IMG/VR virus record: IMGVR_UViG_3300045988_146577
Direction: 5' to 3' (one strand)
From: a virus
Lineage: Duplodnaviria > Heunggongvirae > Uroviricota > Caudoviricetes
DNA length: 64,000 bases
The position numbers and the translations under genes are program-made. The notes under the pieces were generated by a model that saw only the letters and a program-made list of their open reading frames with translations, made no database searches and was not told where the DNA came from. Below are positions 1 through 64,000 of the stretch, in pieces. Numbering within the stretch: position 1 is the stretch's first letter; each line of letters opens with the position of its first letter.

Positions 1-66
1 CTCGCTGATTTCTAAACCAGTTTTATCAATGATGTCGCAGGCTAATTTCTGAATTTCGTCTTTCAT
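1..66 (-). CDS. partial CDS, N-terminal 22 codons only (continues beyond window start); unknown product
   Basis: ATG at 64-66 (minus) with AGGAG 5 nt upstream; reading frame runs off the window edge. Confidence 0.35.
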   Translation of the reverse strand, partial: MKDEIQKLACDIIDKTGLEISE

Positions 67-107
67 ACCAACTCCTAGCTAACAGATGAAAGTATTCTTA
101 CAGAAAG

Positions 108-127
108 ATAAGTAATCATCTACTTAT
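108..127 (-). promoter_or_regulatory. class-2 palindrome (TAAGTA..TACTTA family)
   Basis: ATAAGTAATCATCTACTTAT upstream of partial CDS at window start. Confidence 0.4.
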
Positions 128-141
128 TTTAGCGGCACTTG

Positions 142-1395
142 TTACGATAGCGCCTTAATGCCCAAAACCTTGCTTTGCAACTCCAACTGTTTGGTATACG
201 GTTTTGCCCGATAATAGGCTTTGATAATTTGTTCTGGCGTTGCATCGCCTGGGTCGAGTCCTTCCTCGCCCAAACATGCTACTTTGACATTAAGACCAAT
301 ACTGGTCAGTCGCCTGGCTGCGGCCATAGTGTTGCGTATAGCTTGCTTTTCACTATCCCACATCATGATCACATTACGTAATCCACGCGCCTTGAGCGTC
401 AGGAACGCGCCCAACTGATCTTCTGCATCCTGAGTGGTGTTACCAGATAGATGCATCCCGAACGTTCCTATCGGTTCCACGTAATCACGTAATGTTTCTT
501 CATCAAAAATAGCTCGTTTAACTCCCATAACATCGAACGCCCCCTCACAGACAACTACAGTCTGTTTGCCGACCGCATTATGGCCGTTGTAGAGAAACTT
601 ACCTGAAGCTGGAAGCTGCATAGGAAAGAGGTAGCGACGTTCAGCTGTACCGGTAATGTCTCGTCCCTGAAATGTCTTCATTACCCCATCCAGATCGTAA
701 ACCGGTATCAGTATTCGCATATCGAATATCTGTCCTTTAACCTGATCTGTATACGGATCTACATAGGCGTGCTTGCCTTCGACGCAGTATCGTAGGTCAA
801 AATACTTTGCCATTTCAGGCGATATGTTTCGTTCAACCAGATAGTCTGGAAGACGGCCATCTATAGGAAGCTCGTAATGACGAGGGAGTGCAACTGGCCC
901 CTCTAACTCGACTGTGCTTGCAAGCACTATCTCTTCTTTCTTTGGTGCCCACCCCTGGGAAAGAAGGGCGTTCTGCACATATTCCTCGAACTGTCGTCGT
1001 GATTTGCCGCTGTAGTGCTTGAGGAAGACCAGCTTATTGAACTGAATCTCTTCGGGATGATCACCAGCGAAGCATTTACCGACGCCACTGGTCAGATTGA
1101 AATATACCTTCCAGTTGGAGCTGCCACATACCGGACACTCCTTGATATTCACTTCACGACCGCGAGTACTCACGCCTCCACGTCGATAAACGATACCTTC
1201 AGTATCCAACCATTGTTCAAAATCTAATTCGGTAATTAGCTCTTTCAGCTCGCTCACGATAATTCCACTTTTAACAGGCAATATTGTGACCAACCTAAAT
1301 GTTGATATAACATAAAGGCTCATGTGTTTTTCTTTTGTGGTTTGGCAAAAGAAAAGTTGTTTCACCAATGAATCAAGCGTGGAGGTGTTCTCCAC
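142..1395 (-). CDS. DnaG-like DNA primase (zinc-finger + TOPRIM)
   Basis: CPVCGSS...C zinc-binding motif followed by TOPRIM-like acidic motifs (VVVCEGAFDVMGV); immediately downstream of the helicase gene. Confidence 0.75.
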   Translation of the reverse strand: MENTSTLDSLVKQLFFCQTTKEKHMSLYVISTFRLVTILPVKSGIIVSELKELITELDFEQWLDTEGIVYRRGGVSTRGREVNIKECPVCGSSNWKVYFNLTSGVGKCFAGDHPEEIQFNKLVFLKHYSGKSRRQFEEYVQNALLSQGWAPKKEEIVLASTVELEGPVALPRHYELPIDGRLPDYLVERNISPEMAKYFDLRYCVEGKHAYVDPYTDQVKGQIFDMRILIPVYDLDGVMKTFQGRDITGTAERRYLFPMQLPASGKFLYNGHNAVGKQTVVVCEGAFDVMGVKRAIFDEETLRDYVEPIGTFGMHLSGNTTQDAEDQLGAFLTLKARGLRNVIMMWDSEKQAIRNTMAAARRLTSIGLNVKVACLGEEGLDPGDATPEQIIKAYYRAKPYTKQLELQSKVLGIKALS

Positions 1396-1404
1396 GCTTA
1401 TTTT

Positions 1405-2745
1405 TTAGGTAACGTCTAAGATTCGCTCAATGAAGCGCATTTGTTCGAGGTTTTGTTTAACGCGAATGCTGATCCCTCCCTGCTGGTTACGTGAACCAGC
1501 AAAGTAGAGACGAGCCTCTCCTTTCGCTTCTTCTTCTTCGGTTTTGTTGATCGTTATTACCAGGTCAGCAATACGTACTTTTTCGATGTTGTCGGCAGCG
1601 TGCATCATTGTGGCAACTTCTGACGCGCCACCTTCACGGTTTGTCTGCGATGCCGTGATACCAGCAACGTTGTGTTTGTCATAAAGAGCACGTAAGTCGG
1701 TATAGATACTACGTATGTTGGCGCGATCATCACGAAGGTCATAACTGGCACGCATCAAATCTGCATAGTCGACAACAACCATGTCAGGCACCATGCCATT
1801 GGCTTTCATGCTGTTAAGCATACGATCCAGATCTGCCGGTGACATACTTCCTGACGGACGCTCAACAACCCACAAACTACCAATCCCCTTCGTGGCTCCC
1901 AACTCTGCCAACTTACGATGAACCTCATCGCGCCGTTCCACCAGCTTGGACATTTCTGTCTCCGACAATCTTGCATCAAAACGGTCGGATAAAATGGTGG
2001 TGTGAACCTCCAGCGAGAGATACAGAACATTGTAGCCAGCAAGCGTTGCGTTTATGGAAAACTCACCCATTGCGGTCGATTTACCGGATTTAGCGAACCC
2101 CATGAAGAGCACCATTTCGCGCTTTGCCCAGCCTTTTTGGTACAGCAACCTATCGAGCAGAGGGAGTCCAGTTGTAATGCTGTTTGGCACATACTCCTCT
2201 GAAGCCTCATATTCACGCGCTTTCAATCGCTCACTTGCGGAGGTGTAGTAGTCATAGATTCCGGTCGCTTCGTTCGATCCAATCTGCTGAACCTTGGCCA
2301 TGATTGCCATCGCCCCCTGAAAGTCGCCTTTCTCTTTCAGTTCAGCAGCCTTAATCAGAGCATCATCAAACGCTACGCTTTTTGCGAAGGTTGATACCTG
2401 GTCAACCATGTACGAGGTATCGGACAATTTTTCTGCAAGGATGCGCTTAAACGCAGCAACAACATCGGCGAATAGTTCCTCACGGATAGTCTTATCGCGT
2501 TTCGCACGCTTAAGCATATCCAGAATTGCAGATGAAGAGGGCGCGCTCTTGTACATACGGTAATAGCCCGAAACCATATTAACCAATATGGCATTGGCCA
2601 CATTGGCAAATTGGCTAGGCACAACCAGATCTCCCGCACGAGTAAGAAACTCGTGATCACGACAAAAATATGCCGTCAGTCTGTTCTGGAAATCTTCATC
2701 AAACTCTTCGGACAGCCCGCGTCCTGTATGGCAAAGTTCGGTCAT
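1405..2745 (-). CDS. DnaB-family replicative helicase
   Basis: RecA-like core with Walker A GFAKSGKST and Walker B-like VVVDYADL; AAGGA RBS; class-1 palindrome in leader. Confidence 0.75.
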   Translation of the reverse strand: MTELCHTGRGLSEEFDEDFQNRLTAYFCRDHEFLTRAGDLVVPSQFANVANAILVNMVSGYYRMYKSAPSSSAILDMLKRAKRDKTIREELFADVVAAFKRILAEKLSDTSYMVDQVSTFAKSVAFDDALIKAAELKEKGDFQGAMAIMAKVQQIGSNEATGIYDYYTSASERLKAREYEASEEYVPNSITTGLPLLDRLLYQKGWAKREMVLFMGFAKSGKSTAMGEFSINATLAGYNVLYLSLEVHTTILSDRFDARLSETEMSKLVERRDEVHRKLAELGATKGIGSLWVVERPSGSMSPADLDRMLNSMKANGMVPDMVVVDYADLMRASYDLRDDRANIRSIYTDLRALYDKHNVAGITASQTNREGGASEVATMMHAADNIEKVRIADLVITINKTEEEEAKGEARLYFAGSRNQQGGISIRVKQNLEQMRFIERILDVT

Positions 2746-2764
2746 GTGCTTTCCTTTGTTTTTT

Positions 2765-2780
2765 AAACAAATTGTTTTCT
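2765..2780 (-). promoter_or_regulatory. class-1 palindrome (AGAAAACAA-N-TTGTTT) in helicase leader
   Basis: AAACAAATTGTTTTCT about 20 nt upstream of helicase ATG. Confidence 0.5.
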
Positions 2781-2788
2781 AGTATTAG

Positions 2789-3529
2789 TTAATTAGATAG
2801 GGGATCAATAAACCGCCGTGCTTCTTCCAGTTCTTCTGGAAAGTGGGCGGAAATAAGGCGCTCTGGAACGATTTCCATTAGCCAGATAGCGGAGAAAATT
2901 GCGCGTATGCGCTTGCTGCGGGGGATGGTGCGTAAACGCTCCAGAATCCACTCAAAATAGCTTTCCTGAATCGGGTTGAACTGCATGTCTCCCATATGCT
3001 TAAAGCTAACGAGAGAGTCATCCAGACGGGTTGTTGCGCGTCTGGCTAATTTCTCTTCGAATATCTCAATCAGCTCTGGCTGCCACAAATGCTGTGGGCG
3101 CGGCAGCTTGTCCCACAGCCGTCGTGCAGCTGCGGAAAGAACGGTGGAGATAAAGTAGTCGTATGAGCAGCAATAGCGATCCGCAAACTGGCGTGCTTTC
3201 CATAGCGACGTTTTATTGGCAGTCGACAACTCCTGATAAGGCAGGCGTTTTAACCCGGTGGTGAACGGAGCTGTTTCAAAGTGTTCGCGACCGTGCGTCA
3301 GCATGATATTTGAGTACTGACGTTTGTATGCCTCCGTAAAAAGACAGGTGGCCATGAGAGGATGCATGTCGCGGTAATCAAACCACTTCGTCTCGAAGAG
3401 TTCAGCCTCGTCTTTACAGCGCGACAAACCAATGTTTTCAGCGACCCACTTGTCCATAACAGCGGTATTCCACTCTGTCATGAAGTCGTACTGGTCGTTG
3501 TCGATGGTATCGAAAAAGATTTGGCTCAT
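2789..3529 (-). CDS. hypothetical protein (replication-module neighbour)
   Basis: ORF track 2789..3538 (GTG); ATG at 3529 has AGGTGA RBS; no recognisable motif. Confidence 0.45.
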   Translation of the reverse strand: MSQIFFDTIDNDQYDFMTEWNTAVMDKWVAENIGLSRCKDEAELFETKWFDYRDMHPLMATCLFTEAYKRQYSNIMLTHGREHFETAPFTTGLKRLPYQELSTANKTSLWKARQFADRYCCSYDYFISTVLSAAARRLWDKLPRPQHLWQPELIEIFEEKLARRATTRLDDSLVSFKHMGDMQFNPIQESYFEWILERLRTIPRSKRIRAIFSAIWLMEIVPERLISAHFPEELEEARRFIDPLSN

Positions 3530-3540
3530 GTGGCTCACCT

Positions 3541-3562
3541 GGTAGGTAGTTACTTACTTATC
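3541..3562 (-). promoter_or_regulatory. class-2 palindrome
   Basis: GGTAGGTAGTTACTTACTTATC about 15 nt upstream of RBS of 2789 gene. Confidence 0.45.
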
Positions 3563-3645
3563 ACAATGAGCGGATGATAGCGACTGGTGGCAGTTTTTGG
3601 AAGTGGAAACGGAAGGGAGTTGTTCTGGTGGTGTCTTTTAAAAGA

Positions 3646-3700
3646 CCTGCTTCCGTATATATTTAATAAGTTACTTATTATTTATATATACAGAAGCAGG
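3646..3700. repeat. 55-bp AT-rich imperfect palindrome (copy 1)
   Basis: CCTGCTTCCGTATATATTTAATAAGTTACTTATTATTTATATATACAGAAGCAGG; near-identical copy at 35258-35312. Confidence 0.6.
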
Positions 3701-3805
3701 CTCCTAATGGATACCAAGAACAACATAATTTGACTCCAACCCCAGATGCTATGTCATTGACAGATTTATCAAGGGAGATCATGTTAGAATCAGTGTTTTA
3801 GCCTC

Positions 3806-4879
3806 GTGGATATTGTCACCATGCGCATGAATAGACTTCCAGGATATGGCCTTACCGAACTGGCTTTTTGGCCTCAGCCTAAATATGAACGGAATAAATG
3901 GTCGATGTTCTGTCTGAAACTCCGTAATGATGGAACCCTTGCTTGGTATCGGCGATATGTTGATCGTGGTATGCCAAACCACGCTTTTGATGACGACTAC
4001 GATAACTATCCTGAAGCAAGAAAAGCGGCATTAGAGCTGAATAAAAACGTGAGCTTTGACATTGAAAAACTTCCTCTATCTATGTTTCAAAAGAAGTCAT
4101 TGCGTTTGAAAGTTGACAAAGCACTCAAAGCCAAATCACGTCTCATGGATGAAGAGCATATAATGCTCAACGAAGCAATTAAGGCACACGCCAACGATCC
4201 GCGAGTGACATTAAATGAGTTAATAATTAACCCAGATTACGAAACTTTGCGTCAACCCCTTTTTGACGTGCTAAGCGAGATGCCTTACTTACATTTTGTT
4301 TTTCTTCCCAAATTCCAAGTTTCACTTCAACTCGTTGCTCCTAACACTTGGGAATGTTCATATAACAACAAAGCTAAGACAGCGAAGATCTGCTACCAAG
4401 AACGCATAGCCAGAGGTTTTGGTTTATCAGGCGCTGCACATTGGGGAAAAACAAAAGCGACTATTCGCTCAATGCTTCTGCCGCGTGCTAACCGGTTACT
4501 GCAACTCGCCAGCGTAAAAAGAATGCTGGATGAAGCTCTCAGGAATGGGCAAAAGGTACTGGTTGTTGGCAACTTTGTTTTCTGGTTTGAGGACAAAAAT
4601 CAGGTAGGTTGGAGTGTTAAAGTTGCTAGCGAAAGCGAAACCACCTCAAGAGGCAATACGCTCTGGAAAGAAGGAACTATCATTTCAAAAAATCACGGTC
4701 GAATTGTCGTGCTGCCGTATACAAAAGAAAACGGTAAACATGTAAAAGGTTATACCAAGAATGCCCCTAACGACGGCAACGCAATTCCGAGACATAAGGA
4801 TGAGTATGTCGAGTTGCCCTTTGAAATTTTGGATGGTGACTTGATGTTCAGTCTGTTCGGTGAGCTTAACTACGAATAG
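3806..4879 (+). CDS. hypothetical protein (357 aa)
   Basis: Long ORF divergent from replication genes; GTG start per ORF track; no recognisable domain. Confidence 0.45.
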   Translation: MDIVTMRMNRLPGYGLTELAFWPQPKYERNKWSMFCLKLRNDGTLAWYRRYVDRGMPNHAFDDDYDNYPEARKAALELNKNVSFDIEKLPLSMFQKKSLRLKVDKALKAKSRLMDEEHIMLNEAIKAHANDPRVTLNELIINPDYETLRQPLFDVLSEMPYLHFVFLPKFQVSLQLVAPNTWECSYNNKAKTAKICYQERIARGFGLSGAAHWGKTKATIRSMLLPRANRLLQLASVKRMLDEALRNGQKVLVVGNFVFWFEDKNQVGWSVKVASESETTSRGNTLWKEGTIISKNHGRIVVLPYTKENGKHVKGYTKNAPNDGNAIPRHKDEYVELPFEILDGDLMFSLFGELNYE

Positions 4880-4939
4880 CTTTCATAGAACGAAATATTT
4901 CTAAGGCTGTCCAATGCAGACCAGCCTTAGAGATTTATA

Positions 4940-5299
4940 TCAACCTTTCTTCATCAACTCTCGTTTGATTTCATCGGTACGCATCGTGACATCGGCAGCG
5001 GTGATCGCCTCATTCAATTTCACGATGTCCTCGATTTCCTGCGGTGACTTCTCTGCCAGATGGAAAATGGCTGCTCGAATCACGTCAGAACGAGTGAACT
5101 TCTCGAAGCGAGGGATGAACTTCATCATCTCCAGCAGTTCGAAGTATTCGTCCTCCAGTGACATTGTGCGGCTTTTAATTTTCTCTTTGCCACGAGTCGG
5201 GCGTCCCTGTGGTCTGACTGGTTGGCGCAAAGGAGTTGTGTTCTTAGCCGGTGCATCAGGCTCTTTGCGCTTTGCTAGGTCACCCATTTTCATGGACAT
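4940..5299 (-). CDS. small basic protein cotranscribed with ParA; candidate centromere-binding partner (ParG/ParB-like role)
   Basis: Start overlaps parA stop (5299); Lys/Arg/Pro-rich N-terminus then predicted helices; position-based inference. Confidence 0.4.
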   Translation of the reverse strand: MSMKMGDLAKRKEPDAPAKNTTPLRQPVRPQGRPTRGKEKIKSRTMSLEDEYFELLEMMKFIPRFEKFTRSDVIRAAIFHLAEKSPQEIEDIVKLNEAITAADVTMRTDEIKRELMKKG

Positions 5300-5967
5300 T
5301 ATTCTTCTTCCTCCAGACTCAACAGATAATCTACAAATTCTTCAAACTCGGCTTCCGCCTTTTTGTCGCGCTCGCTACCGGTCATTTCAAAGATAGAACG
5401 ACCAGACTCTTCCGCATCATCATAGACGTTGCGGTTATATAGATTGACTGGCGCAGACTCGATTCCAAACGTCTCAACAATCTCTTTAGCCGCCAGAATG
5501 CGAGACACTTGTGATGGCAAAGCCGGGCACTGGTTCATGACCGCGCGGACCTTCACTTTATCGTTTACATTGCGAACATTGTCGATAATAGGATCGATGT
5601 CACGTAAAGATTTCAAATCACGACGCTTAGGACGCAGCGGGATAATGATAACGTCAGCCATCAGCATCGCTTGTCGCTGAATTTCGGAGTCGAAGCCACC
5701 AGCATCTACCACTACAAACTCAGCTCTACCCTGAAGCGATTTTAGGTGCTTAATGATGTCATCCTGAACGTATGCAAAAGGAATCAGCTCAAGGTCTTCG
5801 TTCTGTCGACGGTCTTCACACCAGCTCGTTGTCGTGCGCTGAATATCTATATCGGTAATATAAACCTTCTTCTTCTTTTTGACTTTCATGCAAACGGCAA
5901 TTTGCTGGGCAACGGTGGATTTGCCAGGCCCGCCCTTTGTGCCGCCAACCACAAAGATCTTGGTCAT
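5299..5967 (-). CDS. parA: ParA-family partition ATPase (small, type Ib-like)
   Basis: Deviant Walker A VVGGTKGGPGKST, 222 aa; class-1 palindrome about 36 nt upstream of start. Confidence 0.8.
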   Translation of the reverse strand: MTKIFVVGGTKGGPGKSTVAQQIAVCMKVKKKKKVYITDIDIQRTTTSWCEDRRQNEDLELIPFAYVQDDIIKHLKSLQGRAEFVVVDAGGFDSEIQRQAMLMADVIIIPLRPKRRDLKSLRDIDPIIDNVRNVNDKVKVRAVMNQCPALPSQVSRILAAKEIVETFGIESAPVNLYNRNVYDDAEESGRSIFEMTGSERDKKAEAEFEEFVDYLLSLEEEE

Positions 5968-6002
5968 TGGAGAGTTCCCTTTGCGTATATAATTATCGTC
6001 TG

Positions 6003-6018
6003 AAACAACTTGTTTTCT
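6003..6018 (-). promoter_or_regulatory. class-1 palindrome in parA leader
   Basis: AAACAACTTGTTTTCT about 36 nt upstream of parA start. Confidence 0.5.
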
Positions 6019-6285
6019 TATATGTGATATAGCCTAAATGCCTACGGCTGCGGTGTAAAGGTTAAATGGTAGGTTGTGATTAACAATTGGCAATCATAGC
6101 TTGTATTTGTCTGTTGAAAAAAGTAACAATGACCTCTATATTACAAGTACGGTGATATGCCGTACACAATTTGATAATGCACACGTAATGGGCTATAGCC
6201 TTTTAAAGTAATTTTTGAGTCGAAAACTCAGTTTGAACAGAGGAGATTGATGGCCTTCCTACATCACGGCCATCAGGAGGAATAC

Positions 6286-6555
6286 ATGTCAGCACTAAAA
6301 AAGCAGCGCATCGATTTGAGATTAACCGATGACGATAAAAGCATCATCGAGGAAGCTGCCGCAATGTCTAACCAGAGCATTACTCAGTTTATGGTTAGCA
6401 GTGCATCTGAACGTGCCGTGAAAGTTATAGAGCAACACCGTAGACTAGTTCTGAATGAAGAATCCTGGAATCTGGTTATGGACGCTATAAGCAATCCTCC
6501 GGCACCGAACGACAAGCTGAAACGAGCTGCTGATCGTCTGAAAAGCATGGAGTAG
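6286..6555 (+). CDS. DUF1778-type antitoxin (TacA/KacA-like)
   Basis: About 90 aa ORF immediately upstream of GNAT toxin; AGGAGG RBS 7 nt before ATG at 6286 (ORF track starts 6247). Confidence 0.7.
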   Translation: MSALKKQRIDLRLTDDDKSIIEEAAAMSNQSITQFMVSSASERAVKVIEQHRRLVLNEESWNLVMDAISNPPAPNDKLKRAADRLKSME

Positions 6556-6562
6556 TTTACTC

Positions 6563-7084
6563 GTGAGCAATACAACGATAGAGATTTTCTCTGGAGAGAA
6601 AGATTATGATCTAAACGGTTTTGATTGCGGCGAAGAGTCACTAAACGCCTTTTTAGCCAACCACTTAAAAAGGCAGCATGAGGGAAAAATTCTTCGTGCT
6701 TATGTGCTTTGCACTCAAGAAGAAAGGCCAAAAGTGTTAGGATATTACACTTTGTCAGGTAGTTGTTTTGAAAAGGAGTCCTTACCTTCAAGAAGCAAAC
6801 AAAAGAAGGTTCCTTATCGGAATGTTCCAAGTGTTACTTTGGGTAGGCTGGCTTTGGACAAGTCCCTTCAAGGTCAAGGATTTGGCTCAATGCTTGTAAC
6901 ACATGCAATGCGCGTTGTGTACAATGCATCTCTTGCTGTAGGCATTCATGGACTTTTCGTTGAGGCGTTAAATGACAAAGCCAAGGCGTTTTATAAAAGT
7001 TTAGGCTTTATCCAGCTGGTTGGTAACAACGAGCGTTCTTTGTTCTATCCTACAAAATCTATCGAAAAATTGTTCGAAGAATAA
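6563..7084 (+). CDS. GNAT-family acetyltransferase toxin (TacT/AtaT/KacT-like, aminoacyl-tRNA acetylating family)
   Basis: 173 aa GNAT fold with GQGFGSML motif; GTG start 8 nt after antitoxin stop; classic antitoxin-toxin order. Confidence 0.75.
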   Translation: MSNTTIEIFSGEKDYDLNGFDCGEESLNAFLANHLKRQHEGKILRAYVLCTQEERPKVLGYYTLSGSCFEKESLPSRSKQKKVPYRNVPSVTLGRLALDKSLQGQGFGSMLVTHAMRVVYNASLAVGIHGLFVEALNDKAKAFYKSLGFIQLVGNNERSLFYPTKSIEKLFEE

Positions 7085-7116
7085 TGTGTTCCCCTCATTT
7101 GAGGGGAACTTCGACA

Positions 7117-7302
7117 TCACCAACCACAAACCCTCTCTCCCATCGTATTGTGAAAAAGGATTTGGCGTTCGGTTTCTTCAGTCATTACATCATTATTGCT
7201 GATATAGATAGGCTCAGCCCCATCGCAGAACAACACGCTGGCTGTTTGTGGTTTAATGACGCACCCACTTATCATACAACTCACGATGAACGGCAGAAGC
7301 AT
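7117..7302 (-). CDS. putative o-spanin (Rz1-like lipoprotein), overlapping Rz in another frame
   Basis: Signal peptide MLLPFIVSCMISGC with lipobox-like ISGC; embedded in the 3-prime end of the i-spanin ORF; start moved to M11 of track ORF 7117..7332. Confidence 0.4.
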   Translation of the reverse strand: MLLPFIVSCMISGCVIKPQTASVLFCDGAEPIYISNNDVMTEETERQILFHNTMGERVCGW

Positions 7303-7504
7303 CTTTCTGACGTATTTTACTGCTCGTCTCATTCACCACTTTCACTGTGTTTTGAAGTCGTTTTCTGTCTTCCTGTTTTGCCTTCTCTTCCATTGCTCGT
7401 CGCGCCGCATTCCCGCCCATCGTGTAAGCGCCGACAAGAACGAAAAGAACGGCAGCCAGCGTAATCAAAGCAACTTTTAGCTTTGTCATCAGGCTGCCTA
7501 GCAT
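7253..7504 (-). CDS. putative i-spanin (Rz-like)
   Basis: N-terminal transmembrane helix then charged coiled-coil segment; directly downstream of putative endolysin. Confidence 0.5.
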   Translation of the reverse strand: MLGSLMTKLKVALITLAAVLFVLVGAYTMGGNAARRAMEEKAKQEDRKRLQNTVKVVNETSSKIRQKDASAVHRELYDKWVRH

Positions 7505-7505
7505 A

Positions 7506-8225
7506 TTAGACCATCCCTTTCTGGTGTTTTCTTACCTGCGACCAGGCAATGAATCCTGCCACAACAATAGTGGCAATACCGAAGATGATGCGTACTGTAT
7601 CCCCGCTAGAGATATGACCTTGTGCTTTATCCATAGCAGCGGAAACCTGCGGCATAACATCGGCCAGCTGCGCCAGACCAATACCTGCTGTAACAGTTGC
7701 GCCTGCGGTTTCTTTAGTTACAGGAACAGCCTTCACGGTTTTCACCGGCTTAACAACGCCAGCTCGACGCAGACCTTCCTCAATAACTTCTGCCGCATAC
7801 CAGGTGTTCAGCGTTTTTAGCGGACCTCGCCCATTCTCATGGCGAATGATTGCCTCAACCAAAGGTCGAAGAATGTCGTAATCATGCAGATCGATAATCA
7901 TGTCTGCGGTTACACCAACGGCTTTAGACACCTCATTAATGTAGGCGTCAGTATTATTTTCATTCGGCGGTGCCCAGCGTTCAATAACTTCACGAATGGT
8001 ATCGATACTTGAGCCGTCTTTTGCGCGACGTTTGTCGTGGTAGGTAATTAGAGTCACCGCCAGCGCACGAATCCCCCAAACAGGGTCTTTAAACGTGCAA
8101 AAGCGCGGTTCGTCTGGATTCGCAACCAGACCTTGCCACGGTGATCCTTTATCAAGATTACCGGGGTTATTATTACGAATGCCTCTCGGAGTCTTCATCC
8201 TTGATCTCCTGTTATTGCAGTCCAT
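7506..8225 (-). CDS. putative lysis-cassette protein (possible endolysin; C-terminal transmembrane helix)
   Basis: Position between holin-like and spanin genes; conserved-looking GIRNNNPGNL motif; C-terminal hydrophobic helix. Function is position-based. Confidence 0.4.
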   Translation of the reverse strand: MDCNNRRSRMKTPRGIRNNNPGNLDKGSPWQGLVANPDEPRFCTFKDPVWGIRALAVTLITYHDKRRAKDGSSIDTIREVIERWAPPNENNTDAYINEVSKAVGVTADMIIDLHDYDILRPLVEAIIRHENGRGPLKTLNTWYAAEVIEEGLRRAGVVKPVKTVKAVPVTKETAGATVTAGIGLAQLADVMPQVSAAMDKAQGHISSGDTVRIIFGIATIVVAGFIAWSQVRKHQKGMV

Positions 8226-8547
8226 TTTTTACGCCATACGCGGCTAACCCCAAAAGCAGTGCAGTAATAATGAACGACGTTATTTTAGAAACAATGCCGC
8301 CAAAGAACCCACTGGAGATGGAATCTAACCGGTTAAGGAGTTTGTCCAGATTGGAGTGTTGAATACTATGTTGCGCCGGGGTCATATCACCAAAGTAGGT
8401 TTTCAGCTGATCATTGACCTCCTGGCCAATTTCTTCACGTAGCTCTTTACCTAATTTACCAACAACCTCCCGAGCAACGATCGCGGCAATACGCTCAACT
8501 TGCTCTGTTGTAACGCCCGCCATCTCGTTCGACATGTTTTCCTCCAT
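8212..8547 (-). CDS. holin-like small membrane protein
   Basis: 111 aa, single C-terminal TM helix, first gene of the lysis cluster, preceded by a terminator and a class-2 palindrome. Confidence 0.35.
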   Translation of the reverse strand: MEENMSNEMAGVTTEQVERIAAIVAREVVGKLGKELREEIGQEVNDQLKTYFGDMTPAQHSIQHSNLDKLLNRLDSISSGFFGGIVSKITSFIITALLLGLAAYGVKNGLQ

Positions 8548-8597
8548 GAAAAGTCAAATCGGGATGGCGGATTTATATCACATTTCACCCTTTTGTT

Positions 8598-8620
8598 GTA
8601 GGTGTGTACTTACCTATCTA
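8598..8620 (-). promoter_or_regulatory. class-2 palindrome upstream of lysis cassette
   Basis: GTAGGTGTGTACTTACCTATCTA, downstream of tail-fibre terminator hairpin. Confidence 0.45.
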
Positions 8621-8737
8621 TGTATATACCGTTTAACGGCTGTTCAAATTCGTATCTAGTAACTCACTAATATATCCCTATGATTGCGGCTGTGAGATCG
8701 CATTTTAAACCTCACAGCCATATAAATAATGTCTAAA

Positions 8738-11700
8738 TCAGTTACTTGTTGCCCCAACAGTACCGGCAAATTTCAGCCATTGACCTGACGGACTTCTATT
8801 ACTGCGGTAGTGATAAACGAGGATTGCGTTTGTCACTCCACCGTAATCAGCTTTATGTGACGTTGTTAAACGAATTGTATAATCACCGTTAGGTAGATTA
8901 AAAACTTCGATTATAGATTCTGCTAATTCTACAGCACCAAATCCCGTTATATTGTTGATACTGCCAGCATTGAATCCCATAGCATCGCCAAAGCCAATCC
9001 AATATCTTTTGCTAAACGCCCCATTTGATTTAAGGTGGCTAATGAATGTGGACAAACTCATGCCCATATCCCCACCTGAAATAGAGGAAGTTCGCACAGT
9101 CATGCTTGGAAGAGCACTGCTCTTCACATAGGAACTTAGAAGATTCGTTACCTCTGTTTTCGTATAAGCATTAAGGTTAGCCGCAGTCAAAGTAATATCG
9201 GCAGAGCCATCAAACGCCACACCAGCAATTTTCCTTGCTGTCTGCAATTTTGTGGCGGTTGCAGCATTACCAGTAGTGTTCTGGTTCCCATCTGCATTCA
9301 CACCTGGGATGCTGTCTTTTTTAGTATATATCTGAGTCCAGTCCTCTTCGAACCCATAGCCATCACGTGATGAACGGTAATACAATCCACCATTTTTATA
9401 ATGCGCTCGGATTTGGAGAGTCCGACAACTACCTACGCCTATATAAAAATTTGCAACGATATAAGAATCCCCGGAGCGTGTAACATTATACGCACCTGAT
9501 TCGGCATTCCACGGGACCGCACCACTAGTATCGGCATAAGTTCCAGTAGCGCGTCGAGCAAAAGCAGATACATTTGCAGCTGTTAGTGTTATATCAGCAG
9601 AACCATCAAAAGACACGCCGCTTATTTTTCTAGCAGTTTGCAACTTCGTAGCTGTTGAAGCATTACCGTTCAAACTACCATTTACGCCACCAGTAACATT
9701 TAGTCCATTACCAATGGACACAGCACCGCTGGTATTATTAATTGTAATAGGTCGCAAACCGTTCCATGAACCTAATGTGTTTCCTGATGCTGTTAGCATG
9801 AAATATGTGTTCGATCCATCATTACGGATAAAGAACCCAAAGCTACCGTAAGCAATGCGGAAACCATTTGCATATTTTGAAACGATCTCACCAGAAGACG
9901 TTAATCCGCCAGTTAACGCTCCTCCAGATAGTGGTAAAGCTCCGACATCAGCCGCAGTAGGCTTGTTTTTAGTGTTATACGCTCTGCGCCATCCTGGTGA
10001 ATAGCTCGTCCCGTTAAATACATAGATAAACTCCGCATTAGTGAGAGCACCAGAGACACTCGTCGTTGTGGCCGTTGTTATACGGATCGTATAATTGTTT
10101 GAGCTACTACCGTTATTAAATACCTCAATAACTGCGCCAGCCAGTGGAATAATGCCGCATCCTGTTTCGCTGTCTGGTATGGATGCACTATTTGCATACG
10201 CCCAAGCACAACGCGCTATCCATGCCTTTGCATTAAAAGCACCATTATTTTGCAATAACGTCACTAACTGTGCTGTTGTTATTGCTCCGCCATTACTTCC
10301 TGTAGTTAACCAACCAGTAGGAGATGCCGGGCAACCTATATTTGTTGGCGACAAGGAAATATTTGCCGAGCCGTCAAACGACACCCCATTGATAGTACGC
10401 GCAGTCTGCAACTTCGTAGCAGTAGCCGCGTTGCCCGTTGTATTCTGATTACCAGTCGTATTAACACCTGGCAAATTAATATTCGCAGTACCATCAAAGC
10501 TCACGCCGCCGATAGTTCTTGCCGTCTGAAGTTTTGTAGCAGTTGCAGCATTACCAGTGGTGTTCTGATTACCCGTAGTATTTACACCTGGAAGGTTGAT
10601 ATTTGCAGAACCGTCGAAACCAACTCCACCGATAGATCTTGCCGTCTGCAATTTCGTTGCTGTACTTGCATTACCATTTAATGTTCCGGTGATCCCACCA
10701 GTAACAGACAACGGACCTGAAACTGTTCCTCCGGTTGTTGGCAGTGCTCCAATATCTAACGGCGTCGGTTTCTGATGTGTGCTATACATCGTATAAACAA
10801 CACCATCGGTAACGCTGGAAGGCTTACTAGCTGAATATGTTGGCGATGTATAAATAGAAACTGTCGCATTTGCAGTACAATCCCAATGGATATTTACACG
10901 AGTCGCATAATTGCCAATCTCAACGTAAATATCATATGTATCGCCGGATGTGTTGATCCAGGCGAAATTCGTTAATCCGACAGCTGTACGCTTCCACAAA
11001 GCACCTGTAATCCCTTTGGGGTTTCCATTGCCTGCTCGTAGAACCAGTTCTGAAATGCCTGCCTGATGTGGGGAGCCGACGTTGTAACCAGCGCCACCAA
11101 TCAATGCGATGTAAACGATGGAACTCGCTTGTGGCATTGTAACAGTAGCCAGTTTGAACCACCCGGCCCCGCCAGAGAAAGACATCGTTATTGAATTTAA
11201 AGTACCAATATCTTTCGGCGTTAATGTGATATCCGCAGTCAGTGCTTTACCGTTAACTTTTCGGTTAGATGGCACCCTGCTATTCGCATTGTCATTGGCT
11301 GCTTTAACTGCTTTTGGCGTTGCGGCCAGCGATTCACTGGTGCTATCAACAGCACTGCTAAGTTTCACAACACCTTTAGTTGTAAGGCTTGCGTCTTCCA
11401 TCGCAACTGCACCGGCAATCTCTTCAGCACGATCAGCAGCAGCTTCCGCACGGGTCGCAGCGGATTCAGCAGCAGTTTTGCTCTGAGATGCTGCCGTCGC
11501 ACTGCCTGCCGCCTCTGTCGCCTTCGTGGATGCTGTCGTGGCGCTGCCCTTCGCTGCGGACGCTTGTCTGGTCGCCTCATCTTTTGAAGCAGACGCCGAT
11601 GATGCCGATGACGCCGCCGAACTGGCGGACGATGCGGCAGCCGTTTTTGAGGATTCTGCGCTGGTTTCCGACGCTTTCGCGTTCGTTTCGGATGTCTTCG

Positions 11701-12763
11701 CTGCGGAAGCTGACCTCGCTGCTGCGCTGGCCTGTTCAGTGGCTTCGCCAGCCTTCGTTGTGGCTGTTGAAGCGGATGATGCGGCGCTTTCTGCCGATTT
11801 TCCGGCGGCGGTGGCACTGGCTGAGGCCTGCCCGGCACTTGTTGACGCGGCACTGGCAGACGACGCAGCCGCTGTTTTTGAGCCTGCCGCAGCTGAGGCG
11901 CTCTGTCCCGCTGCCGTCTCAGAAGACCTGGCGTTCGCCTCGGACTTTTTTGCCGCCTTCGCGGAATTTCCTGCCGCCGTTGCCGAGGAAGCGGCACTAC
12001 TGGCGCTCGAGGATGCGTTCGTTTCTGATGATTTCGCTGCCTCTTTTGAGGCCGCCGCATCCCGGGCTGAGGTGGCAGCTTCTGACGCCTTCGTGGTCGC
12101 GGTGGATGCAGAAGTGGCTGCAGATTTTTGTGACGCTGCAGCATTCGTTTCAGACGTTTTCGCGGCACCGGCACTGGTGGCCGCCGCGCTTTTTGAGGAC
12201 TCTGCAGCGGATGCACTTTGAGACGCTTGAGAGGCTTTTTCTCCAGCGGTATTGGCGCTTTCTGCTGCTGCGGCAGCACTGGCCGCCGCCTCACGAGCTT
12301 TGTCGCCAGCAGCATCAATCGCGTCAGTGTTATTTTTATACCACTCAACGTTTTCGTTGTGCTCGTTGACGATCTGCATTAGCGGCTTAACGGTCACTTC
12401 TGTACCGTCTTCACGCTCGATTGTCACCTCATCCAGAGCAGTCAACCAACTGCGCATGGACTTGGAATCAGCCGACATACGCGACATTAGTGCTGTAAAG
12501 CGCGCGCTAAACTGTGTTAAGTCGCCTTCATAGGTCGTAATGATTCGGCACGGAACTTCAGACTGAGTTTCGCCGGTATAAGGTTCTGAGAGAACAATGT
12601 TCGTATCGCTTATTACGCGCTTGATCTCATACAGCTTATTGTCGGGGCCAATGACGATCATCCCCGGCAACACACCATTAGCTGTTACGTTCCAGGCTGT
12701 CCCTGCCCCAACCAGAGTATTGCTACCCTGTGTAAATGTGATAGTACCTTCCCTGTACCACAT
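8738..12763 (-). CDS. tail fibre protein with repeated GNAATATKLQTAR (phage tail-fibre repeat) units and a long Ala/Ser-rich low-complexity segment
   Basis: 1341 aa; at least 5 copies of NTTGNAATATKLQTAR-type repeat; directly downstream of J-like gene. Confidence 0.8.
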   Translation of the reverse strand: MWYREGTITFTQGSNTLVGAGTAWNVTANGVLPGMIVIGPDNKLYEIKRVISDTNIVLSEPYTGETQSEVPCRIITTYEGDLTQFSARFTALMSRMSADSKSMRSWLTALDEVTIEREDGTEVTVKPLMQIVNEHNENVEWYKNNTDAIDAAGDKAREAAASAAAAAESANTAGEKASQASQSASAAESSKSAAATSAGAAKTSETNAAASQKSAATSASTATTKASEAATSARDAAASKEAAKSSETNASSSASSAASSATAAGNSAKAAKKSEANARSSETAAGQSASAAAGSKTAAASSASAASTSAGQASASATAAGKSAESAASSASTATTKAGEATEQASAAARSASAAKTSETNAKASETSAESSKTAAASSASSAASSASSASASKDEATRQASAAKGSATTASTKATEAAGSATAASQSKTAAESAATRAEAAADRAEEIAGAVAMEDASLTTKGVVKLSSAVDSTSESLAATPKAVKAANDNANSRVPSNRKVNGKALTADITLTPKDIGTLNSITMSFSGGAGWFKLATVTMPQASSIVYIALIGGAGYNVGSPHQAGISELVLRAGNGNPKGITGALWKRTAVGLTNFAWINTSGDTYDIYVEIGNYATRVNIHWDCTANATVSIYTSPTYSASKPSSVTDGVVYTMYSTHQKPTPLDIGALPTTGGTVSGPLSVTGGITGTLNGNASTATKLQTARSIGGVGFDGSANINLPGVNTTGNQNTTGNAATATKLQTARTIGGVSFDGTANINLPGVNTTGNQNTTGNAATATKLQTARTINGVSFDGSANISLSPTNIGCPASPTGWLTTGSNGGAITTAQLVTLLQNNGAFNAKAWIARCAWAYANSASIPDSETGCGIIPLAGAVIEVFNNGSSSNNYTIRITTATTTSVSGALTNAEFIYVFNGTSYSPGWRRAYNTKNKPTAADVGALPLSGGALTGGLTSSGEIVSKYANGFRIAYGSFGFFIRNDGSNTYFMLTASGNTLGSWNGLRPITINNTSGAVSIGNGLNVTGGVNGSLNGNASTATKLQTARKISGVSFDGSADITLTAANVSAFARRATGTYADTSGAVPWNAESGAYNVTRSGDSYIVANFYIGVGSCRTLQIRAHYKNGGLYYRSSRDGYGFEEDWTQIYTKKDSIPGVNADGNQNTTGNAATATKLQTARKIAGVAFDGSADITLTAANLNAYTKTEVTNLLSSYVKSSALPSMTVRTSSISGGDMGMSLSTFISHLKSNGAFSKRYWIGFGDAMGFNAGSINNITGFGAVELAESIIEVFNLPNGDYTIRLTTSHKADYGGVTNAILVYHYRSNRSPSGQWLKFAGTVGATSN

Positions 12764-12807
12764 GTTGAATATGCTCCTTGATTTGGCGGGCTATCCTTGC
12801 CCGCCAT

Positions 12808-12826
12808 TAAGTAAATACTTACCTAT
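12808..12826 (-). promoter_or_regulatory. class-2 palindrome upstream of tail fibre gene
   Basis: TAAGTAAATACTTACCTAT followed by hairpin and AAGGAG RBS. Confidence 0.45.
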
Positions 12827-12856
12827 TTTTACCGATATAAAATTTTTTTTCCACCA

Positions 12857-15800
12857 TCACAGACGGCCAATTCTTACTCGTAGGACGTTGTTATCGTCAT
12901 AAACGTCAATCCGCTGACCATTTATAACCAATCGCCCATTGCCGCCGCTATTACCGTTGATCTCAAGCGTTCCATTTTTGCCGAACCGCCATCCAGATCT
13001 ACCGCTAACAAAATTGGTAGATTGCAGATCGCCTACTTTTGCATTGGTGATTGTGCCATCCTTGATATACGCTCCATTCATATAGGCGATACTGTTTTCG
13101 ATAACAAATGGCGTTGTGATCTTCCCGTTAACAGAGTTGACCAAACCAAACCTGTCCGCCTGAACCAAAAACTGAGATAGCCCAGTGGTGTCAATACCAA
13201 GAGCAATACCGGCAACATACTTCTGCCCTCCGCTCGTTGAAGTCTCCATTTTCAACGTCCACGCGGTTGAGACTTTTTTGTTGGTATCAGCAATGGCTGT
13301 TGCCTGCTGTTGAATTGTCGCGGTATTTCCATCCACCTCTGCTTTCAGAGTATCGATTCGCCCACTTAGAGCATTATCTGCCTGCGTTCTCGCTGTCGTT
13401 TCAGTTGTGACCGCCGCAGAAATGTTGGCTGCCGTTTGAGACTCTAAGTTTGTGATTTGAGTCGCCAGTGCCGCATCTTGCTCTGTACGCGTTTTCGTTT
13501 CGGTTGCTACAGCCGCTTTAATATCCTCTTTGTATTGAGAGGTCAGCTTGGTGATCTGAGACGACAACGCCGAGTCAGCATCAGTTCGAGCCTGCGTTTC
13601 AACTGCAACGGCCGCACTAATATCTTTCGCAGTCTGTGCTTTTAAACTTGAAACCTCTTTTGTTAAAGCGGTATCACCATCTGCACGAGCCGTTGTTTCT
13701 CTGGCAAGAGATGCCTCAAGATCATTAGCTTTTGCTGTAAGAGACGTAATCTGAGTGGACAATGCACTATCGGCATCAGTCCTTGCCTTTGTCTCTACAG
13801 CAACCGCTGCGGCAATATCAGTTCCGGTCTGTGCTCGCAGGCTGTTAATTTCTCGTGAGAGCGCCTGGTCAGCACTTGCCCTGGCCTCCTGCTCCTGAGT
13901 GATGGCAGCGGATATATCACCGTCAACCTTTGACTGAAGCTGGTTTATTTGTTTGGCTAACGCAGAGTCCCCGCTTGCTCGAGCCTCCTGCTCACTACGT
14001 ATTGCAGCAGAAATATCATCATCAACCTTTGCCTGAAGTTGTGTGATCTGGCTTGCCAGAGCCGAATCTTCCGTTGCTCGGGCTTCTTGCTCTTCCTTAA
14101 TAGCTGCGACGATATCGTTGCTTACTTTCGACTCAAGCTGAGTGATCTGTGTCGTCAGAGCTTCATCGGCAGATGTACGAGCCTCCTGCTCTGTACTAAT
14201 CGCCGCGCTGATATCTCCTTCAAACTTAGATTGCAGCTGAGTGACACGCTTTGCCAACGCTTCATCGCCATCGGCACGAGCGGTGGACTCTTCCAGAATA
14301 CTGGCCTTAATGTCTTCGCCAATTTCTACGCGAATTTCCTCAACCTTCGTGGCCATTGCAGACATATCATCAGCAAAGGTTTTCTGTGTTGTTGCGATCT
14401 TCGCGTTATTGACCATCTGCTTGTGCTGGTCTTCATCTTGACGAAGAGCCAGGTCAATATTTGTTTTGGCCAACGCCTCAATGTTCGTAGTCAGTTCTGC
14501 ACTGGCACGATCGACCTCTGCAACCGTCTTTTTCATTTCTTCAACGGCAGCGGAGCTTTCCTCTACCGTTGACTGCAACACTTCCAGTTGTTTAGCGTTT
14601 GCAGCATCGCCTTCAACACGAGCCTCGCTTTCCTTAGCAATAAGAGCCGCCGCTTCATCTCTTGCAGCCTTTATTGCCTCGACTGTATTAGCGAGAGCTT
14701 TATCGTGTTCAGATACGGTGTTTTCGATTTCAACAATTGCAGCATCAGTAGCATCAATTTTTTCAAACGCTTCATTGACCTTGTCGATCGTTGCCGAAAC
14801 CTCACCTTTAAGCTCGGTTTGTGCGTTCTCCAAAGCATCGCTACGCTCGTTGAATTTTATTTCAAAATCCGCGAGGTTATCGCTGAACTGCTTATCTAAT
14901 TCAGCTATATCTTCCTTAACGTCGTTTACCGACCCCTCCAAAGATTCGACGCTCTGGTTGATATGCTCATTTAACTCGTCAACTGCTTCTTGAGAGGCTT
15001 TGCTGTTGATGTCCTCAAGCAGAGCCTGACCAAGCTCGGAAGATGTAATTTTGCCAGTCAGGAACGACAGTACATCGCGAGTTGTCGCCTCTGTACCCAA
15101 GTTTGAGTTCGGAGGACTTAACATACCTCGCTTGTTCGATGCTCGAACCCAGTAATACCACGTTTCGCTATCCCCAAGACCAGCATGTGTAAAGGTGGTG
15201 CTTGCAGACTCTGCGATCAGTTTCGCCGTATCCAGATTGTTGGTCTGGGATGCGTAAACATTAATGTGATCAAGGTCTACCGAATCTGGATTAACCCAAT
15301 TCAGTATCACATTACGATAGTCTCCAACGGCCGTTAATGACGTTGGTGCATCCGGCGGTGTCATTGTGCCCAGCACCTGATAAACGGCACTGATAATTTC
15401 TGTTTTTTTACCGTTGAATGAAACCGCATACAGTTGGAAGTCGTAGCGTCCATTCTCCGCGACATTAACGATTTCGTATTGCTCTTCGGTTACACGCGCC
15501 GATTGCCAGTTCGATACATTGTTTTCATCAGAACGTCGCCAACTGATCCAATACTCTGGAGATTTCCCTTCCCATGTTGCAGTCAGTTTTACTGACAGGT
15601 TGCCAGGGCTTGAGAGATAAGTCCCTTCGGTGATTTGCAAATTAGACGGCTTGGAGTAAGTCGGGTCCAATACCGTCGTATTTTGCGGGATAAGCGTTGC
15701 ACCATTGTCGATCGCCTCATATTTAGACGGATTGTTCTCAACAGCGGTGATGTCAAAGCTACCCGGCGTTTCCCCCTGCGCGATGTTAACGATGCGAACG

Positions 15801-17590
15801 CGCATAGGTTCGAGGTCTGGTTCTGTAATAGTCCAGACGCCGTTCAAAACAGGCGTTTCAGCCGAAGACAGGGATTTTGAAAACGTAACTTTTGTTATAT
15901 TTTCGCCAGTTTCAAGAACATCGCGTTCAACGATTTTGCCTTCCTGATTCAGTATTCGAATAAAGCAGCCGCCTTTGGCTAACGACACCGGCGCATCGAG
16001 TGTGACGCTGTTTTTGGTAAACGCCACAATTCGACCTGAGTTACGTTTGCCTGCGCGATATTTGTTCTGAATCAGAACGGTTTCACCAGGCATCAGAAAT
16101 GACGCGTCTAAGCCGGCAGTAAATGTAATTACATCCGACTCCATTCTGGCGGTATATAAAAGCCACAAACCAACTCGGTGAGCCTGCCCTCGGCTTGTAC
16201 AGCCAAATGCTACGACTTCTGTCTTACGCTCACCATAACGGCGCATTGCGTCCTGATCTTCAACGTACTCGATGTTTTGCTTATAACCGTCCTCCTTGTT
16301 GTTGTAGGTTACGAGCGCAACGGATGGGCGATCTTTACGCGCAGAACCTTTATAGGTAAACAATCCATCTTTGACGTTAGAGTTGGTAAACATCATTACC
16401 GGATCTGATGGGCTATCCTGCATGATGTTAACCATCCCACCAGCCCAAAACACCATGCCGCGGAATGCTCCAGCAATATCCTGAATTAGTCGGTATGCGT
16501 CCTGTCGACTGGTGATCTGCGTATTGATTGCAAAGCGTTTCTCTTTGCCACCAAAGCCATCATCGACCTCTTCGTCACAATATCGACCAATCTGGTACAA
16601 CTGGCCAAGGTCAATCATAGATTCCGACACATACTGACCAAGGCCATATCGAGCATTGGTCAGCAAATCAAAGAGAATCCACGCGGGGTTCGAAGAAGAC
16701 AACAGCTTAAAAGTGCCATCCCATACCCCAGCGTAAGTGTTACTGGACTCGTTATAGTTTGAAGGTACTCGAATTTTTAGGCCACGCACCAGATAAGAGC
16801 GAGATGGCATGGTGCTGCCGAATTGCTCAGAGTTTACCTTCAATCCAACTAAAACAGAGTTTGGATAGTTCATCGGTGTATCGACAATTTCCCCGATTGA
16901 ATCCACCCATGTATCGTTATAGAGATACTGGCTACTGTTATCATCGGTAATACGGACTACACGAACCTTGTATGCGCGTCCAGGCTTAGGCAGCTTCAGC
17001 TCGTAGCTACGGTAATAAACGCCGGTCTTCTTTGCTGTTAGCTTAATGCCAACGCTTTTTTCACCTTCCGCGACCACATCTACAAATGTTGAGTCGCCAT
17101 TTGCTATCTGGAACTTGTACTCAACAGTCGTACCGTTCGTGTCACCAGTTTTTTTATCTATGCTTCGCAAAGAAGGAAACTTCATGATGACACGAACCCG
17201 ATCAGCTTCATCGTTATCGATTGAAACCGTTACATAATGTGTTTTTTTTAACTGGATATTGACGGATTTAGGCGTTTCAACGAAATCAAAGCCAGACATT
17301 GGAGTTTGGTCTTGCGAACCGTCGCGAAAATCCCATGTGATTCCGCTGAAGTTGGAGGAACCGTCTTCATTTACAATCGGCAGATCGTCGATAAAAATAG
17401 ATCTTGCGCCATTTACCAAGCCGCCAATTACACCTTCCCCAAGAAGATCGAGGATAGCGGCCATTGCACGAGAATTTACGGTATCGTCGGCTTCAACCGG
17501 TGTACGGCTAGAGCTTTTGCTGCTTTTTTTACCACCCGCACCTGCAATAAACAGCGGTAACTTTTTCTTCTTGAACTGTTCCATGTTCAA
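12857..17590 (-). CDS. lambda gpJ-like central tail fibre / host-specificity protein with long coiled-coil tandem repeats
   Basis: N-terminus resembles lambda J (GSSK...AILDLLGEGVIGGLVNG); about 500 aa of Ala/Glu-rich 29-aa periodic repeats; 1577 aa. Confidence 0.85.
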   Translation of the reverse strand: MNMEQFKKKKLPLFIAGAGGKKSSKSSSRTPVEADDTVNSRAMAAILDLLGEGVIGGLVNGARSIFIDDLPIVNEDGSSNFSGITWDFRDGSQDQTPMSGFDFVETPKSVNIQLKKTHYVTVSIDNDEADRVRVIMKFPSLRSIDKKTGDTNGTTVEYKFQIANGDSTFVDVVAEGEKSVGIKLTAKKTGVYYRSYELKLPKPGRAYKVRVVRITDDNSSQYLYNDTWVDSIGEIVDTPMNYPNSVLVGLKVNSEQFGSTMPSRSYLVRGLKIRVPSNYNESSNTYAGVWDGTFKLLSSSNPAWILFDLLTNARYGLGQYVSESMIDLGQLYQIGRYCDEEVDDGFGGKEKRFAINTQITSRQDAYRLIQDIAGAFRGMVFWAGGMVNIMQDSPSDPVMMFTNSNVKDGLFTYKGSARKDRPSVALVTYNNKEDGYKQNIEYVEDQDAMRRYGERKTEVVAFGCTSRGQAHRVGLWLLYTARMESDVITFTAGLDASFLMPGETVLIQNKYRAGKRNSGRIVAFTKNSVTLDAPVSLAKGGCFIRILNQEGKIVERDVLETGENITKVTFSKSLSSAETPVLNGVWTITEPDLEPMRVRIVNIAQGETPGSFDITAVENNPSKYEAIDNGATLIPQNTTVLDPTYSKPSNLQITEGTYLSSPGNLSVKLTATWEGKSPEYWISWRRSDENNVSNWQSARVTEEQYEIVNVAENGRYDFQLYAVSFNGKKTEIISAVYQVLGTMTPPDAPTSLTAVGDYRNVILNWVNPDSVDLDHINVYASQTNNLDTAKLIAESASTTFTHAGLGDSETWYYWVRASNKRGMLSPPNSNLGTEATTRDVLSFLTGKITSSELGQALLEDINSKASQEAVDELNEHINQSVESLEGSVNDVKEDIAELDKQFSDNLADFEIKFNERSDALENAQTELKGEVSATIDKVNEAFEKIDATDAAIVEIENTVSEHDKALANTVEAIKAARDEAAALIAKESEARVEGDAANAKQLEVLQSTVEESSAAVEEMKKTVAEVDRASAELTTNIEALAKTNIDLALRQDEDQHKQMVNNAKIATTQKTFADDMSAMATKVEEIRVEIGEDIKASILEESTARADGDEALAKRVTQLQSKFEGDISAAISTEQEARTSADEALTTQITQLESKVSNDIVAAIKEEQEARATEDSALASQITQLQAKVDDDISAAIRSEQEARASGDSALAKQINQLQSKVDGDISAAITQEQEARASADQALSREINSLRAQTGTDIAAAVAVETKARTDADSALSTQITSLTAKANDLEASLARETTARADGDTALTKEVSSLKAQTAKDISAAVAVETQARTDADSALSSQITKLTSQYKEDIKAAVATETKTRTEQDAALATQITNLESQTAANISAAVTTETTARTQADNALSGRIDTLKAEVDGNTATIQQQATAIADTNKKVSTAWTLKMETSTSGGQKYVAGIALGIDTTGLSQFLVQADRFGLVNSVNGKITTPFVIENSIAYMNGAYIKDGTITNAKVGDLQSTNFVSGRSGWRFGKNGTLEINGNSGGNGRLVINGQRIDVYDDNNVLRVRIGRL

Positions 17591-17602
17591 AAAAATCCTT
17601 GT

Positions 17603-18196
17603 TTACATTAGCTGGTCAATCGTGATTGAAGAACTCACAACCTGTGAGCCAACCAGAATTTCCTCGCCGTAGATAAGTTGTACTGGGTTTCCCTGGTTTT
17701 CTGTATTTTGAGGGCCGTCGAAATAATATGAGTTCGAATTATCCGCTTGCCTCACACTTTCGTTAGTGGCTTGCGGCGATATGATTTGTGATATACCGCC
17801 CATCATCAGTGACAAACCGAGAGGTGCTAAAGCAGGCATCATTACCGCCGATACAACCAACAAAGCGGCCCCTACTACCGTCTGAAACCACCCAAAAGCA
17901 GATCCGCCGCTCCCTCGCGGAACAGGGGTAATGCGTATTTTGGCAATGTTGTCAGACTGCCCCATCATCTGATATTCACTCTCGTCCACAGACCACTTGT
18001 GACCCTGTTTATTGGTGATCTGGATGTGGTATCTGTCATAGGTTTTGATGTTGCGCTTCATCCATGCTTTAAACCCAGGCTTGTTAGCCTCAATTAAATC
18101 CAGAGCCTGTTTTGTATTACGCACCTTTAGATGCCAGTGGCGGCCAAAATGTTTGGCCATAGGGCCGCCAAGCTGCACATGAACTAACTCAGACAC
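17603..18196 (-). CDS. lambda gpI-like tail assembly protein
   Basis: Size and position (between K and J); hydrophobic central segment as in gpI. Confidence 0.65.
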   Translation of the reverse strand: MSELVHVQLGGPMAKHFGRHWHLKVRNTKQALDLIEANKPGFKAWMKRNIKTYDRYHIQITNKQGHKWSVDESEYQMMGQSDNIAKIRITPVPRGSGGSAFGWFQTVVGAALLVVSAVMMPALAPLGLSLMMGGISQIISPQATNESVRQADNSNSYYFDGPQNTENQGNPVQLIYGEEILVGSQVVSSSITIDQLM

Positions 18197-19008
18197 GTCT
18201 CATCTCCCTTGAGCAAGTCTCTGTGACGCAAGTGATGCGTCGTATGTTTCTGATACATTCCGCCGTAATAAGCACGACAACTAAGGCGGTCGATCTGGTG
18301 ATGAAGAATCATTCCATCGCCGATATAAACCGCGCAGTGGTCAGGCATTTTCCCGTATTGGATAAAGAAGATGTCCCCACGTTGAGGCTCTGTTCCGGGC
18401 GCAAGACGCACCAATCCCTCGTTACGGTAGTTCTGATCGAGAATGTCGTTATCGCCGGTGTACCACGATGGAATATGCAGGTGTGCGTTCGGGTTTAGTT
18501 CGACGTTAAACTCACGCTTCAAATAGTCCCGACACAACATCCAGCAATCGAATACGCCAAATACATACGGTCTGCCCAGATATGGCATTTCGAAACCATC
18601 AGGTGTGATCACATTCATCTCGCTAAAATGGAAAGGGGCATCTCCCTCAACATTCTTGCGAATAGCCAGAATCATCCACGGAACTTCCGTCGCTTCGCAG
18701 CCTGCACGATCGGCATCAGATGCTTCTGCTGATTCATCAGTATGTGAATGCCAGATTGCGATAACATCACCCGCATCCTCTGCCGCCATAATGTCGTCAA
18801 CGTGCATTACAAAAGTGTTCTGCGGGTTCTCCGAAACATTCCGCGCTTCCATAAAGCGATATTTGTCGCCATTAGTTCTAACCAGAAAGCCACACGCTTC
18901 ATTAGGGTAGCGATTTATGGCGCAGAGATAGATTTGCTGCATAACGTCAGAGCCAAGCTCAGGGATTGCTTTATTACCCATACCGCGTAGCTCCAATAAA
19001 TCCGCCAA
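18184..19008 (-). CDS. lambda gpK-like tail assembly protein (MPN/JAMM + NlpC/P60-like)
   Basis: HSH..D JAMM-like motif (IAIWHSHTDESAEASDADR) and Cys/His NlpC-like region; synteny L-K-I; true start may be an internal Met. Confidence 0.75.
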   Translation of the reverse strand: MADLLELRGMGNKAIPELGSDVMQQIYLCAINRYPNEACGFLVRTNGDKYRFMEARNVSENPQNTFVMHVDDIMAAEDAGDVIAIWHSHTDESAEASDADRAGCEATEVPWMILAIRKNVEGDAPFHFSEMNVITPDGFEMPYLGRPYVFGVFDCWMLCRDYLKREFNVELNPNAHLHIPSWYTGDNDILDQNYRNEGLVRLAPGTEPQRGDIFFIQYGKMPDHCAVYIGDGMILHHQIDRLSCRAYYGGMYQKHTTHHLRHRDLLKGDETCLS

Positions 19009-19672
19009 AATGGATCACACCGTCGGCAAAATAATTCCGACGCGCATTACAGGCGTCATAACGTTTTGTGCAGTAATCCGCACCAGACATAGACGTCTGC
19101 TGGTTATTTTTGTCGAAATATGGACCGGTATAGCCGCATTCTGGCCCTCGGTATTTCCACGGGCAGGTGTTTTTAATGATCTGACGATACGGCAGTTGCA
19201 CCCCCATCAAATCGAACACACTGGACAATTCAAACTCGACAACCTGATGAGTTTCGAGAGTTTTCTGTTCGATAAACCACATTTCATCCGGGAAATGTTG
19301 GTTTGGATCTGCTGTTGGGTTGCCATCTTTAAAATTAACGGCATCGAGGAAGCGAGCCAGCGTCATCTTGCGAATAATGCGGCAGCCAACAAGATCGTCG
19401 TTTGCCTGAACTTCCGCAGAGACAGTTCCGGCAAAGTTCGATACCTGAATTTTTGGACGTGGCAACGTTCCCTGGCCAGTTTTGTCAAAGCCTGATGCTT
19501 TGATTGGCCACGGCTCGTATGTCACTCCTTGCCAGACGACCGGTTGCATCAGTTCGTTTGTTCCGGCGTGGAAGAATAGCTCCCCCCCTGAAGTTGTGTT
19601 CGACATATCCAGTACGAACAACTCAATGAGTGCAGAGGGAGATAAGCTCTGAATATCAGCTTTAATTCCCAT
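18974..19672 (-). CDS. lambda gpL-like minor tail protein
   Basis: ARFLDAVNF and CPWKYRGPECGYTGP match lambda L signature; AAGGA RBS before M12 gives 232 aa (ORF track 18974..19705). Confidence 0.85.
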   Translation of the reverse strand: MGIKADIQSLSPSALIELFVLDMSNTTSGGELFFHAGTNELMQPVVWQGVTYEPWPIKASGFDKTGQGTLPRPKIQVSNFAGTVSAEVQANDDLVGCRIIRKMTLARFLDAVNFKDGNPTADPNQHFPDEMWFIEQKTLETHQVVEFELSSVFDLMGVQLPYRQIIKNTCPWKYRGPECGYTGPYFDKNNQQTSMSGADYCTKRYDACNARRNYFADGVIHFGGFIGATRYG

Positions 19673-19723
19673 TGTTTCATCCTTGAAATAAGTAGGCGCT
19701 AACATCCTGTCAGCGCCACAATG

Positions 19724-19746
19724 ATAGTAAATTAGTACTTACTTAT
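19724..19746 (-). promoter_or_regulatory. class-2 palindrome upstream of gpL-like gene
   Basis: ATAGTAAATTAGTACTTACTTAT. Confidence 0.45.
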
Positions 19747-19754
19747 CCAGATAC

Positions 19755-20090
19755 TTAAGCCTCAAATACTTGTCTGAATGTAGCAGTTAAGACACAGTAC
19801 CCCTGATATCGCTTGACCGTATGACTGTCACATACAACTACAATCCGTTTTCCTCTTGGATTAACCCAATAGAACGACTCAACGCCTGCTCGCTCAGTCA
19901 GGAAGTCATCGATTGCATTAATTTCGTTGTATGATCTGGTAAAGGTTAACGACCATTCTTCTTTAATACGATTAAGACCTTGAGCCTGTCGCTGCTCGTA
20001 GTCATCACCAAAATTAAGTATCGTTACATTCGGTTTTACGCTTTTTTCAGATTCGTAATCTGGATACCAATTAAACGTTTGTCTTTCCAT
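19755..20090 (-). CDS. lambda gpM-like minor tail protein
   Basis: 111 aa ORF between tape measure and L; position and size. Confidence 0.65.
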   Translation of the reverse strand: MERQTFNWYPDYESEKSVKPNVTILNFGDDYEQRQAQGLNRIKEEWSLTFTRSYNEINAIDDFLTERAGVESFYWVNPRGKRIVVVCDSHTVKRYQGYCVLTATFRQVFEA

Positions 20091-20132
20091 CTCACATCCT
20101 TGTGAGACTGCCCCGGTCGGGGCAGTCGATAG

Positions 20133-23100
20133 TTAGTTACGTTGAGTGTTTGGGTTGAGTGATCCGCCAGGGCGTTTCTCTTGAGCGATAGTCTCAAGCG
20201 CGATTGCTTTCATCCGTTGAGCGGCATTGTTCCATATGCTTTCTGTATCGCCGGATTCAGTTGCGCTACCGTCACTATGGACGTTGATCTCAATTGATAC
20301 CGGAGAAAGAACATTTCCTCCTCCACTCATGCCATCGGTACTGAGCGTTACAGGGATTGTTCGACCATCAGGCAATGGAACATACGCCTCATTCATATCG
20401 CCTTCCCCAAACAACGCCAATTGAGGTGAGTTGGCGATACCGCCTTTCTGGTATGCCCGGAGCGGGATCACGCCGTCTTTTCCGAATATGCCACCATTTG
20501 CAAACTTCGGAATTGCAGGAATACCATTCGTGCCATCGGCAGCAGAACTGGTCAGATTGTTGAACCCGGAAGTTGAACCAGAAGAACCGGACATCAATCC
20601 ATCGAATCCACCACTAGCCCATACTGAAACCAAACCAGATGCAACTGTCGCGCCGAAATTCAACCACTTATTACCAGAGCCGGAAGCATTAGCTCCAAGC
20701 ATTGCAAACGCGGCAGACAGCGCGCCGGTAACAGAACTGAGGTTCTGCATCGAGAAGATGGAGTCCTTCACGGCTTTTGTCTCGGCATCTTTGGCTTCAG
20801 TGCTATCAAATAGCCCTGATACCCAGCTACCAATCGCATTTGTTGCAGTGCCAATTGCGCTGGTGGTCTGCTGTGTTGTTTGCCCCAATCCAGTTACCGA
20901 ACTGGACGTCTCCTTCGTGGCTTCTCCTACCGACTTGTCGCCATTAACAGTGTTGCTTATGCGCACACCTTGATTGGCAACTGCGGAAGCAACCCCGGTG
21001 AGCAAATTACCACTCTGTGAACTACCAGCTGCGGTGGCTCCCATCCCCAACATGTTCATTAGAGGCAGCGTGATTTGCGACTTCACGACCATATTGGTGA
21101 TATCTTTCAAAATGGACTGAGACAGGCTGGAGAAGCTCATCTTCCCGTTAATAACGAAATCAGTCAGGACATCAGTTAAGCCACTAAACAAATCAGTCCA
21201 GGTGCTTTCGATCTGCTCTGCCAGGTTTTCGTATTCCAGTGCCAACTTCTGCGTCGCAGTCCCCGTCTCTTTAATAAGCGCGGTATTGCCAGCAGCAATC
21301 AGTTGATTGATTTTCTTTGTATAAAGCGCCACAACTTTAGGATCAGACGCCTTATCACGAAGTTCTATCAACGCTTTGAGATTGCGGTTGTAGGTGTCTT
21401 CGAAATCAGCAACTTTATCTTCGCGAGACGGCGTATAGCCAGCACTAATAATGGAATCCGCCTTCGGTGCCCAAGTGGAGATCATCTGCTCAACATTGCG
21501 GCGATTAAACATCTCGCGATATTCAGGTGTCGCATTTTTGAGGTCTTCAAGACGTTTTTTCGCCTTGTCGATCATCTCTTGAGTGATGAACTCGTTAGGA
21601 ACCGCATTAGCCAAATCTGTCAGCGATTTCGTTGTATCGCGAAGAGACTGATCAAACGATACCGTAGCCTTAGAGCTTTCACCCATTTGCCCCATAAGCT
21701 GATCGGCTTTATCCAGAGCCTTCTGGTATCCGGCTGCCAGTTTCTGTTGCGCTGCCTGTTCCTTCTTGGCCGCACGCTGCGAGGCGTTAGCTGATCGTTG
21801 GGCTGCTTTCTCGGCAGCTGCTGCATCCTGTTCACGAGCTTTAGTCAGTGCAGCAATGGCTGCGGCACGCTCTTCATCGCTCATTTTCTCCAGAGAGCTG
21901 GCACTGGATGCTTTCTGCAAATTAAGCTGCGTCTTGAGTTGTTTAGGCCCAATAATCGGCTTACCTTCGAAGTCCATCATCGGAGTGCCGTCAGGCAGAG
22001 TACGCTGATAAGTCGCAGAATCCATCTGGTTTCGCATATATTGCGCCAGCGCCTTCTGAGCTGCTTTATCAGTTGTACCTAACCCCAGAACATCTCCATT
22101 GATTGACACTAAGCCATTACCACTTTTGGCCGCGTTATCCCTCTTAAACTCTGCCTGAGTCAGTTCCTGAGCGACGACTTCCAAATTCTCCTGATAACCA
22201 CGAATACTGCCTTGCAGTTTCTTGATCTGCTCGGTGTTTCCTTCCCTTTTCGCTTTTTCAAGCTGATCATTAAGAGTGGCTATTTGCCCCTCGACAGCAT
22301 TCTTACGAGAAGAAAGTGAATCAACCAATTCTTGCGCTGGTTTCAGATAGCTTTTGTTTACCGTTTCACGTAACGGTGCCAATAGCTTGTTCTTTTCGTC
22401 ATCTGAAAGTGAACCGTCATCCTTGATTTTCTGAATCTTCTCCAGAGCCTCCTGACGAGATTTAACGAATGTTGCCGCAAAGTCTCTATTCTCTTCGAGT
22501 ATTTTCTCTATCTGTGATTCTGCCGCATCTTTTGCAAGACGTTTTGCAACAGCTGTGTCTCCACGTTCAATAGCCCCAGTAGTTTTATCGAGTTCCTTAC
22601 GAAGATCATTTAACCCAGTTTCTATTCGCTTCCGTTCATCCTGATCAATCTTTACTGTGGTTCCAGCCATACCCGGCCCATAAACCACCTTTTCGCCAGA
22701 TTTTAACTGTTGTTCCTTTTGCGTGATTTGTTGCTCGAGACGCGCTTTATACTCCGCCATCTGTGCACGTTTGGCCGCCGTCATCGCTTCTGGTATTTTC
22801 CTAATCTCGTCAACGACCTTTGAAGTTTCGCTACGAAGCATGGTCATATACGTGATTAAGCCAGCAACAGCGGTCATTGCAGCAGTGAAAACAAAACCTA
22901 TCGGATTCGCCGCAATAAACGCAGTCAAGCCAGCAAAAGCGCCTTTAAGCCCCGTAATCGCCCCACGGATGGCGAAAATAAGAGAGGGGATCGGAGCCAG
23001 CCCCATACGTGCCGCACGATTGAATCGGGTTACTGCTGTAGCGCCGAGGTTAAATGGAGTCTGTATGGCGGTCGCCATCGTGGCAAAGGTGCTAACCATC

Positions 23101-24731
23101 TGGCTGCCTGCGCCAACTACCCCCATGATCCCTGCTCGCATCAGTTTGAACGCAACCATCGCGGCCACGACCTTACCGAGATTAATTACCAGCTCTTGGT
23201 TCTTTGCTAACCATTGAGCAAGCTGACGCAACCCATCGATTGCCGTTGTTAACCCCGAACCTAAAGAATTGGCAAACGAAATCCCTTCGGCGCTATTCAT
23301 GATTGAAGCCAGTTCTTTCATCCCCTTCGATAGAGAATCCAGATATCCGGCCTGACCAACCCGATCAGCAAATAACGAGAATGACGTCTGAAGTTGCGCC
23401 AGCGCACCTGTGTAGGTTTGCATCATGTCTTTCGCTGCGTTCTCATTCTCCGCACGCAGACCAACAAACATCAGAGACAACGCCTGTTTTGCCTCAACCA
23501 TACCGCTGGCAACGGCTTTAGTCAGTTCCCCCATAGTGATGCCTGCGGCGTCTGCCATTGCCTGCATCGCGTTAGGAACGGCTTCACCTAATTGCTGACG
23601 TAGCTCTTCCATTGACACAACGCCCTTACCGGACATCTGCTGAACGGCCACAGCCGCACGTTTCAACAGCTCACTATCACCACCAAAACGAGCAACGGAG
23701 TCCACCAGCGCCTTCAGAGAACCATCGGTTGGATCTAAGCCAGCAGAACGAAACTTCACGAAGGAGTCTGTTAACGCCTGCATCGCGAACGGCGCATTTT
23801 GAGCCATGTCTACGATGTACTTCATATCATCAGCGGCAGCCTGGCCCGGGTTGGACTTCTCCTTATTCAACCCTCGAAGCATCACCCGCATACGTTCCAT
23901 TTCGGCCGCAGCTTCAACAATAGGCTTCTGCCACCCAAACATGATGTCAGTAACCGTTCTGGCTGCATCTCCGATCTCGCCAAGCAGGAAAATGTTGCCA
24001 CGAAGGCCAGAGAACATACCTCCTTCGTTACTTTTACCGCTATGGCCAGAAGCGCCGCTACGCCGCCCGCTACCACCATCGCCACTTCCAGATGTACGAA
24101 CGCGTACCGGCTTGCTAATCAGTTGCTGACGTCCGATAACTTCGTCCATCTGCTCACGAACCTTTTTCAGTCCCTCGGCAGCCTGACTCGTTGTGACACC
24201 CCAATTACTGAGTCGCTTCGTCGTGGTATTAAGGCGCGTATTCATGCCACTCACGGACGCAGAGGCTTCTTTGACCTCCGTACCAAAGCGGCTTGCGCTT
24301 TTGCTTGCATAGGTCGCCCAATCAGAGAAATCATTTAGCTCTGATTGCACTTTACGTAATGACGCGGTGAGTTTATCTACTGAAGAAGTTGTCGTATCGA
24401 CGCGCTCAATCAGGGCTTTAAGACCAGAATTGAGGCTGGTGATGTTGCCACGCATTTTACGCGTAGCATCTGAAGCAAGCTCAAAACCGGCAGCTACATC
24501 CTGTAGTTTATCTGCCGTAGAATCGAGCTTGCTTTCCAGAACGCCAATGATACGGGCGACCGAACCCAAAGAGCGTTCAAAGGTTTGGATTTTTTGAGCA
24601 GGCTTTGTTACCTGCTCACCAAATCGAGTAAGCAGTTTCCCCGCACGATCGATTGACGCTGTAAACTGTTTGTCTTCCAGCGACAGGATAAACTCTACGT
24701 TTTGTGACATTCCCTTGTCATCCTCTGCCAA
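20133..24731 (-). CDS. tail tape measure protein
   Basis: 1532 aa, coiled-coil-rich, Gly/Ala-rich hydrophobic segments; between G/GT and M. Confidence 0.85.
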   Translation of the reverse strand: MAEDDKGMSQNVEFILSLEDKQFTASIDRAGKLLTRFGEQVTKPAQKIQTFERSLGSVARIIGVLESKLDSTADKLQDVAAGFELASDATRKMRGNITSLNSGLKALIERVDTTTSSVDKLTASLRKVQSELNDFSDWATYASKSASRFGTEVKEASASVSGMNTRLNTTTKRLSNWGVTTSQAAEGLKKVREQMDEVIGRQQLISKPVRVRTSGSGDGGSGRRSGASGHSGKSNEGGMFSGLRGNIFLLGEIGDAARTVTDIMFGWQKPIVEAAAEMERMRVMLRGLNKEKSNPGQAAADDMKYIVDMAQNAPFAMQALTDSFVKFRSAGLDPTDGSLKALVDSVARFGGDSELLKRAAVAVQQMSGKGVVSMEELRQQLGEAVPNAMQAMADAAGITMGELTKAVASGMVEAKQALSLMFVGLRAENENAAKDMMQTYTGALAQLQTSFSLFADRVGQAGYLDSLSKGMKELASIMNSAEGISFANSLGSGLTTAIDGLRQLAQWLAKNQELVINLGKVVAAMVAFKLMRAGIMGVVGAGSQMVSTFATMATAIQTPFNLGATAVTRFNRAARMGLAPIPSLIFAIRGAITGLKGAFAGLTAFIAANPIGFVFTAAMTAVAGLITYMTMLRSETSKVVDEIRKIPEAMTAAKRAQMAEYKARLEQQITQKEQQLKSGEKVVYGPGMAGTTVKIDQDERKRIETGLNDLRKELDKTTGAIERGDTAVAKRLAKDAAESQIEKILEENRDFAATFVKSRQEALEKIQKIKDDGSLSDDEKNKLLAPLRETVNKSYLKPAQELVDSLSSRKNAVEGQIATLNDQLEKAKREGNTEQIKKLQGSIRGYQENLEVVAQELTQAEFKRDNAAKSGNGLVSINGDVLGLGTTDKAAQKALAQYMRNQMDSATYQRTLPDGTPMMDFEGKPIIGPKQLKTQLNLQKASSASSLEKMSDEERAAAIAALTKAREQDAAAAEKAAQRSANASQRAAKKEQAAQQKLAAGYQKALDKADQLMGQMGESSKATVSFDQSLRDTTKSLTDLANAVPNEFITQEMIDKAKKRLEDLKNATPEYREMFNRRNVEQMISTWAPKADSIISAGYTPSREDKVADFEDTYNRNLKALIELRDKASDPKVVALYTKKINQLIAAGNTALIKETGTATQKLALEYENLAEQIESTWTDLFSGLTDVLTDFVINGKMSFSSLSQSILKDITNMVVKSQITLPLMNMLGMGATAAGSSQSGNLLTGVASAVANQGVRISNTVNGDKSVGEATKETSSSVTGLGQTTQQTTSAIGTATNAIGSWVSGLFDSTEAKDAETKAVKDSIFSMQNLSSVTGALSAAFAMLGANASGSGNKWLNFGATVASGLVSVWASGGFDGLMSGSSGSTSGFNNLTSSAADGTNGIPAIPKFANGGIFGKDGVIPLRAYQKGGIANSPQLALFGEGDMNEAYVPLPDGRTIPVTLSTDGMSGGGNVLSPVSIEINVHSDGSATESGDTESIWNNAAQRMKAIALETIAQEKRPGGSLNPNTQRN

Positions 24732-24987
24732 ATATTTGCATCAGTTGCTCTTTGGCGTCAGGGTCTGCCTTATCCTGGCTTGGATCGTAGACTTTATCTG
24801 TTACGACTGGTCTTCCAATCCTGAGTTGCAAACCCTCCATGAACGCCTTCACAGCCTCGCCATCCGCCTGGGACGCACGAGCGACTTGTAAGTTGCGGAC
24901 ATCCTCTTCCGCACGCAGACGGTCTATATTGCGACTGAGCATCCAGAACATCGTGAGAGGAACGTTCAGTAGCTCTAATGGCGACAC
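24718..24987 (-). CDS. T-domain of tail assembly chaperone, probably expressed as G-T fusion by programmed -1 frameshift
   Basis: Frame is -1 relative to the G ORF and stays open upstream into the last ~12 codons of G; lambda G/GT analogy. Confidence 0.5.
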   Translation of the reverse strand: MSPLELLNVPLTMFWMLSRNIDRLRAEEDVRNLQVARASQADGEAVKAFMEGLQLRIGRPVVTDKVYDPSQDKADPDAKEQLMQIFGRG

Positions 24988-25067
24988 GGCGTAGTGAGCA
25001 ACTACACGACTGAAATAGAATCCGAGATCTATTGAGACGGTCCTTGTCCCGGATTCATCGCGGGAAA

Positions 25068-25385
25068 TTACTTTGCCCCTTCGCCAGCCGCTTTTTCGTT
25101 TTCTTCATCAATCACTTCCATAGCGAAGGTGAAGATCTGCTGGAGTTGCGGAACAGTCAGTTTTTCAAGAACTTCGTCAGGTACTGAAGGGATAACCTTA
25201 CGAACCAGATCTGCATAAGCTGTCACTTGCTCAACAGGAGACATGTTCATGAGATCTTTGCCTTCCATCTGCTTGATGGAAACGAACAGACCTACCGTCA
25301 TTTCAACGATGGGATATTCCTGACCGCCAAATTTGATGCTTTTCTTCGGAGGCAGAATGGAATCGAGATCGAGTAATTTGGTCAT
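25068..25385 (-). CDS. lambda gpG-like tail assembly chaperone
   Basis: 105 aa acidic protein directly upstream of tape measure; overlapping -1 frame ORF downstream. Confidence 0.6.
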   Translation of the reverse strand: MTKLLDLDSILPPKKSIKFGGQEYPIVEMTVGLFVSIKQMEGKDLMNMSPVEQVTAYADLVRKVIPSVPDEVLEKLTVPQLQQIFTFAMEVIDEENEKAAGEGAK

Positions 25386-25440
25386 TGGTTAAAATCCTTT
25401 TAAAAGAGAGGCCCATCCTGAGCCTCTGCTTAATTACTGA

Positions 25441-26187
25441 TTAATCTGCGGGGTTAATCGTTACTGACTTAGTTGCCTTCTTACCACCGCTATTGCTGGT
25501 GAAGGAAATATTTGTAGAACCCTGCGCCACACCACGTACCAGACCCGTTTGATCTACCGTGGCCTTTTCCTGGTCTTCGGATTCCCAAACACCGGTTTTG
25601 TCTGCGGCATCAGCTGGAGTGATTTCGGCTGTCAGTTGCACAGTTTCTCCAGCTTTTACGGTTGGAGATTCCGGTGAGATCGACACAGTTTTTACCGGTT
25701 TAGGACCGCTCATTTTGCCCAGAACGCCTTCATCATCCGGGTATGCGCTGAACTGAACAGAGAACACACGAACATCATCAGACTGGTAGGTCATAGTGAA
25801 GTTGCCCGCGGTTGCCGCTTTCGGGATGGTCAACACATAGTCGGTGGTGTCCTGCGGAGTCAGAACCAGCTCCTTCGCCACATCAATCAGGTTAACGCCC
25901 TGTGCAGATGTGATCGTGACAGAGTTGTCATCTTCGCTCAGAGTAGAACCAGGCATCAGGTCAACCATGTTTTGGAGTACAGACTCAGCCAGAGGCGCGG
26001 TGATGGTAATGTTGCGCCCCTGAACTAATTCGGAAATTACGGTCTGCCCCAACTGATCGACGGTGACTTTCAGCGTTTCAGTGGCTACTTCAACCTGAAC
26101 ACCACCTTTGGTGTAACCCAAATCCACACCACCAAACGACACCTTACAGGCACCAAGTTTGATGTTTTTTACATGGGTATTAGACAT
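25441..26187 (-). CDS. major tail protein with C-terminal Ig-like (Big_2) domain
   Basis: Big_2-like C-terminus (VSISPESPTVKAGETVQLTAEI...); AAGGAG RBS before ATG at 26187 (ORF track 26223). Confidence 0.75.
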   Translation of the reverse strand: MSNTHVKNIKLGACKVSFGGVDLGYTKGGVQVEVATETLKVTVDQLGQTVISELVQGRNITITAPLAESVLQNMVDLMPGSTLSEDDNSVTITSAQGVNLIDVAKELVLTPQDTTDYVLTIPKAATAGNFTMTYQSDDVRVFSVQFSAYPDDEGVLGKMSGPKPVKTVSISPESPTVKAGETVQLTAEITPADAADKTGVWESEDQEKATVDQTGLVRGVAQGSTNISFTSNSGGKKATKSVTINPAD

Positions 26188-26235
26188 TGATGGAAAACTC
26201 CTTTTTCCGTTAATTCTACGCATTCATTGCGCTAA

Positions 26236-26255
26236 TAGTAAGTATATACTTACTA
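26236..26255 (-). promoter_or_regulatory. class-2 palindrome (perfect) upstream of major tail gene
   Basis: TAGTAAGTA-TA-TACTTACTA perfect dyad. Confidence 0.5.
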
Positions 26256-26261
26256 ATTGAG

Positions 26262-26618
26262 TTAATTCAATAAATAGCCAGCAAATTCAACAGGAATGCC
26301 TGCTTCTATTAATGCCCCATCATTTTTGGGATAAATGATTGGCATCGCCATCGGTCGTACAAGTCGAAAATAAACACCACCAGATTCCGTTTCCTCTACT
26401 GGAAACATCTCAATGATTTTATTGGCTTTCTCAACCGTCGTAGTAATTGACGAACCACGCACAATGATTGTGAATGATTCGAGATAAAAGCCCTGTAGCT
26501 CATGATCGATGCTGATACCGGTATTTGGGTTAATAAGCAGGACGCCAGATTTCACATTGGCAGGCAAGTAGTGACAGAAAATGTCAGTCCCGACCGTGCC
26601 AATCTTTGCCTTCTGCAT
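26262..26618 (-). CDS. putative tail terminator / tail completion protein (position-based)
   Basis: Small ORF directly upstream of major tail gene; start chosen at internal Met to avoid a 120-nt overlap (track 26262..26768). Confidence 0.35.
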   Translation of the reverse strand: MQKAKIGTVGTDIFCHYLPANVKSGVLLINPNTGISIDHELQGFYLESFTIIVRGSSITTTVEKANKIIEMFPVEETESGGVYFRLVRPMAMPIIYPKNDGALIEAGIPVEFAGYLLN

Positions 26619-26646
26619 CAAACTTGCAAACGCTTCAATAAACACA

Positions 26647-27120
26647 TTAACCTCTCGTAAATCCGGCTTTTCTGGCAGCCTCAAGAATCGCTTCTGAGAA
26701 CTGCTTCTCGCTAATTTCCACCGCTCTTTCCAGAAAGTGTGGCCCAACACGGGGTTTAACACCGGCAATTGGTGGGTTTGTCACGTTCTTCATTCGAGAA
26801 AGATAACCGAGTCGGTATTTACCCAGCTCCATGTACTTAGCATAGTCACCTACTTCTACGCCCGGATGCCCCTGACGTGGTTTTGCTCCAGACACAGAAA
26901 GCTCAATACGCAGCCCTGAATAACCTTCTTTAATCACCCTGGCAAAGATGGCTGTCTCCAGAGATCCGGTTTCCAGCGGGGCCATTGCACGGCTGAGACG
27001 CTCAACCAAACGCGCCAGCTTTTCCATGTCCCGAATAAGATATCGCTTAAATGCTTTCTGGCTGTTGTTGAGTCGATTCCCCGCACGTTTGAACTGATGC
27101 GCATCGTATTTCAGACCCAT
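26647..27120 (-). CDS. putative tail completion protein (HK97 gp10-like by position/size)
   Basis: 157 aa in the neck/tail-completion position. Confidence 0.4.
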   Translation of the reverse strand: MGLKYDAHQFKRAGNRLNNSQKAFKRYLIRDMEKLARLVERLSRAMAPLETGSLETAIFARVIKEGYSGLRIELSVSGAKPRQGHPGVEVGDYAKYMELGKYRLGYLSRMKNVTNPPIAGVKPRVGPHFLERAVEISEKQFSEAILEAARKAGFTRG

Positions 27121-27551
27121 ATATTCGCCCCTACTTCAAGATGCCCAGGTCTTCCTCGTAGCCCCCAGCGGCGATGAACACTGGACACCTTTAATTTTTG
27201 ACCTTCAAGGATCAGTACATCATCAAGTTGTACAGCCGCTTCCAAAGGGACAACTAACACAGCATCAAACAGCTCCAGACTCGCCTTACCACGACTACCA
27301 GAGCTATCAGCACGAACTGACGATTTCTCATTACTCTGTTCGAACTTAACCACGCCGACATTCGTCTTCCTGACGAATTGTAATTGCGCCTCACCGTAAA
27401 CGTTCTTTGCGCCAAAGCGGTAGATCGCAATTTCTGTTTGCCATGAAATATTCATGCTCTCTCCCTGTTGTTGTCGGTCGCTCTCATTACTGGCCAAAAA
27501 CCCTTTAGACCAAAAGTAAATAATGCGACTGGCGTTACGCACGGCGAACAA
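27111..27551 (-). CDS. putative head-tail connector/adaptor protein
   Basis: Position between head and tail genes; real start may be internal Met (MNISWQT). Confidence 0.35.
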   Translation of the reverse strand: MFAVRNASRIIYFWSKGFLASNESDRQQQGESMNISWQTEIAIYRFGAKNVYGEAQLQFVRKTNVGVVKFEQSNEKSSVRADSSGSRGKASLELFDAVLVVPLEAAVQLDDVLILEGQKLKVSSVHRRWGLRGRPGHLEVGANIWV

Positions 27552-28368
27552 TCATACGGTTGTTGATGTAACTGACCAGCAAGCGCCAGGTACTACGAGC
27601 CACATGCACGTTTGCAGCTTTACCGGTACGGTACATATTGGTTGTTTCACCGATGGACTCTGACAAAATGCCATCCTCTCGTGCTGCGGCTACATCATTG
27701 CCATTTGCGATCTCACACGCTTCGTTGACAACGGCAAGCATCAACGCTTCTTTGAAGTAGTCAGGGAACTCTTCAAACTTCTCCTGCGTCATCTTTTCCC
27801 AATCGACTAAATCATGCCGGTACGCTCCATCTGCTCCCCACGGAATGTCATACACATTCAGCATATTTTGAGGGCGATCGTATCGGTCAAAGTCGATACG
27901 TAGAATTTTGCGGATTGAGAACGGTAAAGTTTTAATTCGTCTGGTAGCCTCAATGAGACGCTTGCGCATTAAGCCTTCACCATCCGACAGCAAAGTGTCC
28001 CCATTCAGCATATCGATCGCCTGCATTTGAGCATCAGCGACAGTTGCAAACGACTGTTCTGGTATCGACAGTTCAAAACTATTCAGCAGAACATACATTT
28101 GCCGCTCTTCATGCGTCAGACCCGATGCAACAGCCTTCACAATGACGTACCGCAGATCGCGTTCTTTCTCAGAGAGCTGGTTATATTCAGCCGACACGAC
28201 AACCGGAATCGACATTTGACCGCTGGTAATTTCTAGCGGCTCGCCATCAACGAGAATAGCCCCGGTGCTGTCCTTTACTGTGTAGGTAGCAGATTCGATA
28301 TCCAGCACGTTGAAGGCAAATGAAAGGGAAACAGCTTCACCGCTACGATACGAGTCGATCTGCGCCAT
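27535..28368 (-). CDS. virion morphogenesis protein, unknown function
   Basis: 277 aa ORF in the head-completion region; no motif recognised. Confidence 0.35.
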   Translation of the reverse strand: MAQIDSYRSGEAVSLSFAFNVLDIESATYTVKDSTGAILVDGEPLEITSGQMSIPVVVSAEYNQLSEKERDLRYVIVKAVASGLTHEERQMYVLLNSFELSIPEQSFATVADAQMQAIDMLNGDTLLSDGEGLMRKRLIEATRRIKTLPFSIRKILRIDFDRYDRPQNMLNVYDIPWGADGAYRHDLVDWEKMTQEKFEEFPDYFKEALMLAVVNEACEIANGNDVAAAREDGILSESIGETTNMYRTGKAANVHVARSTWRLLVSYINNRMIVRRA

Positions 28369-28802
28369 TACTCACCGCCTTGTGCTTTCAGGATGCCTTC
28401 AATCATCTCGACAATTCCTTTCGCTTTGACACCAACCTGATTACCAATCACACGTAGACCGGCAATGCCTTCATTGTCTGCAATTGACTCCAACTCTTCT
28501 CGTGTGAAAGTCTGGATCTGTTTGGCCGGTTCATCTGGTGTCCCACGTTTCATTGGCACAATGTCAGGTGCTGCTGGCTCGGTAATCAGGTCTGCGGTCA
28601 ACTCGCCACGATCACTGTATGCGGCAGACGGAGAAACATTTTTGCCCTCGACTGTTGATGCTCGCATTGAGGCACAAATCCTTTGCTGATCGATAAAAGG
28701 CAACTCCGCTACGGACACCCCGTTCTCGAACTGAACGCCGCACAACATTCCCGAATAACCGGAAAATTGCGGTTCTAATAAAACAATTTTTGCTGGTTTC
28801 AT
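28368..28802 (-). CDS. virion morphogenesis protein, unknown function
   Basis: 144 aa ORF translationally coupled to the downstream gene. Confidence 0.35.
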   Translation of the reverse strand: MKPAKIVLLEPQFSGYSGMLCGVQFENGVSVAELPFIDQQRICASMRASTVEGKNVSPSAAYSDRGELTADLITEPAAPDIVPMKRGTPDEPAKQIQTFTREELESIADNEGIAGLRVIGNQVGVKAKGIVEMIEGILKAQGGE

Positions 28803-28846
28803 AACGCATTCTCTCTACATGGGCGGCTTTCGCCGCCCAATATTGA

Positions 28847-29767
28847 TTATTCCTGTGCAGCAGTGACTTCTACAGTTGCTGTCGCTTTGTGGCTACCATC
28901 TTGGGTAGTAACCTCGATTGTGGCAGTACCAGCCGCAACACCAGTTACAACACCGGTTTCGCTGTCAACCGTTGCAAACTCGGTATTTTTGGATTCCCAA
29001 GTAACGGTTTTATTTGTGGCTCCTGCCGGCTCGACATTTGCGGTCAGCTGAACAGTTTTGTTTGCCTCAACGGTTGTGCTATTTGGGTCGATTTCGACGG
29101 CGGTAACAGCCACAACAGGCGCAGTTACTTCCACCGTTGCAGTTGCCTTTTTGCTGCCATCTTGGGAAACGATCTCAATCGTCGCAGTGCCAACTTCTAC
29201 ACCAGTAACGTTCCCGCTCTGGTCTACCGTTGCCTTATCTTCATTTTTTGAAGACCAGGTAACAGCCTTATTCGTCGCATTTGACGGCTGAACATTCGCT
29301 TTCAGACTGACTGATTTCCCTTTCTCAACAGAGGTTGAGTCTGGCGTTACCGTTACGGATTGAACGGCTACCGGATTTACGGTGACTTCCACTGACGCGG
29401 AAAGCTGGGTTTCCTGATCAGTTGCAGTAATTTTTACTTTGCCTGGTGCTACACCAGTTACTAATCCAGTGCCGTTAACGGTTGCAATTTGATCATTCGC
29501 TGACTTCCAGGTGAATGAACTGGCACTCTTACCCATACTAATACCTGCACTAAGTTGAACAGTTTTCCCAACCAAAACTGACGGTGAAGCCGGGGTTATG
29601 TTTACGGATTGGGAGAGGGGAACCGCCTGCAAACAAGCAGATAGCTGACTTTGTTGCCGCTCGGTTAAAGGTTCATCGGAGATAGAATTGGTAAATCCGG
29701 CGCGGCACATATGCCCCGTAAAATCCGAAAATGCCTCTTCCGTAATCTTCATCTTTTGTTCTGGCAT
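28847..29767 (-). CDS. Ig-like (3x Big_2) capsid decoration / surface protein
   Basis: Three tandem Big_2-like domains (TV.P.S.TV..GKTVQL.A.V.P..ATNK.VTW.S); directly after capsid gene. Confidence 0.6.
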   Translation of the reverse strand: MPEQKMKITEEAFSDFTGHMCRAGFTNSISDEPLTERQQSQLSACLQAVPLSQSVNITPASPSVLVGKTVQLSAGISMGKSASSFTWKSANDQIATVNGTGLVTGVAPGKVKITATDQETQLSASVEVTVNPVAVQSVTVTPDSTSVEKGKSVSLKANVQPSNATNKAVTWSSKNEDKATVDQSGNVTGVEVGTATIEIVSQDGSKKATATVEVTAPVVAVTAVEIDPNSTTVEANKTVQLTANVEPAGATNKTVTWESKNTEFATVDSETGVVTGVAAGTATIEVTTQDGSHKATATVEVTAAQE

Positions 29768-29781
29768 TTCTTGCTCCTACA

Positions 29782-29810
29782 AAAAGGGTGGGCGTATAGC
29801 CCACCCTTTA
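29782..29810 (-). terminator. hairpin downstream of capsid gene
   Basis: AAAGGGTGGGC-gtata-GCCCACCCTTT. Confidence 0.55.
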
Positions 29811-29813
29811 ACA

Positions 29814-29832
29814 TAGATAACTACTTATCTAC
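29814..29832 (-). promoter_or_regulatory. class-2 palindrome between capsid and decoration genes
   Basis: ATAGATAACTACTTATCTA next to terminator hairpin 29782-29810. Confidence 0.45.
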
Positions 29833-29840
29833 TACACTGA

Positions 29841-30716
29841 TTAAATTTTTACATTGGTCAGTGCAGCGATAGCCTTATCATGCTTATTCGCCAGAGAGCA
29901 GTACCACTTCACACGGGTACGTACTGCGTCTTTGTTCTGTACAGTGCCAATGTTTTCAACAACGATACCTGCGTTGTCGCCGCCATACAGACCAGTAACG
30001 CCGTTCTCTTCTGACAGGTGCAGGCAGTAGATGCTTGCTTTGCCAGAATCGGTCGGGATGAAGTCGTTGATGATGAACGGAACGCCGTTATGACACAGCA
30101 TCGGACGACCGAAGTTCTCCATCATGATTTCAGACGGGCCTACGTTTACTGTACGCAGCAGCGCACGGTAAGCACGCAGGTGCTCTGAACGCATCATGAT
30201 GCAGTCAGCACCAAGATCTTTCACCGCATCGACCAGTTCGTCGAACATAGAGAAAGTCATAGATGCACCGGCGATATCGATCTTCTGATCTGCGTGCATC
30301 AGGCGTGGAATGCCGTCAAACGCCTTGTTGTTGGAGCTGGAGTCACCCAAAATCAGGTTGCGACGGAACGCACGAGCCAGACCTTTAACTTTCTGACGAA
30401 CCTGAATAGCCAACTGGTTGTTGGTGTCGGCCATAGTGGTCGCCAGGAATTTATCAACGTCTACGTCACCAGCCAGAATACGCAGTTTCGCAACGCATTC
30501 TTCGAAGGTTGCTGCACCTTCAGGGATGGTGTCGTTAACGTCGATGAAGGTAGCTTCACTCAGCGTTTTTTCACGGTTGTACAGATATGCCTTTGAATTA
30601 ATTTTCATAAAAGGCAGGATGGCAAACAGGTCATCGCGATCGATGATGGTTTCAATCACGCCCTGTTCAAGTTCGTTGTTAGACAGCTTTTCAGCTTCTT
30701 CACGCAGTAATGGCAT
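29841..30716 (-). CDS. major capsid protein
   Basis: 291 aa, position after scaffold, followed by strong terminator hairpin. Confidence 0.65.
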   Translation of the reverse strand: MPLLREEAEKLSNNELEQGVIETIIDRDDLFAILPFMKINSKAYLYNREKTLSEATFIDVNDTIPEGAATFEECVAKLRILAGDVDVDKFLATTMADTNNQLAIQVRQKVKGLARAFRRNLILGDSSSNNKAFDGIPRLMHADQKIDIAGASMTFSMFDELVDAVKDLGADCIMMRSEHLRAYRALLRTVNVGPSEIMMENFGRPMLCHNGVPFIINDFIPTDSGKASIYCLHLSEENGVTGLYGGDNAGIVVENIGTVQNKDAVRTRVKWYCSLANKHDKAIAALTNVKI

Positions 30717-30741
30717 CTATCAATTCCCTTTGATTTAGATG

Positions 30742-31629
30742 TTACTTAAGTCCAATTTTCCCCAGACCGGAGGCCAACTTATCCATAGTCGACTTGTTCT
30801 TCGGTTGGGATATTGTGTAGGTCGATTTGGAATGTGAGCCTACACCCTGCTTGGCTTCGCTACGCATCAATGCGTCAGCTTCCGGATCTGCCCGCACAAT
30901 GCGTTCAATCGCGGATTCAAACGGCAACGGCTTACCTTCACCGTCAACCAGAACAGCTCGTTCTTTATGACCTGCCGGTTTGTCATAACCCACTACGCTA
31001 CCGTCTTCACCCACTTCAAAATGAGAACCGTAGATCACGCGGGCTTTTGCCGGAGTCATCAGAACTTTGTCACGTAGGAAGAGAGAGTTACTGAAGGAAG
31101 CGCCCACGGTCATCTCGACTAATTGAGATTTCAGTGATGCGTTTTCACTTTCCAGTGCTGCATAACGTTCGTCACGCTGTGCCAGCTCTGCCTGGTGTGC
31201 TTCGATCATCTGTTTTTTAACAGCATCGAACTCACCACGACGCTCCAGTTCAGCTTGCTCCGCCTCACGACGTGCGTTTTCTGCGGCCTGTTCAGCTTCT
31301 AAAAGCTGGCGAGCACGCGCCGGGTCGATATCACCGTACTGAGCAAGCTGATCGGCCAATGTGCGCTCTTTCTCTTTGCGCTTCATGTTCTCTTTCAGCA
31401 GTTCAGCACCAGCTTTCTTGGTTTTGCGAAGTTCGGCCAGTAACTCTTCATGAGTCATGCCAGCGTATTCGTCATCACCCTTCGGCTGCTCTTTTTGTTC
31501 ACCCTGTTTGTCAGGATCTTGTGTACTCTGCTCATTATCAGCAGCTACACCGCCAGCGCCTCCACGCTCATGCGCTTCAGCAACACCCATCAGACCACGA
31601 CGGGCCAAAAGCATTTGCCACAGTTGCAT
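30742..31629 (-). CDS. head scaffolding protein
   Basis: Coiled-coil, Glu/Ala/Arg-rich central segment; between portal and capsid. Confidence 0.55.
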   Translation of the reverse strand: MQLWQMLLARRGLMGVAEAHERGGAGGVAADNEQSTQDPDKQGEQKEQPKGDDEYAGMTHEELLAELRKTKKAGAELLKENMKRKEKERTLADQLAQYGDIDPARARQLLEAEQAAENARREAEQAELERRGEFDAVKKQMIEAHQAELAQRDERYAALESENASLKSQLVEMTVGASFSNSLFLRDKVLMTPAKARVIYGSHFEVGEDGSVVGYDKPAGHKERAVLVDGEGKPLPFESAIERIVRADPEADALMRSEAKQGVGSHSKSTYTISQPKNKSTMDKLASGLGKIGLK

Positions 31630-31650
31630 AAAAATTCCCTTTGTTACTTA

Positions 31651-33225
31651 TCACTCGTTCTCTTGAGTAGATGAGTCCCCATTCCCTCGGGGTTGATCTT
31701 GCCCGCTTTCTTGGGCTGCGCCTTGATCATAAGTAAGTACTGACTTATTTTCAAGAGTATTTAGATCATTTTTTGGCGGAAAATTCAAGAGATCTTTATC
31801 AAATTCCTTCTTCATCGCCTCAGTGATGTTCGGGAAAATCTTCTCAATCAGCATTTCCATCTGGTGACGACGTACAGAGTCCGGTGCCTGAAGTAACGAC
31901 AGTTTCTCGGCAACAGAAAATTCATCAGTAAGGCCACGAATATCGAAACTTTCTGGATACGCAATTAATGAGTGGTCTTCGTCCAGATCTACCCCCATCC
32001 ATTTCGCAACCAGTAGCATGATTTGGCGTTCAGCCCTTTCCAGACGCTCTGCTTTTGTGACAAGCAAGCTATTTACACGCTGGAAGTCATACATTTTTGC
32101 GGCACCAGATGAGTTATCGATTCCCTGTGCGTTGTCCTGCTTCGTTCGCTCACCAGCTACACCAACTGAATGGTAGATTTCGTTAATCACCGTCTTAATC
32201 GTAGTGATGATCATCTGAGCTTGTTTCGGGTCTGGTGACAGATAAAACGGCTGGTTTCCACCTTCAGAATCGTAGGTGAAGACTCGCTTTGTGCCCATTT
32301 CAAGCACTTTAGTGTGGTTTTCATCACCAGGTAAAAGCGACTGTACCGGTATAGCCAACTGGCTAAATGTCTGATCCTGAATAATGGCATCAAGGTTTGA
32401 CAGATAGTTTGCAACCGCACGATCAAGATAAGCGATATCATCGATCAACGATGGGCTGAAATACGGTGATTCACTTTCTCCAATACAATCAACAGGAAAC
32501 ACAGGAACTACGCCGAGATTATGCTCACCGCTATCCTCTAAAATAACTTTTGCCTGACGGCGACCTGCTCCACCAGCGCCCTTCTTCACTTCCTCACGGA
32601 ACAGATACCACTCGTTTTGTGTCCACAGACGATAACGTTGGTATTCCTGACCTGTAGAAGTAAAAGGATCTGCGTCATCACGAGCGACTTCCACAATTAA
32701 CGCCCACAACATATTCCCGTCGTCGTCCCATGCCACATCCAGCATTTGCTGAGGTGAAATCCAGTAGGCGTAGGCGCGAGCATCTTTCTTTTTCTCGTCA
32801 GCTACTGACTCAACATCACCACTCATCGTGCTATCGACAACAACCCATATGCGACCGTAAATAGACGACTGCAAATCAATAGCGGCCATAAATGAGTCAA
32901 TAGAGGCATTCTGGCGAGTCGCACGTTTCCAGAAATTGCGGATCTGCTCTGGTGCCTCTTCGATATTTCTATGAATGTCTTCTTTAAAGAGATATTTGTT
33001 GATGAGGTTTACCACCTCACGAGTGTGGTTGAAGCGATAAGCACGCTCAACTCGCTCCTTAAACTCCTGATCTCCCTCTTTAAAGTAACGAAAGATATTG
33101 TCTGTAAACCAACCACGCCCGCCAGCGTAAGTGCTGGCGAGGAAGTCCCAATGTTCTTTTTTCTTTTCGTATTCCGGGTGGCGTCGCGCCACCAGATCCT
33201 TAATTTGTTTGTCGTTCAATTCCAT
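31651..33225 (-). CDS. portal protein
   Basis: 524 aa immediately downstream of large terminase; acidic C-terminus. Confidence 0.75.
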   Translation of the reverse strand: MELNDKQIKDLVARRHPEYEKKKEHWDFLASTYAGGRGWFTDNIFRYFKEGDQEFKERVERAYRFNHTREVVNLINKYLFKEDIHRNIEEAPEQIRNFWKRATRQNASIDSFMAAIDLQSSIYGRIWVVVDSTMSGDVESVADEKKKDARAYAYWISPQQMLDVAWDDDGNMLWALIVEVARDDADPFTSTGQEYQRYRLWTQNEWYLFREEVKKGAGGAGRRQAKVILEDSGEHNLGVVPVFPVDCIGESESPYFSPSLIDDIAYLDRAVANYLSNLDAIIQDQTFSQLAIPVQSLLPGDENHTKVLEMGTKRVFTYDSEGGNQPFYLSPDPKQAQMIITTIKTVINEIYHSVGVAGERTKQDNAQGIDNSSGAAKMYDFQRVNSLLVTKAERLERAERQIMLLVAKWMGVDLDEDHSLIAYPESFDIRGLTDEFSVAEKLSLLQAPDSVRRHQMEMLIEKIFPNITEAMKKEFDKDLLNFPPKNDLNTLENKSVLTYDQGAAQESGQDQPRGNGDSSTQENE

Positions 33226-33236
33226 TTGAATAACCT

Positions 33237-33255
33237 TAGATAATTACTTACCTAT
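33237..33255 (-). promoter_or_regulatory. class-2 palindrome between terL and portal
   Basis: TAGATAATTACTTACCTAT overlapping terL stop, 12 nt from portal start. Confidence 0.45.
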
Positions 33256-34508
33256 CGAGAGCCACCAAGAATAACACGGTTTTTGACTGGATACCTACGA
33301 TGTACTGGATAGCCCAATGCGTCTGCACTATGCTCAATGCCACCTGTCTTATCCATATCTCGTGTTCCAGGCTTGTAGATGACTTTTTCCAGTGAATCAA
33401 TCAAATGCTTGCACTTCGGATCGATATACAGCCGGATATCTCCAGATGCGGTCATCAGCATTCGGTTAACAGCATTAACACGATCCGCAATTGGCGGGTG
33501 CTTTTTCGAATAATCGACACGTAAGAATCCCTTCTCTTTGAATATGTCGACGTCAGACTCCCCGCGAGCATGTTGGCGATAAGCACCTGCCGGATCTGGA
33601 AATACCGTTATCTGTGATTTCCAGCGCCAGAAGCGTCTCTCAAGCTCATCACAAACCTCTGCCGTGTTAGAGGAAAAGAGCACCAATTCATCAATTGCCC
33701 ATAGCTCACCATTTGGCTGAGGTTGCAAAATTACTGAAGACATCGGGTCAATGTTGAAGTCCTGCCCTACCCATATAGGCAACCGAGGGTTGAACTGAAG
33801 CGGTTTTACATGCACGTTACGATCGAACGGGTAGTAAACGCGCCCGGACATGTTCTCAAAGCTCGCCAGGTACTCCTGAGCGAACGATTTCGGGTCCATA
33901 TCGTTCTTAGCAGCTTCAATTTCCGCCGTAGGTACAAACGGAGAATCGGCAGTTACAAACTGCCAGCTCTTCCACTGTCCCTTTCTTTGCAGCTCTACGT
34001 TCTGGCCTATAGTCCACAGTTTGTGAAATTCCGAGAAGCCTTTTGGCGTACCAATGATCAGTGCACCGCCGCGTGTCGATGAAAGAGTAGGTCGTAACAC
34101 CTTGTACCAGGTGTCAGCCTTCATATCCTGAAATTCATCAAGCACTACAAAATGCAACGCTACGCCGCGCAGAGTGTCAGGCTTATCAGCACCTTTGAGG
34201 GCGATCTCCGAACCGTTCTTCAACACGATTGTCATCGTGGTGTCGTTCTTTCTCCTAACCCACTTACGAGGCAGAACTTCCTGTAGATCGTCCCACAAAA
34301 TCTGGCGAGCCATCTGGTAAGTAGGAGCGACATACCAGACCCTTTGCTTTTTTTCCTTTGCCGCCGCACGAATAATAGTGGAGATCGACAACCGGGATTT
34401 TCCCCAGCGTCGACCAGCACAAACAACTTTAAATCGATGCGGAGACTGGAAGACTTTCATCTGTCCAGAATGCAGTTGCACAAGACTGAGCGAGGACGGG
34501 ATTGCCAT
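33252..34508 (-). CDS. terminase large subunit
   Basis: Walker A-like GRRWGKS, Walker B-like FVVLDEF, C-terminal nuclease-like acidic residues; 418 aa. Confidence 0.85.
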   Translation of the reverse strand: MAIPSSLSLVQLHSGQMKVFQSPHRFKVVCAGRRWGKSRLSISTIIRAAAKEKKQRVWYVAPTYQMARQILWDDLQEVLPRKWVRRKNDTTMTIVLKNGSEIALKGADKPDTLRGVALHFVVLDEFQDMKADTWYKVLRPTLSSTRGGALIIGTPKGFSEFHKLWTIGQNVELQRKGQWKSWQFVTADSPFVPTAEIEAAKNDMDPKSFAQEYLASFENMSGRVYYPFDRNVHVKPLQFNPRLPIWVGQDFNIDPMSSVILQPQPNGELWAIDELVLFSSNTAEVCDELERRFWRWKSQITVFPDPAGAYRQHARGESDVDIFKEKGFLRVDYSKKHPPIADRVNAVNRMLMTASGDIRLYIDPKCKHLIDSLEKVIYKPGTRDMDKTGGIEHSADALGYPVHRRYPVKNRVILGGSR

Positions 34509-35140
34509 TATTCGTCCTCCCCTTCACTTCCATCATCTGTCGCATCAAATTCGCTTAGAGCTTCTTCTTCCAACGTCTCAAGCAATTCGTCATCGATGAT
34601 TTCAGGCTCGTCGTCTTCCTGACGTAATTTCGCCACCTGGGAAGGCGTAAGCTCACCAAATACCAGGTTCGGAATTTCTTCCTCGTCATTTTCCGCATGA
34701 TCCATGCCCAATGCTTTGGACGAAACTTCAAAGCATTTTGCAAGGGTATTACTGGCTCTCTGTAAGCTCTTGAGAGAATCCTCAATCGCCCCTAAAGGCT
34801 TACCCTCACGTTTGGCCGTAGTGACTTCGACCATCACCATCTGCCCCAACGCATACGCCCAGCCGTCATAACGTGTACGACGTTCTTCTATCTTTTCCGC
34901 ACGGGCTTTAGCGCGAAGCTCTGCGTCAGATTTAAGAGACTCACGAACCATCTTCCCAACAGAGTCCGCGCCTTTCTCTAATCCTCGCTTTTTGAAATGT
35001 CTGGAGAGTGTTTCACGACGAATGCCGTACTCTTCCTCCAGCTTTGAGAGTGTATATTCGCCTGACGTCCATTTGGCTTCAGCTTCGGCCCACTCCGCTG
35101 GTGTCAGGCGAGTTTTTACCTCGTCTTTTTCGACCGTCAT
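34508..35140 (-). CDS. terminase small subunit
   Basis: N-terminal HTH (TLSKLEEEYGIRRETLSRHF), acidic C-terminus, stop overlaps terL start. Confidence 0.6.
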   Translation of the reverse strand: MTVEKDEVKTRLTPAEWAEAEAKWTSGEYTLSKLEEEYGIRRETLSRHFKKRGLEKGADSVGKMVRESLKSDAELRAKARAEKIEERRTRYDGWAYALGQMVMVEVTTAKREGKPLGAIEDSLKSLQRASNTLAKCFEVSSKALGMDHAENDEEEIPNLVFGELTPSQVAKLRQEDDEPEIIDDELLETLEEEALSEFDATDDGSEGEDE

Positions 35141-35205
35141 AGATCCCTCTAAAACACACAGAGCGCGTCCATGCGCTCTAAAACAACTTGTTTACTGCAT
35201 CTTCT

Positions 35206-35221
35206 AACCAACTTGTTTTCT
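35206..35221 (-). promoter_or_regulatory. class-1 palindrome upstream of terminase small subunit
   Basis: AACCAACTTGTTTTCT; degenerate second copy at about 35181-35196. Confidence 0.45.
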
Positions 35222-35257
35222 GGGGTGTTTAATTAGGTCTGGGCATGTCTTACTAAG

Positions 35258-35312
35258 CCTGCTTCCGTATATATTTAATAAGTTACTTATTATTTATATA
35301 TACAGATGCAGG
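35258..35312. repeat. 55-bp AT-rich imperfect palindrome (copy 2)
   Basis: Same sequence as 3646-3700 with one substitution; about 120 bp upstream of terminase small subunit. Confidence 0.6.
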
Positions 35313-35336
35313 TCTTTAAATAAGCTCCCAGACCGA

Positions 35337-35603
35337 TTACATCACCAGTAACTTCGCTTTGGCTCGACCTAAAGTGGTTAACCCAAGAGTTCGGCGGTGA
35401 TAGCGATTGTCACTGCGTTGGCGCGTATGCCCTTTCTCCACCAGCCCCTTTTTTATCAGAGCGCGAATTGAGAACTGGATACTTTGCTTGGTTGTCTTGT
35501 ACGGCAAAACTTCAAGCAATTCGTCCAGATCAAGTAGATGACCTCGCTCATAACCGAGATTGAGCGTTTTGATGATGTCCTTTTGTTTATCGGTTAACGT
35601 CAT
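35337..35603 (-). CDS. small winged-helix DNA-binding protein (candidate transcription regulator)
   Basis: 88 aa, basic, helix-turn-helix-like segment; first gene upstream of terminase operon. Confidence 0.45.
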   Translation of the reverse strand: MTLTDKQKDIIKTLNLGYERGHLLDLDELLEVLPYKTTKQSIQFSIRALIKKGLVEKGHTRQRSDNRYHRRTLGLTTLGRAKAKLLVM

Positions 35604-35612
35604 GGCAAATCC

Positions 35613-36503
35613 TTATGCCGGTAAAGCAATTTCTAACGGTTTATCCAAAGGTTGTTTGTCGAATGCCAGCAGTGGCAGCGTGTCAGGCAGTCGACGGCCA
35701 AAGTCAGGGTTTCGGTACACACCATACAACGGAGACGTAAAGCTCAGGTTGTGAATGTCCTTGAGCAGCTTCACAATGCTGGCCTCGTCCACCAGACTGT
35801 CGGCAATGTCCTGAATCGTCGTGCCACGATTCCGCCCAGCTTTTGCCAGGGAACTGTTCTTGTGGTAGTCCGCCACCAGATCACGCAATGCACGGCGACG
35901 ACGAGACTCGCTCATTGCGAACAACTCTTTGACGATCGCCTCGTTATCACCCGGGTCGGAACGGAAATGGCGCTGGAATACACGCAGTGCACTTTCATAG
36001 CTCTTCGGTCGCTCAGGGCGGATGAACTTAAACCCTGCTTTCATGGCGAAGGGATTGTATTTGCTCATCGAGGACTGGATCTCAATGATTGGCCGGTCAT
36101 GCATCCTGCTAACCAGGTTAATCATTCGATAAGAGACGCCTACGCCACGATACTGAGTATCCACAACTGAGCGACTGATCACCGCAAAGTTGTTATTCAC
36201 GTACCGACCCCAGTACTGGTTAGCCACGGTGGTATTAGTGGTTGGTTTCAACTTAGGAAACATGCGGTGGCGAGGTGCCAACAGTAGTTTCGGGTAAGCC
36301 ATAACCACGACGCCCACCAGACGGTCATCAAGTTCGCAGCGATAGTAAGTTGGCGCGAAAGGTTTGCCGTCTGTTTTGTAGTGAAGCGACTTAAGAGCGT
36401 GCCAGTCCTCTACAGTTCCCTTTGTGACAGTCATTCGCTCCAGAAAGTCCAGATGACGCGGAAACTCTTCAGGGCGGTAGCGTTTAATGATGATGTCCGT
36501 CAT
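35613..36503 (-). CDS. hypothetical protein with GNAT-like motif
   Basis: VISRSVVDTQYRGVGVSYRMINLV resembles GNAT motif A; otherwise unassigned. Confidence 0.3.
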   Translation of the reverse strand: MTDIIIKRYRPEEFPRHLDFLERMTVTKGTVEDWHALKSLHYKTDGKPFAPTYYRCELDDRLVGVVVMAYPKLLLAPRHRMFPKLKPTTNTTVANQYWGRYVNNNFAVISRSVVDTQYRGVGVSYRMINLVSRMHDRPIIEIQSSMSKYNPFAMKAGFKFIRPERPKSYESALRVFQRHFRSDPGDNEAIVKELFAMSESRRRRALRDLVADYHKNSSLAKAGRNRGTTIQDIADSLVDEASIVKLLKDIHNLSFTSPLYGVYRNPDFGRRLPDTLPLLAFDKQPLDKPLEIALPA

Positions 36504-37165
36504 AAATGAACCTCATCATGACTACCATTGTGATATTCCACCTTCACGCGTTCTTTGTAGTGCTTGGTGATCTGCATATCCGGGCGCAGCGCGTTCTTCA
36601 GGTCTTCGTGAGTCGTCGCCACCATTACCGTTGCACCAACCTTTCGAGCGGCACGCTGGAGGTTAGATGCCACAACCTGAGCGGTTACACGGTCTAGAAC
36701 AGCACCGAACTCGTCAGCAGCCCACACTTTAGCGCCTGACTCAATCAGTTTGGCAATCTTGAGACGATATTTCTGACCGTCTGACATTTCAGAAGGCTTG
36801 CGAACAAACAGATATGCATCGTTCAGACCAGCCATAGATAACAACCCAAGCGCATCGCTGGTCGTTTTGCCCAACTGATCGATGACGTTAACCTCATTAT
36901 CGAAGGTAAAATCATCGATGGAGGCTACAGACAGCCCTTCATCCTTCATCTGTCGTTGCAACTCGCGCAGCACAACGGATTTGCCGGAACCGGATTGGCC
37001 GGTGATGTACACCACATCGCCCTGCTTCACTTCCAGCTCCAGATTGTCGTAAAGCGTCCACTCTTTTTCGTCCAGGCCAAGCCCGAACGACTCAGCGATT
37101 TCCAACGTGCGAGTGGTTTTATTTACGCGTGTCTGAAACGATACGTTGATGATGTATTTGCTCAT
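36500..37165 (-). CDS. ABC-type ATPase (stand-alone nucleotide-binding domain)
   Basis: Walker A GQSGSGKS, signature-like MSDGQKYRL, Walker B VWAADEFGA, H-loop TTHEDL. Confidence 0.65.
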   Translation of the reverse strand: MSKYIINVSFQTRVNKTTRTLEIAESFGLGLDEKEWTLYDNLELEVKQGDVVYITGQSGSGKSVVLRELQRQMKDEGLSVASIDDFTFDNEVNVIDQLGKTTSDALGLLSMAGLNDAYLFVRKPSEMSDGQKYRLKIAKLIESGAKVWAADEFGAVLDRVTAQVVASNLQRAARKVGATVMVATTHEDLKNALRPDMQITKHYKERVKVEYHNGSHDEVHL

Positions 37166-37863
37166 GCAGCCATCTCCCCGGAAGAGATCTTCTCCGCATA
37201 TGCCACAAATGCGTCTACCCCGCTTTCTCCCGTCATTTCTTCCATGTGGGCAAGCAAATCACCAACAACAATGGCAGAGCCAGCAGGGAGCGTTTTAAAG
37301 CCCAATACGTCGACAACACGTACTTCTTCCGCTGCAACTTCACGACTGATCTCGGTGTGTTCATCCTTCTGTCGTTTAGTTTCTTCGCCAAGATCGATAA
37401 CTAGCGAGTCGGTGTCCATTTCTTCTGTCATGCTGCCAACGAGAACATTCAACTCACGCTCTTCAAAGCCGAAAACCTCGATATCGTCCAGAACAAGCGA
37501 CTCAAGCTCTTTCTGTAGCTTAATTGCATCGTAATCAATGCTGGCAAGTCGGTTATCTTCAAGGCGCTTCGCACGAACCTCGTCATCACTGAGATCATCG
37601 CGAACAATAACCGGTACGCGCTCAAGTCCAGCAAAAATTGCAGCCTCACGGCGGCCGTGGCCAGTAATAATTACGTCGTTCTTATCGACCGTAATTGGCT
37701 GGTCAAATCCGCGCTTTTTAATGGCTGCGGCCAGATCTCGGATCTGCTGTTCATCATGCTTTTTGGCATTCATCTCATAGGGAATAAGATCTGCCGGGTC
37801 GCGATATACGATTTCAAACTTTTTGGTCATTACATACGCTCCTTGTAGTAGTCGACCAGCCAC
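37162..37863 (-). CDS. ParB-like nuclease-domain protein
   Basis: ParB/Srx N-domain motif VIITGHGRREAAIFAGLERVPV; acidic C-terminus. Confidence 0.65.
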   Translation of the reverse strand: MAGRLLQGAYVMTKKFEIVYRDPADLIPYEMNAKKHDEQQIRDLAAAIKKRGFDQPITVDKNDVIITGHGRREAAIFAGLERVPVIVRDDLSDDEVRAKRLEDNRLASIDYDAIKLQKELESLVLDDIEVFGFEERELNVLVGSMTEEMDTDSLVIDLGEETKRQKDEHTEISREVAAEEVRVVDVLGFKTLPAGSAIVVGDLLAHMEEMTGESGVDAFVAYAEKISSGEMAA

Positions 37864-38528
37864 ACCAGAGCCTCACCAGCGTTCTCCATTTCATTACCGG
37901 TGTTAATAGCCTGCTCTTTGATGATGTTTTTTATGGTTTCTGCAACACGATCTGACGCATCGAAAGTTACTTTGAAGCGCATGGTCTGATGTTCCGCACC
38001 CACACGTTCGGTTTTCTCTCGTTTGTCGGTATCGACAGGCTCATCACTACCACGAGACAACGCCTCCAGTGCTTCAAGGTCGATTGCCGCCTCTTTTGCT
38101 AAAACCATCGAGATTTCGTCGTCATACGGGGCGATTTCAGACAGTTGATAGTCAAGTTCTGACTGAATTTCTTCAATGAAGCGTTGCAATGCGATTTGGT
38201 CGTCTTCACCGTATCGCTCGTTGTCCACCAGTGACATCTGTTTAGCTACGACATCGCTAATTTTGCCCACAGAAAGCACCGGAACCGTTGAAATTCCTTG
38301 CTCAATAGCAGCACGCCAGCGATGTTCGCCGCCGAGGATTTCAAAAAATCCATCTTCAAGTTCACGAGCCAAAATTGGCTTAAAAAAGCCCAATTTTTCG
38401 ATAGAACCTTTCAGTTTTTCAAAATTCTGCGCACCAACCGAATTGGTGTTCCAGGTATTCGGGCGAAGGTTGGCAACATCAACCTGCAAAATCGTGATTT
38501 TTACATCCATTTTATTGCTACAATCCAC
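37830..38528 (-). CDS. ParB-like nuclease-domain protein (second paralog)
   Basis: ParB/Srx N-domain motif FEILGGEHRWRAAIEQGISTVPV; GTG start per ORF track. Confidence 0.65.
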   Translation of the reverse strand: MDCSNKMDVKITILQVDVANLRPNTWNTNSVGAQNFEKLKGSIEKLGFFKPILARELEDGFFEILGGEHRWRAAIEQGISTVPVLSVGKISDVVAKQMSLVDNERYGEDDQIALQRFIEEIQSELDYQLSEIAPYDDEISMVLAKEAAIDLEALEALSRGSDEPVDTDKREKTERVGAEHQTMRFKVTFDASDRVAETIKNIIKEQAINTGNEMENAGEALVWLVDYYKERM

Positions 38529-38548
38529 TAAGTAATCACTTACTTATT
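38528..38548. promoter_or_regulatory. class-2 palindrome in divergent region between ParB-like gene and helicase
   Basis: CTAAGTAATCACTTACTTATT adjacent to TATAAT hexamer (38548-38553). Confidence 0.45.
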
Positions 38549-38592
38549 ATAATAGCCAAATAACATACAAAAGGCACTAAGGAAAGAGGTTT

Positions 38593-40152
38593 ATGACTGT
38601 TCGGATTGTATCTAACGCAGTTAATGCGCTTATTTCTGGCGCAGATGACAAGGTAAAGCAAATGGTGCAACAGATGTTGAGCTACGAAGTCGAGACTGGC
38701 GACTGGAAGGGCACAAGCACGATGTTCAACTGGAGTAAAAACTCGTTCCCTGCTGGCTTTGCCAAGCCTGTAGCGGCGAACTTGAACAAGGCGGGCATAA
38801 AATGTGTTCATATCCGCAAAGACAAAGCCCCGGCGCTTGGTAAACCAAATCCGGCGGTTAACCCATTCCCATGCAATCCTGATTATGCGTATCAGGATCA
38901 GACTGTGGAAACACTAGTTCGAGAGGGAATGATGATTGCGCAGATCGCTACTGGTGGCGGGAAATCTAATGTTGCCTGCAAAGCAGCTGCACGTATCGGT
39001 CGAATGACATTATTTTTAACAACCCGCTCTGTTCTGATGTTTCAGATGGCCGAAAACTTCCAGAGATCCATCGACTACCGCGCCGAAAATGGCGAACCGT
39101 GGTTAAAAGACCAAAAGGTTGGAGTCATTGGCTCGGGTGAGTTCCAGGTATCACGACATATCAACGTCGCTACAGTTCAAACTCTTGCAAGTTTCCTCGA
39201 AGAACCACCACGCGATGCAACACCAGATAAGAAAAGCTTCCACCTCAAACGTCGGGAGTTGGTGAAACGCTTCCTTTCAAGTGTCTCTCTTCTTATTCTG
39301 GAAGAGGCGCATGAGTCTTCAGGCTCAAATTTCTATGACATTGCCAGATTATGTGTGAACGCAGACTATCGTCTGGCACTTACGGCCACGCCGTTCATGA
39401 AGGATTCTACAGAAGCCAACATGCGTCTGATGGCTGTGGCTGGGCGAATTGAAATCAAAGTCACAGAAAAGTACCTGATTGATCGAGGCATTCTGGCAAA
39501 ACCGTACTTCCTTTATCATAAAGTTGCCTACAAGCCAGACGAGGTCAGAATAAAGGCGGAACTTGCCAACAAACACCTCAATTTTAGAGTTGGTATGAGC
39601 ACCGCCTACCAAAAGGCTTATCAGTTGGGGATCGTGTATAATTTGGGACGTAACGAGGCCATTGTGCGCGAAGCATTGCTCTATAAGCAACATTCTCTCA
39701 ATTGTATGACTCTGGTTCGTCTTAAACGCCACGGGCAAATCCTGATGGAAATGATGAAAGAGTCCGGCCTTAGAGTTGACTTCATTTATGGGGAATCGAA
39801 CCAGTCGACAAGGCAAGCAAAGCTGAACAGTTTAGCGTCTGGTGAAATAGATGTTTTAATAGGCTCGACTATTCTGGATGTTGGTGTTGATGTGCCAAGC
39901 GTTGGTGCGGTCATTCTTGCTGGTGGTGGGAAAGCAGAAGTTGAAATGAGACAGCGTGTCGGTCGTGGCTTACGAGCCAAGAAGAATCAGGCAAACGTGT
40001 GTTTTATCACTGATTTCATTGACATTAGCAACAAATACCTGTTGTCTCACTCTTATGAGCGAAAACACATCATCGACACCACACCTGGCTTTGCAGAAGG
40101 TGTATTGCCTATTGATGGCGCATTCGATTTTGGAGTTCTGAAACGAGATTAG
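38593..40152 (+). CDS. SF2 (DEAH-like) helicase
   Basis: Motif I ATGGGKS, motif II LILEEAHE, motif III TATP, motif VI QRVGRGLR; AAGGAAAGAGG RBS. Confidence 0.8.
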   Translation: MTVRIVSNAVNALISGADDKVKQMVQQMLSYEVETGDWKGTSTMFNWSKNSFPAGFAKPVAANLNKAGIKCVHIRKDKAPALGKPNPAVNPFPCNPDYAYQDQTVETLVREGMMIAQIATGGGKSNVACKAAARIGRMTLFLTTRSVLMFQMAENFQRSIDYRAENGEPWLKDQKVGVIGSGEFQVSRHINVATVQTLASFLEEPPRDATPDKKSFHLKRRELVKRFLSSVSLLILEEAHESSGSNFYDIARLCVNADYRLALTATPFMKDSTEANMRLMAVAGRIEIKVTEKYLIDRGILAKPYFLYHKVAYKPDEVRIKAELANKHLNFRVGMSTAYQKAYQLGIVYNLGRNEAIVREALLYKQHSLNCMTLVRLKRHGQILMEMMKESGLRVDFIYGESNQSTRQAKLNSLASGEIDVLIGSTILDVGVDVPSVGAVILAGGGKAEVEMRQRVGRGLRAKKNQANVCFITDFIDISNKYLLSHSYERKHIIDTTPGFAEGVLPIDGAFDFGVLKRD

Positions 40153-40154
40153 TT

Positions 40155-40433
40155 ATGAGCGAAAAGAAAACAACTTATTGCCAAGTGGCATTGTCTGATA
40201 AGGCCAATGAAAAACTTGGAAAATTCCAAATAAAACTCAAAGAGAAAAAAATCAAGATGTCTAAGGCTGAAGTTATCAATGCCATTCTGGAGACGATGAC
40301 TATGGCTGAATTTGACAAAGTCACATCTGCCGTTGGGGTTTCCGCTAAGACGCGTGAGAAAATCATGCGCATCTATGAAAACTCCAATATGACAAAAAAA
40401 GATCTAGAGGAAATACTGAGCAGGTTGCCGTAA
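40155..40433 (+). CDS. hypothetical protein (92 aa)
   Basis: ATG 2 nt after helicase stop. Confidence 0.4.
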   Translation: MSEKKTTYCQVALSDKANEKLGKFQIKLKEKKIKMSKAEVINAILETMTMAEFDKVTSAVGVSAKTREKIMRIYENSNMTKKDLEEILSRLP

Positions 40434-40498
40434 CATTTCATATTTACCCCCTATCTACTAATTCTATGATGTGCTCACTTGTTAGAAAGGAGCACATC

Positions 40499-41065
40499 AT
40501 GAGTTGGTTAAAAGAATTATCATTTGTTGACACCACTGGCGCTAAGAAAAATCATTCTTTCTGGAAAGTCAGCGATCCTTCTGATTTTCTTGTTGGTGCT
40601 AATGCTGCTTTTGAATTGCTTAACTTTTATCAACGTTATCCAGAAATGAAACACAGTCCACTCCTGTACAGAATAACAAACGATATGAATAGGTCTGGTT
40701 TATTATCAAGTGAGTCAGCGAAAGGCTTTTTTAGCAAAATTACGCCACACATATCATTCGATGCTGCAAACGAAATTGATTATCTATCCACGAAACCTCA
40801 AGAACAATTATCTGTACCACCTGAGAAAAAAGAAAGACGAATTGCCAGCATTGAAAATATATCGAAAGAGCTTCGCACAACAACGTTGAGGCTGCTGAAC
40901 TTTCTTACGCTGCTTAATTGGATAGATGATCAAACATTGATTCCATCAACAGATGCGTTGGATAACAGAGTCCTTAGGCTGAACAAAAAATCGCAATTTG
41001 GTTTTGTGTTCACCAAAAAAGGTGAAGATTTAATCAAAAGAAAATATAGATTATTGAATGATTAA
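40499..41065 (+). CDS. hypothetical protein
   Basis: AAGGAG RBS before ATG at 40499 (track 40466); RBS lies in an inverted repeat GATGTGCTC/GAGCACATC; terminator hairpin at about 41084-41110. Confidence 0.4.
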   Translation: MSWLKELSFVDTTGAKKNHSFWKVSDPSDFLVGANAAFELLNFYQRYPEMKHSPLLYRITNDMNRSGLLSSESAKGFFSKITPHISFDAANEIDYLSTKPQEQLSVPPEKKERRIASIENISKELRTTTLRLLNFLTLLNWIDDQTLIPSTDALDNRVLRLNKKSQFGFVFTKKGEDLIKRKYRLLND

Positions 41066-41449
41066 TAGTCTACATGCAGGTGTATGAGAGCACCTGCATG
41101 TGACATTCATCACATTTTTGAATGTATATACCTTCGGCTGAAAAAGATCTTGATAGGCTGAATGATATTTGTAGGCTTCGCCTCCGAAGAAATTCGGAGG
41201 ATATATGCGACAATTTATAAAAACGTGTGACCTAAGAAATATAGTAGATGATATTGCATGTGATGAAATTAGCAAAAAAGAGAAGAACAAAAACGCCAAT
41301 TAACGCTATCTACCTATAAATCTGAAGAGTTCAATAGGATGCATATCTGAAACACGCCCTCGACAATACCAAAAAGATTTGTCGAGGGCGTCGGGCTTTC
41401 CCTATGTCTGAACGATTAAATTTTACAGCAATTAAATATTTTGTATATG

Positions 41450-42250
41450 TTATTCTTCTGGTGGCACGACAAAATCATCGAGCTTATTCTTTTCGTCTCG
41501 AAGCAACTTGATTTCTTCTTCTGTTATACATTTGTCATAATCTGTTTGTTCAGAATGGCACAGTGTAACCGCGAATGGATAGCCGGTATAAGACAGTCCC
41601 CTAACAGGTTCTAGTTCACCGTTGTCTTTTTTCCTAAATTTGTAAAAGTCAGGAGTGTCATAATTGGTGACGCTAACAAGAGCATATTTATCATTTTCTC
41701 TTGCATACACTTCACTAACACCTCTCGATTCGCCCAACTCTCTACTCACATATGTCGAATCACTTGCAGCATCAAACACAGCCTGACCTAATGGAGTTTT
41801 TTTTAAATCATCTATTTTCTCTTTTTCCTTCCTGATTTTAGATTCGTTTTCCAGATAAAGTTTCACACCGTTTTCTTTGCATGCTAGATTTTGGCGTTCA
41901 AAACGTAATCGTTCTCTTGCCGAGTTGGTACTTTTATCCATTGTAACGAATACAATCGGGTTACGTTCACGAACATCAAAGATGTGCGCATTGAATGCGG
42001 TCGCACCTGTATAGGCATTCAAGACGTTTTTGCCATTCACTTCTCCACATACCATATATGAATAGCTATTTTCACCTAACTGAATAGCTCGCATATTCGT
42101 GAACCGACCAGCATCAGGATCTAGCAGTGTAGAGCGAATATCCTTTTCAACTAGATCTATGGCTCGCTCTTCATCAGAATCACAACCTGTTAATAGTAAA
42201 GCCGCTATTAACAATGCTAATGAGTATTTTTTATTCACCCCATTCTTCAT
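41450..42250 (-). CDS. lipoprotein (AT-rich moron)
   Basis: Signal peptide plus lipobox LLLTGC; low GC; own terminator hairpin downstream. Confidence 0.6.
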   Translation of the reverse strand: MKNGVNKKYSLALLIAALLLTGCDSDEERAIDLVEKDIRSTLLDPDAGRFTNMRAIQLGENSYSYMVCGEVNGKNVLNAYTGATAFNAHIFDVRERNPIVFVTMDKSTNSARERLRFERQNLACKENGVKLYLENESKIRKEKEKIDDLKKTPLGQAVFDAASDSTYVSRELGESRGVSEVYARENDKYALVSVTNYDTPDFYKFRKKDNGELEPVRGLSYTGYPFAVTLCHSEQTDYDKCITEEEIKLLRDEKNKLDDFVVPPEE

Positions 42251-42352
42251 GAAACTTATTCCATAATCAATTTTTGGTGGAATGTACGGTTAGTCTGTCT
42301 ACGCATCATAGAGATGTATATAATGACCAAAAAAGACTTAAAAAGGTAGACT

Positions 42353-42874
42353 ATGGTTAAAGACATCACCTACGGCATACCGGCTGAAGTATGGCCGCGA
42401 GACTACGAACATGCTGAACGCACCTTGCTCTTCTGGCGGAGAGCTAAATTTCCTGTAAGAGTCACTCTCGAAGACGGCCAAGTGTTTTGCATGTACGTTT
42501 ATGGTCTCATGTCATCTCGTAACAAAGTTGACCTTTGTCCAACTCCATTTGACAAAGAAAATCGTATAAGGCTCCCACTTGAGCGCATTAGCACAATTGA
42601 ATCAGGCGTAATTGATGGCATTGATTACGATTTCAAAGGGAGACTAACAATACACCCTGACTATGTAGACAACCAGCCATCACGTCGTGACTTTTTTAAG
42701 ATATGTCGTCAGGCTTACCAAAACGGCAAATCTATAAGGGTCTACATGGCAGACGGTCGCGAAATTGAGGGAACGTCAGATGGCGTTGACGCCTGTCTAG
42801 TCACACTTAAGTTGGAAGACGGTAGAAAAATACTTATTTTCTTCGATTGGGTTGAACGAATCCTTCCGTTTTAG
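42353..42874 (+). CDS. hypothetical protein (173 aa)
   Basis: ORF with ATG start; no motif recognised. Confidence 0.4.
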   Translation: MVKDITYGIPAEVWPRDYEHAERTLLFWRRAKFPVRVTLEDGQVFCMYVYGLMSSRNKVDLCPTPFDKENRIRLPLERISTIESGVIDGIDYDFKGRLTIHPDYVDNQPSRRDFFKICRQAYQNGKSIRVYMADGREIEGTSDGVDACLVTLKLEDGRKILIFFDWVERILPF

Positions 42875-42883
42875 GATATTGAT

Positions 42884-43183
42884 ATGAAAACTGTAGCAGC
42901 ATTCACATTCTTAACTTTCATTTTTAGCTCTTCCGCATTTCCTCAAGAAAATAGCATTGAACGAGTGCAACGTGTCTCTACAGAGTTGTGTTCAAAGGCG
43001 GAAGACTACGATTTGTGCATGTTAGACCTAAGCATGGCTTTAGGCGCTGCATATCAAGATGGACTGATCGTTGCGGGATGCAAGTTGGGACTTGATGAGC
43101 CTTCGAAAGACAAATGCGAAAACTCGGAGCGTTTTCAGGAATATATAATAAAAGAAATCAGGAACTATGCAAAAAAGATGTAA
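42884..43183 (+). CDS. small secreted Cys-containing protein
   Basis: N-terminal signal peptide MKTVAAFTFLTFIFSSSAF; 4 Cys in mature part. Confidence 0.45.
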   Translation: MKTVAAFTFLTFIFSSSAFPQENSIERVQRVSTELCSKAEDYDLCMLDLSMALGAAYQDGLIVAGCKLGLDEPSKDKCENSERFQEYIIKEIRNYAKKM

Positions 43184-43378
43184 ATTCCTATAAGGGTAAT
43201 AACCGGCTAAGTCCGGTTATTATTTTACATGCCATTCGTTTAACACTCATTCAATTCTCCCCCGTATAAATATATATAAGGTCAAAAGCCGGAATTTATT
43301 ATTTATTTAGGGAACACCTTCGACGATCTCGCTTTTATTTCTAGGGCTTTCATCCCTGCAAAAAACTTAAAAAAATAC

Positions 43379-43406
43379 TTGCAATCTTTTTTCGCGTGTC
43401 GATAAT
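43379..43406 (+). promoter_or_regulatory. sigma70-like promoter
   Basis: TTGCAA -N16- GATAAT about 60 nt upstream of ATG at 43467, in AT-rich spacer. Confidence 0.45.
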
Positions 43407-43466
43407 TGGACTCATCGAAAGCGAAATTGCTAACGATAATTAAATTTTATACTAAGGATTGAAATC

Positions 43467-44117
43467 ATGACTAACATTATCATTTCTAAAAAATCCATCA
43501 TTGAAGCTGCTGCCATTGTATCCGACGAGCTGCGCGAAAAAGCAGATCTGGCAACTCAAACATATAACGAACATTATAAAAATGGTACGCACACAAAAGC
43601 AGACAAAGCAAATATGCAAGCTGCGACCACCAAACTTGCTTACTTCATCAACAACGTCGTAAACGCAGTAGAAGACGAAAAATTGTGCTCTGTTTTCTAC
43701 TATGCGATCAAAGCAAGCAAACAAGCGCCAGAAGTATTTTTCCGTGATGCAATGACTAATAGTTATTCTCTGGAAAAACTGGTTTATCTGGTTAAATCCA
43801 TTAAAGCTGGAAAGTGTGTTTATTCCGTCGCTGATATGTCCGGATCTCGTGTATTCGCATTAATCGATATGATTAACGACGAGATCGAGACGTTCACAAA
43901 TGGCGCTGTTTTCGATTTAATGAATGAAGCGAAAAAAGCCAACGAAATAAAATTAGACGCAGGATACACTCAAGCCAACCAGCTTATCAATCTTTGCGAA
44001 CGTCTTGGACTTGTTGAGAAAGTCAAAGGAATGGGAAGCGCAAAAGCTGGTACGCAGCAATATCGCTTTATTAAAAATGATTTCTATAACTATCTGGCTG
44101 ATGCTTTCAAAGCGTAA
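43467..44117 (+). CDS. hypothetical protein (216 aa)
   Basis: AAGGA RBS; own promoter and terminator. Confidence 0.45.
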   Translation: MTNIIISKKSIIEAAAIVSDELREKADLATQTYNEHYKNGTHTKADKANMQAATTKLAYFINNVVNAVEDEKLCSVFYYAIKASKQAPEVFFRDAMTNSYSLEKLVYLVKSIKAGKCVYSVADMSGSRVFALIDMINDEIETFTNGAVFDLMNEAKKANEIKLDAGYTQANQLINLCERLGLVEKVKGMGSAKAGTQQYRFIKNDFYNYLADAFKA

Positions 44118-44130
44118 TTAATGGAATCTG

Positions 44131-44150
44131 GCGCCCACTATGGGCGCTTT
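44131..44150 (+). terminator. rho-independent terminator
   Basis: GCGCCCA-cta-TGGGCGC hairpin followed by TTTT. Confidence 0.6.
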
Positions 44151-44164
44151 TAAGGAGCTTAATC

Positions 44165-44395
44165 ATGTTTATTCTTATCGCTGGCGTTAACGTGCGCAAT
44201 GAATATTTTGTTAATCGCATCGCTGGGATCGCTGGTTACGCTGGGCGCGCAGTCGAGCTTATAGATGAAACGACGCGCAAAATTGACTTATTGAGCGACC
44301 AGGAGCGAAAAAAAGCAGACGTGAATGACGCTGATATATTTTTAATGTTAAAAGCGTTTGTAGAAATGGGATTTGAAATCAGTTTACATAAATAA
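44165..44395 (+). CDS. hypothetical small protein (76 aa)
   Basis: AAGGAG RBS; flanked by two identical terminator hairpins. Confidence 0.4.
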   Translation: MFILIAGVNVRNEYFVNRIAGIAGYAGRAVELIDETTRKIDLLSDQERKKADVNDADIFLMLKAFVEMGFEISLHK

Positions 44396-44401
44396 AATCG
44401 A

Positions 44402-44424
44402 GCGCCCACTATGGGCGCTTTTTT
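44402..44424 (+). terminator. rho-independent terminator (duplicate of 44131 hairpin)
   Basis: GCGCCCA-cta-TGGGCGC followed by TTTTTT. Confidence 0.65.
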
Positions 44425-44449
44425 CGTTTCCAATACTTCCACCATAACG

Positions 44450-44472
44450 CGCCAATGATGGCGCTTTTTTTA
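44450..44472 (+). terminator. rho-independent terminator
   Basis: GCGCCA-atga-TGGCGC followed by TTTTTTT. Confidence 0.6.
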
Positions 44473-44884
44473 TTGTCTTTGACTCAAGCCAACAACATAA
44501 AAATAAGCGCCAAAATAACGCCATAGACGCGCTTTTATATCCTTACCAGTACATACCCATTACTTAGCGCATTAACGCGCTTAAATCGCGTTATATTGCG
44601 TTATGGTGTATGGTTAATCATTGGCTTTTATTCTTGCTATGTGATCCGCGTTTAATTGTCGGCGCGGATCGGCATTTTGTTTTGTTCCGTATCCGCTCGC
44701 GTATTATGTGCGCGTGATTTTTCACATAATCACACCACTTAATCACATATGTGATTACGCTACGAAAGAAATCTGGATGTCTCAGGCGACGAAAGTCATC
44801 ATAATTTTCCCCGCTCACCTGTCCGACAACCGCTGGTTGGATTCCACCAGCTTCCCGATGTTTTTTCTATATAAAGGCGAATGC

Positions 44885-45002
44885 AGCCGTTTCCCGAAAA
44901 AATCCTGGCCGTTTCCCGTCGGCTCATGAATACGTTCCTCGCCGTTTCTGAAAATTTCCCTGCGGCAGCTGGTGGCTATATAGAAAGGGCCGTTTCTGGC
45001 CC
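44885..45002. repeat. iteron-like cluster 1: four degenerate copies of GCCGTTTCC(C)GAAAA
   Basis: Copies at about 44885, 44907, 44940, 44988, spaced 22-48 bp; each contains small dyad TTTC..GAAA. Confidence 0.55.
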
Positions 45003-45011
45003 TCTTCTCAG

Positions 45012-45494
45012 TTACACGCCATCAAGGATGTGGATGCGGTTGCTTGCGTATACATTCAGCATAAAGTTAGCGCAAAACAGTTTCCATGTATCAACGCCAG
45101 CGGTATACGTAATGTTTTTGCATTTAATCGCATTGTTGGCGATCCGCATCCCCTGCGATACTGCTTCATCGTCGGAAAATTTGAACGACGATTGAGTTTT
45201 AATCCAGACAGAAATCTGCGTAGCGAACTCAATCAGCTTGGACTGGCAGAATCGCCCGGAGCGCACCGGAAAGACGAACGTTCCGAATCCAGAATTTACC
45301 ACATACGCTTTCTCAAATACCCGCGAGTAACGACGATTGCCAATGATGTCGCGTGCAATAATGCATTTTTCTTGTGCTGACAGTTCTACCGTCTCATTGT
45401 CGCGCCATGCACCAAGTACTCGTTTTTCAATGTCAGAGAACGTTACAGCGATATTGCCATGTGCGGGTGCGTTTACAGTAGCGATAAAATTCAT
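45012..45494 (-). CDS. hypothetical protein (160 aa)
   Basis: AAGGAA RBS; class-1 palindrome in leader. Confidence 0.5.
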   Translation of the reverse strand: MNFIATVNAPAHGNIAVTFSDIEKRVLGAWRDNETVELSAQEKCIIARDIIGNRRYSRVFEKAYVVNSGFGTFVFPVRSGRFCQSKLIEFATQISVWIKTQSSFKFSDDEAVSQGMRIANNAIKCKNITYTAGVDTWKLFCANFMLNVYASNRIHILDGV

Positions 45495-45515
45495 GATTAA
45501 TTCCTTATCGTAAAT

Positions 45516-45530
45516 AACAAATTGTTTTCT
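45516..45530 (-). promoter_or_regulatory. class-1 palindrome
   Basis: ACAAATTGTTTTCT followed by TGTTGGTGTTAATTATCG. Confidence 0.5.
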
Positions 45531-45580
45531 TGTTGGTGTTAATTATCGTTGTACGAATAAGGCGTCAAAGTGGAAAGTTG

Positions 45581-45669
45581 CGGTAGCCGGACGGGAACAG
45601 GTGGGTTTGTCGGTTGCCTGGAGGTAAGAGGTTGGTGTTTTTAGCCTGCGGGAAACAGGATGGTCATTT
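45581..45669. repeat. three tandem degenerate ~30-nt repeats (CGGTAGCCNGG...AGGTGGGTnTTT)
   Basis: Direct tandem units read on + strand; paralogous copy at 49207-49290. Confidence 0.5.
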
Positions 45670-45698
45670 AAGGCCACCAGCATTGGTGGCCTTACTCT

Positions 45699-45980
45699 TT
45701 AGTGGAGCAGACCGATGTCGATGGTATCCCCTGAATCATCCACACGGATCATCAGCATGGCGAAGGCGTTTAGTGGATAGCTTGCGTGCCATTCAGGGAA
45801 GCGGTCATCTCGCATGAAGTCGGCAATGTCGTAAACGCAGCCCTCAAAGTGGAAGAATCGCGTGCTTACCTGCTCGTCATATTCCACATGATCCATTTCT
45901 TGCTGTTCTGTTTCCGGCAAGTCCAGCCATGATTCAAGGAATACATTTTGTGCTTTAGGGGTAATGGTGAAATCAGTCAT
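45699..45980 (-). CDS. hypothetical small acidic protein (93 aa)
   Basis: GAGG RBS before ATG at 45980; track ORF 45699..46112 reads through the leader motif. Confidence 0.45.
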   Translation of the reverse strand: MTDFTITPKAQNVFLESWLDLPETEQQEMDHVEYDEQVSTRFFHFEGCVYDIADFMRDDRFPEWHASYPLNAFAMLMIRVDDSGDTIDIGLLH

Positions 45981-45999
45981 GAGCATATCCTCACTGCGT

Positions 46000-46015
46000 A
46001 AACATATTGTTTTCT
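46000..46015 (-). promoter_or_regulatory. class-1 palindrome
   Basis: AAACATATTGTTTTCT followed by TGTTGGTGTAATTATCG. Confidence 0.5.
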
Positions 46016-46315
46016 TGTTGGTGTAATTATCGCAGTGTAGATAAGGCATAAAAGAAGTTAATACAGGCTGAATACACAAGAAAGGTTCTGGAAGTTGATA
46101 GCCAGGTTTCAAACTAACCTTCGGTTATTAAAAGTCATTTAAGACCACCAATGCTGGTGGCCTTAATAATTATCGCCCGATTACGCTAAGGATCTTTTCC
46201 TCAACTGATTTGTTGTTGCGACTAAACTGCCTTGCGTATCTGATGACAGAAGAGGCGTTTTGCTTTCTGACCATCTCGACTCTTTCCTTCAGGCGTTTCT
46301 TGAAATCGCCCATAT

Positions 46316-46690
46316 TTACCACCAGGCGCAGAAGGTCAGTCTGTTATTGTGAAAGTCGTGGTTCTTAATCAGATCTTCCACAAGCTCTTTCAACTCCCCC
46401 ACATCATGCCAGTAACCTTCATCGTACTCCTGACTGCCGAAGAAAAAACCTTCCCGGGTAGGCAAGTACTCTTCGCAATTACTTTCGTTTATGTGCATCA
46501 AATGAGCCTTCAGAAAACAAATGTCATTCATCGTTAATTCTAAAAGCTCACAATTTTCGACTTCACCTACGTTGCGCTCCATCCACCCAACGAGCGCATT
46601 GAACTTACGGAAGTAAGCAACCTGCTTTCTGGATGCCTCGTTATTCAGATCGTTTTTAGGCTGTGTCTCGATATAGATATCAAGTCCCAT
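46316..46690 (-). CDS. hypothetical small acidic protein (124 aa)
   Basis: AAGGA RBS before ATG at 46690 (track start 46732 is GTG). Confidence 0.45.
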   Translation of the reverse strand: MGLDIYIETQPKNDLNNEASRKQVAYFRKFNALVGWMERNVGEVENCELLELTMNDICFLKAHLMHINESNCEEYLPTREGFFFGSQEYDEGYWHDVGELKELVEDLIKNHDFHNNRLTFCAWW

Positions 46691-46746
46691 GATGGTTTCC
46701 TTATTAAGTTGCTTCAGTGAAATCATTTTCACAAATCAGATAAGGC

Positions 46747-46762
46747 AGAAAACAAATTGTTA
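46747..46762 (+). promoter_or_regulatory. class-1 palindrome, inverted orientation, adjacent to terminator
   Basis: AGAAAACAAATTGTTA next to hairpin 46775-46799. Confidence 0.4.
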
Positions 46763-46774
46763 TCGGGCATAATA

Positions 46775-46799
46775 AAATGGCGCGGTTTGCGCGCCATTT
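46775..46799 (-). terminator. rho-independent terminator
   Basis: AAATGGCGCG-gtttg-CGCGCCATTT hairpin followed by U-rich tract on minus strand, after stop of 46808 gene. Confidence 0.6.
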
Positions 46800-46807
46800 A
46801 AAGAGGA

Positions 46808-47203
46808 TTAAGCGAATACGCTTTCAGGGATTAAGGTGTCGGCAGGAATGCCAGAGGTAATGCGCAGACCGTACTGGCCAATCCAGGTGGTGCTGGTGTT
46901 CAGGCTGGAGGCGAATACGGTGTTAACCATATTCATCATGGTTTCAAACACCTCTTCATCAACCTGGCGGAAGTAGTTCTCGATTTTCAGCAGCAGAGGG
47001 TCAGTTGCATCGAGAATGGACTGGTATTGAGTCGCGTACTCGCCGCCGGAGGCATCACCTTTACGCACGATCGTACTGGCCTGGACTTCGGCACCAGTTT
47101 CGGTGTTGTACGTAACAACGGTGATTTTTGCCACATTCTTACCTTCGGCGGTTTCAGAGGCATAGTAAACATCAACTGTCAGTTTTTCGCGTTTAACGGT
47201 CAT
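46808..47203 (-). CDS. hypothetical protein (131 aa)
   Basis: GGAG RBS before ATG at 47203; class-2 palindrome and terminator upstream. Confidence 0.45.
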   Translation of the reverse strand: MTVKREKLTVDVYYASETAEGKNVAKITVVTYNTETGAEVQASTIVRKGDASGGEYATQYQSILDATDPLLLKIENYFRQVDEEVFETMMNMVNTVFASSLNTSTTWIGQYGLRITSGIPADTLIPESVFA

Positions 47204-47245
47204 TTCACTCTCCGTAGTGTTTTGGTTATTTTTATATTCTATGAT

Positions 47246-47263
47246 CGTAAGTATGTACTTACA
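47246..47263 (-). promoter_or_regulatory. class-2 palindrome
   Basis: CGTAAGTATGTACTTACA just downstream of terminator hairpin 47272-47298. Confidence 0.45.
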
Positions 47264-47271
47264 ATACAAAA

Positions 47272-47298
47272 AAGCCCCGTAAGGATGGCGGGGCTGTC
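47272..47298 (-). terminator. hairpin terminator
   Basis: GCCCCG-taaggatgg-CGGGGC downstream of 47330 gene stop. Confidence 0.5.
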
Positions 47299-47329
47299 GT
47301 ACTGTCGACTAATTACCACTTGCACATTA

Positions 47330-47641
47330 TCAGGCTATTGCCATCACTGATGCTCTCTGAATTTCTTGCTGGGCCACGCGGTTAACTTCCATCAAAGCCA
47401 GTTCGAGCTGATGTTCCGGCCACATTCTTTGAAATGCCATCCAGCCTTTTCCACGCTGGCGACGAACATTCATTACATAACGAGTAAAGGTGTTTTTATC
47501 GAAAGACACCGCTGTTTCACGGAACAGACGAATAGAGGTTCCATTGGCAACGATGTCCAGCAAAGTTAATTGAGCAACCAGCGCAGGCTTCTCTTTTCTC
47601 TTCTGGTCTTTGTCCAGACCAAGAACCAATGATTTTTTCAT
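47330..47641 (-). CDS. hypothetical small basic protein (103 aa)
   Basis: GGAG RBS before ATG at 47641; class-1 palindrome in leader. Confidence 0.45.
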   Translation of the reverse strand: MKKSLVLGLDKDQKRKEKPALVAQLTLLDIVANGTSIRLFRETAVSFDKNTFTRYVMNVRRQRGKGWMAFQRMWPEHQLELALMEVNRVAQQEIQRASVMAIA

Positions 47642-47652
47642 CACAACTCCGT

Positions 47653-47668
47653 AAACAACTTGTTTTCT
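47653..47668 (-). promoter_or_regulatory. class-1 palindrome
   Basis: AAACAACTTGTTTTCT about 12 nt upstream of RBS. Confidence 0.5.
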
Positions 47669-47794
47669 CAATGGCGTAAATAATACCAGTAAGAAAACGG
47701 CTACAAAGCATATTGATCAGGTGCATGAGCGATATGCAGGTTCTTCCCTGCGGCTATAGAGAAATTAAGCCAGCAATGCTGGCTTTGGTTGGGA

Positions 47795-48124
47795 TTACTC
47801 GAATACTTCAAGAAACTCCTGAACGTCCCAATGCTGGACGAGGTGAAGATAGACCTTAGAAATCACGTCATTTTCGCTATCGCATGTGAAGTAGTACTTC
47901 TGGCTGCGGTTGTATGTGTCCACACAAAATTCGCTCATATCCATAAAGTCAGCATCTTCACCCATGTCGCAAATCATCAAAGCAGGTGCGTCATCACGAG
48001 TCATCAGCTCAAGCACCCACCGCGAATTGATCAGAGTGGAAGACCAACCTTCCAGCTCATAGAACTGGTCAAACTCTTTTTGAGTCAATTTCTTGATTTG
48101 GTTGATGTCGATATGTGCAAACAT
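47795..48124 (-). CDS. hypothetical small highly acidic protein (109 aa)
   Basis: AAGGA RBS before ATG at 48124; track start 48145 lies inside class-1 palindrome. Confidence 0.45.
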   Translation of the reverse strand: MFAHIDINQIKKLTQKEFDQFYELEGWSSTLINSRWVLELMTRDDAPALMICDMGEDADFMDMSEFCVDTYNRSQKYYFTCDSENDVISKVYLHLVQHWDVQEFLEVFE

Positions 48125-48136
48125 AAAGCAATCCTT

Positions 48137-48152
48137 AAACAACATGTTTTCT
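48137..48152 (-). promoter_or_regulatory. class-1 palindrome
   Basis: AAACAACATGTTTTCT followed by TGTTGGTGTTATTATCG. Confidence 0.5.
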
Positions 48153-48485
48153 TGTTGGTGTTATTATCGCAATAACGCACAGGCGAAAAAGGATTTTATT
48201 CCGGTGAATGTGGTTTTGGCAGTGAGTTTTCAGGTTCAGTACCGAGTACACTTTTTACATTATTCTGATTTAGTGGCCGAAGGTGGCTGGTGGGCAGAAT
48301 AATCATCTCCCCGAAAACCTACTGAAATCGATTGTGACCCGTTGGCTGTCTGGCACAATTACGCTGTAACTGGGCATTCAGAGGGAATCCAGCGGTAAGT
48401 AAGTTCGCCTGCACGTGAGCGCCTCTCTTCTTCCCGCACATTACAGGTGGGTAGCCGCAACTCTCCCTCTCGCTATACCGGTACG

Positions 48486-48617
48486 CCGCCGTTCCTGAAC
48501 CGGCATCGAGCCTTTTCCCGAAATCCACACAGGCAACTCGACCGTTTCCCTGAAAACCTCCAGCCGTTCCCCGAAGGCAACCCAGCCGTTTCTGTAGCGG
48601 GATGCAGCCTTTTCCCT
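48486..48617. repeat. iteron-like cluster 2: six degenerate copies of GCCGTT(T)CC(C)(T)GAA
   Basis: Copies at about 48486, 48510, 48540, 48562, 48584, 48605; 22-30 bp spacing. Confidence 0.55.
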
Positions 48618-48649
48618 GTATGGACCGAAGGCTGACCGTAGGGGTGTTA

Positions 48650-49600
48650 CGGGGGGGTAAAATCAGGAGTTGAATAAATACGAAAAAGGAGGCGACACCC
48701 CTCCTTCCCTCCCCACTTATACATACCTGTCTTGTTCGCTATACATGTTGTGTTTTCTTCGTGTTTTATCTGTCTCAACCTCTCTATAGGCGTTAATGCT
48801 CACTCCTTCCAGAACGTTCTATACGGCGACTATTTCTGTTGGTGAATTGGGTGTGTTGTTTTCTCTGTCGGTGTATGTAGTTTCATTAGTTTTGCGGTGG
48901 TTCTTCTATGGGGTGTTCTCGTCGTTTTGGTGATTGTTCTTCTCCGTGTATGGAGTAATGACAGGTGGGCGATTGCTTTCGTTATTGTGTTTGAGTTGTT
49001 TGTCTGGAGTGTGAAAGGCTTTTGTAGTTATTCGTGTATTGGGTAATGGCGTTTCCCGTGATTGTTATGTTTCGTGTCTTTTGGGATTGAGAGAAACCTT
49101 GCGGTTACAGGCTTCGTTGGGGTTTCAGTGATTCTGATGTTTCTTCGCTGTTTGGGTAATGGCGTGTCGTGAGTATCGCGCGTATGGAAGTTTCGAATTG
49201 CCTGTGAAAGTTAGGTTGGTTGTCCGGTAGCCTGGGAAGAAGAGGTGGGTCTTTTCGGTAGCCTGCCATAAAGAGGTTGGTTGTTTTGGGAATGGCATAT
49301 GTGTTATTTAGTTGTTTTGTTATGCCTGAAAATAAGTTGTTTATATGGTTATGTAACGCAACGGGAACGATTTTGAGCGTGTGTTTTTGTTGGTAGTGTG
49401 TTGGGTCGTCTGTGGTGAAAATTGGACGCTGTGGCGCTGTCTGCTGCGTAGAATTACGGGTATAAGCTGTGATGTGTGGAAACGTCAATTTTTTAGACCA
49501 AATCGGGTGAAAGCGTTGATGTTTCGTTGATCTGTTATTCAGTTGTTTTCTTGATTGTATAAACAACTATAACTTATTGATATTTAAGGATGTGATTGCG
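48650..49600. other. ORF-free, strongly G+T-skewed (on + strand) region with internal degenerate repeats; candidate non-coding RNA or origin-like region
   Basis: No plausible ORF on + strand; only minus-strand ORF is low-complexity; repeats TTGGGTAATGGCGT at about 49035 and 49151. Confidence 0.4.
49207..49290. repeat. tandem degenerate ~30-nt repeats, paralog of 45581-45669
   Basis: CCGGTAGCCTGGGAAGAAGAGGTGGGTCTTTT then CGGTAGCCTGCCATAAAGAGGTTGGTTGTTTT. Confidence 0.5.
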
Positions 49601-49676
49601 GGTATGGAAGGGGAGTAGTGGCGATCAACGGATTCTTATAGAAAAGAATCAAATTGTGACCGCCATTATCAATGTT

Positions 49677-50411
49677 TTACTTAGTTTTGTTTAGCAGAGA
49701 GAGAATTTCATCACTAATTTCACTCGCCTGTTTGATAGCCAATGCAGTTACCTCTTCTATGGTTGGTGACTGTTGATGCTCATGTTTGGTTTCAGTTATG
49801 ACAATGTGTTCTTCACCTGAATTTGCGCATAGTGCCGCATTGACTATAAGGTTTGAGTAAGAATTTAGCAGAGCACTGTTGATAAACGCTTTCACGGTAT
49901 TACTGTCTGCACCAAATACATCTTTTCTGACCGCTTCAGCCTCACAGCGAACCCCTGCAGCAACATCGTGAAGAACATGTATGGCCTTGGAGCTTGTTTG
50001 TTCACAGTACTCAATCATTATTGTCGAATTGTTCTGTTCAACAAATGATCTGATGCCTGACGATTCACCCATAGCATCGAAGGCAGCGTGACTCGCACTA
50101 GTAGAGATATCTTCATAGAGTTCTTCATCGCTATCTTTTTCTTCAGGTGTCGAGGTGTCTTCATCGTCGTAATAGATATTGCCTTTAATCAGTGTTTTGG
50201 ATACTTGATATAAACAATAAGAGACAAGATTTAAGCATTGGATTTTAGCTGTATTGTCCTTTGTCGCCTCGCTCTTCAGTTCTTTCGCTTCTTCAGTAAG
50301 GCTGTTGATAAGACTTTGTATTTTTTCCAACGCGTTAGGTGCACACTCCGCGTTGTCCATAAAGAATTTATAACCAGTTCCAGGGATTTCTAAACTTTTC
50401 AACTTTTTCAT
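49677..50411 (-). CDS. hypothetical protein (244 aa, AT-rich, acidic)
   Basis: ORF with ATG start; low GC relative to neighbours. Confidence 0.45.
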   Translation of the reverse strand: MKKLKSLEIPGTGYKFFMDNAECAPNALEKIQSLINSLTEEAKELKSEATKDNTAKIQCLNLVSYCLYQVSKTLIKGNIYYDDEDTSTPEEKDSDEELYEDISTSASHAAFDAMGESSGIRSFVEQNNSTIMIEYCEQTSSKAIHVLHDVAAGVRCEAEAVRKDVFGADSNTVKAFINSALLNSYSNLIVNAALCANSGEEHIVITETKHEHQQSPTIEEVTALAIKQASEISDEILSLLNKTK

Positions 50412-50456
50412 TTCTTTGATAATCCTAAAAACAAACTACCAATGCTTTAATATCTG

Positions 50457-50756
50457 TTACCAGTTCCAGCACTCAAGCCCTTCAACGACCGGTGCACCAC
50501 AATCAAAATGTACAGAGTCAAAGCCTACATCAAGTACTTTCTGAATGTTAGCAATCGCGCCTTCGGATATACCATATCGACGCAAGTCGTCTTTCCAGAC
50601 ATCATCCTGTAACCCGGCGTGGACAATACAACCGCCATCAATTTGTGAAACCCAATCCAGCTCATTGCTTGCGATCATGAATCGGCGAGCATCTTCCTCT
50701 GATGTATGAGATGAGCTGATCAATGCCACCTGGTAGGCTTGGGTAATGTTCAACAT
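50457..50756 (-). CDS. hypothetical small acidic protein (99 aa)
   Basis: GGAG RBS 9 nt before ATG at 50756; class-1 palindrome immediately upstream. Confidence 0.45.
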   Translation of the reverse strand: MLNITQAYQVALISSSHTSEEDARRFMIASNELDWVSQIDGGCIVHAGLQDDVWKDDLRRYGISEGAIANIQKVLDVGFDSVHFDCGAPVVEGLECWNW

Positions 50757-50769
50757 TTCAACCACTCCA

Positions 50770-50785
50770 AAACAAGTTGTTTTCT
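50770..50785 (-). promoter_or_regulatory. class-1 palindrome
   Basis: AAACAAGTTGTTTTCT immediately upstream of RBS of 50457 gene. Confidence 0.5.
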
Positions 50786-50817
50786 TATGTGGTTTATTAT
50801 CTCCATCAACAAAAGGC

Positions 50818-50834
50818 AGAAAACAAATTGTTTT
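50818..50834 (+). promoter_or_regulatory. class-1 palindrome, inverted orientation, about 40 nt from metG terminator
   Basis: AGAAAACAAATTGTTTT. Confidence 0.4.
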
Positions 50835-50874
50835 AGGTACTGTGTAAATCAGAAGGGATTGTGTCTATATGAAA

Positions 50875-50897
50875 ATGCCCGGCGTGTTGCCGGGCAT
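50875..50897 (-). terminator. rho-independent terminator of metG
   Basis: ATGCCCGGC-gtgtt-GCCGGGCAT hairpin followed by UUUUCAUAU on minus strand, about 20 nt after metG stop. Confidence 0.65.
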
Positions 50898-50917
50898 TGC
50901 GAAGAGAGGTTGTTTAA

Positions 50918-52951
50918 TTACTTAACCTGGTGGCCAGGTTTAGCACCAGCATCCGGGCTTAACAGGAAGATATCTTTCCCACCGGGGCCAGCAGCCATCA
51001 CCATACCTTCGGAGATACCGAAGCGCATTTTACGCGGAGCCAGGTTAGCCACCATAATGGTGTGACGACCAATCAGTGCCTGTGGGTCTGGATAAGCAGA
51101 ACGGATGCCTGAGAAGACATTGCGTTTTTCACCACCTAGATCCAGCGTCAGACGCAGCAGTTTGTCAGAGCCTTCAACAAACTCCGCGTTTTCAATCAGC
51201 GCCACGCGCAGGTCAACTTTGGCGAAGTCATCAAAGGTGATGGTTTCCTGAATCGGATCGTCTGCCAGCGGGCCAGTAACTGGCGCGGCAGTGGCTTTCA
51301 CTTCTTCTTTAGAGGCTTCCACCAGTGCTTCAACCTGCTTCATGTCGATGCGGTTATACAGTGCTTTGAACGGATTAACTTTGTGCGCCAGCAGCGGTTG
51401 CTGGATGCCATCCCAGGTCAGTTCCGTATTGAGGAATGCTTCTGCACGCTCGGTCAGTTTCGGCAGTACCGGCTTCAGGTAAGTCATCAGCACGCGGAAC
51501 AGGTTGATGCCCATTGAGCAAATTGCCTGCAGGTCGGCATCGCGGCCTTCCTGTTTCGCCACCACCCACGGAGCCTGTTCATCGACATAGCGGTTAGCCA
51601 GGTCAGCCAATGCCATGATTTCACGGATAGCTTTACCAAATTCACGGCTTTCCCATGCTTCGCCAATCACTTCAGCGGCATCAGTAAAGGTTTTGTACAG
51701 TTGCGGGTCAGCCAGTTCGCTTGCCAGCACGCCGTCAAAACGCTTGTTGATAAAGCCTGCATTACGAGAGGCCAGGTTAACCACTTTGTTCACGATATCG
51801 GCATTCACGCGCTGAACGAAATCCTCCAGGTTGAGATCGATATCATCAATGCGCGAAGAGAGTTTCGCAGTGTAGTAGTAACGCAGGCTGTCAGCGTCAA
51901 AATGATTCAGCCAGGTGCTGGCTTTAATAAAGGTGCCGCGAGACTTGGACATCTTTGCGCCGTTCACCGTCACATAGCCATGAACAAACAGGTTGGTCGG
52001 CTTGCGGAAGTTGCTGCCTTCCAGCATGGCAGGCCAGAACAGGCTGTGGAAGTAAACAATATCTTTACCGATGAAGTGGTACAGCTCGGCGGTGGAGTCT
52101 TTCTTCCAGTATTCATCGAAGCTTACGCTGTCGCCGCGCTTGTCGCACAGATTCTTGAAAGAACCCATGTAGCCAATCGGTGCGTCCAGCCAGACGTAGA
52201 AATATTTGCCCGGCGCGTTCGGAATTTCAAAACCGAAGTAAGGCGCATCGCGGGAGATATCCCACTGTTGCAGGCCGGATTCAAACCATTCCTGCATTTT
52301 GTTCGCCACCTGCTCCTGCAACGCGCCGCTGCGGGTCCATGCCTGCAACATTTCGCTGAAAGAAGGCAGATCAAAGAAGAAGTGTTCGGAATCACGCATT
52401 ACCGGGGTAGCGCCAGAAACCACCGATTTCGGCTCGATCAATTCAGTCGGGCTATATGTTGCGCCGCAGACTTCACAGTTATCGCCGTATTGATCTGGCG
52501 CTTTACATTTCGGGCAGGTGCCTTTCACAAAACGATCCGGCAGGAACATGCCTTTTTCCGGGTCGTACAACTGAGAGATAGTGCGGTTTTTAATAAAACC
52601 GTTCTCTTTCAGGCGAGTATAGATAAGCTCAGACAGCTGGCGGTTCTCTTCGCTGTGCGTCGAGTGATAGTTGTCATAGCTGATGTTAAAGCCTGCGAAA
52701 TCAGTCTGGTGTTCCTGACTCATTTCGCCAATCATCTGCTCCGGAGTGATACCAAGCTGCTGAGCTTTCAGCATGATCGGCGTACCGTGGGCATCGTCGG
52801 CACAGATGAAATTAACCTCGTGGCCGCGCATTCGCTGGTAACGAACCCAGACATCAGCCTGGATGTGCTCCAGCATATGGCCGAGGTGGATTGAGCCGTT
52901 AGCGTACGGCAGCGCGCACGTCACCAGAATTTTCTTCGCGACTTGGGTCAT
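50918..52951 (-). CDS. metG: methionyl-tRNA synthetase
   Basis: 677 aa; class I HIGH (GSIHLGH) and KMSKS motifs; Zn knuckle CPKC...CEVC; C-terminal tRNA-binding domain; start at MTQVAKK (track ORF extends 43 codons upstream). Confidence 0.95.
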
Positions 52952-53108
52952 AGTAGGCATTACTTCTTTGTAGTGAAAAGGGGCTTGATAGTAACAAAAT
53001 GGCCTTATGTCTGCCATGTGATAACAGCATTTCTCATAAATGATTAAATGTCGTAGCTGGAGTACACTACAAGGCGACAATTGCGCAAATTAAAATAAAG
53101 GAGACGGG

Positions 53109-54209
53109 ATGAGCGAGTCCAAATCGCCGGATGCCCTGAGAGCAATGGTAGCCGGTACGCTGGCTAATTTTCAGCACCCAACCCTGAAACACAACCTGAC
53201 TACGCTTAAAGCGTTACACCATGTTGCGTTGATGGATGACACACTGCATGTCGAACTAATCATGCCTTTCGTGTGGAATAAGCCTTTTGAAGACCTGAAA
53301 GAGCAATGTAGTGGTGATCTGCTCCGTATCACTGGCGCAAAGGCTATTGACTGGAAGCTGTCGTACAACATTGCCACGCTTAAGCGCGTCAAAAACCAAC
53401 CAGGCATTAATGGCGTTAAGAACATTATCGCCGTCAGCTCAGGCAAGGGCGGCGTGGGTAAATCCTCCACGGCGGTAAACCTGGCACTGGCGTTGGCTGC
53501 TGAAGGTGCGAAAGTTGGTATTTTGGATGCCGATATCTATGGTCCATCAATTCCAACCATGCTGGGCGCGGAAAACCAACGTCCAACCTCACCTGACGGT
53601 ACTCACATGGCACCTATCATGTCTCATGGCCTGGCAACCAACTCTATTGGTTATCTGGTCACCGACGACAATGCAATGGTGTGGCGTGGACCGATGGCCA
53701 GCAAGGCGCTGATGCAGATGTTGCAGGAAACTCTATGGCCTGATCTGGACTATCTCGTTCTCGATATGCCGCCGGGCACTGGTGATATTCAGTTGACGCT
53801 GGCGCAGAACATTCCTGTAACTGGTGCGGTTGTGGTAACTACGCCGCAAGACATCGCGCTGATCGATGCGAAGAAAGGCATTGTGATGTTCGAAAAAGTC
53901 GAAGTGCCGGTACTGGGTATCGTCGAAAACATGAGTGTGCATATTTGCAGTAACTGCGGTCATCACGAGCCAATTTTTGGCACCGGTGGCGCACAGAAAC
54001 TGGCCGAGAAATACAACACGCAGTTGTTAGGCCAAATGCCTCTTCATATCTCTCTTCGTGAAGATCTGGATAACGGAACACCAACCGTTATTAGTCGTCC
54101 AGATAGTGAATTTACGGCTATTTATCGTGACCTCGCAGATCGCGTTGCTGCCCAAATGTATTGGCAAGGTGAAGTAATACCTGGCGAAATCGCATTCCGC
54201 GCAGTGTGA
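53109..54209 (+). CDS. apbC: Fe-S cluster carrier ATPase ApbC/Mrp
   Basis: Deviant Walker A SGKGGVGKSS, CxxC (CSNCGHH); AAGGAG RBS; divergent from metG as in enterobacterial chromosomes. Confidence 0.9.
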   Translation: MSESKSPDALRAMVAGTLANFQHPTLKHNLTTLKALHHVALMDDTLHVELIMPFVWNKPFEDLKEQCSGDLLRITGAKAIDWKLSYNIATLKRVKNQPGINGVKNIIAVSSGKGGVGKSSTAVNLALALAAEGAKVGILDADIYGPSIPTMLGAENQRPTSPDGTHMAPIMSHGLATNSIGYLVTDDNAMVWRGPMASKALMQMLQETLWPDLDYLVLDMPPGTGDIQLTLAQNIPVTGAVVVTTPQDIALIDAKKGIVMFEKVEVPVLGIVENMSVHICSNCGHHEPIFGTGGAQKLAEKYNTQLLGQMPLHISLREDLDNGTPTVISRPDSEFTAIYRDLADRVAAQMYWQGEVIPGEIAFRAV

Positions 54210-54215
54210 TAAAAA

Positions 54216-54234
54216 GGTGGTGCATTGCACCACC
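54216..54234 (-). terminator. hairpin terminator (for HumD-like gene; overlaps apbC 3-prime end)
   Basis: GGTGGTGCA-t-TGCACCACC hairpin followed by UUUUUAUCA on minus strand. Confidence 0.5.
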
Positions 54235-54246
54235 TAAACAGTTCTC

Positions 54247-54636
54247 CTACATCACAGGACAATCATCAAACTCGCCACTTCTTGCGTCGTTGATAATGTG
54301 AGTGATCACACCAAACACGGCATTGCTGCCCGTGCATCCATCGTCATCCTTTGGCAATGCTTCCTTCTTACCGGTTCTTAAATCCTCCAGATGCTGACGT
54401 GGGTACTTCCGGTATCTTTTTACGCGATATTCCCCATCCAGAGCGCATACAAGCAGAGAACCATCAACCGGGGTAAGTGAGGAATCGACCACCAGCAATG
54501 CACCCTGTAATATTCCCTCACGATGATGGCTGTCAGCCGCTCTCATGAAGTAGGTCGCTGAAGGATGTCTAATTATCTGCTGATCAAGAGAAATACGGCT
54601 CTCAGCATAATCCGCCGCAGGAGAAGGGAAGCCCAT
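54247..54636 (-). CDS. UmuD'-like S24 peptidase-domain protein (HumD-like, lacks N-terminal cleavable arm)
   Basis: Starts MGFPSPAADY, matching UmuD just after its autocleavage site; Ser (DSHH) and Lys (RVKRYRK) catalytic dyad positions conserved; LexA box upstream. Confidence 0.8.
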   Translation of the reverse strand: MGFPSPAADYAESRISLDQQIIRHPSATYFMRAADSHHREGILQGALLVVDSSLTPVDGSLLVCALDGEYRVKRYRKYPRQHLEDLRTGKKEALPKDDDGCTGSNAVFGVITHIINDARSGEFDDCPVM

Positions 54637-54652
54637 AGCGTTTTGCCCTCAA

Positions 54653-54672
54653 TACTGTTCATTTATACAGTA
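54653..54672 (-). promoter_or_regulatory. LexA (SOS) box
   Basis: TACTGTTCATTTATACAGTA = CTGT-N8-ACAG consensus, about 17 nt upstream of HumD-like start. Confidence 0.75.
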
Positions 54673-54755
54673 TACATGAAAGAAGCTCACTCAGTGCAAC
54701 TGATCGGTACATAGCACCAGACAAAGGAACGTTATTTTCTCGAACAAGAAAAGGT

Positions 54756-54771
54756 AGAAAACAAATTGTTT
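54756..54771 (+). promoter_or_regulatory. class-1 palindrome fused to terminator hairpin (54772-54792)
   Basis: AGAAAACAAATTGTTT + AAGGCCAC-aacta-GTGGCCTT. Confidence 0.45.
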
Positions 54772-54808
54772 AAGGCCACAACTAGTGGCCTTAATGGAGA
54801 AGGGATGC

Positions 54809-55372
54809 TTATTGGCTATGGCTAAAAATCAAATGAGACACTTCATTTGGTTGTAGCTCGTCAAGATCCGGGGCCACAAAACCTTTTCCGAAAGACTTCA
54901 CAAGTGATTCACCAGCCGCATCATTGTCACCTATTACGCGAAAGTCATACGGCAGCATTGCCAGTTGACGACGTAATCCTGCTGAGAAAGTCGAACCTAA
55001 CAGCGCCCACGAATTTCCGCCCGCGTTGTGCACTGCTGCACTTTTAAAAATCGACTCAGTTATCCATATCGGTCCATCTTTTAAAGGAAGATAGGTTCCC
55101 CATAGTAGCTGTCTGCCGTTCGCTCGTGTGAAATACCGGGCCATCTTCGGATTGCTATGCTGCTTAGGAGCGCCTGGTCTGTATGTCTGATACCCGGCCA
55201 ACATCCCATCAAACCTGTATAGAGGGAACGTAACAACTCCTTCGCTTTCATCGATCCACTGTCTATATGGATGCACATCATGGCGGTAGTTACGAGTTAG
55301 CAAATGAGCTTCCAGCTTTCCATATTTGGTCATAACTTCGCATCCCTCATAACACTTCCCATTTATCACCAT
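54809..55372 (-). CDS. hypothetical protein with TOPRIM-like acidic motifs
   Basis: ITESIF ... GDNDAAGE resembles Glu / DxD TOPRIM signature; start may be M14 (55333). Confidence 0.35.
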   Translation of the reverse strand: MVINGKCYEGCEVMTKYGKLEAHLLTRNYRHDVHPYRQWIDESEGVVTFPLYRFDGMLAGYQTYRPGAPKQHSNPKMARYFTRANGRQLLWGTYLPLKDGPIWITESIFKSAAVHNAGGNSWALLGSTFSAGLRRQLAMLPYDFRVIGDNDAAGESLVKSFGKGFVAPDLDELQPNEVSHLIFSHSQ

Positions 55373-56201
55373 ATTTCTCCATAGCTCTTAGCCAGTAAAC
55401 ATGGCCACTAGGCATAGTGATGTGAGGCTCGCCAAACTCTTCTCCATGCACATCAAAGATGTCCCCAACAGAGAATTGGGGGATTTCTACGCCGTTTTCA
55501 CCTATATGCGTAATTCGTATACGTTTCGGTTGAGATTCTCCCCCTTTGAGCGAGTTGTTCACTGCTCTGGCAATCTTCTCCCGCAATTGCTGCGTTCCGT
55601 GGTACTGAACCGCAATATCCCTCAACTCATTCACCAGTTCTCGAATCTGGTGATCTTTAAGCTCATTATTTGAGTGATGGGTAACAACTCTGGTTAATTC
55701 ACCCTTGTCTTTTGCTCTTACGTATGCAGCTCTTGTGCATTCGACCCATGTATTACCGCCTACATTAACTTCGTAGATTAGGCTGGACTTATCTGTCAAT
55801 TCGGAACAAATACGGACCGTGGTCTGGCAACTAGAGCATTCGCAGTTATCGCGGAAACCGTGGTCTACTGGCTTCGGTTTCACATCATCAACTTTTTCTA
55901 CCCTATTGGAATTTAAATACTTCGAAGCCTTGCTATGCCAATCGCTGGTTTTAGGATCTTGTCCATCCATCAAACGCCAGGCTTCAGCGATTAACTCATA
56001 ACTAGTGACTGTAGCTTCCTGCGCATCACCAATAAGTCGTGTAATCTCTCTTTCAAGCCGACCGCCTAGCTCTGTTTTAGTGCAATGTTCTGACCAATCG
56101 CCAGCCTCAAGCAGCGCGAGAATGCTTAAAATATCGTCCAATAGAACGGTAGTATTATCGACTTCCTTCTGAAACTCACCGGCTACTGATTTATGCATCA
56201 T
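55347..56201 (-). CDS. hypothetical protein (284 aa, Cys cluster CECSSCQ)
   Basis: ORF overlapping upstream and downstream genes (operon). Confidence 0.45.
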   Translation of the reverse strand: MMHKSVAGEFQKEVDNTTVLLDDILSILALLEAGDWSEHCTKTELGGRLEREITRLIGDAQEATVTSYELIAEAWRLMDGQDPKTSDWHSKASKYLNSNRVEKVDDVKPKPVDHGFRDNCECSSCQTTVRICSELTDKSSLIYEVNVGGNTWVECTRAAYVRAKDKGELTRVVTHHSNNELKDHQIRELVNELRDIAVQYHGTQQLREKIARAVNNSLKGGESQPKRIRITHIGENGVEIPQFSVGDIFDVHGEEFGEPHITMPSGHVYWLRAMEKYGDKWEVL

Positions 56202-57274
56202 TCGTCATCCTCATCCGAGTCATCCTCATCACAGGATGAGAGTAGTGGGTTAGTCATTCGCCCTACTTGAGTGGCGTAGCCACGCCGACAGAGATTGCGC
56301 AGCACACTGTATATTTCGAACATCTCGGTTCGTTCATCGCCAACATCAAGCTCAGATGCTATAGCGTGGCATTCAGTCGCGAGAGCCGATATTTTCTGAA
56401 ATAACTCTGCATTATTCACTGTTCGACTCCTGCGGCGTTCTGGTAGTGACATCCAGTGTGTGACATTGCTAATCAGACCATATTCATTAGTTTGAGGATG
56501 GTTGCCGTTAGCGTCTCCGTATTTAAGACTCTCCATAAAGCCATAATGCCTATCACCATTAACGCTCACAAAGCCGTAATAAGCAGGTATAACGCCGATC
56601 TCACACGTAACCAGTAAAGGAAAACTAGTTCTCCAATTTAGCTCGCCAATTACAGGCATTCGCTCACTACAGCTTATCCAGCTATCCTTAATGCCACTAT
56701 CTTGACTCTGAAGCATGGCGGCGCGGCAGGCGTTCCATGCTCTCCAGTTGCGTGACTCAATCCCAGCTGGATAAGGGTCAGAGCTTCCTACGATGCACTT
56801 TTCATCCTCAACCATCCACCGTTCAAAATCCGCTCGGAACTTATCGTTGTCAACCACCGCTGGCTGCGGTAACTTTGGTTCCATCAGTGACTCCAGTTCA
56901 GCAATGCGCTTCTCTGCGGCTTCCAGCTCAACGCGCAGCTTCCCAACCGTTAGCGCAATATCCTCGTTCTCCTGGTCACGGCGTTTGATGTATTGCTGGT
57001 TCCTTTCCCGTTCATCCAGTAATACCAGCACAGTAGCCGGGTTGGCTGCGGCGATGAATTCAGCATTGGCCTGCTGCTCCATTTGGAAATCTTCATCGAA
57101 ACCGCTTTCAGGATGCGCTCCTTCAATTCTGCAAATGGGAATATATCCAGCAGCCTCGCGATGAATTAGTGCATCATCACCATCAAATCTGCCATCTCCA
57201 TATTCTAGCGACCACTCGCCACACGTTGCTTTCTCTGCCTTTTCACGCAGTGCCTGATAGTCAATCTTGCTCAC
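56198..57274 (-). CDS. Ea22-like early prophage protein
   Basis: N-terminus MSKIDYQALREKAEKATCGEWSLEYGDGRFD and DUF551-like C-terminus typical of lambdoid Ead/Ea22-family proteins; acidic tail. Confidence 0.55.
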   Translation of the reverse strand: MSKIDYQALREKAEKATCGEWSLEYGDGRFDGDDALIHREAAGYIPICRIEGAHPESGFDEDFQMEQQANAEFIAAANPATVLVLLDERERNQQYIKRRDQENEDIALTVGKLRVELEAAEKRIAELESLMEPKLPQPAVVDNDKFRADFERWMVEDEKCIVGSSDPYPAGIESRNWRAWNACRAAMLQSQDSGIKDSWISCSERMPVIGELNWRTSFPLLVTCEIGVIPAYYGFVSVNGDRHYGFMESLKYGDANGNHPQTNEYGLISNVTHWMSLPERRRSRTVNNAELFQKISALATECHAIASELDVGDERTEMFEIYSVLRNLCRRGYATQVGRMTNPLLSSCDEDDSDEDDE

Positions 57275-57822
57275 TGGTTGCCTCCTTTGCGAAGCTGTTC
57301 AGCAATACTTACGCATATCTCTGCGCCTCTAATCAGCCCCGGAACGTTCTTGTTTGGCCCAACTTCACCATCAACAAAATCAATCATCGCGTTACGAGCC
57401 ATATCCACGCCCTGCGCACGTACTTCAGCCAGAAAAGCATCGGTGGCTGGAGTTTCTATGCACTGCATTTCATGCAATGTCTGCATGTCCATAAAATCCC
57501 CGTCAGGCTCTGTGATAGTGGCGTTATATGCCGAGTAAATTTTTGACGCTTCATGTGCCAGTTCCGCAGCCTTAGATCGCAATGCCACATTCTCCGCCGC
57601 TAATGCGTCTCTCTGCGCCCGCAACTTCTCAATTTCGGCAGCCATGTAGTAACCAACCATAGCGAAGACGGCAAAAGAGTTGTCTGCCTCATCAGGCGAC
57701 ACTGAGGCCATTAGCAGGCCATCGTAAAAATCGTGACTCCCATTGGTGATCGCCACCGCATAGGAGTCGTGGTTCTCGCGCTTGTGAATGAGAACTACGG
57801 GATTTTCGATTTTGTTACTCAT
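57271..57822 (-). CDS. hypothetical early-region protein
   Basis: 183 aa, coiled-coil middle; translationally coupled to Ea22-like gene. Confidence 0.45.
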   Translation of the reverse strand: MSNKIENPVVLIHKRENHDSYAVAITNGSHDFYDGLLMASVSPDEADNSFAVFAMVGYYMAAEIEKLRAQRDALAAENVALRSKAAELAHEASKIYSAYNATITEPDGDFMDMQTLHEMQCIETPATDAFLAEVRAQGVDMARNAMIDFVDGEVGPNKNVPGLIRGAEICVSIAEQLRKGGNQ

Positions 57823-57893
57823 GTGTTTTTCTCTTCTTTGCTGTTACATAAGCACTACCAAGTGCTGGTTATTTTTCACAAATAAGAAAAGGT

Positions 57894-57909
57894 AGAAAAC
57901 AATTTATTT
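57894..57909 (+). promoter_or_regulatory. degenerate class-1 palindrome fused to hairpin (duplicate of 54756 module)
   Basis: AGAAAACAATTTATTT + AAGGCCACAACTTATGGCCTT. Confidence 0.35.
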
Positions 57910-57960
57910 AAGGCCACAACTTATGGCCTTTATTTATTCATGCCGAAGGATTTGTAGCGT

Positions 57961-58341
57961 CTAATTGCCGGATAAAATGGGGTGAGGTGCTTGCCAGTAG
58001 GCTCCACCGGTCCATGTGAACCCCATGCGAATAAGAGTGTTTATTGCGGCTTTGGTAGACTCCGATTCGACACTGGCTTTTCGAAACTCTTGAACCTCTT
58101 TCGCCAACTTGTATGTAATTGTGCAGGGGACGATTGCAGCCCAGCCTTTCTCATGACTGTTAATGACCATCTGGATGTGACCATCCAGAATAGGTTGATT
58201 AGGCATGTTATTGAAAATGTCTGCCTGTTTTTGAATGTGAAGAAAAAGCCTTGCCAGCTCCATTTGCTCACTACGAGACAAGGGATTATCAAGAGGGCTT
58301 TTTGCAAAAGCGGCTACACGCTGTGCGTCAATGCCAAACAT
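57961..58341 (-). CDS. hypothetical protein (126 aa)
   Basis: ORF coupled to upstream gene (shared boundary 58341). Confidence 0.45.
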   Translation of the reverse strand: MFGIDAQRVAAFAKSPLDNPLSRSEQMELARLFLHIQKQADIFNNMPNQPILDGHIQMVINSHEKGWAAIVPCTITYKLAKEVQEFRKASVESESTKAAINTLIRMGFTWTGGAYWQAPHPILSGN

Positions 58342-59045
58342 CAGCGCACCTCACCATCTTTATGGCTGGAGTTAACTTCCGTCATTAAATGTCTGACGTA
58401 ATCGACAAGAGAGCCGCCTGGTGGAATCTGGCATTCCTCAACTAACTGGAAGTAGATATCCGCTGCATTACGTGTATTGCTACCCGCGCATATTCTTTCT
58501 TCCCGAAGTGCATGAAGCTCGTTGATCAAACGGTCACACTCTCCGTTACGCTGATCCACAACGGCCTCAAGCTCTGCGACGCGTTCACCTGGCGTCTTAC
58601 CTTCTTTGTGTTGGATGGTAACGACGAAATCGCCAATTGCAGGGACGTTGTAATCCAGCTCAAGGTAGTTTTTGGCACCGCTGCGGACGAACTCACCCGC
58701 GAACATGGTGGCGAACATCGCAGAGGCCACTTCGCCGTTGAAAAGTGACTCCAGATCTAACGGAGTCCCGGCATCAAGAGCCTCTTTTGCTGTATCCATT
58801 GCATCCATGAACCGATCAAACTCATTGGCGCGCTTTTCCAGGTTTTTCCATTGCTCGCTCCAACGTTTGGCAACGAAGTCTATGAATGTTTTCGCGGATT
58901 CATCAAAATCCCCCTCAAACTTAACGATGCCTTTATCAATAATGATCTGGCCTACCGCATCCTCTGCATAACCTTTCAATGTAAACTTGAAAGGAAAATC
59001 AGAATGGCCTGTGACGTTAAAATGCTCTAACTGGAGGTTGTTCAT
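58341..59045 (-). CDS. hypothetical protein (234 aa)
   Basis: ORF preceded by class-2 palindrome. Confidence 0.45.
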   Translation of the reverse strand: MNNLQLEHFNVTGHSDFPFKFTLKGYAEDAVGQIIIDKGIVKFEGDFDESAKTFIDFVAKRWSEQWKNLEKRANEFDRFMDAMDTAKEALDAGTPLDLESLFNGEVASAMFATMFAGEFVRSGAKNYLELDYNVPAIGDFVVTIQHKEGKTPGERVAELEAVVDQRNGECDRLINELHALREERICAGSNTRNAADIYFQLVEECQIPPGGSLVDYVRHLMTEVNSSHKDGEVR

Positions 59046-59086
59046 GTGTTTTTCTCTTATCGTTTAGTAACTACATTCTTACACAA

Positions 59087-59109
59087 ATTAGGTAAGTATT
59101 TACCTATCA
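59087..59109 (-). promoter_or_regulatory. class-2 palindrome
   Basis: TTAGGTAAGTATTTACCTATCAT between MTase stop and next gene start. Confidence 0.45.
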
Positions 59110-60792
59110 TTTAACGCGTTTGAAAACGTATACGCTGACTGTGATCCCTGTGTCTTCAAACTCGTTGGTAAACGACTTCCCTCTGGCATAAACGTAATTA
59201 TCCATCGTCATCCAGTCCAGTATTGGCGCAGTGCCCGGCAATACTGCTACAAGACGCCCGCCGACTTTCAGATGCCCCAGCGCAGCCAGCGTGTGCTCTC
59301 TATGACGACCAAGCGAGTACGGCGGGTTCATAACGATTTTGTCGAACTGATAACCTGCGTTGTCCTCAGACCACTTTATGAAGTCGCAGCAAATCGTGTT
59401 CGTATACCCTTTTCCACGCAGGATATCAGCGAAGAGAGGTGCGATTTCTATGCAGGTAACATCTTCCAGATCGGCGTTAATATAGGCCAGAAGATCCCCA
59501 CGTCCGGCTTGAGGCTCCAGCAGCTTCTCACCAGGCTTCAATTCAGTGGCTCTGGCAACGTACTCAGCAATCAAGCGTGGGGTAGGGTAGAACTGGTGTG
59601 ATTTTGTATCCGGTATTAAACCGGTAGCCACAATCGTATTTAGCGTATGGCCGATGTCATACGGGAACTGCCAGTGCTTTTTCTCCTGCACGCCGCCAAT
59701 GAAGCTCAGTGTGCGCTCAAGCTCTTCCACCTGCGACTTCTGGAGAGCTGAATCAGAGAAGTACCATACGCCTTTGTCTTTGCTCAATCGCCCGTCACGA
59801 AGCGCAGTGCGAACCGGCACGGAGATCGTCTTCTGGATTAACCCGAACTGCTTTGGTGCCCGTGTTTTTGGCGCAGTTCGGCATGGCGCGGGAATTGCAG
59901 CAGGCATACTGTAAGCCAGCACCTCATTCAACTTCCAGGCCACGTCAGGATGTATTTCAAAGTGAACGTTGCCGTTCTTGAACATCTTCACGCGCATCAG
60001 ATTTCCATCGACGTTCATCCAGTCACCGGTCTGGCAGTCGTTTGCCCGATACGCAGCTGATAGCACCTCAGCAGTGCGGTTGATGGTAATAAATTCTTTG
60101 TGCGCGAAGAAATGAAGCAAGACACGCAGATCGTCGATGTAGTCCTCTTTGCGATAGTTCACGCTAACGCTGTCCCGCCAGAAATCAGAAATGCAGTCAG
60201 CGATTATCAGACGCTCGCTGAAACCGTTTGTCTTATTTGTCTTGTGCGCAGGACTCAGCGCCTTAAACAAGCCATACACGCGCTCAGAGAGATATTTGTG
60301 CCTGTCATTCAGCAAATTAAGCATCGTGGGTATGACCGTTTCTGCTTTGAACTCCGGTACACCAACGAACTCTTTAACCTTCATCTGGTAGCCGGTTCTG
60401 TCAGTTTTGATGACTTCCTGTTTGCCCTCTATAAACTGCTCGCGCCACTCATCTCGACGGGAAGCTGGCATGATCAGCAAAACGTTAGTCATGTCCGTGA
60501 CCTTCCTCCAGTACTCGGCCCAAATATTCTGTTTCACCCATTCCAGATCGACTTTATCCAACCAACCTCGATTTAAACGCGAGCGATCTTCATCTGGTCG
60601 ATGGTTTAGTCTCAGCAGGCGATTAATCATGTTGTGGCGTTCGTCGCCATAAACGAAGTCGTGAACCTGATACATGAAGGCGATCTCTTTCTCGCACTCG
60701 GCCACAATTTCGTGGATGACGTTCATTTCCTGCCGATAGTCGATAGCAGTGTTTGAGTTGGCATCGTCGATGATGGAAAGGGCTGTATTCAT
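59107..60792 (-). CDS. N6-adenine DNA methyltransferase (C-terminal MTase domain, N-terminal unknown domain)
   Basis: Motif I-like LEPQAGRGDL and motif IV NPPY (IVMNPPYS) in C-terminal third; 561 aa. Confidence 0.75.
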   Translation of the reverse strand: MNTALSIIDDANSNTAIDYRQEMNVIHEIVAECEKEIAFMYQVHDFVYGDERHNMINRLLRLNHRPDEDRSRLNRGWLDKVDLEWVKQNIWAEYWRKVTDMTNVLLIMPASRRDEWREQFIEGKQEVIKTDRTGYQMKVKEFVGVPEFKAETVIPTMLNLLNDRHKYLSERVYGLFKALSPAHKTNKTNGFSERLIIADCISDFWRDSVSVNYRKEDYIDDLRVLLHFFAHKEFITINRTAEVLSAAYRANDCQTGDWMNVDGNLMRVKMFKNGNVHFEIHPDVAWKLNEVLAYSMPAAIPAPCRTAPKTRAPKQFGLIQKTISVPVRTALRDGRLSKDKGVWYFSDSALQKSQVEELERTLSFIGGVQEKKHWQFPYDIGHTLNTIVATGLIPDTKSHQFYPTPRLIAEYVARATELKPGEKLLEPQAGRGDLLAYINADLEDVTCIEIAPLFADILRGKGYTNTICCDFIKWSEDNAGYQFDKIVMNPPYSLGRHREHTLAALGHLKVGGRLVAVLPGTAPILDWMTMDNYVYARGKSFTNEFEDTGITVSVYVFKRVK

Positions 60793-60832
60793 AATTGCAC
60801 CATTAAGAAGTGATTTGTTTAATGGTGCAATT
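60793..60832. promoter_or_regulatory. perfect 13-bp inverted repeat abutting the methyltransferase start codon
   Basis: AATTGCACCATTAA -N12- TTAATGGTGCAATT directly 5-prime of the ATG. Confidence 0.5.
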
Positions 60833-60895
60833 ATTTCAAAAATGAAAAGGTACTAAATAGAAATAAACAGGCAATCCTTCAAATAAAGGCATTGG

Positions 60896-61510
60896 CTAAT
60901 CATACTTGGAGGTATTTATCACCAGAATTTTGTTTGTATAAATCTTCTTAATATCCCATGTGACATTACCGGAATACCATTGACCGTTATATACTTGGTT
61001 TCCAGTTGCACCTGTCATTGTTACATAGACAGGTCTGTCGTAATCGGTTCGTCTATAGTTATATACCCCAACCATAGCAGGCATTACCGCACATGGATAC
61101 CCCATATCTATTGTAAATTGAGGGTCAGAAATAGTGATAAGTTTCGCATCAAGGGGCATCATCTCACCGTGATACACCATTGCGCCTGCGCTGTTATACA
61201 TGGCAATGCCATAGCCAGAATGTGGTAACACCATATCAGAAAAAGCATAAACTGTTATTGTTCCGGGGCTACCATTTACCTGATGCAATCTGAGAGCATT
61301 GTATCCGTTACTATGCTCATGAATAAACATCATGTTCGCCTTATTACTGCTTTTTATGAAAAAAAAACATGATTTGTTTGATGGGATTGATGTTTGAAAA
61401 ACAGAACCTTTAGATGTAGACATTGTCCCTTTATTAATCAGATTTTGCGGAGTAAATTCTGGACTCATCCACAAACTTCCATCTGATTGAGTAATTGACA
61501 TCCCGAACAT
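60896..61510 (-). CDS. hypothetical Asn/Tyr/Gly-rich protein (AT-rich moron)
   Basis: GGGGA RBS; ATG 2 nt after upstream gene stop; track ORF 60896..61567 overlaps upstream gene. Confidence 0.4.
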   Translation of the reverse strand: MFGMSITQSDGSLWMSPEFTPQNLINKGTMSTSKGSVFQTSIPSNKSCFFFIKSSNKANMMFIHEHSNGYNALRLHQVNGSPGTITVYAFSDMVLPHSGYGIAMYNSAGAMVYHGEMMPLDAKLITISDPQFTIDMGYPCAVMPAMVGVYNYRRTDYDRPVYVTMTGATGNQVYNGQWYSGNVTWDIKKIYTNKILVINTSKYD

Positions 61511-61512
61511 AA

Positions 61513-61794
61513 TTATCCCCAGTATGTGTATATGTAAGAACCAAGCCCCGTATATAAATTTGACCAACTAACCGTATTTCCATTAATAGTAACATTTGGA
61601 ACAGGTAAATTGATGTAGTTGTCGTTGTTAAGAGGCATTAATGACCACACGGCATGTAGTGATTTACCCGGTGGCGGATTAGAGTACGTCTTAGAGCCTG
61701 ATGACGCCGTAAATCGATCAAGAAAAAAAATAGGTGTAAGGAAGCCAGTAACGTTAATTCCTTTATTGTTGTAAATCCCTGTACCGTATGCCAT
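61513..61794 (-). CDS. hypothetical Asn/Tyr/Gly-rich protein (AT-rich moron)
   Basis: 93 aa ORF, low GC, terminator hairpin upstream. Confidence 0.4.
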   Translation of the reverse strand: MAYGTGIYNNKGINVTGFLTPIFFLDRFTASSGSKTYSNPPPGKSLHAVWSLMPLNNDNYINLPVPNVTINGNTVSWSNLYTGLGSYIYTYWG

Positions 61795-61848
61795 TTTTCA
61801 CCCTTGTTTTTATCAACACAATATGGCCGATCATGCGGCCATATCAGA

Positions 61849-62418
61849 TCAATTAGAGCTTTGAAAGACTTTGTGTGGTTGTGTTGCGAGGTTATGTCGA
61901 TGGCTTAACTCACGCATCATGTCTTCAAGGCGACTCTTTGTGTCGTCGAGTTGGTCGGCCATTGCTCCCAAAAGCTGACGAACGGCCATCGGATCATCGC
62001 TGTTTAGTGATGGCATTTTATAACCCGCCTGAGAAGACATAAGATTGAACGCAGACATCAACATCGTTAGAGAGGATTTAAGCCCAGCAATTTCACGATC
62101 TTTGCTGGCAATAATCGCCTCACTCTTGTTAGTGTCATCAGTTCGTTGAGTCTCGCTCACCATATCCAAAGTCGCCTGCAACTTATCAGCGCGCTCTTTT
62201 TCAGCAAGATAATGAACACCGAAATGATGTGCTAAAGCTACAACCTGAGTTGGCTCTTCAAAGGTGGACTCAAAATTAAGTGCTGTAACCACTCTCTCAA
62301 ATATGGAAACGTCTTCTATTCCTCGAAGAATGGCTAACATTTTGACCAGCTCATTAGCATCCATTTCTTCGAATAAGGCGTTTTGTTCATCAGCTATCGC
62401 TTTGCATTTCTTGCACAT
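61849..62418 (-). CDS. hypothetical protein (189 aa)
   Basis: AGGAAAAACAC-ATG leader; class-1 palindrome upstream. Confidence 0.45.
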   Translation of the reverse strand: MCKKCKAIADEQNALFEEMDANELVKMLAILRGIEDVSIFERVVTALNFESTFEEPTQVVALAHHFGVHYLAEKERADKLQATLDMVSETQRTDDTNKSEAIIASKDREIAGLKSSLTMLMSAFNLMSSQAGYKMPSLNSDDPMAVRQLLGAMADQLDDTKSRLEDMMRELSHRHNLATQPHKVFQSSN

Positions 62419-62436
62419 GTGTTTTTCCTAATGCTT

Positions 62437-62452
62437 AAACAAGTTGTTTTCT
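62437..62452 (-). promoter_or_regulatory. class-1 palindrome
   Basis: AAACAAGTTGTTTTCT about 18 nt upstream of ATG. Confidence 0.5.
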
Positions 62453-62557
62453 TATTGGCTTTATTGTGATGTGGCATAAAAGGGGAGCAAGCTAAACGTA
62501 AAGGTGCAAACTCTCTATTTCGGTCAACGAAACACAAGGGCCATTTGGCCCTTGTCA

Positions 62558-62714
62558 TTAACACGTTGCTTTACGGACTAGCGGATAAGCGAAGTAGATC
62601 GCCAGGCCAATGAGGACGCCATCAGAAATGACAGACATCATCTTTCCCGTAAAATCCACCAACACCGCCATCACCAGAAGAGCAATGACGGCCACAAGCC
62701 GGAATCTCTCAAGC
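62558..62714 (-). CDS. small hydrophobic peptide (about 52 aa, two predicted TM helices), translationally coupled to TerB-like gene
   Basis: ATG overlaps TerB-like stop (TAATG); below ORF-track size cutoff; followed by terminator hairpin near 62536-62555. Confidence 0.3.
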
Positions 62715-62715
62715 A

Positions 62716-63141
62716 TTAGAGATAAGCATCCAGTGACAACTGAAGCGCCTGGGCGATCTTTTTCAGTGCCTGCTCTTCTTGTTCACCAATGCCATCCTGA
62801 TCGGCAATATCAAGGCACAGACACAGAACATCGACCGCCTCTGGAGTACCCGCAATATCAGACAGCTCACGAATAGCCTGTGCATTAGCAGAACGAGGGG
62901 ACGCTTCGTAACGAGCACGGATATTGGCGCTCATTTGGGCAATTTCACCAGCAAACGGAGAAAACGCAGGCAGAGCTGCAATTGTCTTCTCAAGAATGGC
63001 AATTTCTTTTGCGTCACATGTGCCGTCGGCATAGGAGATCATGTACGCGCCCCACACGGTGGCCTCAACCGCATCACGGTTCTCCATTTTTTTGACTTCA
63101 ATAACAGCTTTACGAGTTTTCTTTTTGAAGAAACCTAACAT
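62716..63141 (-). CDS. TerB-like (tellurite-resistance TerB fold) protein
   Basis: Two ADG....E...L..iA.L repeats (ISYADGTCDAKEIAILEKTIAAL; IADQDGIGEQEEQALKKIAQAL). Confidence 0.6.
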   Translation of the reverse strand: MLGFFKKKTRKAVIEVKKMENRDAVEATVWGAYMISYADGTCDAKEIAILEKTIAALPAFSPFAGEIAQMSANIRARYEASPRSANAQAIRELSDIAGTPEAVDVLCLCLDIADQDGIGEQEEQALKKIAQALQLSLDAYL

Positions 63142-63165
63142 GTGTTTTCCTTTTATTATTTGTCA

Positions 63166-63181
63166 AAACAAGTTGTTTTCT
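63166..63181 (-). promoter_or_regulatory. class-1 palindrome in TerB-like leader
   Basis: AAACAAGTTGTTTTCT about 25 nt upstream of ATG. Confidence 0.5.
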
Positions 63182-63234
63182 AGTTTCATAAATTGCTTGC
63201 GCAAAGATGGTCAATGCATATGCACTAACAACCG

Positions 63235-63423
63235 TCAGAAATAACCAAGTACCGAACCAACTGGAAAAACAAAAATCCCAACTACACGAGCCAAGGTCAT
63301 GCCAGCCTGAAACTGGAGATCACCAGAGCAAACAAGTTTTATAATGTTCGATACCCAACCGGCGGCCATGAGGGCCAGAATTGCCAGCCAAATTTTTCCA
63401 AAGTGATTTGAAAACCAGTTCAT
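63235..63423 (-). CDS. small membrane protein (62 aa)
   Basis: Two hydrophobic helices; ATG start. Confidence 0.3.
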   Translation of the reverse strand: MNWFSNHFGKIWLAILALMAAGWVSNIIKLVCSGDLQFQAGMTLARVVGIFVFPVGSVLGYF

Positions 63424-63638
63424 ACAACCGCCTTAGTCACAACATGATCCTGAGTAACTGGATGAACTTGAGGTATCGCATCCACCGTCATCCCATCCAG
63501 AGTGACAGGACGCTCTACTGGAGTGGTGGTAATTGTCGTCGACGGAGGTGTGGTGATGGATGAATCCGGCATCAAAAGGCTCTGGCCGGCTGGAACAGCT
63601 ACCGTCGCCAGTGAAACTATAATGAGAACGTAGGCCAT
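63420..63638 (-). CDS. small secreted Thr/Pro-rich protein
   Basis: Signal-peptide-like MAYVLIIVSLATVAVPAG; overlaps alternative 164-aa frame. Confidence 0.3.
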   Translation of the reverse strand: MAYVLIIVSLATVAVPAGQSLLMPDSSITTPPSTTITTTPVERPVTLDGMTVDAIPQVHPVTQDHVVTKAVV

Positions 63639-64000
63639 TGGTTTCAGCCTCTTTCTTTGAAAATTTTCCATTCGAACTGTCCTTGTTGTTTTTCTCCTTC
63701 ACTAAAGGCCGTGCATTTTTCGCTTGGTGTGAAGAACCAGAGGTAACAATCGCCCCCACGTTCGCAACAACTGACGCTTGCTTATCTAAACGTTCATTCA
63801 GCAACCGAACGGTAGTCTCCAGTTCATCAAGACGTGACAGAACACGACCGCTAAATAATTCGGCCAAAATTTGACGTAGTGAACGAGGACGTTTAGTTGC
63901 AGAAGTGAAATAGGTTTGACGTGCCATGTGGACTCCATCCAGTGTCAGAAAGAGTTGCGGCTGGCGATTGCCAGGCCCCCCTTTTCGTTCTGAGGCCGCA

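Follow-up and report, generated by a model that had tools for sequence, protein, structure and literature searches.

Small single-gene units, most with a shared leader palindrome, form a mosaic array in an E. coli phage-plasmid of the SSU5/pLF82 type

The 64,000-nt stretch of DNA analysed in the present study (IMGVR_UViG_3300045988_146577; hereafter the window) shares about 98.5% identity with the E. coli phage-plasmid pLF82 ("phage Cyrano") of the SSU5/pHCM2 supergroup, and the plasmids bearing the region are about 108 kb in size and non-mobilizable. On this SSU5/pLF82-type phage-plasmid, the region strings together small, self-contained single-gene units and comprises eight minus-strand genes that correspond to CYRAN_111...101 of phage Cyrano/pLF82: g1 (45012..45494, 160 aa), g2 (45699..45980, 93 aa), g3 (46316..46690, 124 aa), g4 (46808..47203, 131 aa), g5 (47330..47641, 103 aa), g6 (47795..48124, 109 aa), g7 (CYRAN_102; 49677..50411, 244 aa) and g8 (50457..50756, 99 aa). 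A further small basic ORF of 47 aa (CYRAN_109; 46170..46313, minus strand) starts 3 nt past the g3 stop codon. All eight ORFs proposed by the first-pass annotation exist, with ATG starts, Shine-Dalgarno (SD) sequences and zero internal stops, and they are real genes under purifying selection, because dN/dS is low (approximately 0.12 for g1, g2 and g5, and 0.2–0.5 for g4, with the overall range also given as 0.12–0.27) and the AlphaFold models of g2 (pLDDT 93) and g4 (pLDDT 85) are confident. The description of their products as mostly acidic also held, with six of eight having a pI of 4.1–4.7 (g2, 4.13, with a net charge of -15; g3, 4.69; g4, 4.48; g6, 4.29; g7, 4.69; g8, 4.32) and g1 (9.16) and g5 (10.47) being basic. 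Among the remaining small ORFs of the window, 7 of 40 have a pI under 4.8 (Fisher p=0.003).

Conservation was assessed in eight relatives representing six genera. Orthologues of g1 (68–99% identity) and g5 (56–76%) were present in all eight relatives and those of g2, g4 and g8 in seven, with g2 the best-conserved gene of the array (80–100%) and g8 retained at 40–47% identity. Only g3 (3/8), g6 (1/8) and g7 (0/8; lineage-restricted cargo) are variable. Five of the eight genes are therefore supergroup core, and the term accessory island, under which the array had been described, does not apply to them.

Six of the eight genes are headed by a palindrome, AGAAAACAA-N-TTGTTT, located downstream of a GATAAT -10 box and ahead of the ribosome-binding site. 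These are g1 (45515-45527), g2 (46000-46012), g3 (46750-46762, overlapping its own promoter -35), g5 (47653-47665), g6 (48137-48149) and g8, whose promoter region (50770..50833, minus strand) carries two copies, one at about +14 (50770-50782) and one over the -35 TTCTGC (50821-50833), with GATAAT between them. An individual leader palindrome had been ascribed to every gene, but g4 and g7 have none, g4 possessing its own sigma70-like promoter (47236-47264). The palindrome class is far above chance, with 17 sites counted in the window for an expectation of about 1–2 and none of 100 shuffles reaching 17, but it is not a feature of the array alone. The complete Cyrano genome has 18 sites, all 25–45 nt upstream of start codons and including those of the helicase, parA, terS and RNR-β, which makes the palindrome a putative genome-wide control site. 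Orthologues in SSU5 are headed by the same promoter-palindrome module despite a protein identity of only about 66%. Most palindromes fall inside the predicted 5'-UTR, 4–10 nt from the SD, while four sites lie over a -35 box or upstream of the promoter. Folding of the palindrome leaders gave no stable RNA hairpin (z -0.2 to +0.8), which points to a predicted protein-binding site rather than an RNA structure. A generic promoter scan found the region no richer than shuffles (12 vs 17.1 promoter-like sites), and the promoter and operator roles are suggested by sequence logic together with one lysogen data set.

Most of the genes finish in a 3' hairpin. Canonical terminators with a U-tract follow g4 (46775-46799), g5 (within 47261-47305) and g6 (47767-47785), and the g1 hairpin (44985-45004) has a moderate U tail. 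The gene g7 ends in a strong hairpin without a U-tract, and g8, lying only 45 nt from g7, has no 3' hairpin. Hairpins of the GGCCACC type, likewise attributed to each gene, number two, and the remaining 3' ends differ from them. The first (46139..46166, minus strand) marks the upstream edge of the g2 cassette and contains Chi GCTGGTGG on the plus strand at 46153; the second (45669..45694, minus strand), a 39-nt repeat of the first, marks the downstream edge and contains Chi on the minus strand at 45674. In L008, the g2 cassette is gone exactly between the two 39-nt repeats, and a different g5-g4 segment has taken the place of the one seen here, the breakpoints falling in the g5 promoter module on one side and in the g4 terminator/g3 palindrome on the other. 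Among close relatives, dS is 1.08 for g4 compared to 0.10–0.17 in neighbouring genes. What separates close relatives is thus the clean loss of a cassette (g2) and the swapping of alleles (g5-g4), with breakpoints in regulatory modules. This agrees with the original view of individually promoted and terminated modular cassettes, an architecture that is real and for which a good explanation exists.

A 1.55-kb stretch between g6 and g7 (48125-49676), passed over by the first-pass annotation, consists of conserved non-coding DNA. Its conserved element (1.2–1.5 kb; 48470..49676, minus strand) aligns with SSU5 over 1.3 kb (67%, E 3e-97) and is present in 836 plasmids, in almost none of which a gene is annotated there. 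Over its first ~900 nt, the gene-sense strand is rich in A and C and poor in G (G 7–16%), and the element showed no 3-nt periodicity, no conserved ORF and no Rfam match. Within it lie CAGGCTACCG repeats (49221-49287), an orphan copy of the palindrome (49330-49342), a terminator-like hairpin (48683-48709) and an iteron-like array (48480..48620, minus strand) of 5–6 copies of GGGAAA(A/C)GGCTG at 21–22 (one 31) bp spacing, the cores of which are kept across genera as the spacers drift. A conserved imperfect 45-nt hairpin (49620..49664, minus strand; dG -16.9, no U-tract) forms the border between the element and the variable cargo. A second iteron-like cluster, made up of GGGAAACGGC repeats (44884..44990, minus strand), is flanked by Chi at 44844 (minus strand) and 44968 (plus strand). 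Chi sites are concentrated in the region.

Published RNA-seq values for the LF82 lysogen (PMC9928086, S1 table; background 9.8) indicate that most palindrome-headed genes are silent in this state, including terS (7), g2 (6.7), g3 (5.7), g8 (7.5), g5 (12), g6 (13) and CYRAN_85/87/93 (6–7). Two genes are expressed despite having the palindrome, namely parA (5x background) and g1 (2.6x). The palindrome-less genes g7 and g4 gave values of 57 (about 6x background) and 17, respectively, and CYRAN_109 was about 6x background while g3 was at background (PMC9928086). Both CYRAN_102 and CYRAN_109 are classed as morons by Misson et al.

The array proteins belong to uncharacterised families. None of the eight matched anti-defence, defence or enzyme families in Pfam, NCBIfam, PADLOC or PHROGs, nor did sequence or profile searches match a solved structure, and the only curated family found was DUF5983 (function unknown), to the C-terminal domain of which g8 belongs (Pfam PF19419; E 6.9e-11, exceeding the gathering score). 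Orthologues of g8 are always upstream of the non-coding element and adjoin DUF1380 genes. The DUF5983 and DUF1380 families also occur on mobile-element islands beside antirestriction-type genes and in plasmid leading regions. Comparison of the predicted g2 and g4 models with solved structures detected no relative, and hence no solved DNA mimic or anti-defence protein. Weak hints of a CARF/Csm6-like g4 (E 0.02–0.05) are contradicted by its model. Homology and fold comparisons equally gave no match to replication, recombination, regulatory or structural proteins, including the morphogenesis functions that could have contradicted the anti-defence proposal. An anti-defence or DNA-mimic function of the array proteins is neither supported nor refuted. 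Distant relatives of g2 reside in small-ORF arrays of unrelated phage contigs, neighboured by Dam/N6-MTase, RdgC, HNH and ThyA genes. In other temperate phages, lambdoid or N15-like, homologues of g4 are found where morons classically insert (phiKO2 and phages of Klebsiella and Proteus), and in pLAO4 g4 is split by IS1 and is therefore dispensable for plasmid maintenance. The proteins are most likely small host-directed accessory or 'takeover' factors that would be made early in the lytic programme, apart from g7 and the 47-aa ORF, whose expression in the lysogen sets them apart.

The explanation that we consider probable is that of an SSU5/pLF82-type array of autonomous units, belonging to a regulator-controlled palindrome regulon and exchanged as cassettes at their control modules. 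Each unit would consist of a sigma70-type promoter (TTnTGC...GATAAT) followed by the palindrome, a Shine-Dalgarno sequence and a small ORF, and would end in a 3' hairpin. With its centre about 14 nt past the predicted start site, the 15–19-bp palindrome would be bound by an element-encoded regulator controlling the 18-site regulon, which also takes in the replication helicase, RNR-β, parA, the small terminase and other operons. This regulator may hold most units off in the plasmid-prophage state, and their silence in the lysogen suggests that expression presumably follows infection or induction. Promoter/operator modules and Chi-containing hairpins could double as homology patches, at which recombination would delete, insert or swap whole cassettes between relatives. 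The anatomy, conservation, regulon distribution, mosaic breakpoints and lysogen silence on which this explanation draws were observed; operator function, expression timing and protein roles are its predicted components. Counting against it are the expression of parA and g1 despite the palindrome, the five core genes, which are unlike typical ORFan cassettes, the unremarkable promoter scan, and the palindrome-free promoter regions of the candidate regulators, CYRAN_45 and an FljA-like gene.

We consider it rather unlikely that the array is an anti-defence island in which some small acidic proteins act as DNA mimics or inhibitors of restriction, CRISPR, BREX or similar systems. The acidic enrichment, the charge of g2 over only 93 aa, the cassette organisation and the lysogen silence are all consistent with it, as are the fast evolution and swapped alleles of g4, which would be expected of an arms-race protein, and the presence of the g2 family in early-type regions of other phages beside DNA methyltransferases. 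A DefenseFinder survey of SSU5-group elements detected only Rad (bioRxiv 10.1101/2025.09.12.675607), and this near absence of recognised anti-defence genes makes unrecognised ones plausible. The proximity of g8 relatives to DUF1380 genes, a family also found in plasmid leading regions, points the same way. However, there is no sequence match to known anti-defence or defence families, the CARF/Csm6 hints are at odds with the g4 model, g1 and g5 are basic, and the conservation of g2 (dN/dS 0.12) is easier to reconcile with a conserved host target than with a defence system that varies. That the proteins are instead ordinary but unrecognised life-cycle parts of the element itself (replication or recombination accessory factors, lysis-lysogeny regulators or partition adaptors), not directed at the host, appears unlikely. 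The core status of g1, g2, g4, g5 and g8, a control site common to helicase, RNR, parA and terS, the potential of basic g1 and g5 to bind nucleic acid, the iteron-like repeats bracketing the array, the adjoining non-coding element and the abundance of Chi argue for such roles; against them stand the lack of homology or fold matches noted above, the occurrence of g2 and g4 families in unrelated phages with other replication systems, and natural plasmids that tolerate IS1 in g4 and loss of g2.

Two further alternatives concern the control and timing of the units. A full-length FljA-family gene (repressor of phase-1 flagellin; 42353..42874, plus strand; Pfam PF03614, E 3.5e-80) lies beside the array, is kept in SSU5 and pJN2-26 and is conserved in the supergroup. 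As FljA reportedly recognises an operator within the leader of fliC mRNA and blocks translation (PMC4122451), its relative is a candidate binder of the palindrome in mRNA leaders, and the array would then form part of a post-transcriptional regulon. The predicted 5'-UTR location of most palindromes near the SD accords with an RNA operator, and in the fliC leader of Salmonella CAAGTTGT, an 8-mer identical to the palindrome core, precedes GATAAGGA by 7 nt, in an SD context like that of g1, although a match of this length within 60 nt of leader counts for little (p about 0.004). We nevertheless regard this reading as improbable, given that four sites fall outside the leader, a perfectly symmetrical dyad would suit a DNA-binding protein that acts as a dimer, and mRNA itself is low in the lysogen, not protein alone (though FljA also destabilises mRNA); the FljA-like protein may just repress host flagellin. 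Strict morons, that is, genes for lysogenic conversion or superinfection exclusion that the resident plasmid-prophage expresses to the benefit of the host, would account for one promoter and terminator per gene, for lysogen expression of g7, the 47-aa ORF and, more modestly, g1, for the Misson et al. listing, and for g4 relatives at moron sites of lambdoid and N15-like phages; a Klebsiella SSU5-like plasmid also lowers foreign DNA uptake and phage burst (PMC8969562). This is quite unlikely for the array, since g2, g3, g5, g6 and g8 are at or near lysogen background and their site is common to lytic genes such as terS.

The preferred reading, a palindrome-controlled array of exchangeable units, has partial counterparts in known systems. 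Lambdoid morons, inserted between core genes with their own promoter and terminator and expressed from the prophage, are similarly autonomous, and g4 homologues occupy their positions; g7 and the 47-aa ORF share their lysogen expression, but most array genes are silent in the lysogen, carry a repressor-type site and form a conserved tandem array instead of scattered insertions. Ocr, ArdA, KlcA/ArdB and the anti-defence islands of plasmid leading regions resemble the array in comprising small acidic proteins, probably early, clustered on a mobile element; they differ in having no sequence or fold similarity to the array proteins, and the present element, not being conjugative, has no leading region. 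The C1 operators of P1 are many and spread over a phage-plasmid genome, each controlling a separate operon, and the site described here is likewise short and repeated about 18 times over a roughly 100-kb phage-plasmid, where it heads distinct operons of replication, partition and packaging functions and of accessory genes. An asymmetric 17-mer serves as the P1 operator, whereas the present site is a perfect odd palindrome, and the two sequences are unrelated.

Promoter-early stem-loops (PeSL) are mobile regulatory cassettes in hyperplastic regions of T4-like phages (PMC2839356, Arbiol et al. 2010; PMC4122927, Comeau et al. 2014). The two systems share small ORFs of unknown function flanked by a composite sigma70-like promoter and stem-loop motif, and single-cassette deletion, insertion or replacement between close relatives with crossovers inside the motifs. 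PeSL belong to virulent T4-like myoviruses, whereas the present element is a temperate siphovirus phage-plasmid; its motif is unrelated in sequence and includes a palindromic putative operator found also on core operons, two of its stem-loops carry Chi, and most of its cassettes are family-conserved, not ORFans. The first-pass annotation was partly confirmed in its observation and partly supported in its interpretation. The presence of the g2 cassette here, as opposed to one hairpin in L008, mirrors RB49 ORF192 versus phi1.

The eight small minus-strand genes between 44880 and 50800 form an array of largely core, co-regulated promoter-operator-gene-terminator cassettes (the operator being predicted) of an SSU5-type phage-plasmid, with a recombinational modularity like that of the promoter-early stem-loop (PeSL) cassettes of T4-like phages; its architecture, co-regulation and cassette mobility are directly apparent. 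Over its full length the span is 98.5% identical to Escherichia phage Cyrano (OV696614; pLF82 from AIEC strain LF82, re-annotated) and equally so to ~108-kb non-mobilizable E. coli plasmids. Cyrano, a member of the SSU5/pHCM2 phage-plasmid supergroup, is a ciprofloxacin-inducible siphovirus with ~5.5 copies per cell (PMC9928086). All genes of the array, which lie within CYRAN_101-111, are labelled hypothetical in both the curated Cyrano annotation and PGAP. Matches to the region in complete E. coli genomes were plasmid-borne in 260 of 260 cases and never chromosomal, which rules out a chromosomal island beside metG; metG and apbC are instead cargo of the phage-plasmid. This cargo consists of a full-length methionyl-tRNA synthetase gene, metG (50918-53080, minus strand), and an ApbC/MinD-like ATPase gene (~53240-54340, plus strand), adjoined by the gene of an S24 peptidase-only protein (54247-54636) whose expression in the lysogen (148 against a background of 9.8) is among the highest of Cyrano genes. 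Phage-plasmids of the SSU5/pHCM2/pLF82 type are common in E. coli, Shigella, Salmonella Typhi, Klebsiella and Yersinia pestis, have genes in common with Y. pestis pMT1 and carry resistance genes. The group is clinically widespread and little studied, and no description of its gene regulation was found in the searchable literature.

The eight ORFs, here g1 to g8 (45012-45494, 45699-45980, 46316-46690, 46808-47203, 47330-47641, 47795-48124, 49677-50411 and 50457-50756), were confirmed; all begin with ATG and have a Shine-Dalgarno sequence. The first-pass annotation had described their products as mostly acidic, and six of the eight indeed have a pI of 4.13-4.69, g1 (9.16) and g5 (10.47) being basic. 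Acidity is enriched relative to the other small ORFs of the window, 7/40 of which fall below pI 4.8 (Fisher p=0.003), and net charges, which describe bulk charge alone, are -15 for g2, -14 for g6, -12 for g3 and -10 for g8. That annotation had also assigned every gene a leader palindrome and a GGCCACC-type hairpin, an observation that is largely right but over-generalised: the palindrome precedes six genes but not g4 or g7, and there are only two GGCCACC hairpins, one following g2 and one following g3 with its downstream small ORF, the remaining 3' ends being different. Canonical hairpin and U-tract terminators follow g4, g5 and g6, a reasonable terminator follows g1, and g7 ends in a strong hairpin without a U-tract; g8 has no 3' hairpin and is separated from g7 by 45 nt. 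The hairpins 3' of g1, g2, g3 with its small ORF, g4, g5, g6 and g7 range from -11 to -21 kcal/mol. Searches for known RNA genes and tRNAs in the non-coding stretches gave no match at Rfam gathering thresholds and none at E<=1.

The span is a real, non-random structure, and it is its framing as an accessory island that needs correcting. A tblastn and synteny survey of eight relatives, drawn from Salmonella (SSU5, pHCM2), Klebsiella, Enterobacter, Citrobacter, E. fergusonii and E. coli, places five of the eight genes in the core set of the family: g1 and g5 were found in 8/8 relatives and g2, g4 and g8 in 7/8, with g3 in 3/8, g6 in 1/8 and g7 in none. The truly variable zone lies upstream of a conserved non-coding element between g7 and g6, and its cargo differs between relatives. 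The hot spot for this cargo is just upstream of a conserved hairpin at 49620-49664 (positions 1-4500 in loci L007-L012); the window has metG, apbC, g8 and g7 there, Klebsiella a type I R-M system and a DUF262 protein, and other relatives IS3, LprI lysozyme inhibitor, YdfZ, DUF1380 and GIY-YIG nuclease genes.

The co-regulation of the array rests on the class-1 palindrome, AGAAAACAA-N-TTGTTT, which has the odd form (AG)AAAACAA-N-TTGTTT(TCT) and occurs at 17 places in the window against 1-2 expected, a count reached in 0/100 shuffles. Alignment of the upstream regions revealed a common module of ~55-75 nt, TTnTGCCTTatc...GATAAT-taACACCAACAAG-AAAACAAnTTGTTTa-..GGAG..ATG, in which the palindrome is centred ~21 nt past GATAAT, around +14 of the predicted transcript. 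A position near +14 is a classic site for a repressor that blocks RNA polymerase. The g3 palindrome and the distal g8 copy, like two others located outside the region, instead overlap a -35-like TTCTGC. Predicted sigma70-like promoters of the form TTnTGC...N16-18...GATAAT precede g1, g2, g3, g5, g6 and g8, and a predicted promoter TTGTAA-17-TAGAAT precedes g4; a generic promoter scan gave no enrichment over shuffles. The SSU5 orthologues have the same module with the same spacing though their proteins are only ~66% identical, which indicates that the module is under selection. An alternative in which the palindrome forms a stable hairpin in the leader RNA is ruled out, since folding of the predicted leaders is no more stable than that of shuffled controls (z -0.2 to +0.8), and the palindrome is therefore predicted to be a protein-binding site.

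The reconstructed Cyrano genome (107 kb) contains 18 palindromes, all 25-45 nt upstream of start codons. Eight are inside the array, where sites abound only because almost all genes form transcription units of their own; the others precede the small terminase gene (two sites), parA, the replicative helicase gene, a cobT-like gene, CYRAN_58, the RNR-β gene, CYRAN_85, CYRAN_87 and CYRAN_93. One site thus stands before many separate operons, placed to block RNA polymerase, which is the arrangement of a dispersed-operator regulon. Phage-plasmid P1 has a dispersed operator network of this kind; the P1 C1 operators and the palindrome are unrelated in sequence, and the likeness is that both form dispersed networks on a phage-plasmid. 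The 18-copy palindrome is a candidate master control site for a regulon spanning replication, partition, packaging and the small-gene array, and as such makes the lysis/lysogeny circuitry of these elements directly testable.

Published RNA-seq of the LF82 lysogen (S1 table of PMC9928086; background 9.8) shows that palindrome-headed genes are mostly at or near background: terS 7, g8 7.5, g2 6.7, g3 5.7, g5 12, g6 13, CYRAN_85/87/93 6-7 and the helicase gene 21. The exceptions among them are parA (50) and g1 (25), and g7 (57) and g4 (17), which have no palindrome, reach higher values (PMC9928086). These values fit a negative control element that holds the units off in the plasmid state. The palindrome would accordingly serve as an operator-like site keeping the units off in that state, and its presence together with their silence in the lysogen suggests that they may be switched on in the lytic or establishment phase. 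The basic 47-aa ORF CYRAN_109 (46170-46313, minus strand), which PGAP does not call, begins 3 nt past the g3 stop and is expressed at 58 against the background of 9.8 (PMC9928086). At ~6x background, with g3 itself at background, this signal points to an internal promoter, a small RNA or an antisense transcript ending at the Chi-bearing hairpin.

Candidates for the factor that binds the palindrome are the HTH repressor CYRAN_45, a FljA-like protein and the basic products of g5 and g1; the promoter and control regions of CYRAN_45 and of the FljA-like gene contain no palindrome. The FljA-family gene (repressor of phase-1 flagellin; 42353-42874, plus strand; PF03614, E 3.5e-80, full length) adjoins the array and is conserved in SSU5 and the Klebsiella relatives among the SSU5-group elements. 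For FljA, binding to an operator in the leader of fliC mRNA and a block on translation have been reported (PMC4122451). The Salmonella fliC leader contains CAAGTTGT, which is the palindrome core, 7 nt upstream of a Shine-Dalgarno region, GATAAGGA, that resembles the one of g1. At the sequence level this likeness may be read as a suggestive but weak pointer to a FljA-like binder, and we consider it unlikely that the FljA-family protein is what reads the palindrome. The target of the protein might be host flagellin, which it would silence, or the leaders of phage mRNAs.

Comparison with two close relatives indicates how the cassettes move. An E. fergusonii plasmid (locus L008) retains g1, g3 and g6 at 93-100% DNA identity and lacks precisely the g2 cassette that the two GGCCACC hairpins enclose; these hairpins form a pair of 39-nt repeats, and both contain E. 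coli Chi, in opposite orientations. Its g5-g4 segment drops to 55-78% identity, with breakpoints at the conserved g5 promoter/palindrome module (~47650-47710) and at the g4 terminator/g3 palindrome (~46750-46810). In E. coli pLAO4 (locus L007) g6 is replaced and the g4 orthologue is broken by IS1 (7203-7900 of that locus), so that g4 is dispensable for maintenance of this natural plasmid. Between SSU5 and an Enterobacter plasmid, dS is 0.10-0.17 for g1, g2 and g5 and 1.08 for g4. The cassettes would thus be exchanged by recombination at promoter/operator modules and Chi-bearing hairpins, a mechanism that would explain the gain, loss and swapping of small genes and extend the PeSL idea beyond T4-like phages.

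In T4-like phages, PeSLs combine a sigma70-like promoter with stem-loop motifs that flank ORFans and act as recombination joints, and in one example an ORF lies between two PeSLs in one phage where its relative has a single PeSL (PMC2839356). The array resembles them in having stem-loops within its intergenic motifs (hairpins after the g1-g7 units, none after g8) and in the position of indel and replacement endpoints inside those motifs, as in the g2 deletion and g5-g4 swap of the E. fergusonii plasmid. PeSLs, however, are features of T4-like myoviruses, where they accompany non-essential ORFans in hyperplastic regions, whereas the array belongs to an SSU5-type siphovirus phage-plasmid and 5/8 of its genes are core; it therefore works like PeSLs without being a member of that class. 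A similar comparison can be made with morons, which the array genes resemble in having their own (predicted) promoter and terminator, and also in lysogen expression in the case of g7 (57), the 47-aa ORF (58) and, weakly, g1 (25), over the background of 9.8. In contrast, expression of g2, g3, g5, g6 and g8 in the lysogen stays at or near background. Only g7 and the 47-aa ORF, being expressed in the lysogen, behave like true morons.

Regarding function, Pfam, NCBIfam, PADLOC and PHROGs yielded no functional match for g1-g8 and no anti-defence family (ArdA, Ocr, KlcA/ArdB, Acr, Tad, Gad, Rad and others). The g8 product belongs to DUF5983 (PF19419; 42.8 bits against a gathering cut-off of 27, E 6.9e-11, residues 12-99), and the remaining proteins fall in PHROGs without assigned function. 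No PDB chain matched any of the eight at E<=10 by phmmer, profiles of g1, g2, g4 and g5 found nothing among solved structures, and a text search by protein accession numbers returned no paper on these proteins. The label 'ABC transporter' that g2 has in many records is a propagated misannotation of a 93-aa soluble acidic protein with no Pfam match, and a CARF/Csm6-type cyclic-oligoadenylate sensor is ruled out for g4 by its structure model, there being no significant profile match and no Rossmann-like CARF fold. The g4 family comprises at least 161 uncharacterised proteins from Enterobacterales prophages and phage-plasmids; in phiKO2, a Klebsiella phage and a Proteus phage its members lie between Q and the lysis genes or between the lysis genes and terminase. 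The g2 family (~75 clusters at 50% identity, at least 198 members) has a clear motif pattern and includes Y. pestis plasmid genes, and its distant members occur on phage contigs in arrays of small unknown ORFs near Dam/N6-methyltransferase, RdgC, HNH and ThyA genes. With dN/dS of 0.12 for g1, g2 and g5 and 0.2-0.5 for g4, the products of these four genes are real proteins under constraint, of unassigned fold.

We infer that the products are host-directed accessory factors from their small size, acidity and phage-early-region context, from the fact that natural plasmids tolerate losing g2 and g4, and from the absence of any replication or structural signature. The first-pass annotation likened the array to anti-defence or host-takeover islands; it is not demonstrated to be an anti-defence island. 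Anti-defence activity of at least one product is plausible, if somewhat doubtful. Such a factor would help to explain the scarcity of known ones in this group, where a DefenseFinder screen of SSU5-group elements recovered Rad only (bioRxiv 10.1101/2025.09.12.675607). DNA mimicry by g2 or g4 finds no support from the structure models, neither of which resembles any solved structure, including any anti-defence protein or DNA mimic. The two families are widespread, confidently modelled and of predicted novel fold, and are well-defined targets for host-takeover or anti-defence screens.

The 1.55 kb between g7 and g6 contain no PGAP gene; they hold a conserved non-coding element of ~1.2 kb (48470-49676, minus sense), A/C-rich and G-poor (G 7-16%), the G-poor part being the first ~900 nt on the gene-sense strand. 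The stretch aligns with SSU5 over 1.3 kb at 67% identity, and 836 plasmid records, spanning at least six genera, contain the element, almost always unannotated. It has no codon periodicity, no conserved frame and no Rfam match. Coding by CYRAN_103/104 or a 153-aa ORF is ruled out, since the sequence lacks 3-nt periodicity and its open frames are not the same from one relative to the next; long open frames arise here because G-poor sequence has few stop codons. A DnaA-type origin is likewise rejected: DnaA boxes and an AT-rich unwinding element are absent, and 1 kb of the sequence contains no GATC. The G-poor part is followed by a terminator-like hairpin and then by an array of 5-6 copies of GGGAAA(A/C)GGCTG (48480-48620), spaced at 21-22 bp, whose cores are conserved in nine sequences from six genera and whose spacers drift. 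A second cluster in the same orientation lies 3' of g1 (44884-44990), so that the two bracket g6-g1. Their spacing of about two helical turns, conserved cores and variable spacers resemble iterons or centromere-like sites; iterons of RepA are excluded, there being no copies near repA. No annotation records this element with its iterons.

Taken together, the observations would allow an undescribed SSU5-supergroup circuit, in which AGAAAACAA-N-TTGTTT in ~18 operon leaders is read by an element-encoded factor, possibly a FljA-family RNA-binding protein acting on translation. The circuit would link to the lytic programme a conserved array of host-directed proteins with novel folds (the g2 and g4 families, with at least one new anti-defence or host-takeover factor), and the adjacent 1.2-kb G-poor element, together with the iteron arrays flanking it, would represent a cis-acting site of a new type, e.g. 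an R-loop-type lytic origin for the UvsW/UvsY/gp32/RecA machinery of the element. We regard this combined scheme as a long shot. The regulon site, the cassette mechanism, the two predicted novel-fold families and the conserved non-coding element are each testable leads.

The window contains 14 copies of Chi (GCTGGTGG), where 1.6 would be expected; five of them (44844, 44968, 45674, 46153 and 48286) lie within 44.8-48.3 kb. Two Chi sites flank the distal iteron cluster at 44884-44990. A further family of repeats, CAGGCTACCG...ACCnACCT, recurs every ~30 nt and has two copies between g2 and g1 (45607-45670) and two inside the non-coding element (49221-49287), where they are among its most conserved blocks.

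Follow-up and report, generated by a model that had tools for sequence, protein, structure and literature searches.

Two arrays of helically phased direct repeats bracket an early-gene island in SSU5-type phage-plasmids and are candidate sites for a DNA-binding protein other than RepA

What is the role of two clusters of short repeats that lie on either side of an island of small genes in a phage-plasmid genome? The locus that raises this question is in a stretch of 64,000 nucleotides (the window) that comes from a phage-plasmid of the SSU5 type and shares 98% identity with E. coli pLF82 (phage Cyrano). The original prediction considered the clusters to be iteron-like, and candidates for origin, copy-control or protein-binding sites, with the P1 plasmid as its leading analogy.

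Motif scans located all ten of the predicted copies, four in one cluster and six in the other, and all on the + strand. The copies (44886–44997 and 48488–48615) share the consensus C(C/T)nGCC(G/T)TTTC(C/T)C, a core of 10–12 bp. In array A (44883–44999, +) the units start at 44886, 44908, 44941 and 44989, with spacings of 22, 33 and 48 bp, and in array B (48485–48618, +) at 48488, 48510, 48541, 48563, 48585 and 48607, with spacings of 22, 31, 22, 22 and 22 bp. The 9-mer GCCGTTTCC, allowing up to one mismatch, had 31 matches in the window versus 14.0 expected, a number reached in none of 100 shuffles. Same-strand matches numbered up to five per 135 bp, compared to a maximum of two in 100 Markov simulations (Poisson P for at least four matches in one 135-bp interval, ~1.5e-9). 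Scanning with a PWM built from the ten copies gave no comparable site outside the two clusters, either in the window or in the remaining part of the Cyrano genome (~108 kb element). The copy at 48488 has two mismatches, yet it is kept in relatives. The copy at 44989 is doubtful: it sits in the loop of the intrinsic terminator (44987–45002, −; GGGCC-AGAAAC-GGCCC then TTTCT) of the adjacent gene, g1, and may therefore be coincidental.

The iteron-like character of the repeats held in that they are direct, on the same strand and spaced at approximately whole helical turns, but the full 15-mer originally proposed, GCCGTTTCCNGAAAA, fits only two copies at up to two mismatches. In a motif logo built over 130 distinct units from relatives the core was invariant and the spacers were free; neither the GAAAA part of the unit nor the TTTC..GAAA dyad that had been ascribed to each unit was conserved. 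Of the checks that had been suggested, alignment of the units thus gave a conserved core, whereas Tandem Repeats Finder reported neither array, because the spacers between units are unrelated. The spacings in the window and its relatives (22, 31–34, 44 and 52–53 bp) correspond to approximately two, three, four and five helical turns.

Both arrays kept their syntenic positions and their orientation in 40 related loci, which came from Escherichia, Klebsiella, Salmonella, Kluyvera and Buttiauxella and in which the DNA flanking the arrays is only ~70–75% identical; Klebsiella pJN2-26 and Salmonella SSU5 showed this arrangement. The arrays were found in ~65 IMG/VR loci, their conservation extends to Kluyvera, Buttiauxella and Yersinia pestis, and they are present even in a divergent relative (L113) whose g1 is just 51% identical. 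Array A forms a ~125-bp block kept in 15 diverse relatives; among 5426 complete E. coli genomes it was identified in 239, in each case on plasmids of ~95–120 kb. Array B has gained and lost units among relatives, with spacings of 22, 31, 44 or 53 bp. The Y. pestis plasmid pMT1 has array A twice and lacks array B and g6, indicating that pairing of the arrays is dispensable for plasmid survival there. Lack of conservation in related elements had been named as grounds for abandoning the original prediction, and the strong conservation of the repeats removes those grounds. Spacers and flanks diverge, but the core keeps its sequence, its orientation and a spacing close to whole helical turns; this retention of spacing suggests arrays bound by protein on one face of the DNA. 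The arrays are real and conserved, and we consider it probable, with fairly high confidence, that they are protein-binding sites unrelated to RepA.

The region between the arrays has a constant architecture in all 40 loci, with array B followed by g6, then g1, then array A, and a length of 1.4–4.1 kb. On the transcribed (−) strand the order is a G+T-rich tract, array B, variable cassettes, g6, g5, further cassettes, g2, g1, the g1 terminator and array A. The two core genes, both on the − strand, are g1 (45012–45494; 160 aa, phrog_1641), which adjoins array A in every relative, and g6 (47330–47641; 103 aa with a basic N-terminus, phrog_5125). The cassettes, also on the − strand, are g2 (45699–46049), g3 (46170–46313), g4 (46316–46726), g5 (46808–47203) and g7 (47795–48145); each has its own promoter/5′UTR module and most have their own terminator hairpin. 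Gene content differs among relatives at fixed insertion points. Common to the island promoters, just downstream of the −10 (GATAAT), is a palindromic operator, GAAAACAAnTTGTT(TTC), found on the − strand between 45516 and 48151 (at 45516, 46001, 46748, 47651 and 48138), which has 23 strand matches (~16 places) in the window versus 0.2 expected. By this layout of genes and operators, the island is a conserved module of repressor-controlled monocistronic early genes with variable cassettes. In the transcriptome of a Cyrano lysogen, CYRAN_109 was the only island gene listed as expressed above background (PMC9928086). As had been predicted, protein comparisons of the genes between the arrays identified no Rep-like initiator, and g6 and g1 had no recognizable DNA-binding fold and no resemblance to known initiators.

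Directly to the right of array B is a highly conserved non-coding block (48620–48725), which in the alignment of relatives reads GGCTGACCG ... GTTACGGGGG.AAAATCAGGA.TTGAATAAATACG ... CCCACTTATAC; a terminator-like hairpin seen there in the window (48709–48683, −) was not conserved as a helix in that alignment. Array B abuts a 1-kb non-coding tract (48640–49670) with a G+T content of 0.63–0.72 on the + strand, containing degenerate promoter/UTR modules and ~30-bp repeats. No second segment of this kind occurs across the ~108 kb genome, and the position of the tract was unchanged in the relatives checked from Klebsiella, Salmonella, Kluyvera and Buttiauxella and, by sequence inspection, in L113.

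By analogy with P1, the arrays would be iterons of the plasmid replicon to which RepA binds for copy control or handcuffing, as at P1 incA. The likeness is in general form: in P1 (incC/incA) and in the iterons flanking repA of RepFIB, one-strand direct repeats about two turns (~22 bp here) apart also form two clusters flanking conserved genes. However, repA is ~37 kb away in pLF82/Cyrano, where it is flanked by its own, unrelated iterons, CTCTATAGTGGATA, spaced at 21 bp, and PhiR41_1, whose RepA is 49% identical and whose iterons differ (GTATGCTGTCAGCGGT), has kept the same arrays. Unlike those of P1 and RepFIB, then, the arrays have a motif with no relation to the RepA iterons of the element itself, do not vary along with the type of RepA, enclose no Rep gene, lack a DnaA box or AT-rich region, and bracket 1.4–4.1 kb of variable early genes. 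With repA elsewhere and the arrays unchanged despite the RepA swap, identity with RepA iterons is essentially refuted and we give it almost no credence; of the functions first proposed, sites for a DNA-binding protein are the best supported and copy control in the style of P1 incC/incA is not. Nor do the repeats appear to act as RNA, whether structured or as a CsrA-type sponge through GGA motifs on the − strand, or as protein, in the form of a repetitive peptide. The − strand does repeatedly read GGGAAACGGC, and the Cyrano annotation has an ORF, CYRAN_104, over array B. Against this, the arrays had no Rfam match even at E ≤ 1, their folding z-scores were 0.12 and 0.65, and the only covarying helix, and the sole one kept across relatives by RNAalifold, was the g1 terminator. 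In addition, GGA is changed to AGA in 36 of 130 units, the CYRAN_104 ORF is broken in the window, and the 22-bp period, not a multiple of three, together with indels in relatives, rules out a conserved reading frame over array B. An RNA or coding explanation is accordingly unlikely, judged from sequence, to a degree that makes it barely worth entertaining. Centromere-like partition sites, or other plasmid-maintenance or incompatibility sites, are improbable but deserve more attention. Type Ib/II centromeres (R1 parC, pB171 parC1/parC2) typically consist of two blocks of phased direct repeats, and in these and TubR tubC a small adaptor binds cooperatively to repeats similar in form to those here. 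The binder could be a small protein encoded after parA (4940–5299) or either of two ParB_N-domain proteins (37162–38528), which are encoded 6.4 kb from the arrays and conserved together with them, and no obvious direct-repeat centromere lies beside parA. Those centromeres, however, are beside their par operons, whereas here parA is ~39 kb from the arrays, and the ParB_N genes do not adjoin them. Upstream of parA there is instead the palindromic operator seen at the island promoters, ParB/KorB-type sites are normally palindromic, and the ParB_N proteins match the N-terminal domain only, as in ParB-methyltransferase fusions.

A role in DNA replication or recombination could take several forms. 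Array A is located where leftward and rightward transcription converge, and a facing pair of Chi octamers, CCACCAGC (44844–44851) and GCTGGTGG (44968–44975), surrounds its units 1–3. In such a setting a protein-coated array might stall forks or attract end-processing, and the inward-facing Chi might switch arriving RecBCD to the loading of RecA at array A, so that recombination-dependent replication is seeded there. The element does encode a T4-type recombination set. Of 15 diverse relatives, 13 carry the left Chi, and its offsets (−42, −63, −87) are non-homologous. However, Chi is enriched across the whole window (14 copies versus 1.6 expected), the right Chi is present in 9 and absent in 6 of the 15 relatives, array B has no such pair and no Tus/RTP-like protein is known in the element, so a fork barrier or recombination hot spot seems quite improbable. 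An origin for lytic growth, a second origin or replication-control element of which the arrays would be part, is possible, although we lean against it. An initiator, perhaps g6, g1 or another of the small proteins from the island, would bind the arrays, derepressed early promoters would activate the region, and phage helicase, primase and Pol III would start in or beside the G+T-rich tract, as at T4 oriE or lambda ori. Phased 22-bp direct repeats are a hallmark of iteron origins, and the identical 9-mer, at the same 22-bp spacing, forms iterons inside "replication initiation O-like" genes (phrog_9773) of ~32 unrelated viral contigs (e.g., locus L018), where they adjoin oriC-like 13-mers. Some units here match the 16-bp O-like iteron at 14 of 16 positions, and one relative's unit at 15, with a second half-site common to some units (GCCGTTTCCCGTCGGC here versus GCCGTTTCCATTCGGC). 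Two small genes that are universally conserved also lie between the arrays, in the way that repA lies between iterons, and array B borders the tract with the strongest strand asymmetry in the genome. A T4-like set of replication and recombination proteins (UvsW, UvsY, gp32-like SSB, RecA/UvsX, helicase, primase and Pol III alpha) is encoded by the element, which hence must start lytic replication somewhere. At T4 oriE, evenly spaced iterons, whose role is likewise undefined, occur together with an early promoter and a compositional shift (PMC3016281). Like this locus, T4 oriE belongs to a phage whose replication is of the UvsW/UvsY/gp32 type, and its short, even direct repeats lie beside small early genes and early promoters, but its 12-nt units form one cluster only, the two loci share no homology in sequence or protein, and origin activity is putative here. 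Several features weigh against an origin. Neither array is adjoined by a DnaA box, a GATC cluster or an AT-rich unwinding element; the arrays are locally G+C-rich, array B being the most G+C-rich spot; they are a variable distance apart; and cumulative GC skew gave no origin signal, because nearly the whole genome is co-oriented. Tblastn, hmmsearch and hhalign found no O-like initiator homologue in the element, g6 and g1 are unlike known initiators, and, whereas O-type iterons lie within initiator coding sequence, the arrays are non-coding and most units have one half-site only. The shared 9-mer and spacing, and the matches of up to 14–15 of 16, could alternatively mean that the arrays are decoys that titrate, or hijack, the O-like initiator of co-resident lambdoid prophages. 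That is very hard to credit given that only 2 of 5426 complete E. coli genomes, and one record of the phage collection, contain this initiator family, that the arrays are invariant in 239 E. coli genomes and present in several genera, and that most units lack the second half-site.

The explanation that we favor, tentatively and at somewhat less than even confidence when taken as a whole, is that both clusters are helically phased sites for one sequence-specific DNA-binding protein other than RepA, and that together they would constitute a bipartite cis-element of the module conserved in SSU5-type phage-plasmids. Bound cooperatively along one helical face, the protein would coat both arrays, and pairing of the coated arrays by looping or handcuffing may close the early-gene island into a separate domain. 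Such a domain could insulate or co-regulate the island, by silencing it in the plasmid state or coordinating its firing after derepression, or could mark it for a lytic-phase DNA transaction. The looping or insulating step in particular is somewhat doubtful. A free inter-array distance, as seen across the 40 loci, is expected for looping. Looping operator clusters across an immunity region are known from lambda OL/OR and the 186 CI flanking sites, and there, as here, two clusters of 3–6 sites ~22–24 bp apart flank regulated genes with a few kb between. However, the lambda and 186 operators are palindromic, as classical looping operators usually are, and overlap divergent promoters, whereas the sites here are asymmetric, head-to-tail on both sides and overlapped by no promoter, and the island promoters carry a separate palindromic operator. 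That operator, at each promoter, already accounts for silencing of the island, so that a second layer is not required, and the iteron-like 22-bp arrays with a 9-mer identical to that of genuine origin iterons favor a replication role. Candidates for the binder, on position only, are g6, g1, the two ParB_N proteins and a neighboring 216-aa protein (43467–44117), for which profile searches gave nothing and which has a winged-helix look by eye only. On our best reading, the two arrays are a bipartite binding-site element of SSU5-type phage-plasmids, with a putative function as an architectural or regulatory element or as a lytic-phase replication element.

At 98-99% identity, the 5.7 kb around the two repeat arrays matched Escherichia phage Cyrano (pLF82, strain LF82) and approximately 190 plasmids of E. 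coli, 95-120 kb in size; it was 80% identical over parts of its length to Klebsiella phage-plasmids, and the matches also touched Salmonella phage SSU5. Based on these plasmid and phage matches, we interpreted the window as representing about 60% of one SSU5-type phage-plasmid, a group in which S. Typhi pHCM2 is commonly placed. The arrays, A (44883-44999) and B (48485-48618), sit within a series of small hypothetical genes (CYRAN_105-111 in the Cyrano annotation). One flank of this region carries a phage methionyl-tRNA synthetase, and the other a FljA-like regulator, a UvsW helicase and two ParB_N-domain proteins.

Several of these neighbors deserve mention in their own right. The synthetase gene (50918-53080, - strand), encoded by the phage-plasmid, was annotated already in Cyrano, and adjoining it is the gene of a DUF5983 protein (50457-50756, - strand) whose promoter region has two copies of the palindromic operator discussed below. 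The regulator is a full-length homologue (42353-42874, + strand; Pfam Flag1_repress, E 3.5e-80) of FljA, the repressor of phase-1 flagellin, and it was kept in all relatives examined, E. coli and Klebsiella elements included. The two ParB_N-domain proteins share an operon (35613-38528, - strand), divergent from the UvsW helicase gene, with an ABC-type ATPase and an unknown protein of 296 aa. This operon was highly conserved between genera (86-99% identity) and may serve in partition, DNA modification or defence.

Ten copies of the repeat, all on the + strand, were found where the original prediction had placed them, four in array A (44886, 44908, 44941, 44989) and six in array B (48488, 48510, 48541, 48563, 48585, 48607). 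With at most one mismatch, the 9-mer GCCGTTTCC occurred 31 times in the window against 14 expected. Five same-strand matches fell inside 135 bp, while 0 of 100 Markov simulations rose above two, and the Poisson probability for at least four copies in such a stretch was approximately 1.5e-9. When the window and the remaining Cyrano sequence were scanned with a weight matrix of the copies, no others were detected. The unit first proposed was longer and proved too generous: among the units of relatives (130 distinct ones), conservation was limited to C(C/T)nGCC(G/T)TTTC(C/T)C and did not extend to the GAAAA part or the TTTC..GAAA dyad. The fourth copy of array A (44989) lies inside the loop of the intrinsic terminator of g1, the core island gene at 45012-45494.

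The same region is populated by Chi sites (GCTGGTGG), of which the window has 14 copies against 1.6 expected; five are in 44.8-48.3 kb, two of these within terminator hairpins. An inward-facing pair, at 44844-44851 (-) and 44968-44975 (+), brackets units 1-3 of array A, and further copies near the arrays are at 45674, 46153 and 48286. Between lineages the left Chi of array A occupies non-homologous offsets (-42, -63 and -87), a sign that its presence may be under selection.

The original prediction had been staked on the repeats being conserved in related elements, and the outcome favored it. Klebsiella pJN2-26, Salmonella SSU5, approximately 65 IMG/VR contigs homologous to the window, Kluyvera and Buttiauxella all had the arrays in syntenic position and unchanged orientation. 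So did a contig whose g1 protein was only 51% identical, and the motif was invariant even in the most divergent relative. In alignments of relatives the array cores were invariant while the surrounding DNA diverged. The spacings over all lineages were 22, 31-34, 44 or 52-53 bp, equivalent to about two, three, four or five helical turns, with every unit on the + strand, and units had been gained or lost by whole steps between lineages. Invariant cores in diverging DNA, at whole-turn spacing, lead us to predict a protein that binds cooperatively on one face of the helix, and the phased cores have the signature of a protein that would read approximately one turn of DNA.

Array A was identified in 239 of 5426 complete E. 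coli genomes, always on a plasmid and never on a chromosome. The island region as a whole matched 246 of the 5426 genomes and 757 plasmid records from Klebsiella, Escherichia, Enterobacter, Yersinia, Salmonella and others. Y. pestis pMT1-type contigs had array A only. One plasmid of this type (L110, L112; Yersinia pestis NCTC5923, 108 kb contig) had two copies each of g1, g2 and array A and, in the stretch that was fetched, no array B, g5 or g6, a gene set indicating that the island module is rearranged or partly deleted there.

Several proteins were considered as candidates for the predicted binder. The two core island proteins, g6 (47330-47641) and g1, gave confident AlphaFold models (pLDDT 81 and 86), and likeness of either to a known DNA-binding or initiator fold was not found. 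A conserved 216-aa neighbor (43467-44117) has a C-terminal segment, GYTQxNQLIKLCERLGLVE, with the look of a helix-turn-helix by eye only; profile searches of the protein gave no helix-turn-helix support, and its family is a narrow one for which no relative was found in PDB or Pfam. The genes of the two ParB_N proteins (37162-38528) are 6.4 kb from the arrays. Among host transcription-factor motifs (Cra, PurR, the sigma-28 -10, CsrA and others), we know of none that fits the array core.

The island genes between the arrays are on the - strand and mostly monocistronic, and most end with a hairpin terminator. Each has a sigma-70-like promoter with a -10 of GATAAT, followed by a conserved CA-rich leader that holds the palindrome GAAAACAAnTTGTT(TTC). 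Based on these common palindrome and promoter modules, the island is a set of co-regulated genes, which are probably early. In LF82 lysogens, CYRAN_109 was the sole island gene reported above background (PMC9928086). Approximately 16 places in the window carry the palindrome, where 0.2 would be expected (2766, 6004, 35179-35220, 40166, 45516, 46001, 46748, 47651, 48138, 49328, 50768, 50819, 54757, 57895, 62438 and 63164). It usually falls between the -10 and the start codon, and the sites include ones upstream of parA and the helicase operon and close to the terminase genes. It appears to be a dispersed operator of a global regulator, and in layout it resembles the C1 operators of P1 or the dispersed centromeres of N15.

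Gene order was fixed over 40 loci, as B / variable cassettes > g6 > g5 > variable cassettes > g2 > g1 / A, with the island ranging from a minimal form of 1.4 kb (B / g6 > g1 / A) to a largest form of 4.1 kb. Searches of the island and neighboring proteins against Pfam, PHROGs, NCBIfam and PADLOC returned "unknown function" only, with the exception of DUF5983, Flag1_repress, ParB_N and the ABC ATPase. The island proteins had no Rep family match, in agreement with the earlier view that no Rep-like initiator is evident between the clusters.

Array B is followed on its right by 100 bp of highly conserved sequence and then by a 1-kb non-coding tract (48640-49670) whose + strand has a G+T content of 0.63-0.72, a GC skew of +0.4 and an AT skew of -0.5. 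It is the sole such segment in the genome of approximately 108 kb, and the relatives checked from Klebsiella, Salmonella, Kluyvera and Buttiauxella had it in the corresponding position; by inspection, the divergent relative L113 has a similar tract. The tract had no Rfam match and holds degenerate promoter/leader modules, and CYRAN_103, an ORF annotated inside it, is probably spurious. A second repeat family, with a period of about 30 bp (CGGTAGCCTG..AAGAGGTKGGT), has two copies upstream of the g1 promoter (45578-45669) and two in the G+T-rich tract (49213-49286).

The analogy first drawn between the arrays and the RepA iterons of P1 did not hold. The Cyrano RepA gene (Cyrano 60.6-61.7 kb, beyond the window) has iterons, CTCTATAGTGGATA with 21-bp spacing, on both sides of repA that are unrelated to the array core. 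The repA flanks also have GATC-rich and DnaA-box-like sequence, and by these features its surroundings have the classical RepFIB/P1 layout, with a motif unrelated to the arrays. In PhiR41_1 the island region is 94% identical to the window and the arrays are the same, with a RepA only 49% identical and iterons of GTATGCTGTCAGCGGT; Klebsiella relatives carry the other RepA type too. RepA and its iterons co-vary, whereas the arrays do not, and we rejected the arrays as RepA iterons since the element's own iterons are unrelated and the swap in PhiR41_1 leaves the arrays unchanged. These comparisons show that the arrays are independent of the RepA replicon. An iteron replicon of the RepA/RepFIB, P1-like kind has one-strand direct repeats with a period of about 17-22 bp, a feature shared by the arrays (22, 31-34, 44 and 53 bp; + strand), but its DnaA boxes, its AT-rich unwinding element and the Rep gene beside or between its clusters have no counterpart at the arrays. 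Near-identical SSU5-type phage-plasmids differ in RepA type (49-51% identity) and iterons, as between PhiR41_1 (L002/L115) and Cyrano (L004) and also in CMS-2020a and the Klebsiella relatives, which marks the plasmid replicon as a swappable module of the family.

A different replication role, in which the arrays are a lytic-phase origin or replication-control element, is a live though less favored possibility. A scan of the collection for two cores GCCGTTTCC 22 bp apart also gave approximately 32 contigs unrelated to the window, in which a 22-bp iteron (GCCGTTTCCATTCGGC plus spacer) is repeated three to five times inside a PHROG 9773 "replication initiation O-like" gene (L018 1217-2245, with about 30 similar loci, including L009, L017, L022, L043 and L062) and is followed by three oriC-like 13-mers, AAGATCTGTTATAAGATCTGTTCTTTTAAGATCTGT. 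These loci are a genuine lambda-type origin, and their initiator family has no Pfam model, PHROG 9773 only. The arrays are identical to these iterons in 9-mer and spacing, but both were the search criteria; beyond them, some units share the second half-site, with 14 of 16 iteron positions matched in the unit at 44908 and 15 of 16 in one relative's unit, and most units are without it. No homologue of the O-like initiator was found by tblastn or hmmsearch in all ORFs of the Cyrano, SSU5 and pJN2-26 loci, the sole "matches" being the translated repeats themselves (E 0.6), and hhalign against the CYRAN_31 family, g6 and g1 gave probabilities below 1%. The AT-rich/13-mer unwinding region present in L018-type loci is absent beside the arrays. 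A lambda-O-type origin has its iterons inside an encoded O-like initiator gene, whereas by these tblastn, hmmsearch and hhalign comparisons the phage-plasmid encodes no relative of that initiator. Decoy or hijack sites for lambdoid O proteins are unlikely, because the initiator family is rare in E. coli, being present in 2 of 5426 complete genomes. The T4 oriE, with evenly spaced direct repeats beside an early promoter (PMC3016281), is like the arrays in layout only. Other origin signals were sparse: the sole DnaA box match (TTWTNCACA, at 44718) is approximately 170 bp from array A, with fewer matches in the window than chance predicts, and around the arrays there was no DnaA box cluster, GATC cluster or AT-rich stretch. 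The local G+C at the arrays was 0.51-0.59, array B being a local maximum (0.59). Cumulative GC skew was monotonic over the whole genome and gave no origin signal, a measure that is uninformative here because the genome is almost entirely co-oriented. The shared 9-mer iterons keep a replication role alive but do not establish one.

Other explanations fared less well. A partition centromere (parS/parC) adjoins its own par operon and is bound by that operon's adaptor, but parA (5299-5967) and its partner (4940-5299) are far away, parA being approximately 39 kb from the arrays, so the position fails; no array of direct repeats was found beside parA. Structured or sponge RNA was rejected, as Rfam gave no match to the arrays at E<=1, folding of either strand was no better than that of shuffled sequence (z-scores 0.12 and 0.65), and the g1 terminator was the only helix conserved among relatives (alifold). 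A coding repeat was also rejected: no conserved reading frame can run through an array with a 22-bp period (not divisible by 3) and with indels of units, and in the window the ORF that the Cyrano annotation places over array B is interrupted.

Together, the comparisons show that the two arrays are conserved, phased and specific to the element, that their 10-12 bp site is asymmetric, and that they bracket a conserved early-gene module with variable cassettes and adjoin a unique strand-asymmetric tract. We infer that they are cooperative binding arrays for one protein and that the two act together. We speculate that they would do so by bridging or looping, which would make the island a separate domain, regulatory or architectural; this is the reading we favor, albeit tentatively. 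The lytic origin ranked close behind bridging or looping, and a centromere, a fork barrier and other roles are less likely than either. The layouts that the arrays resemble most are the iterons flanking repA, the lambda-O origin iterons and T4 oriE. We would place them outside all three families, from which they differ in defining features, and they are best described as predicted sites in a new variant of iteron-like binding-site arrays.

The repeats were not described in the literature searched, and the lytic origin and early-gene control of SSU5-type phage-plasmids appear undescribed in those parts of the literature that were available; the plasmid replicon and partition genes are annotated by homology only. 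More doubtfully still, the arrays, the universally conserved small proteins g6 and g1 and the G+T-rich tract could form a previously undescribed DNA-transaction system of these elements, either a lytic replicon whose initiator would be of a new kind or a new DNA-domain organiser for an early/anti-host island. SSU5-type phage-plasmids are common, and phage-plasmids have been reported in the literature as carriers of resistance genes. The strictly conserved, element-specific arrays give a direct handle for finding the predicted binding protein, are a candidate incompatibility or curing target, and offer a typing marker independent of the swappable RepA replicon. They also delimit a hypervariable set of small early genes, among which anti-defence or host-takeover functions would naturally be sought.

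Follow-up and report, generated by a model that had tools for sequence, protein, structure and literature searches.

A stretch of 64,000 nucleotides from an SSU5/Cyrano-type phage-plasmid, referred to below as the window, contains a 1.53-kb gap without annotation, and inside this gap sits a tract whose plus strand is strongly skewed towards G and T. In RefSeq plasmids 98% identical to the window, not a single feature is annotated between the two genes that flank the gap. Does the tract hide a gene, or is it an element maintained by selection? And if it is maintained, does it work through a transcript or as DNA? Clinical E. coli, Klebsiella, Salmonella and Enterobacter often contain SSU5-type phage-plasmids, which carry resistance genes and other cargo; there has been hardly any study of their regulation and lytic replication so far. 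The 1.5-kb element is among the very few long non-coding stretches of their backbone. It marks the very border at which cargo is swapped, and its conservation equals that of protein-coding positions. We report here that selection maintains the tract as a non-coding element of the SSU5-family backbone, and we weigh what it may do.

Position and composition of the skewed tract

The neighbouring genes CYRAN_64-111 all share the minus-sense orientation, and nearly all neighbours of the tract are read from this strand. The tract lies at a junction: variable cargo borders it on the metG side, and small early genes, each with its own promoter cassette, form a block on its left. The gene to its right swaps between relatives while the tract itself stays put. 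The neighbouring proteins fall into PHROGs families of unknown function only. Searches against Pfam, NCBIfam, PADLOC and PDB sequences gave no match except for an FljA-family protein 6 kb off, and none of the neighbouring genes was recognised as an initiator; no tRNA or tmRNA genes were found. The phage-plasmid encodes a helicase, a primase, Pol III alpha, RNase H and a UvsW-like helicase, and its RepA plasmid origin lies about 33 kb from the tract with 21-bp iterons of its own (CTCTCTATAGTGGATA), unlike those beside the tract. A pattern scan of the viral collection gave matches in the SSU5-type family only. The pattern used to scan genome contigs was too loose, and its matches were for the most part due to chance. 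A full-text literature search returned nothing on the tract region except the Cyrano RNA-seq table (PMC9928086). The elements of the gap and its two flanking genes are as follows.

47795-48124, minus strand: left flanking gene, starting at the gap
48146-48209, minus strand: promoter/leader cassette GATAAT-N9-AAGAAAACA..TTGTTT of gene 47795-48124, the left limit of the gap
48286-48293, plus strand: Chi octamer GCTGGTGG, kept in E. coli and Klebsiella types
48332-48359, plus strand: sigma-70-like promoter candidate TTGTGA-N16-(TGg)CACAAT, pointing rightwards to the iterons and the tract
48488-48616, plus strand: iteron-like array of six GCCKTTYCCC repeats, starting at 48488, 48510, 48541, 48563, 48585 and 48607
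48646-48727, unstranded: highly conserved junction block with GTTACG7, TTGAAT, a purine/pyrimidine hairpin and CTTATAC, where GC and AT skew switch sign
48683-48709, minus strand: terminator-like hairpin with U run, at the left tract edge
48730-49600, unstranded: G+T-skewed (in minus sense A+C-rich) non-coding tract
48940-49168, plus strand: three 28-nt direct repeats, TTCTYCGTGTATnGRGTAATGRC, at 48940, 49028 and 49141, enclosing GGGTAATGGCG
49225-49255 and 49256-49286, with a degenerate third at 49195-49224, plus strand: tandem 31-nt units CGGTAGCCTG-N7-GAGGTGGGTnTTTT
49310-49345, unstranded: imperfect palindrome AGTTGTTTTG..GAAAATAAGTTG, akin to the cassette palindrome
49354-49379, unstranded: near-invariant block TAACGCAACGGGAnCGnTTnTGAGCG
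49459-49488, minus strand: putative promoter-like element TTGACG-N18-TATACC, with invariant hexamers and variable spacer sequence
49481-49531, unstranded: cluster of CGTTGAY half-sites (49483-49488 inverted, 49514-49520, 49525-49531), with a further site at 49624-49630
49542-49552, minus strand: exact copy of the leader 11-mer AAGAAAACAAC, without the promoter part
49619-49665, minus strand: conserved composite hairpin with outer arms TGGCGGTCA/TGATCGCCA, directly past the stop codon of the cargo gene
49677-50411, minus strand: right flanking gene, ending at the gap

Over 48730-49600 the plus strand consists of A 0.177, C 0.133, G 0.288 and T 0.402, which confirms the strong G+T skew (69%) noticed in a preliminary description of this DNA. 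All other 870-bp windows in the 64 kb have a mean G+T of 0.497 (sd 0.021, max 0.585), placing the tract at z = 9.2, and the other intergenic regions are unskewed (G+T 0.42-0.61). That description had set the skewed region at 48650-49600. The skew holds, but the left limit has to be moved, as the onset lies near 48730; there GC skew, +0.3 to +0.47 in the tract, switches sign, and 48296-48729 is mildly C-rich. G-quadruplex motifs and helical periodicity of A/T tracts were not found in the tract. In minus sense, an RNA of the tract would be 40% A, 29% C, 13% G and 18% U, as expected from the earlier suggestion of a C+A-rich minus-strand RNA. Its C/G ratio is 1.9-3.4 in eight of ten 78-nt windows over 48857-49600 and 1.7 in one further window.

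Coding potential, conservation and repeats

A protein-coding gene in the tract or in the iteron part was ruled out by six-frame maps and codon-position substitution counts. Substitutions are spread flatly over the codon positions in all pairs (e.g. 69, 66 and 59 differences at ~228 sites per codon position), and open frames and stop codons change place and frame from lineage to lineage, in agreement with the preliminary description of the region as ORF-free and non-coding; the iteron part is non-coding by the same counts. The minus-strand ORF 49105-49566 listed there does exist, and minus-strand open frames reach 153 aa here and up to 227 aa in relatives. A hidden or decayed protein gene, or functionless filler, might be argued from these long frames and from the two ORFs that the Cyrano annotators put in the gap. 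However, a minus strand with little T and G will have long open frames anyway, codon-position periodicity is missing, and PGAP calls nothing in the gap, which leaves this reading hardly credible. Neutral filler is excluded by conservation: identity between lineages is 58-81% in the tract vs 30-45% at the third codon positions of the flanking genes, and because of this excess we conclude that the tract is under selection.

The gap and its skew were found again in E. coli, Salmonella, Enterobacter, Citrobacter and Klebsiella relatives. All eight tested family members keep the skew, as do 12 of 14 representatives; only part of the tract is present in the remaining two. The near-invariant blocks and repeats are as conserved as first and second codon positions. 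G<->T changes form the top substitution class in the tract (27%, vs 11% in the adjacent part), and composition is kept while the sequence turns over. Among 15 close relatives, 68 rare-variant changes were counted, with C>T at 0.053, G>A at 0.067, A>G at 0.076 and T>C at 0.021 per site.

The degenerate repeats reported earlier were recovered, with GGGTAATGGCG exact at 49041-49051 and 49154-49164 and, allowing one mismatch, at four sites in the window vs 0.63 expected. GTAATGG is present in relatives in 2-6 copies, in one orientation throughout, and GCCATTAC, again with at most one mismatch, has four copies vs 0.46 expected. The tandem units previously given as 30 nt are present, but their length is 31 nt; they were not called by Tandem Repeats Finder. 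They occur three more times at 45583-45664, upstream of a real promoter, and relatives likewise have them at two loci ~3.3 kb apart, with a copy number of 2-4. The CGTTGAY half-sites are clustered locally, with no enrichment across the window, and the -35 part of the promoter-like element at 49459-49488 falls in an inverted repeat of such half-sites. The exact TTGACG-N18-TATACC pattern, with fixed N18, is found in 56 fetched loci; the element is called putative because the -10 hexamer, TATACC, is without the usual final T. No conserved sigma-70 consensus promoter was found on the minus strand inside the tract.

The cassette 48146-48209 (E = 1.8e-13, nhmmer with a profile from eight cassettes) is paralogous to 46009-46073, 45524-45570 and 50779-50844, and nine cassettes are found at E < 1e-5 elsewhere in the window. 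The class-1 half-site that had been thought to drive minus-strand transcription into the tract corresponds to the leader 11-mer at 49542-49552; its sequence is indeed present, but a promoter role is not supported, as the cassette profile gives only E = 4.4. When full class-1 cassettes (-35/-10 plus AAGAAAACAAC-TTGTTT) were sought, the tract returned partial matches only (E = 4.4 and 5.9). The tract was also considered as a decayed array of promoter/leader cassettes. This candidate gained no support: the GCCATTAC units align loosely with the cassette by eye, but the profile matches are partial with E = 4-6, and the other intergenic regions are unskewed.

On the left, the iteron-like array adjoins the tract outside the skewed part. 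Its spacing is mostly 22 bp, it is kept in 11 of 14 representatives, and it shows no conserved RNA fold; no conserved hairpins were found in its GGA-containing minus sense. This iteron type forms another small cluster 3.6 kb off, in a convergent-gene gap (44886-44998). The promoter candidate at 48332-48359 stands at the same alignment position in seven of the 14 representatives, and SSU5-type relatives have an 80-aa plus-strand ORF in its place. The G7 run (48651-48657) is kept as G5 or longer in relatives.

RNA folding and transcription in lysogens

The region had been proposed to yield a long structured RNA. When RNAalifold was slid along both strands in 120-nt windows, with column-shuffle controls on the 14 representatives, the structure conservation index came to 0.0-0.3. 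Rfam gave no match at gathering thresholds nor at E <= 10. A structured non-coding RNA was ruled out by this blank and by the lack of conserved structure on either strand. The minimum free energy of the 871 nt is -121 kcal/mol in minus sense vs -222 kcal/mol in plus sense. The tract is non-coding and unfolded, and conserved in both composition and sequence. A conserved fold was found in the two boundary hairpins only. The hairpin at 48683-48709 has 10 pairs, 3 of them with compensatory changes (RNAalifold), forms a consensus fold in minus sense only, and was also picked up by terminator scans, both in the window and at the homologous Klebsiella site. The one at 49619-49665 is kept even with a different right-hand gene and has a consensus energy of -9.2 in minus sense vs -5.3 in plus sense. 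The strand preference of both hairpins partly reflects local base composition.

Strand-specific RNA-seq of Cyrano lysogens (98% identical) does not agree with an expressed minus-strand RNA: minus-sense reads across 49213-49569 amount to 0 fpkm in LB and do not exceed ~14 fpkm under the other conditions (PMC9928086). CYRAN_103, which covers this interval, has log2(fpkm+5) values of 2.32-4.27, 2.32 being zero, and the median fpkm+5 of the Cyrano prophage is 9.8, i.e. 3.3 on the log2 scale (PMC9928086). Just upstream, CYRAN_102 reaches 5.6-9.2 (supplementary table of PMC9928086), and in LB the signal drops from 45-59 fpkm in the upstream gene to 0 in the tract (PMC9928086). This fall takes place across the 49619-49665 hairpin. 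The table covers lysogens only and is without plus-strand values. In lysogens, the tract is silent and transcription of the upstream gene ends at the tract edge.

Candidate functions and comparison with known systems

The tentative reading that we prefer, possible rather than probable, is that the tract separates cargo from early genes as a polar barrier to transcription, or as a leader, and is dotted with candidate regulator sites. A rut region is an untranslated, C-rich, G-poor and unstructured RNA of at least ~80 nt, and the minus-sense tract has these properties. Minus-sense transcription of the tract would give an untranslated, unfoldable RNA with C/G 1.9-3.4 over ~750 nt, the kind of C-rich unfolded RNA needed for loading of the termination factor Rho. 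The proposed role is that of a cis-acting element that blocks or attenuates transcription in a polar manner. RNA polymerase would arrive from the cargo gene or initiate at the promoter-like element (49488-49459), and by either route the RNA would be ribosome-free and C-rich. The transcript might then be terminated inside the tract or at the bracketing hairpins (49665-49619 and 48709-48683), in which case the left-hand early genes would depend solely on the controlled promoter that each of them has. Putative phage-regulator sites, which could time the use of the barrier or promoter, are the embedded repeats: GTAATGGC units, 31-nt units and CGTTGAY half-sites. We infer the dependence on Rho, the promoter and the role of the repeats.

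The barrier reading is favoured by the base composition and C/G ratio, the weak minus-sense folding without conserved structure, and the lack of coding signal. It also fits the common minus-sense orientation of the neighbours, the expression of CYRAN_102 with CYRAN_103 near zero in lysogens, the conserved hairpins at both tract ends, the separate promoter cassettes of the downstream genes, the composition kept under sequence turnover, and the fixed tract beside a changing right-hand gene. Against it, a hairpin or ~100 nt of rut-like sequence is enough for termination, leaving 870 nt as well as the near-invariant blocks and repeats unexplained. The 49619-49665 hairpin alone could cause the RNA-seq drop, which does not separate Rho from hairpin and comes from lysogens; in addition, the hairpin strand preference is partly driven by composition, the -10 hexamer (TATACC) is poor, and the tract has no conserved minus-strand sigma-70 consensus promoter.

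The same promoter-like element, fixed in spacing at 56 loci and surrounded by operator-like half-sites, could instead start a non-coding RNA of ~770 nt that runs leftwards from ~49450 to the terminator-like hairpin at 48709-48683, is repressed in lysogens and acts in trans in the lytic phase, an explanation that we consider unlikely. Such an RNA would be structure-free and A+C-rich, with its repeated motifs (GCCAUUAC, ACCCACCUCUU) serving as decoy or pairing sites in the manner of CsrB or CrcZ, directed at other RNAs or at a protein that binds single-stranded RNA. The one orientation and enrichment of the motifs (GCCATTAC, 4 vs 0.46 expected) and the conservation of sequence without any fold speak for it, and lysogen silence fits a repressed lytic promoter. 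However, the published lysogen RNA-seq shows no transcript, the -10 hexamer is without its key final T, no partner protein was identified, and an untranslated C-rich RNA would itself be shortened by Rho. An Hfq/CsrA sponge is not supported, since (AAN)n/(ARN)n tracts are no commoner than in shuffled sequence, GGA motifs are few (5 in 871 nt), and the minus sense of the iteron array has no conserved hairpins; binding motifs are likewise too few for a CsrB/CrcZ-type sponge, which would also have to be reconciled with the 0 fpkm of lysogens in LB. A more specific version, that an RNA of ~0.8 kb made in the lytic phase is kept nearly free of G and U against folding and works as a trans decoy for a host factor that binds single-stranded RNA, such as Rho, or for Shine-Dalgarno sequences, appears very unlikely, and it is just as much a long shot that its single-stranded motifs would be GCCAUUAC and ACCCACCUCUU, the latter similar to the 3' end of 16S rRNA. 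We know of no phage-encoded 'unstructured sponge' RNA described so far.

Two further explanations make use of the DNA itself. The earlier idea of an origin-like region gains from the iteron-like 22-bp repeats directly left of the tract (48488-48616), but lacks the classical origin features: the DnaA box TTATNCACA is absent from the whole window, and neither an AT-rich unwinding element nor an adjacent initiator gene was found (GC content is 42% in the tract, the range being 42-54%). The tract is not the RepA plasmid origin, as repA lies ~33 kb away with its own 21-bp iterons. It could belong to a second, lytic origin whose iterons bind a putative initiator, though this too we judge improbable. 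A rightward transcript from 48332-48359, G-rich, C-poor and hence beyond Rho termination, would form an R-loop from the conserved G7 run over the tract, and the displaced G+T strand, structure-free, would be open to loading of the phage helicase, resembling ColE1, T4 oriF and the mitochondrial D-loop. This would fit the difference of the iterons from those of RepA, their second cluster 3.6 kb off, the GC skew relative to the rightward promoter candidate with its sign switch at 48730, the conserved G run where the tract begins, the replication enzymes, RNase H and UvsW-like helicase encoded by the element, and the missing minus-sense RNA in lysogens. Set against this are the lacking DnaA box, unwinding element, G-quadruplex motif and recognisable initiator gene, a promoter present in just seven of 14 representatives, a 40% U content that weakens RNA:DNA hybrids, and close-relative variants without a plus-strand C-to-T excess (0.053 per C vs G-to-A at 0.067 per G). 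Alternatively, and quite unlikely in our estimate, the tract would be purely an array of regulator sites at the DNA level (an operator/enhancer cluster or a regulator sink) with no transcript role, its skew being a by-product of directional repeats. The 31-nt units do recur upstream of the real promoter at 45583-45664 and vary in copy number among relatives, the spacing of the iterons equals two helical turns and that of the 31-nt units three, and sequence is conserved without RNA fold. But the skew is not a mere by-product of motifs, because it continues between the repeats and in poorly conserved stretches, with G<->T changes dominant there; moreover, the cassette profile is blind to the tract, A/T tracts show no helical periodicity, and no binding protein is known.

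A polar barrier, if real, would explain how lysogens can express cargo while early phage genes stay off; the tract would then also be a Rho-loading region of unusual length, selected for its composition. If the lytic origin or the decoy RNA is real, phage-plasmid induction and copy number could be approached in a new way.

Among known systems, phage T5 has a large non-coding repeat region beside its pre-early genes, the injection stop signal region. Two-step DNA injection is without evidence in SSU5-type phages; by description only, the tract resembles that region: each is long, conserved and non-coding, contains repeats and palindromes, and lies next to small early genes. With P1 oriR/incA, P4 ori/crr and the R6K gamma origin it shares six or seven 22-bp-spaced repeats and a second cluster 3.6 kb off; unlike in iteron origins, these lie beside the tract, with no adjacent initiator gene, DnaA boxes or AT-rich region. 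ColE1 RNA II, T4 oriF/oriG and the mitochondrial D-loop (conserved sequence block II) are matched by the promoter candidate, the G cluster and the long G-rich non-template strand, as well as by the encoded RNase H and UvsW-like helicase, and the G+T-rich displaced strand would be comparable to the mitochondrial heavy strand; different from these R-loop origins, the tract RNA would be U-rich rather than purine-rich, no unwinding element is present, and the promoter is not family-wide. Like CsrB/CsrC, RsmY/Z and CrcZ, the tract is non-coding and repeats short motifs in one orientation, which its RNA would display single-stranded; unlike them, it has no GGA or A-rich Hfq/Crc enrichment, no motifs in hairpin loops, no Rfam similarity, no lysogen expression and no known partner. 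The remaining comparison is with Rho-dependent terminators and attenuated leaders, such as the rut sites of lambda tR1 and the Salmonella mgtA and corA leaders; Rho silences untranslated and foreign transcripts. As in these, the RNA of the tract would be untranslated, C-rich, G-poor and unstructured, with a proposed polar effect, and the tract follows directly past a stop codon, where the RNA-seq signal is lost. Different from rut regions, it is 5-10 times longer, keeps its composition across genera, and carries near-invariant blocks and repeat families that are superfluous for Rho loading.

Composition and conservation of the tract

The tract (48730-49600) contains 17.7% A, 13.3% C, 28.8% G and 40.2% T, and its G+T fraction of 0.69 compares with a mean of 0.497 (sd 0.021, maximum 0.585) over all other 870-bp windows; no such skew is found in the other intergenic regions of the window. 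The strong G+T skew reported in the preliminary description is thus confirmed (z = 9.2), but its onset lies near 48730 rather than 48650. The internal repeats reported there, copies of GGGTAATGGCG and tandem units, were likewise found, the tandem unit being 31 nt long and not 30 nt. The tract lies in an unannotated gap (48125/48146 to 49676) that carries no PGAP feature in any relative examined, and the part left of the skew (48296-48729) is mildly C-rich.

The G+T skew characterises the family: each of the eight relatives profiled shows it, as do 12 of 14 representatives taken from plasmids and IMG/VR contigs. Identity across the gap is 58-81% between the E. coli, SSU5 and Klebsiella lineages; in the two conserved flanking genes it is 30-45% at third codon positions and 50-83% at first and second positions. 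Since the gap exceeds the flanking third positions, it is under selection and is not filler. Its alignment consists of near-invariant blocks interspersed with variable stretches, in which G<->T is the top substitution class (27% of differences versus 11% in the adjacent part). This share is close to that predicted for saturation at the tract's composition; composition is thus maintained while the sequence turns over.

Elements within the gap

The elements are listed in minus-sense order from the cargo (metG) side towards the early genes.

Features of the gap
49665-49619, minus: composite hairpin immediately after the cargo stop codon
49542-49552, minus: exact AAGAAAACAAC
49488-49459, minus: promoter-like TTGACG-N18-TATACC amid a cluster of CGTTGAY half-sites
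Next in order: palindrome related to that of the cassette, followed by three 31-nt units
49225-49286: two of the 31-nt tandem units, plus a third, degenerate copy
After the 31-nt units: GTAATGGC units
49041 and 49154: GGGTAATGGCG, inside 28-nt units starting at 48940, 49028 and 49141
48709-48683, minus: terminator-like hairpin ending the tract, also called at the homologous Klebsiella site
Past this hairpin: iterons, a Chi site and the next gene's promoter cassette
Within 48296-48729: six iteron-like repeats GCCKTTYCCC, mostly at 22-bp spacing
48332-48359, plus: sigma-70-like promoter candidate pointing into iterons and tract, in 7 of 14 representatives

The hairpin at 49665-49619 persists across relatives with different cargo genes (DUF262 and restriction-modification genes in Klebsiella, others elsewhere). 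The promoter-like element has invariant hexamers and a spacer fixed in length and variable in sequence. Its exact pattern was recovered from 56 fetched loci; the final T normally found in a -10 hexamer is missing. The hairpin at 48709-48683 shows three compensatory pairs and a consensus fold in the minus sense only; part of this strand preference stems from base composition.

The 31-nt unit (CGGTAGCCTG-N7-GAGGTGGGT) recurs three times at 45583-45664, flanked by the hairpin that follows gene 45699-46049 and by the real promoter of gene 45012-45494, and many IMG/VR relatives also have the unit at two loci ~3.3 kb apart. In the window sequence, exact or near-exact complementarities of 11 and 14 nt (48425-48435 with 49234-49244; 48528-48541 with 49193-49206) join the C-rich left part of the gap to the 31-nt units. 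An IS21-family element with an istB-like ORF (L136, 1189-2040) interrupts one IMG/VR relative exactly where the iteron array meets the conserved GTTACGGGGG block.

The right part alone (49225-49672) also occurs in 160-305 kb Klebsiella IncFIB/IncHI1B plasmids (for example pHNWH61-1, L003 5001-5455), where a DUF262 gene and a type I restriction-modification system adjoin it. Klebsiella phage-plasmids carry this same cargo after the element, which suggests joint movement of cargo and border sequence.

Gene setting and expression

Matches to the 1.53-kb stretch around the tract comprise ~240 E. coli replicons (100-120 kb; 95-98% identity), plasmids in every case, Escherichia phage Cyrano (98%), and phage SSU5 and phage-plasmids of Salmonella, Enterobacter, Citrobacter and Klebsiella (66-73%); they identify the window as an SSU5-type phage-plasmid. 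It carries full-length metG (methionyl-tRNA synthetase; 50918-53080, minus) and apbC (53109-54209, plus). Both are plasmid-borne in SSU5-type relatives, and their identical annotation in the two 98%-identical relatives examined, plasmid p1448_4 and phage Cyrano, marks them as cargo and not as flanking chromosome. From CYRAN_64 to CYRAN_111, nearly all Cyrano genes run in a single direction, that of the window minus strand.

Downstream of the tract, minus-strand small genes (45012-48124) encode very acidic proteins of 100-160 aa, which match nothing in Pfam, NCBIfam, PADLOC or PDB and, in PHROGs, only families without an assigned function; an early anti-defence role is conceivable for them. Nine small genes are preceded by a ~70-nt promoter/leader cassette (GATAAT, ~9 nt, AAGAAAACAAC, imperfect palindrome TTGTTT with an invariant left and a variable right half), which suggests one early-gene regulon.

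Promoter/leader cassettes
5993-6064, 40121-40190, 45507-45572, 45989-46058, 47646-47710, 48128-48194, 50762-50828, 62430-62497, 63159-63222

Gene 42353-42874 (plus), moderately expressed in the Cyrano lysogen, encodes a member of the FljA family (repressor of phase-1 flagellin; Pfam PF03614, E = 3.5e-80). As FljA is an RNA-binding translational repressor, this protein could recognise the conserved leader AAGAAAACAAC..TTGTTT. Chi octamers number 14 in the 64 kb (5 plus, 9 minus; ~2 expected), two of them within a repeated hairpin, AAGGCCACCA-N4-TGGTGGCCTT, after small genes (45670-45698 and 46140-46165).

A published re-analysis of strand-specific RNA-seq from E. coli LF82, which carries Cyrano, gives log2(fpkm+5) for each gene in five conditions (PMC9928086, supplementary table). 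For the gap, its values cover the minus sense in lysogens only.

Minus-sense expression, log2(fpkm+5) (PMC9928086)
CYRAN_102, cargo gene 49677-50411 immediately upstream: 5.6-9.2
CYRAN_103, ORF call over 49213-49569: 2.32-4.27
CYRAN_104, 48319-48723: 2.6-4.7

The prophage median of fpkm+5 is 9.8, or 3.3 on this log2 scale, and the CYRAN_103 minimum corresponds to 0 fpkm (LB overnight; PMC9928086). On these values, minus-sense tract RNA is absent in lysogens; transcription of the expressed upstream cargo gene ends at the right edge of the tract.

Candidate functions of the tract

Protein coding was rejected for both the tract and the iteron part, where lineage differences are flat across the three codon positions (in the tract, for example, 69, 66 and 59). 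Long minus-strand open frames are expected because this strand is poor in T and G, and they shift position between genomes. The long structured RNA proposed in the preliminary description was rejected: both strands give structure conservation indices of 0.0-0.3 (120-nt windows, 14 representatives), Rfam gave no match to the tract, and the minimum free energy over 871 nt is -121 kcal/mol for the minus-sense RNA versus -222 for the plus sense. The cassette profile finds the nine copies elsewhere in the window, ahead of small genes (E < 1e-5), and only fragments in the tract (E = 4-6), which speaks against a cassette array; the reported class-1 half-site is thus an exact leader 11-mer, AAGAAAACAAC, without a promoter. 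G-quadruplex motifs and helical A/T periodicity are absent, and neither Hfq-type A-rich tracts nor GGA motifs are enriched.

Read in its neighbours' transcription direction, the tract looks by sequence like an ideal Rho-loading region, being untranslated, unfoldable and with C/G of 1.9-3.4 over ~750 nt. This composition, the loss of RNA signal at the edge, the bracketing hairpins and the downstream genes' own promoters together favour a polar transcription barrier or attenuated leader, tentatively the most likely model. Such a barrier would insulate the early genes against cargo transcription, and the conserved repeats would be putative sites for regulators. The barrier accounts neither for the length of the tract nor for its strong sequence conservation, and three other explanations therefore compete with it. 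The tract may, with rather low probability, specify a lytic-phase RNA that is repressed in lysogens and acts in trans. A second, lytic origin, in which iterons would combine with an R-loop from rightward G-rich transcription, is about equally improbable; the RNase H and UvsW-like helicase that the element encodes hint at this, but the iterons are the sole origin hallmark found. Less probable still is a purely DNA-level array of binding sites.

The RepA origin was rejected, as repA lies ~33 kb away and is bordered by its own 21-bp iterons, CTCTCTATAGTGGATA; the window has no DnaA boxes. The gap between convergent genes at 44396-45011 looks more origin-like than the tract itself. It contains a second cluster of the iteron that lies beside the tract (GCCGTTTCCC at 44886, 44908, 44941 and 44989), three near-DnaA boxes of sequence TAATCACA (44720-44760), a Chi octamer (44968) and terminator hairpins rich in GC.

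The tract is a real, selected and unusual element. Our literature search found no description of it, and it behaves as neither a structured RNA, a CsrB/CrcZ-type sponge, a classical iteron origin nor a family promoter cassette. By sequence it qualifies as a rut region, but its length exceeds that of known rut regions several-fold and its conservation is much stronger.
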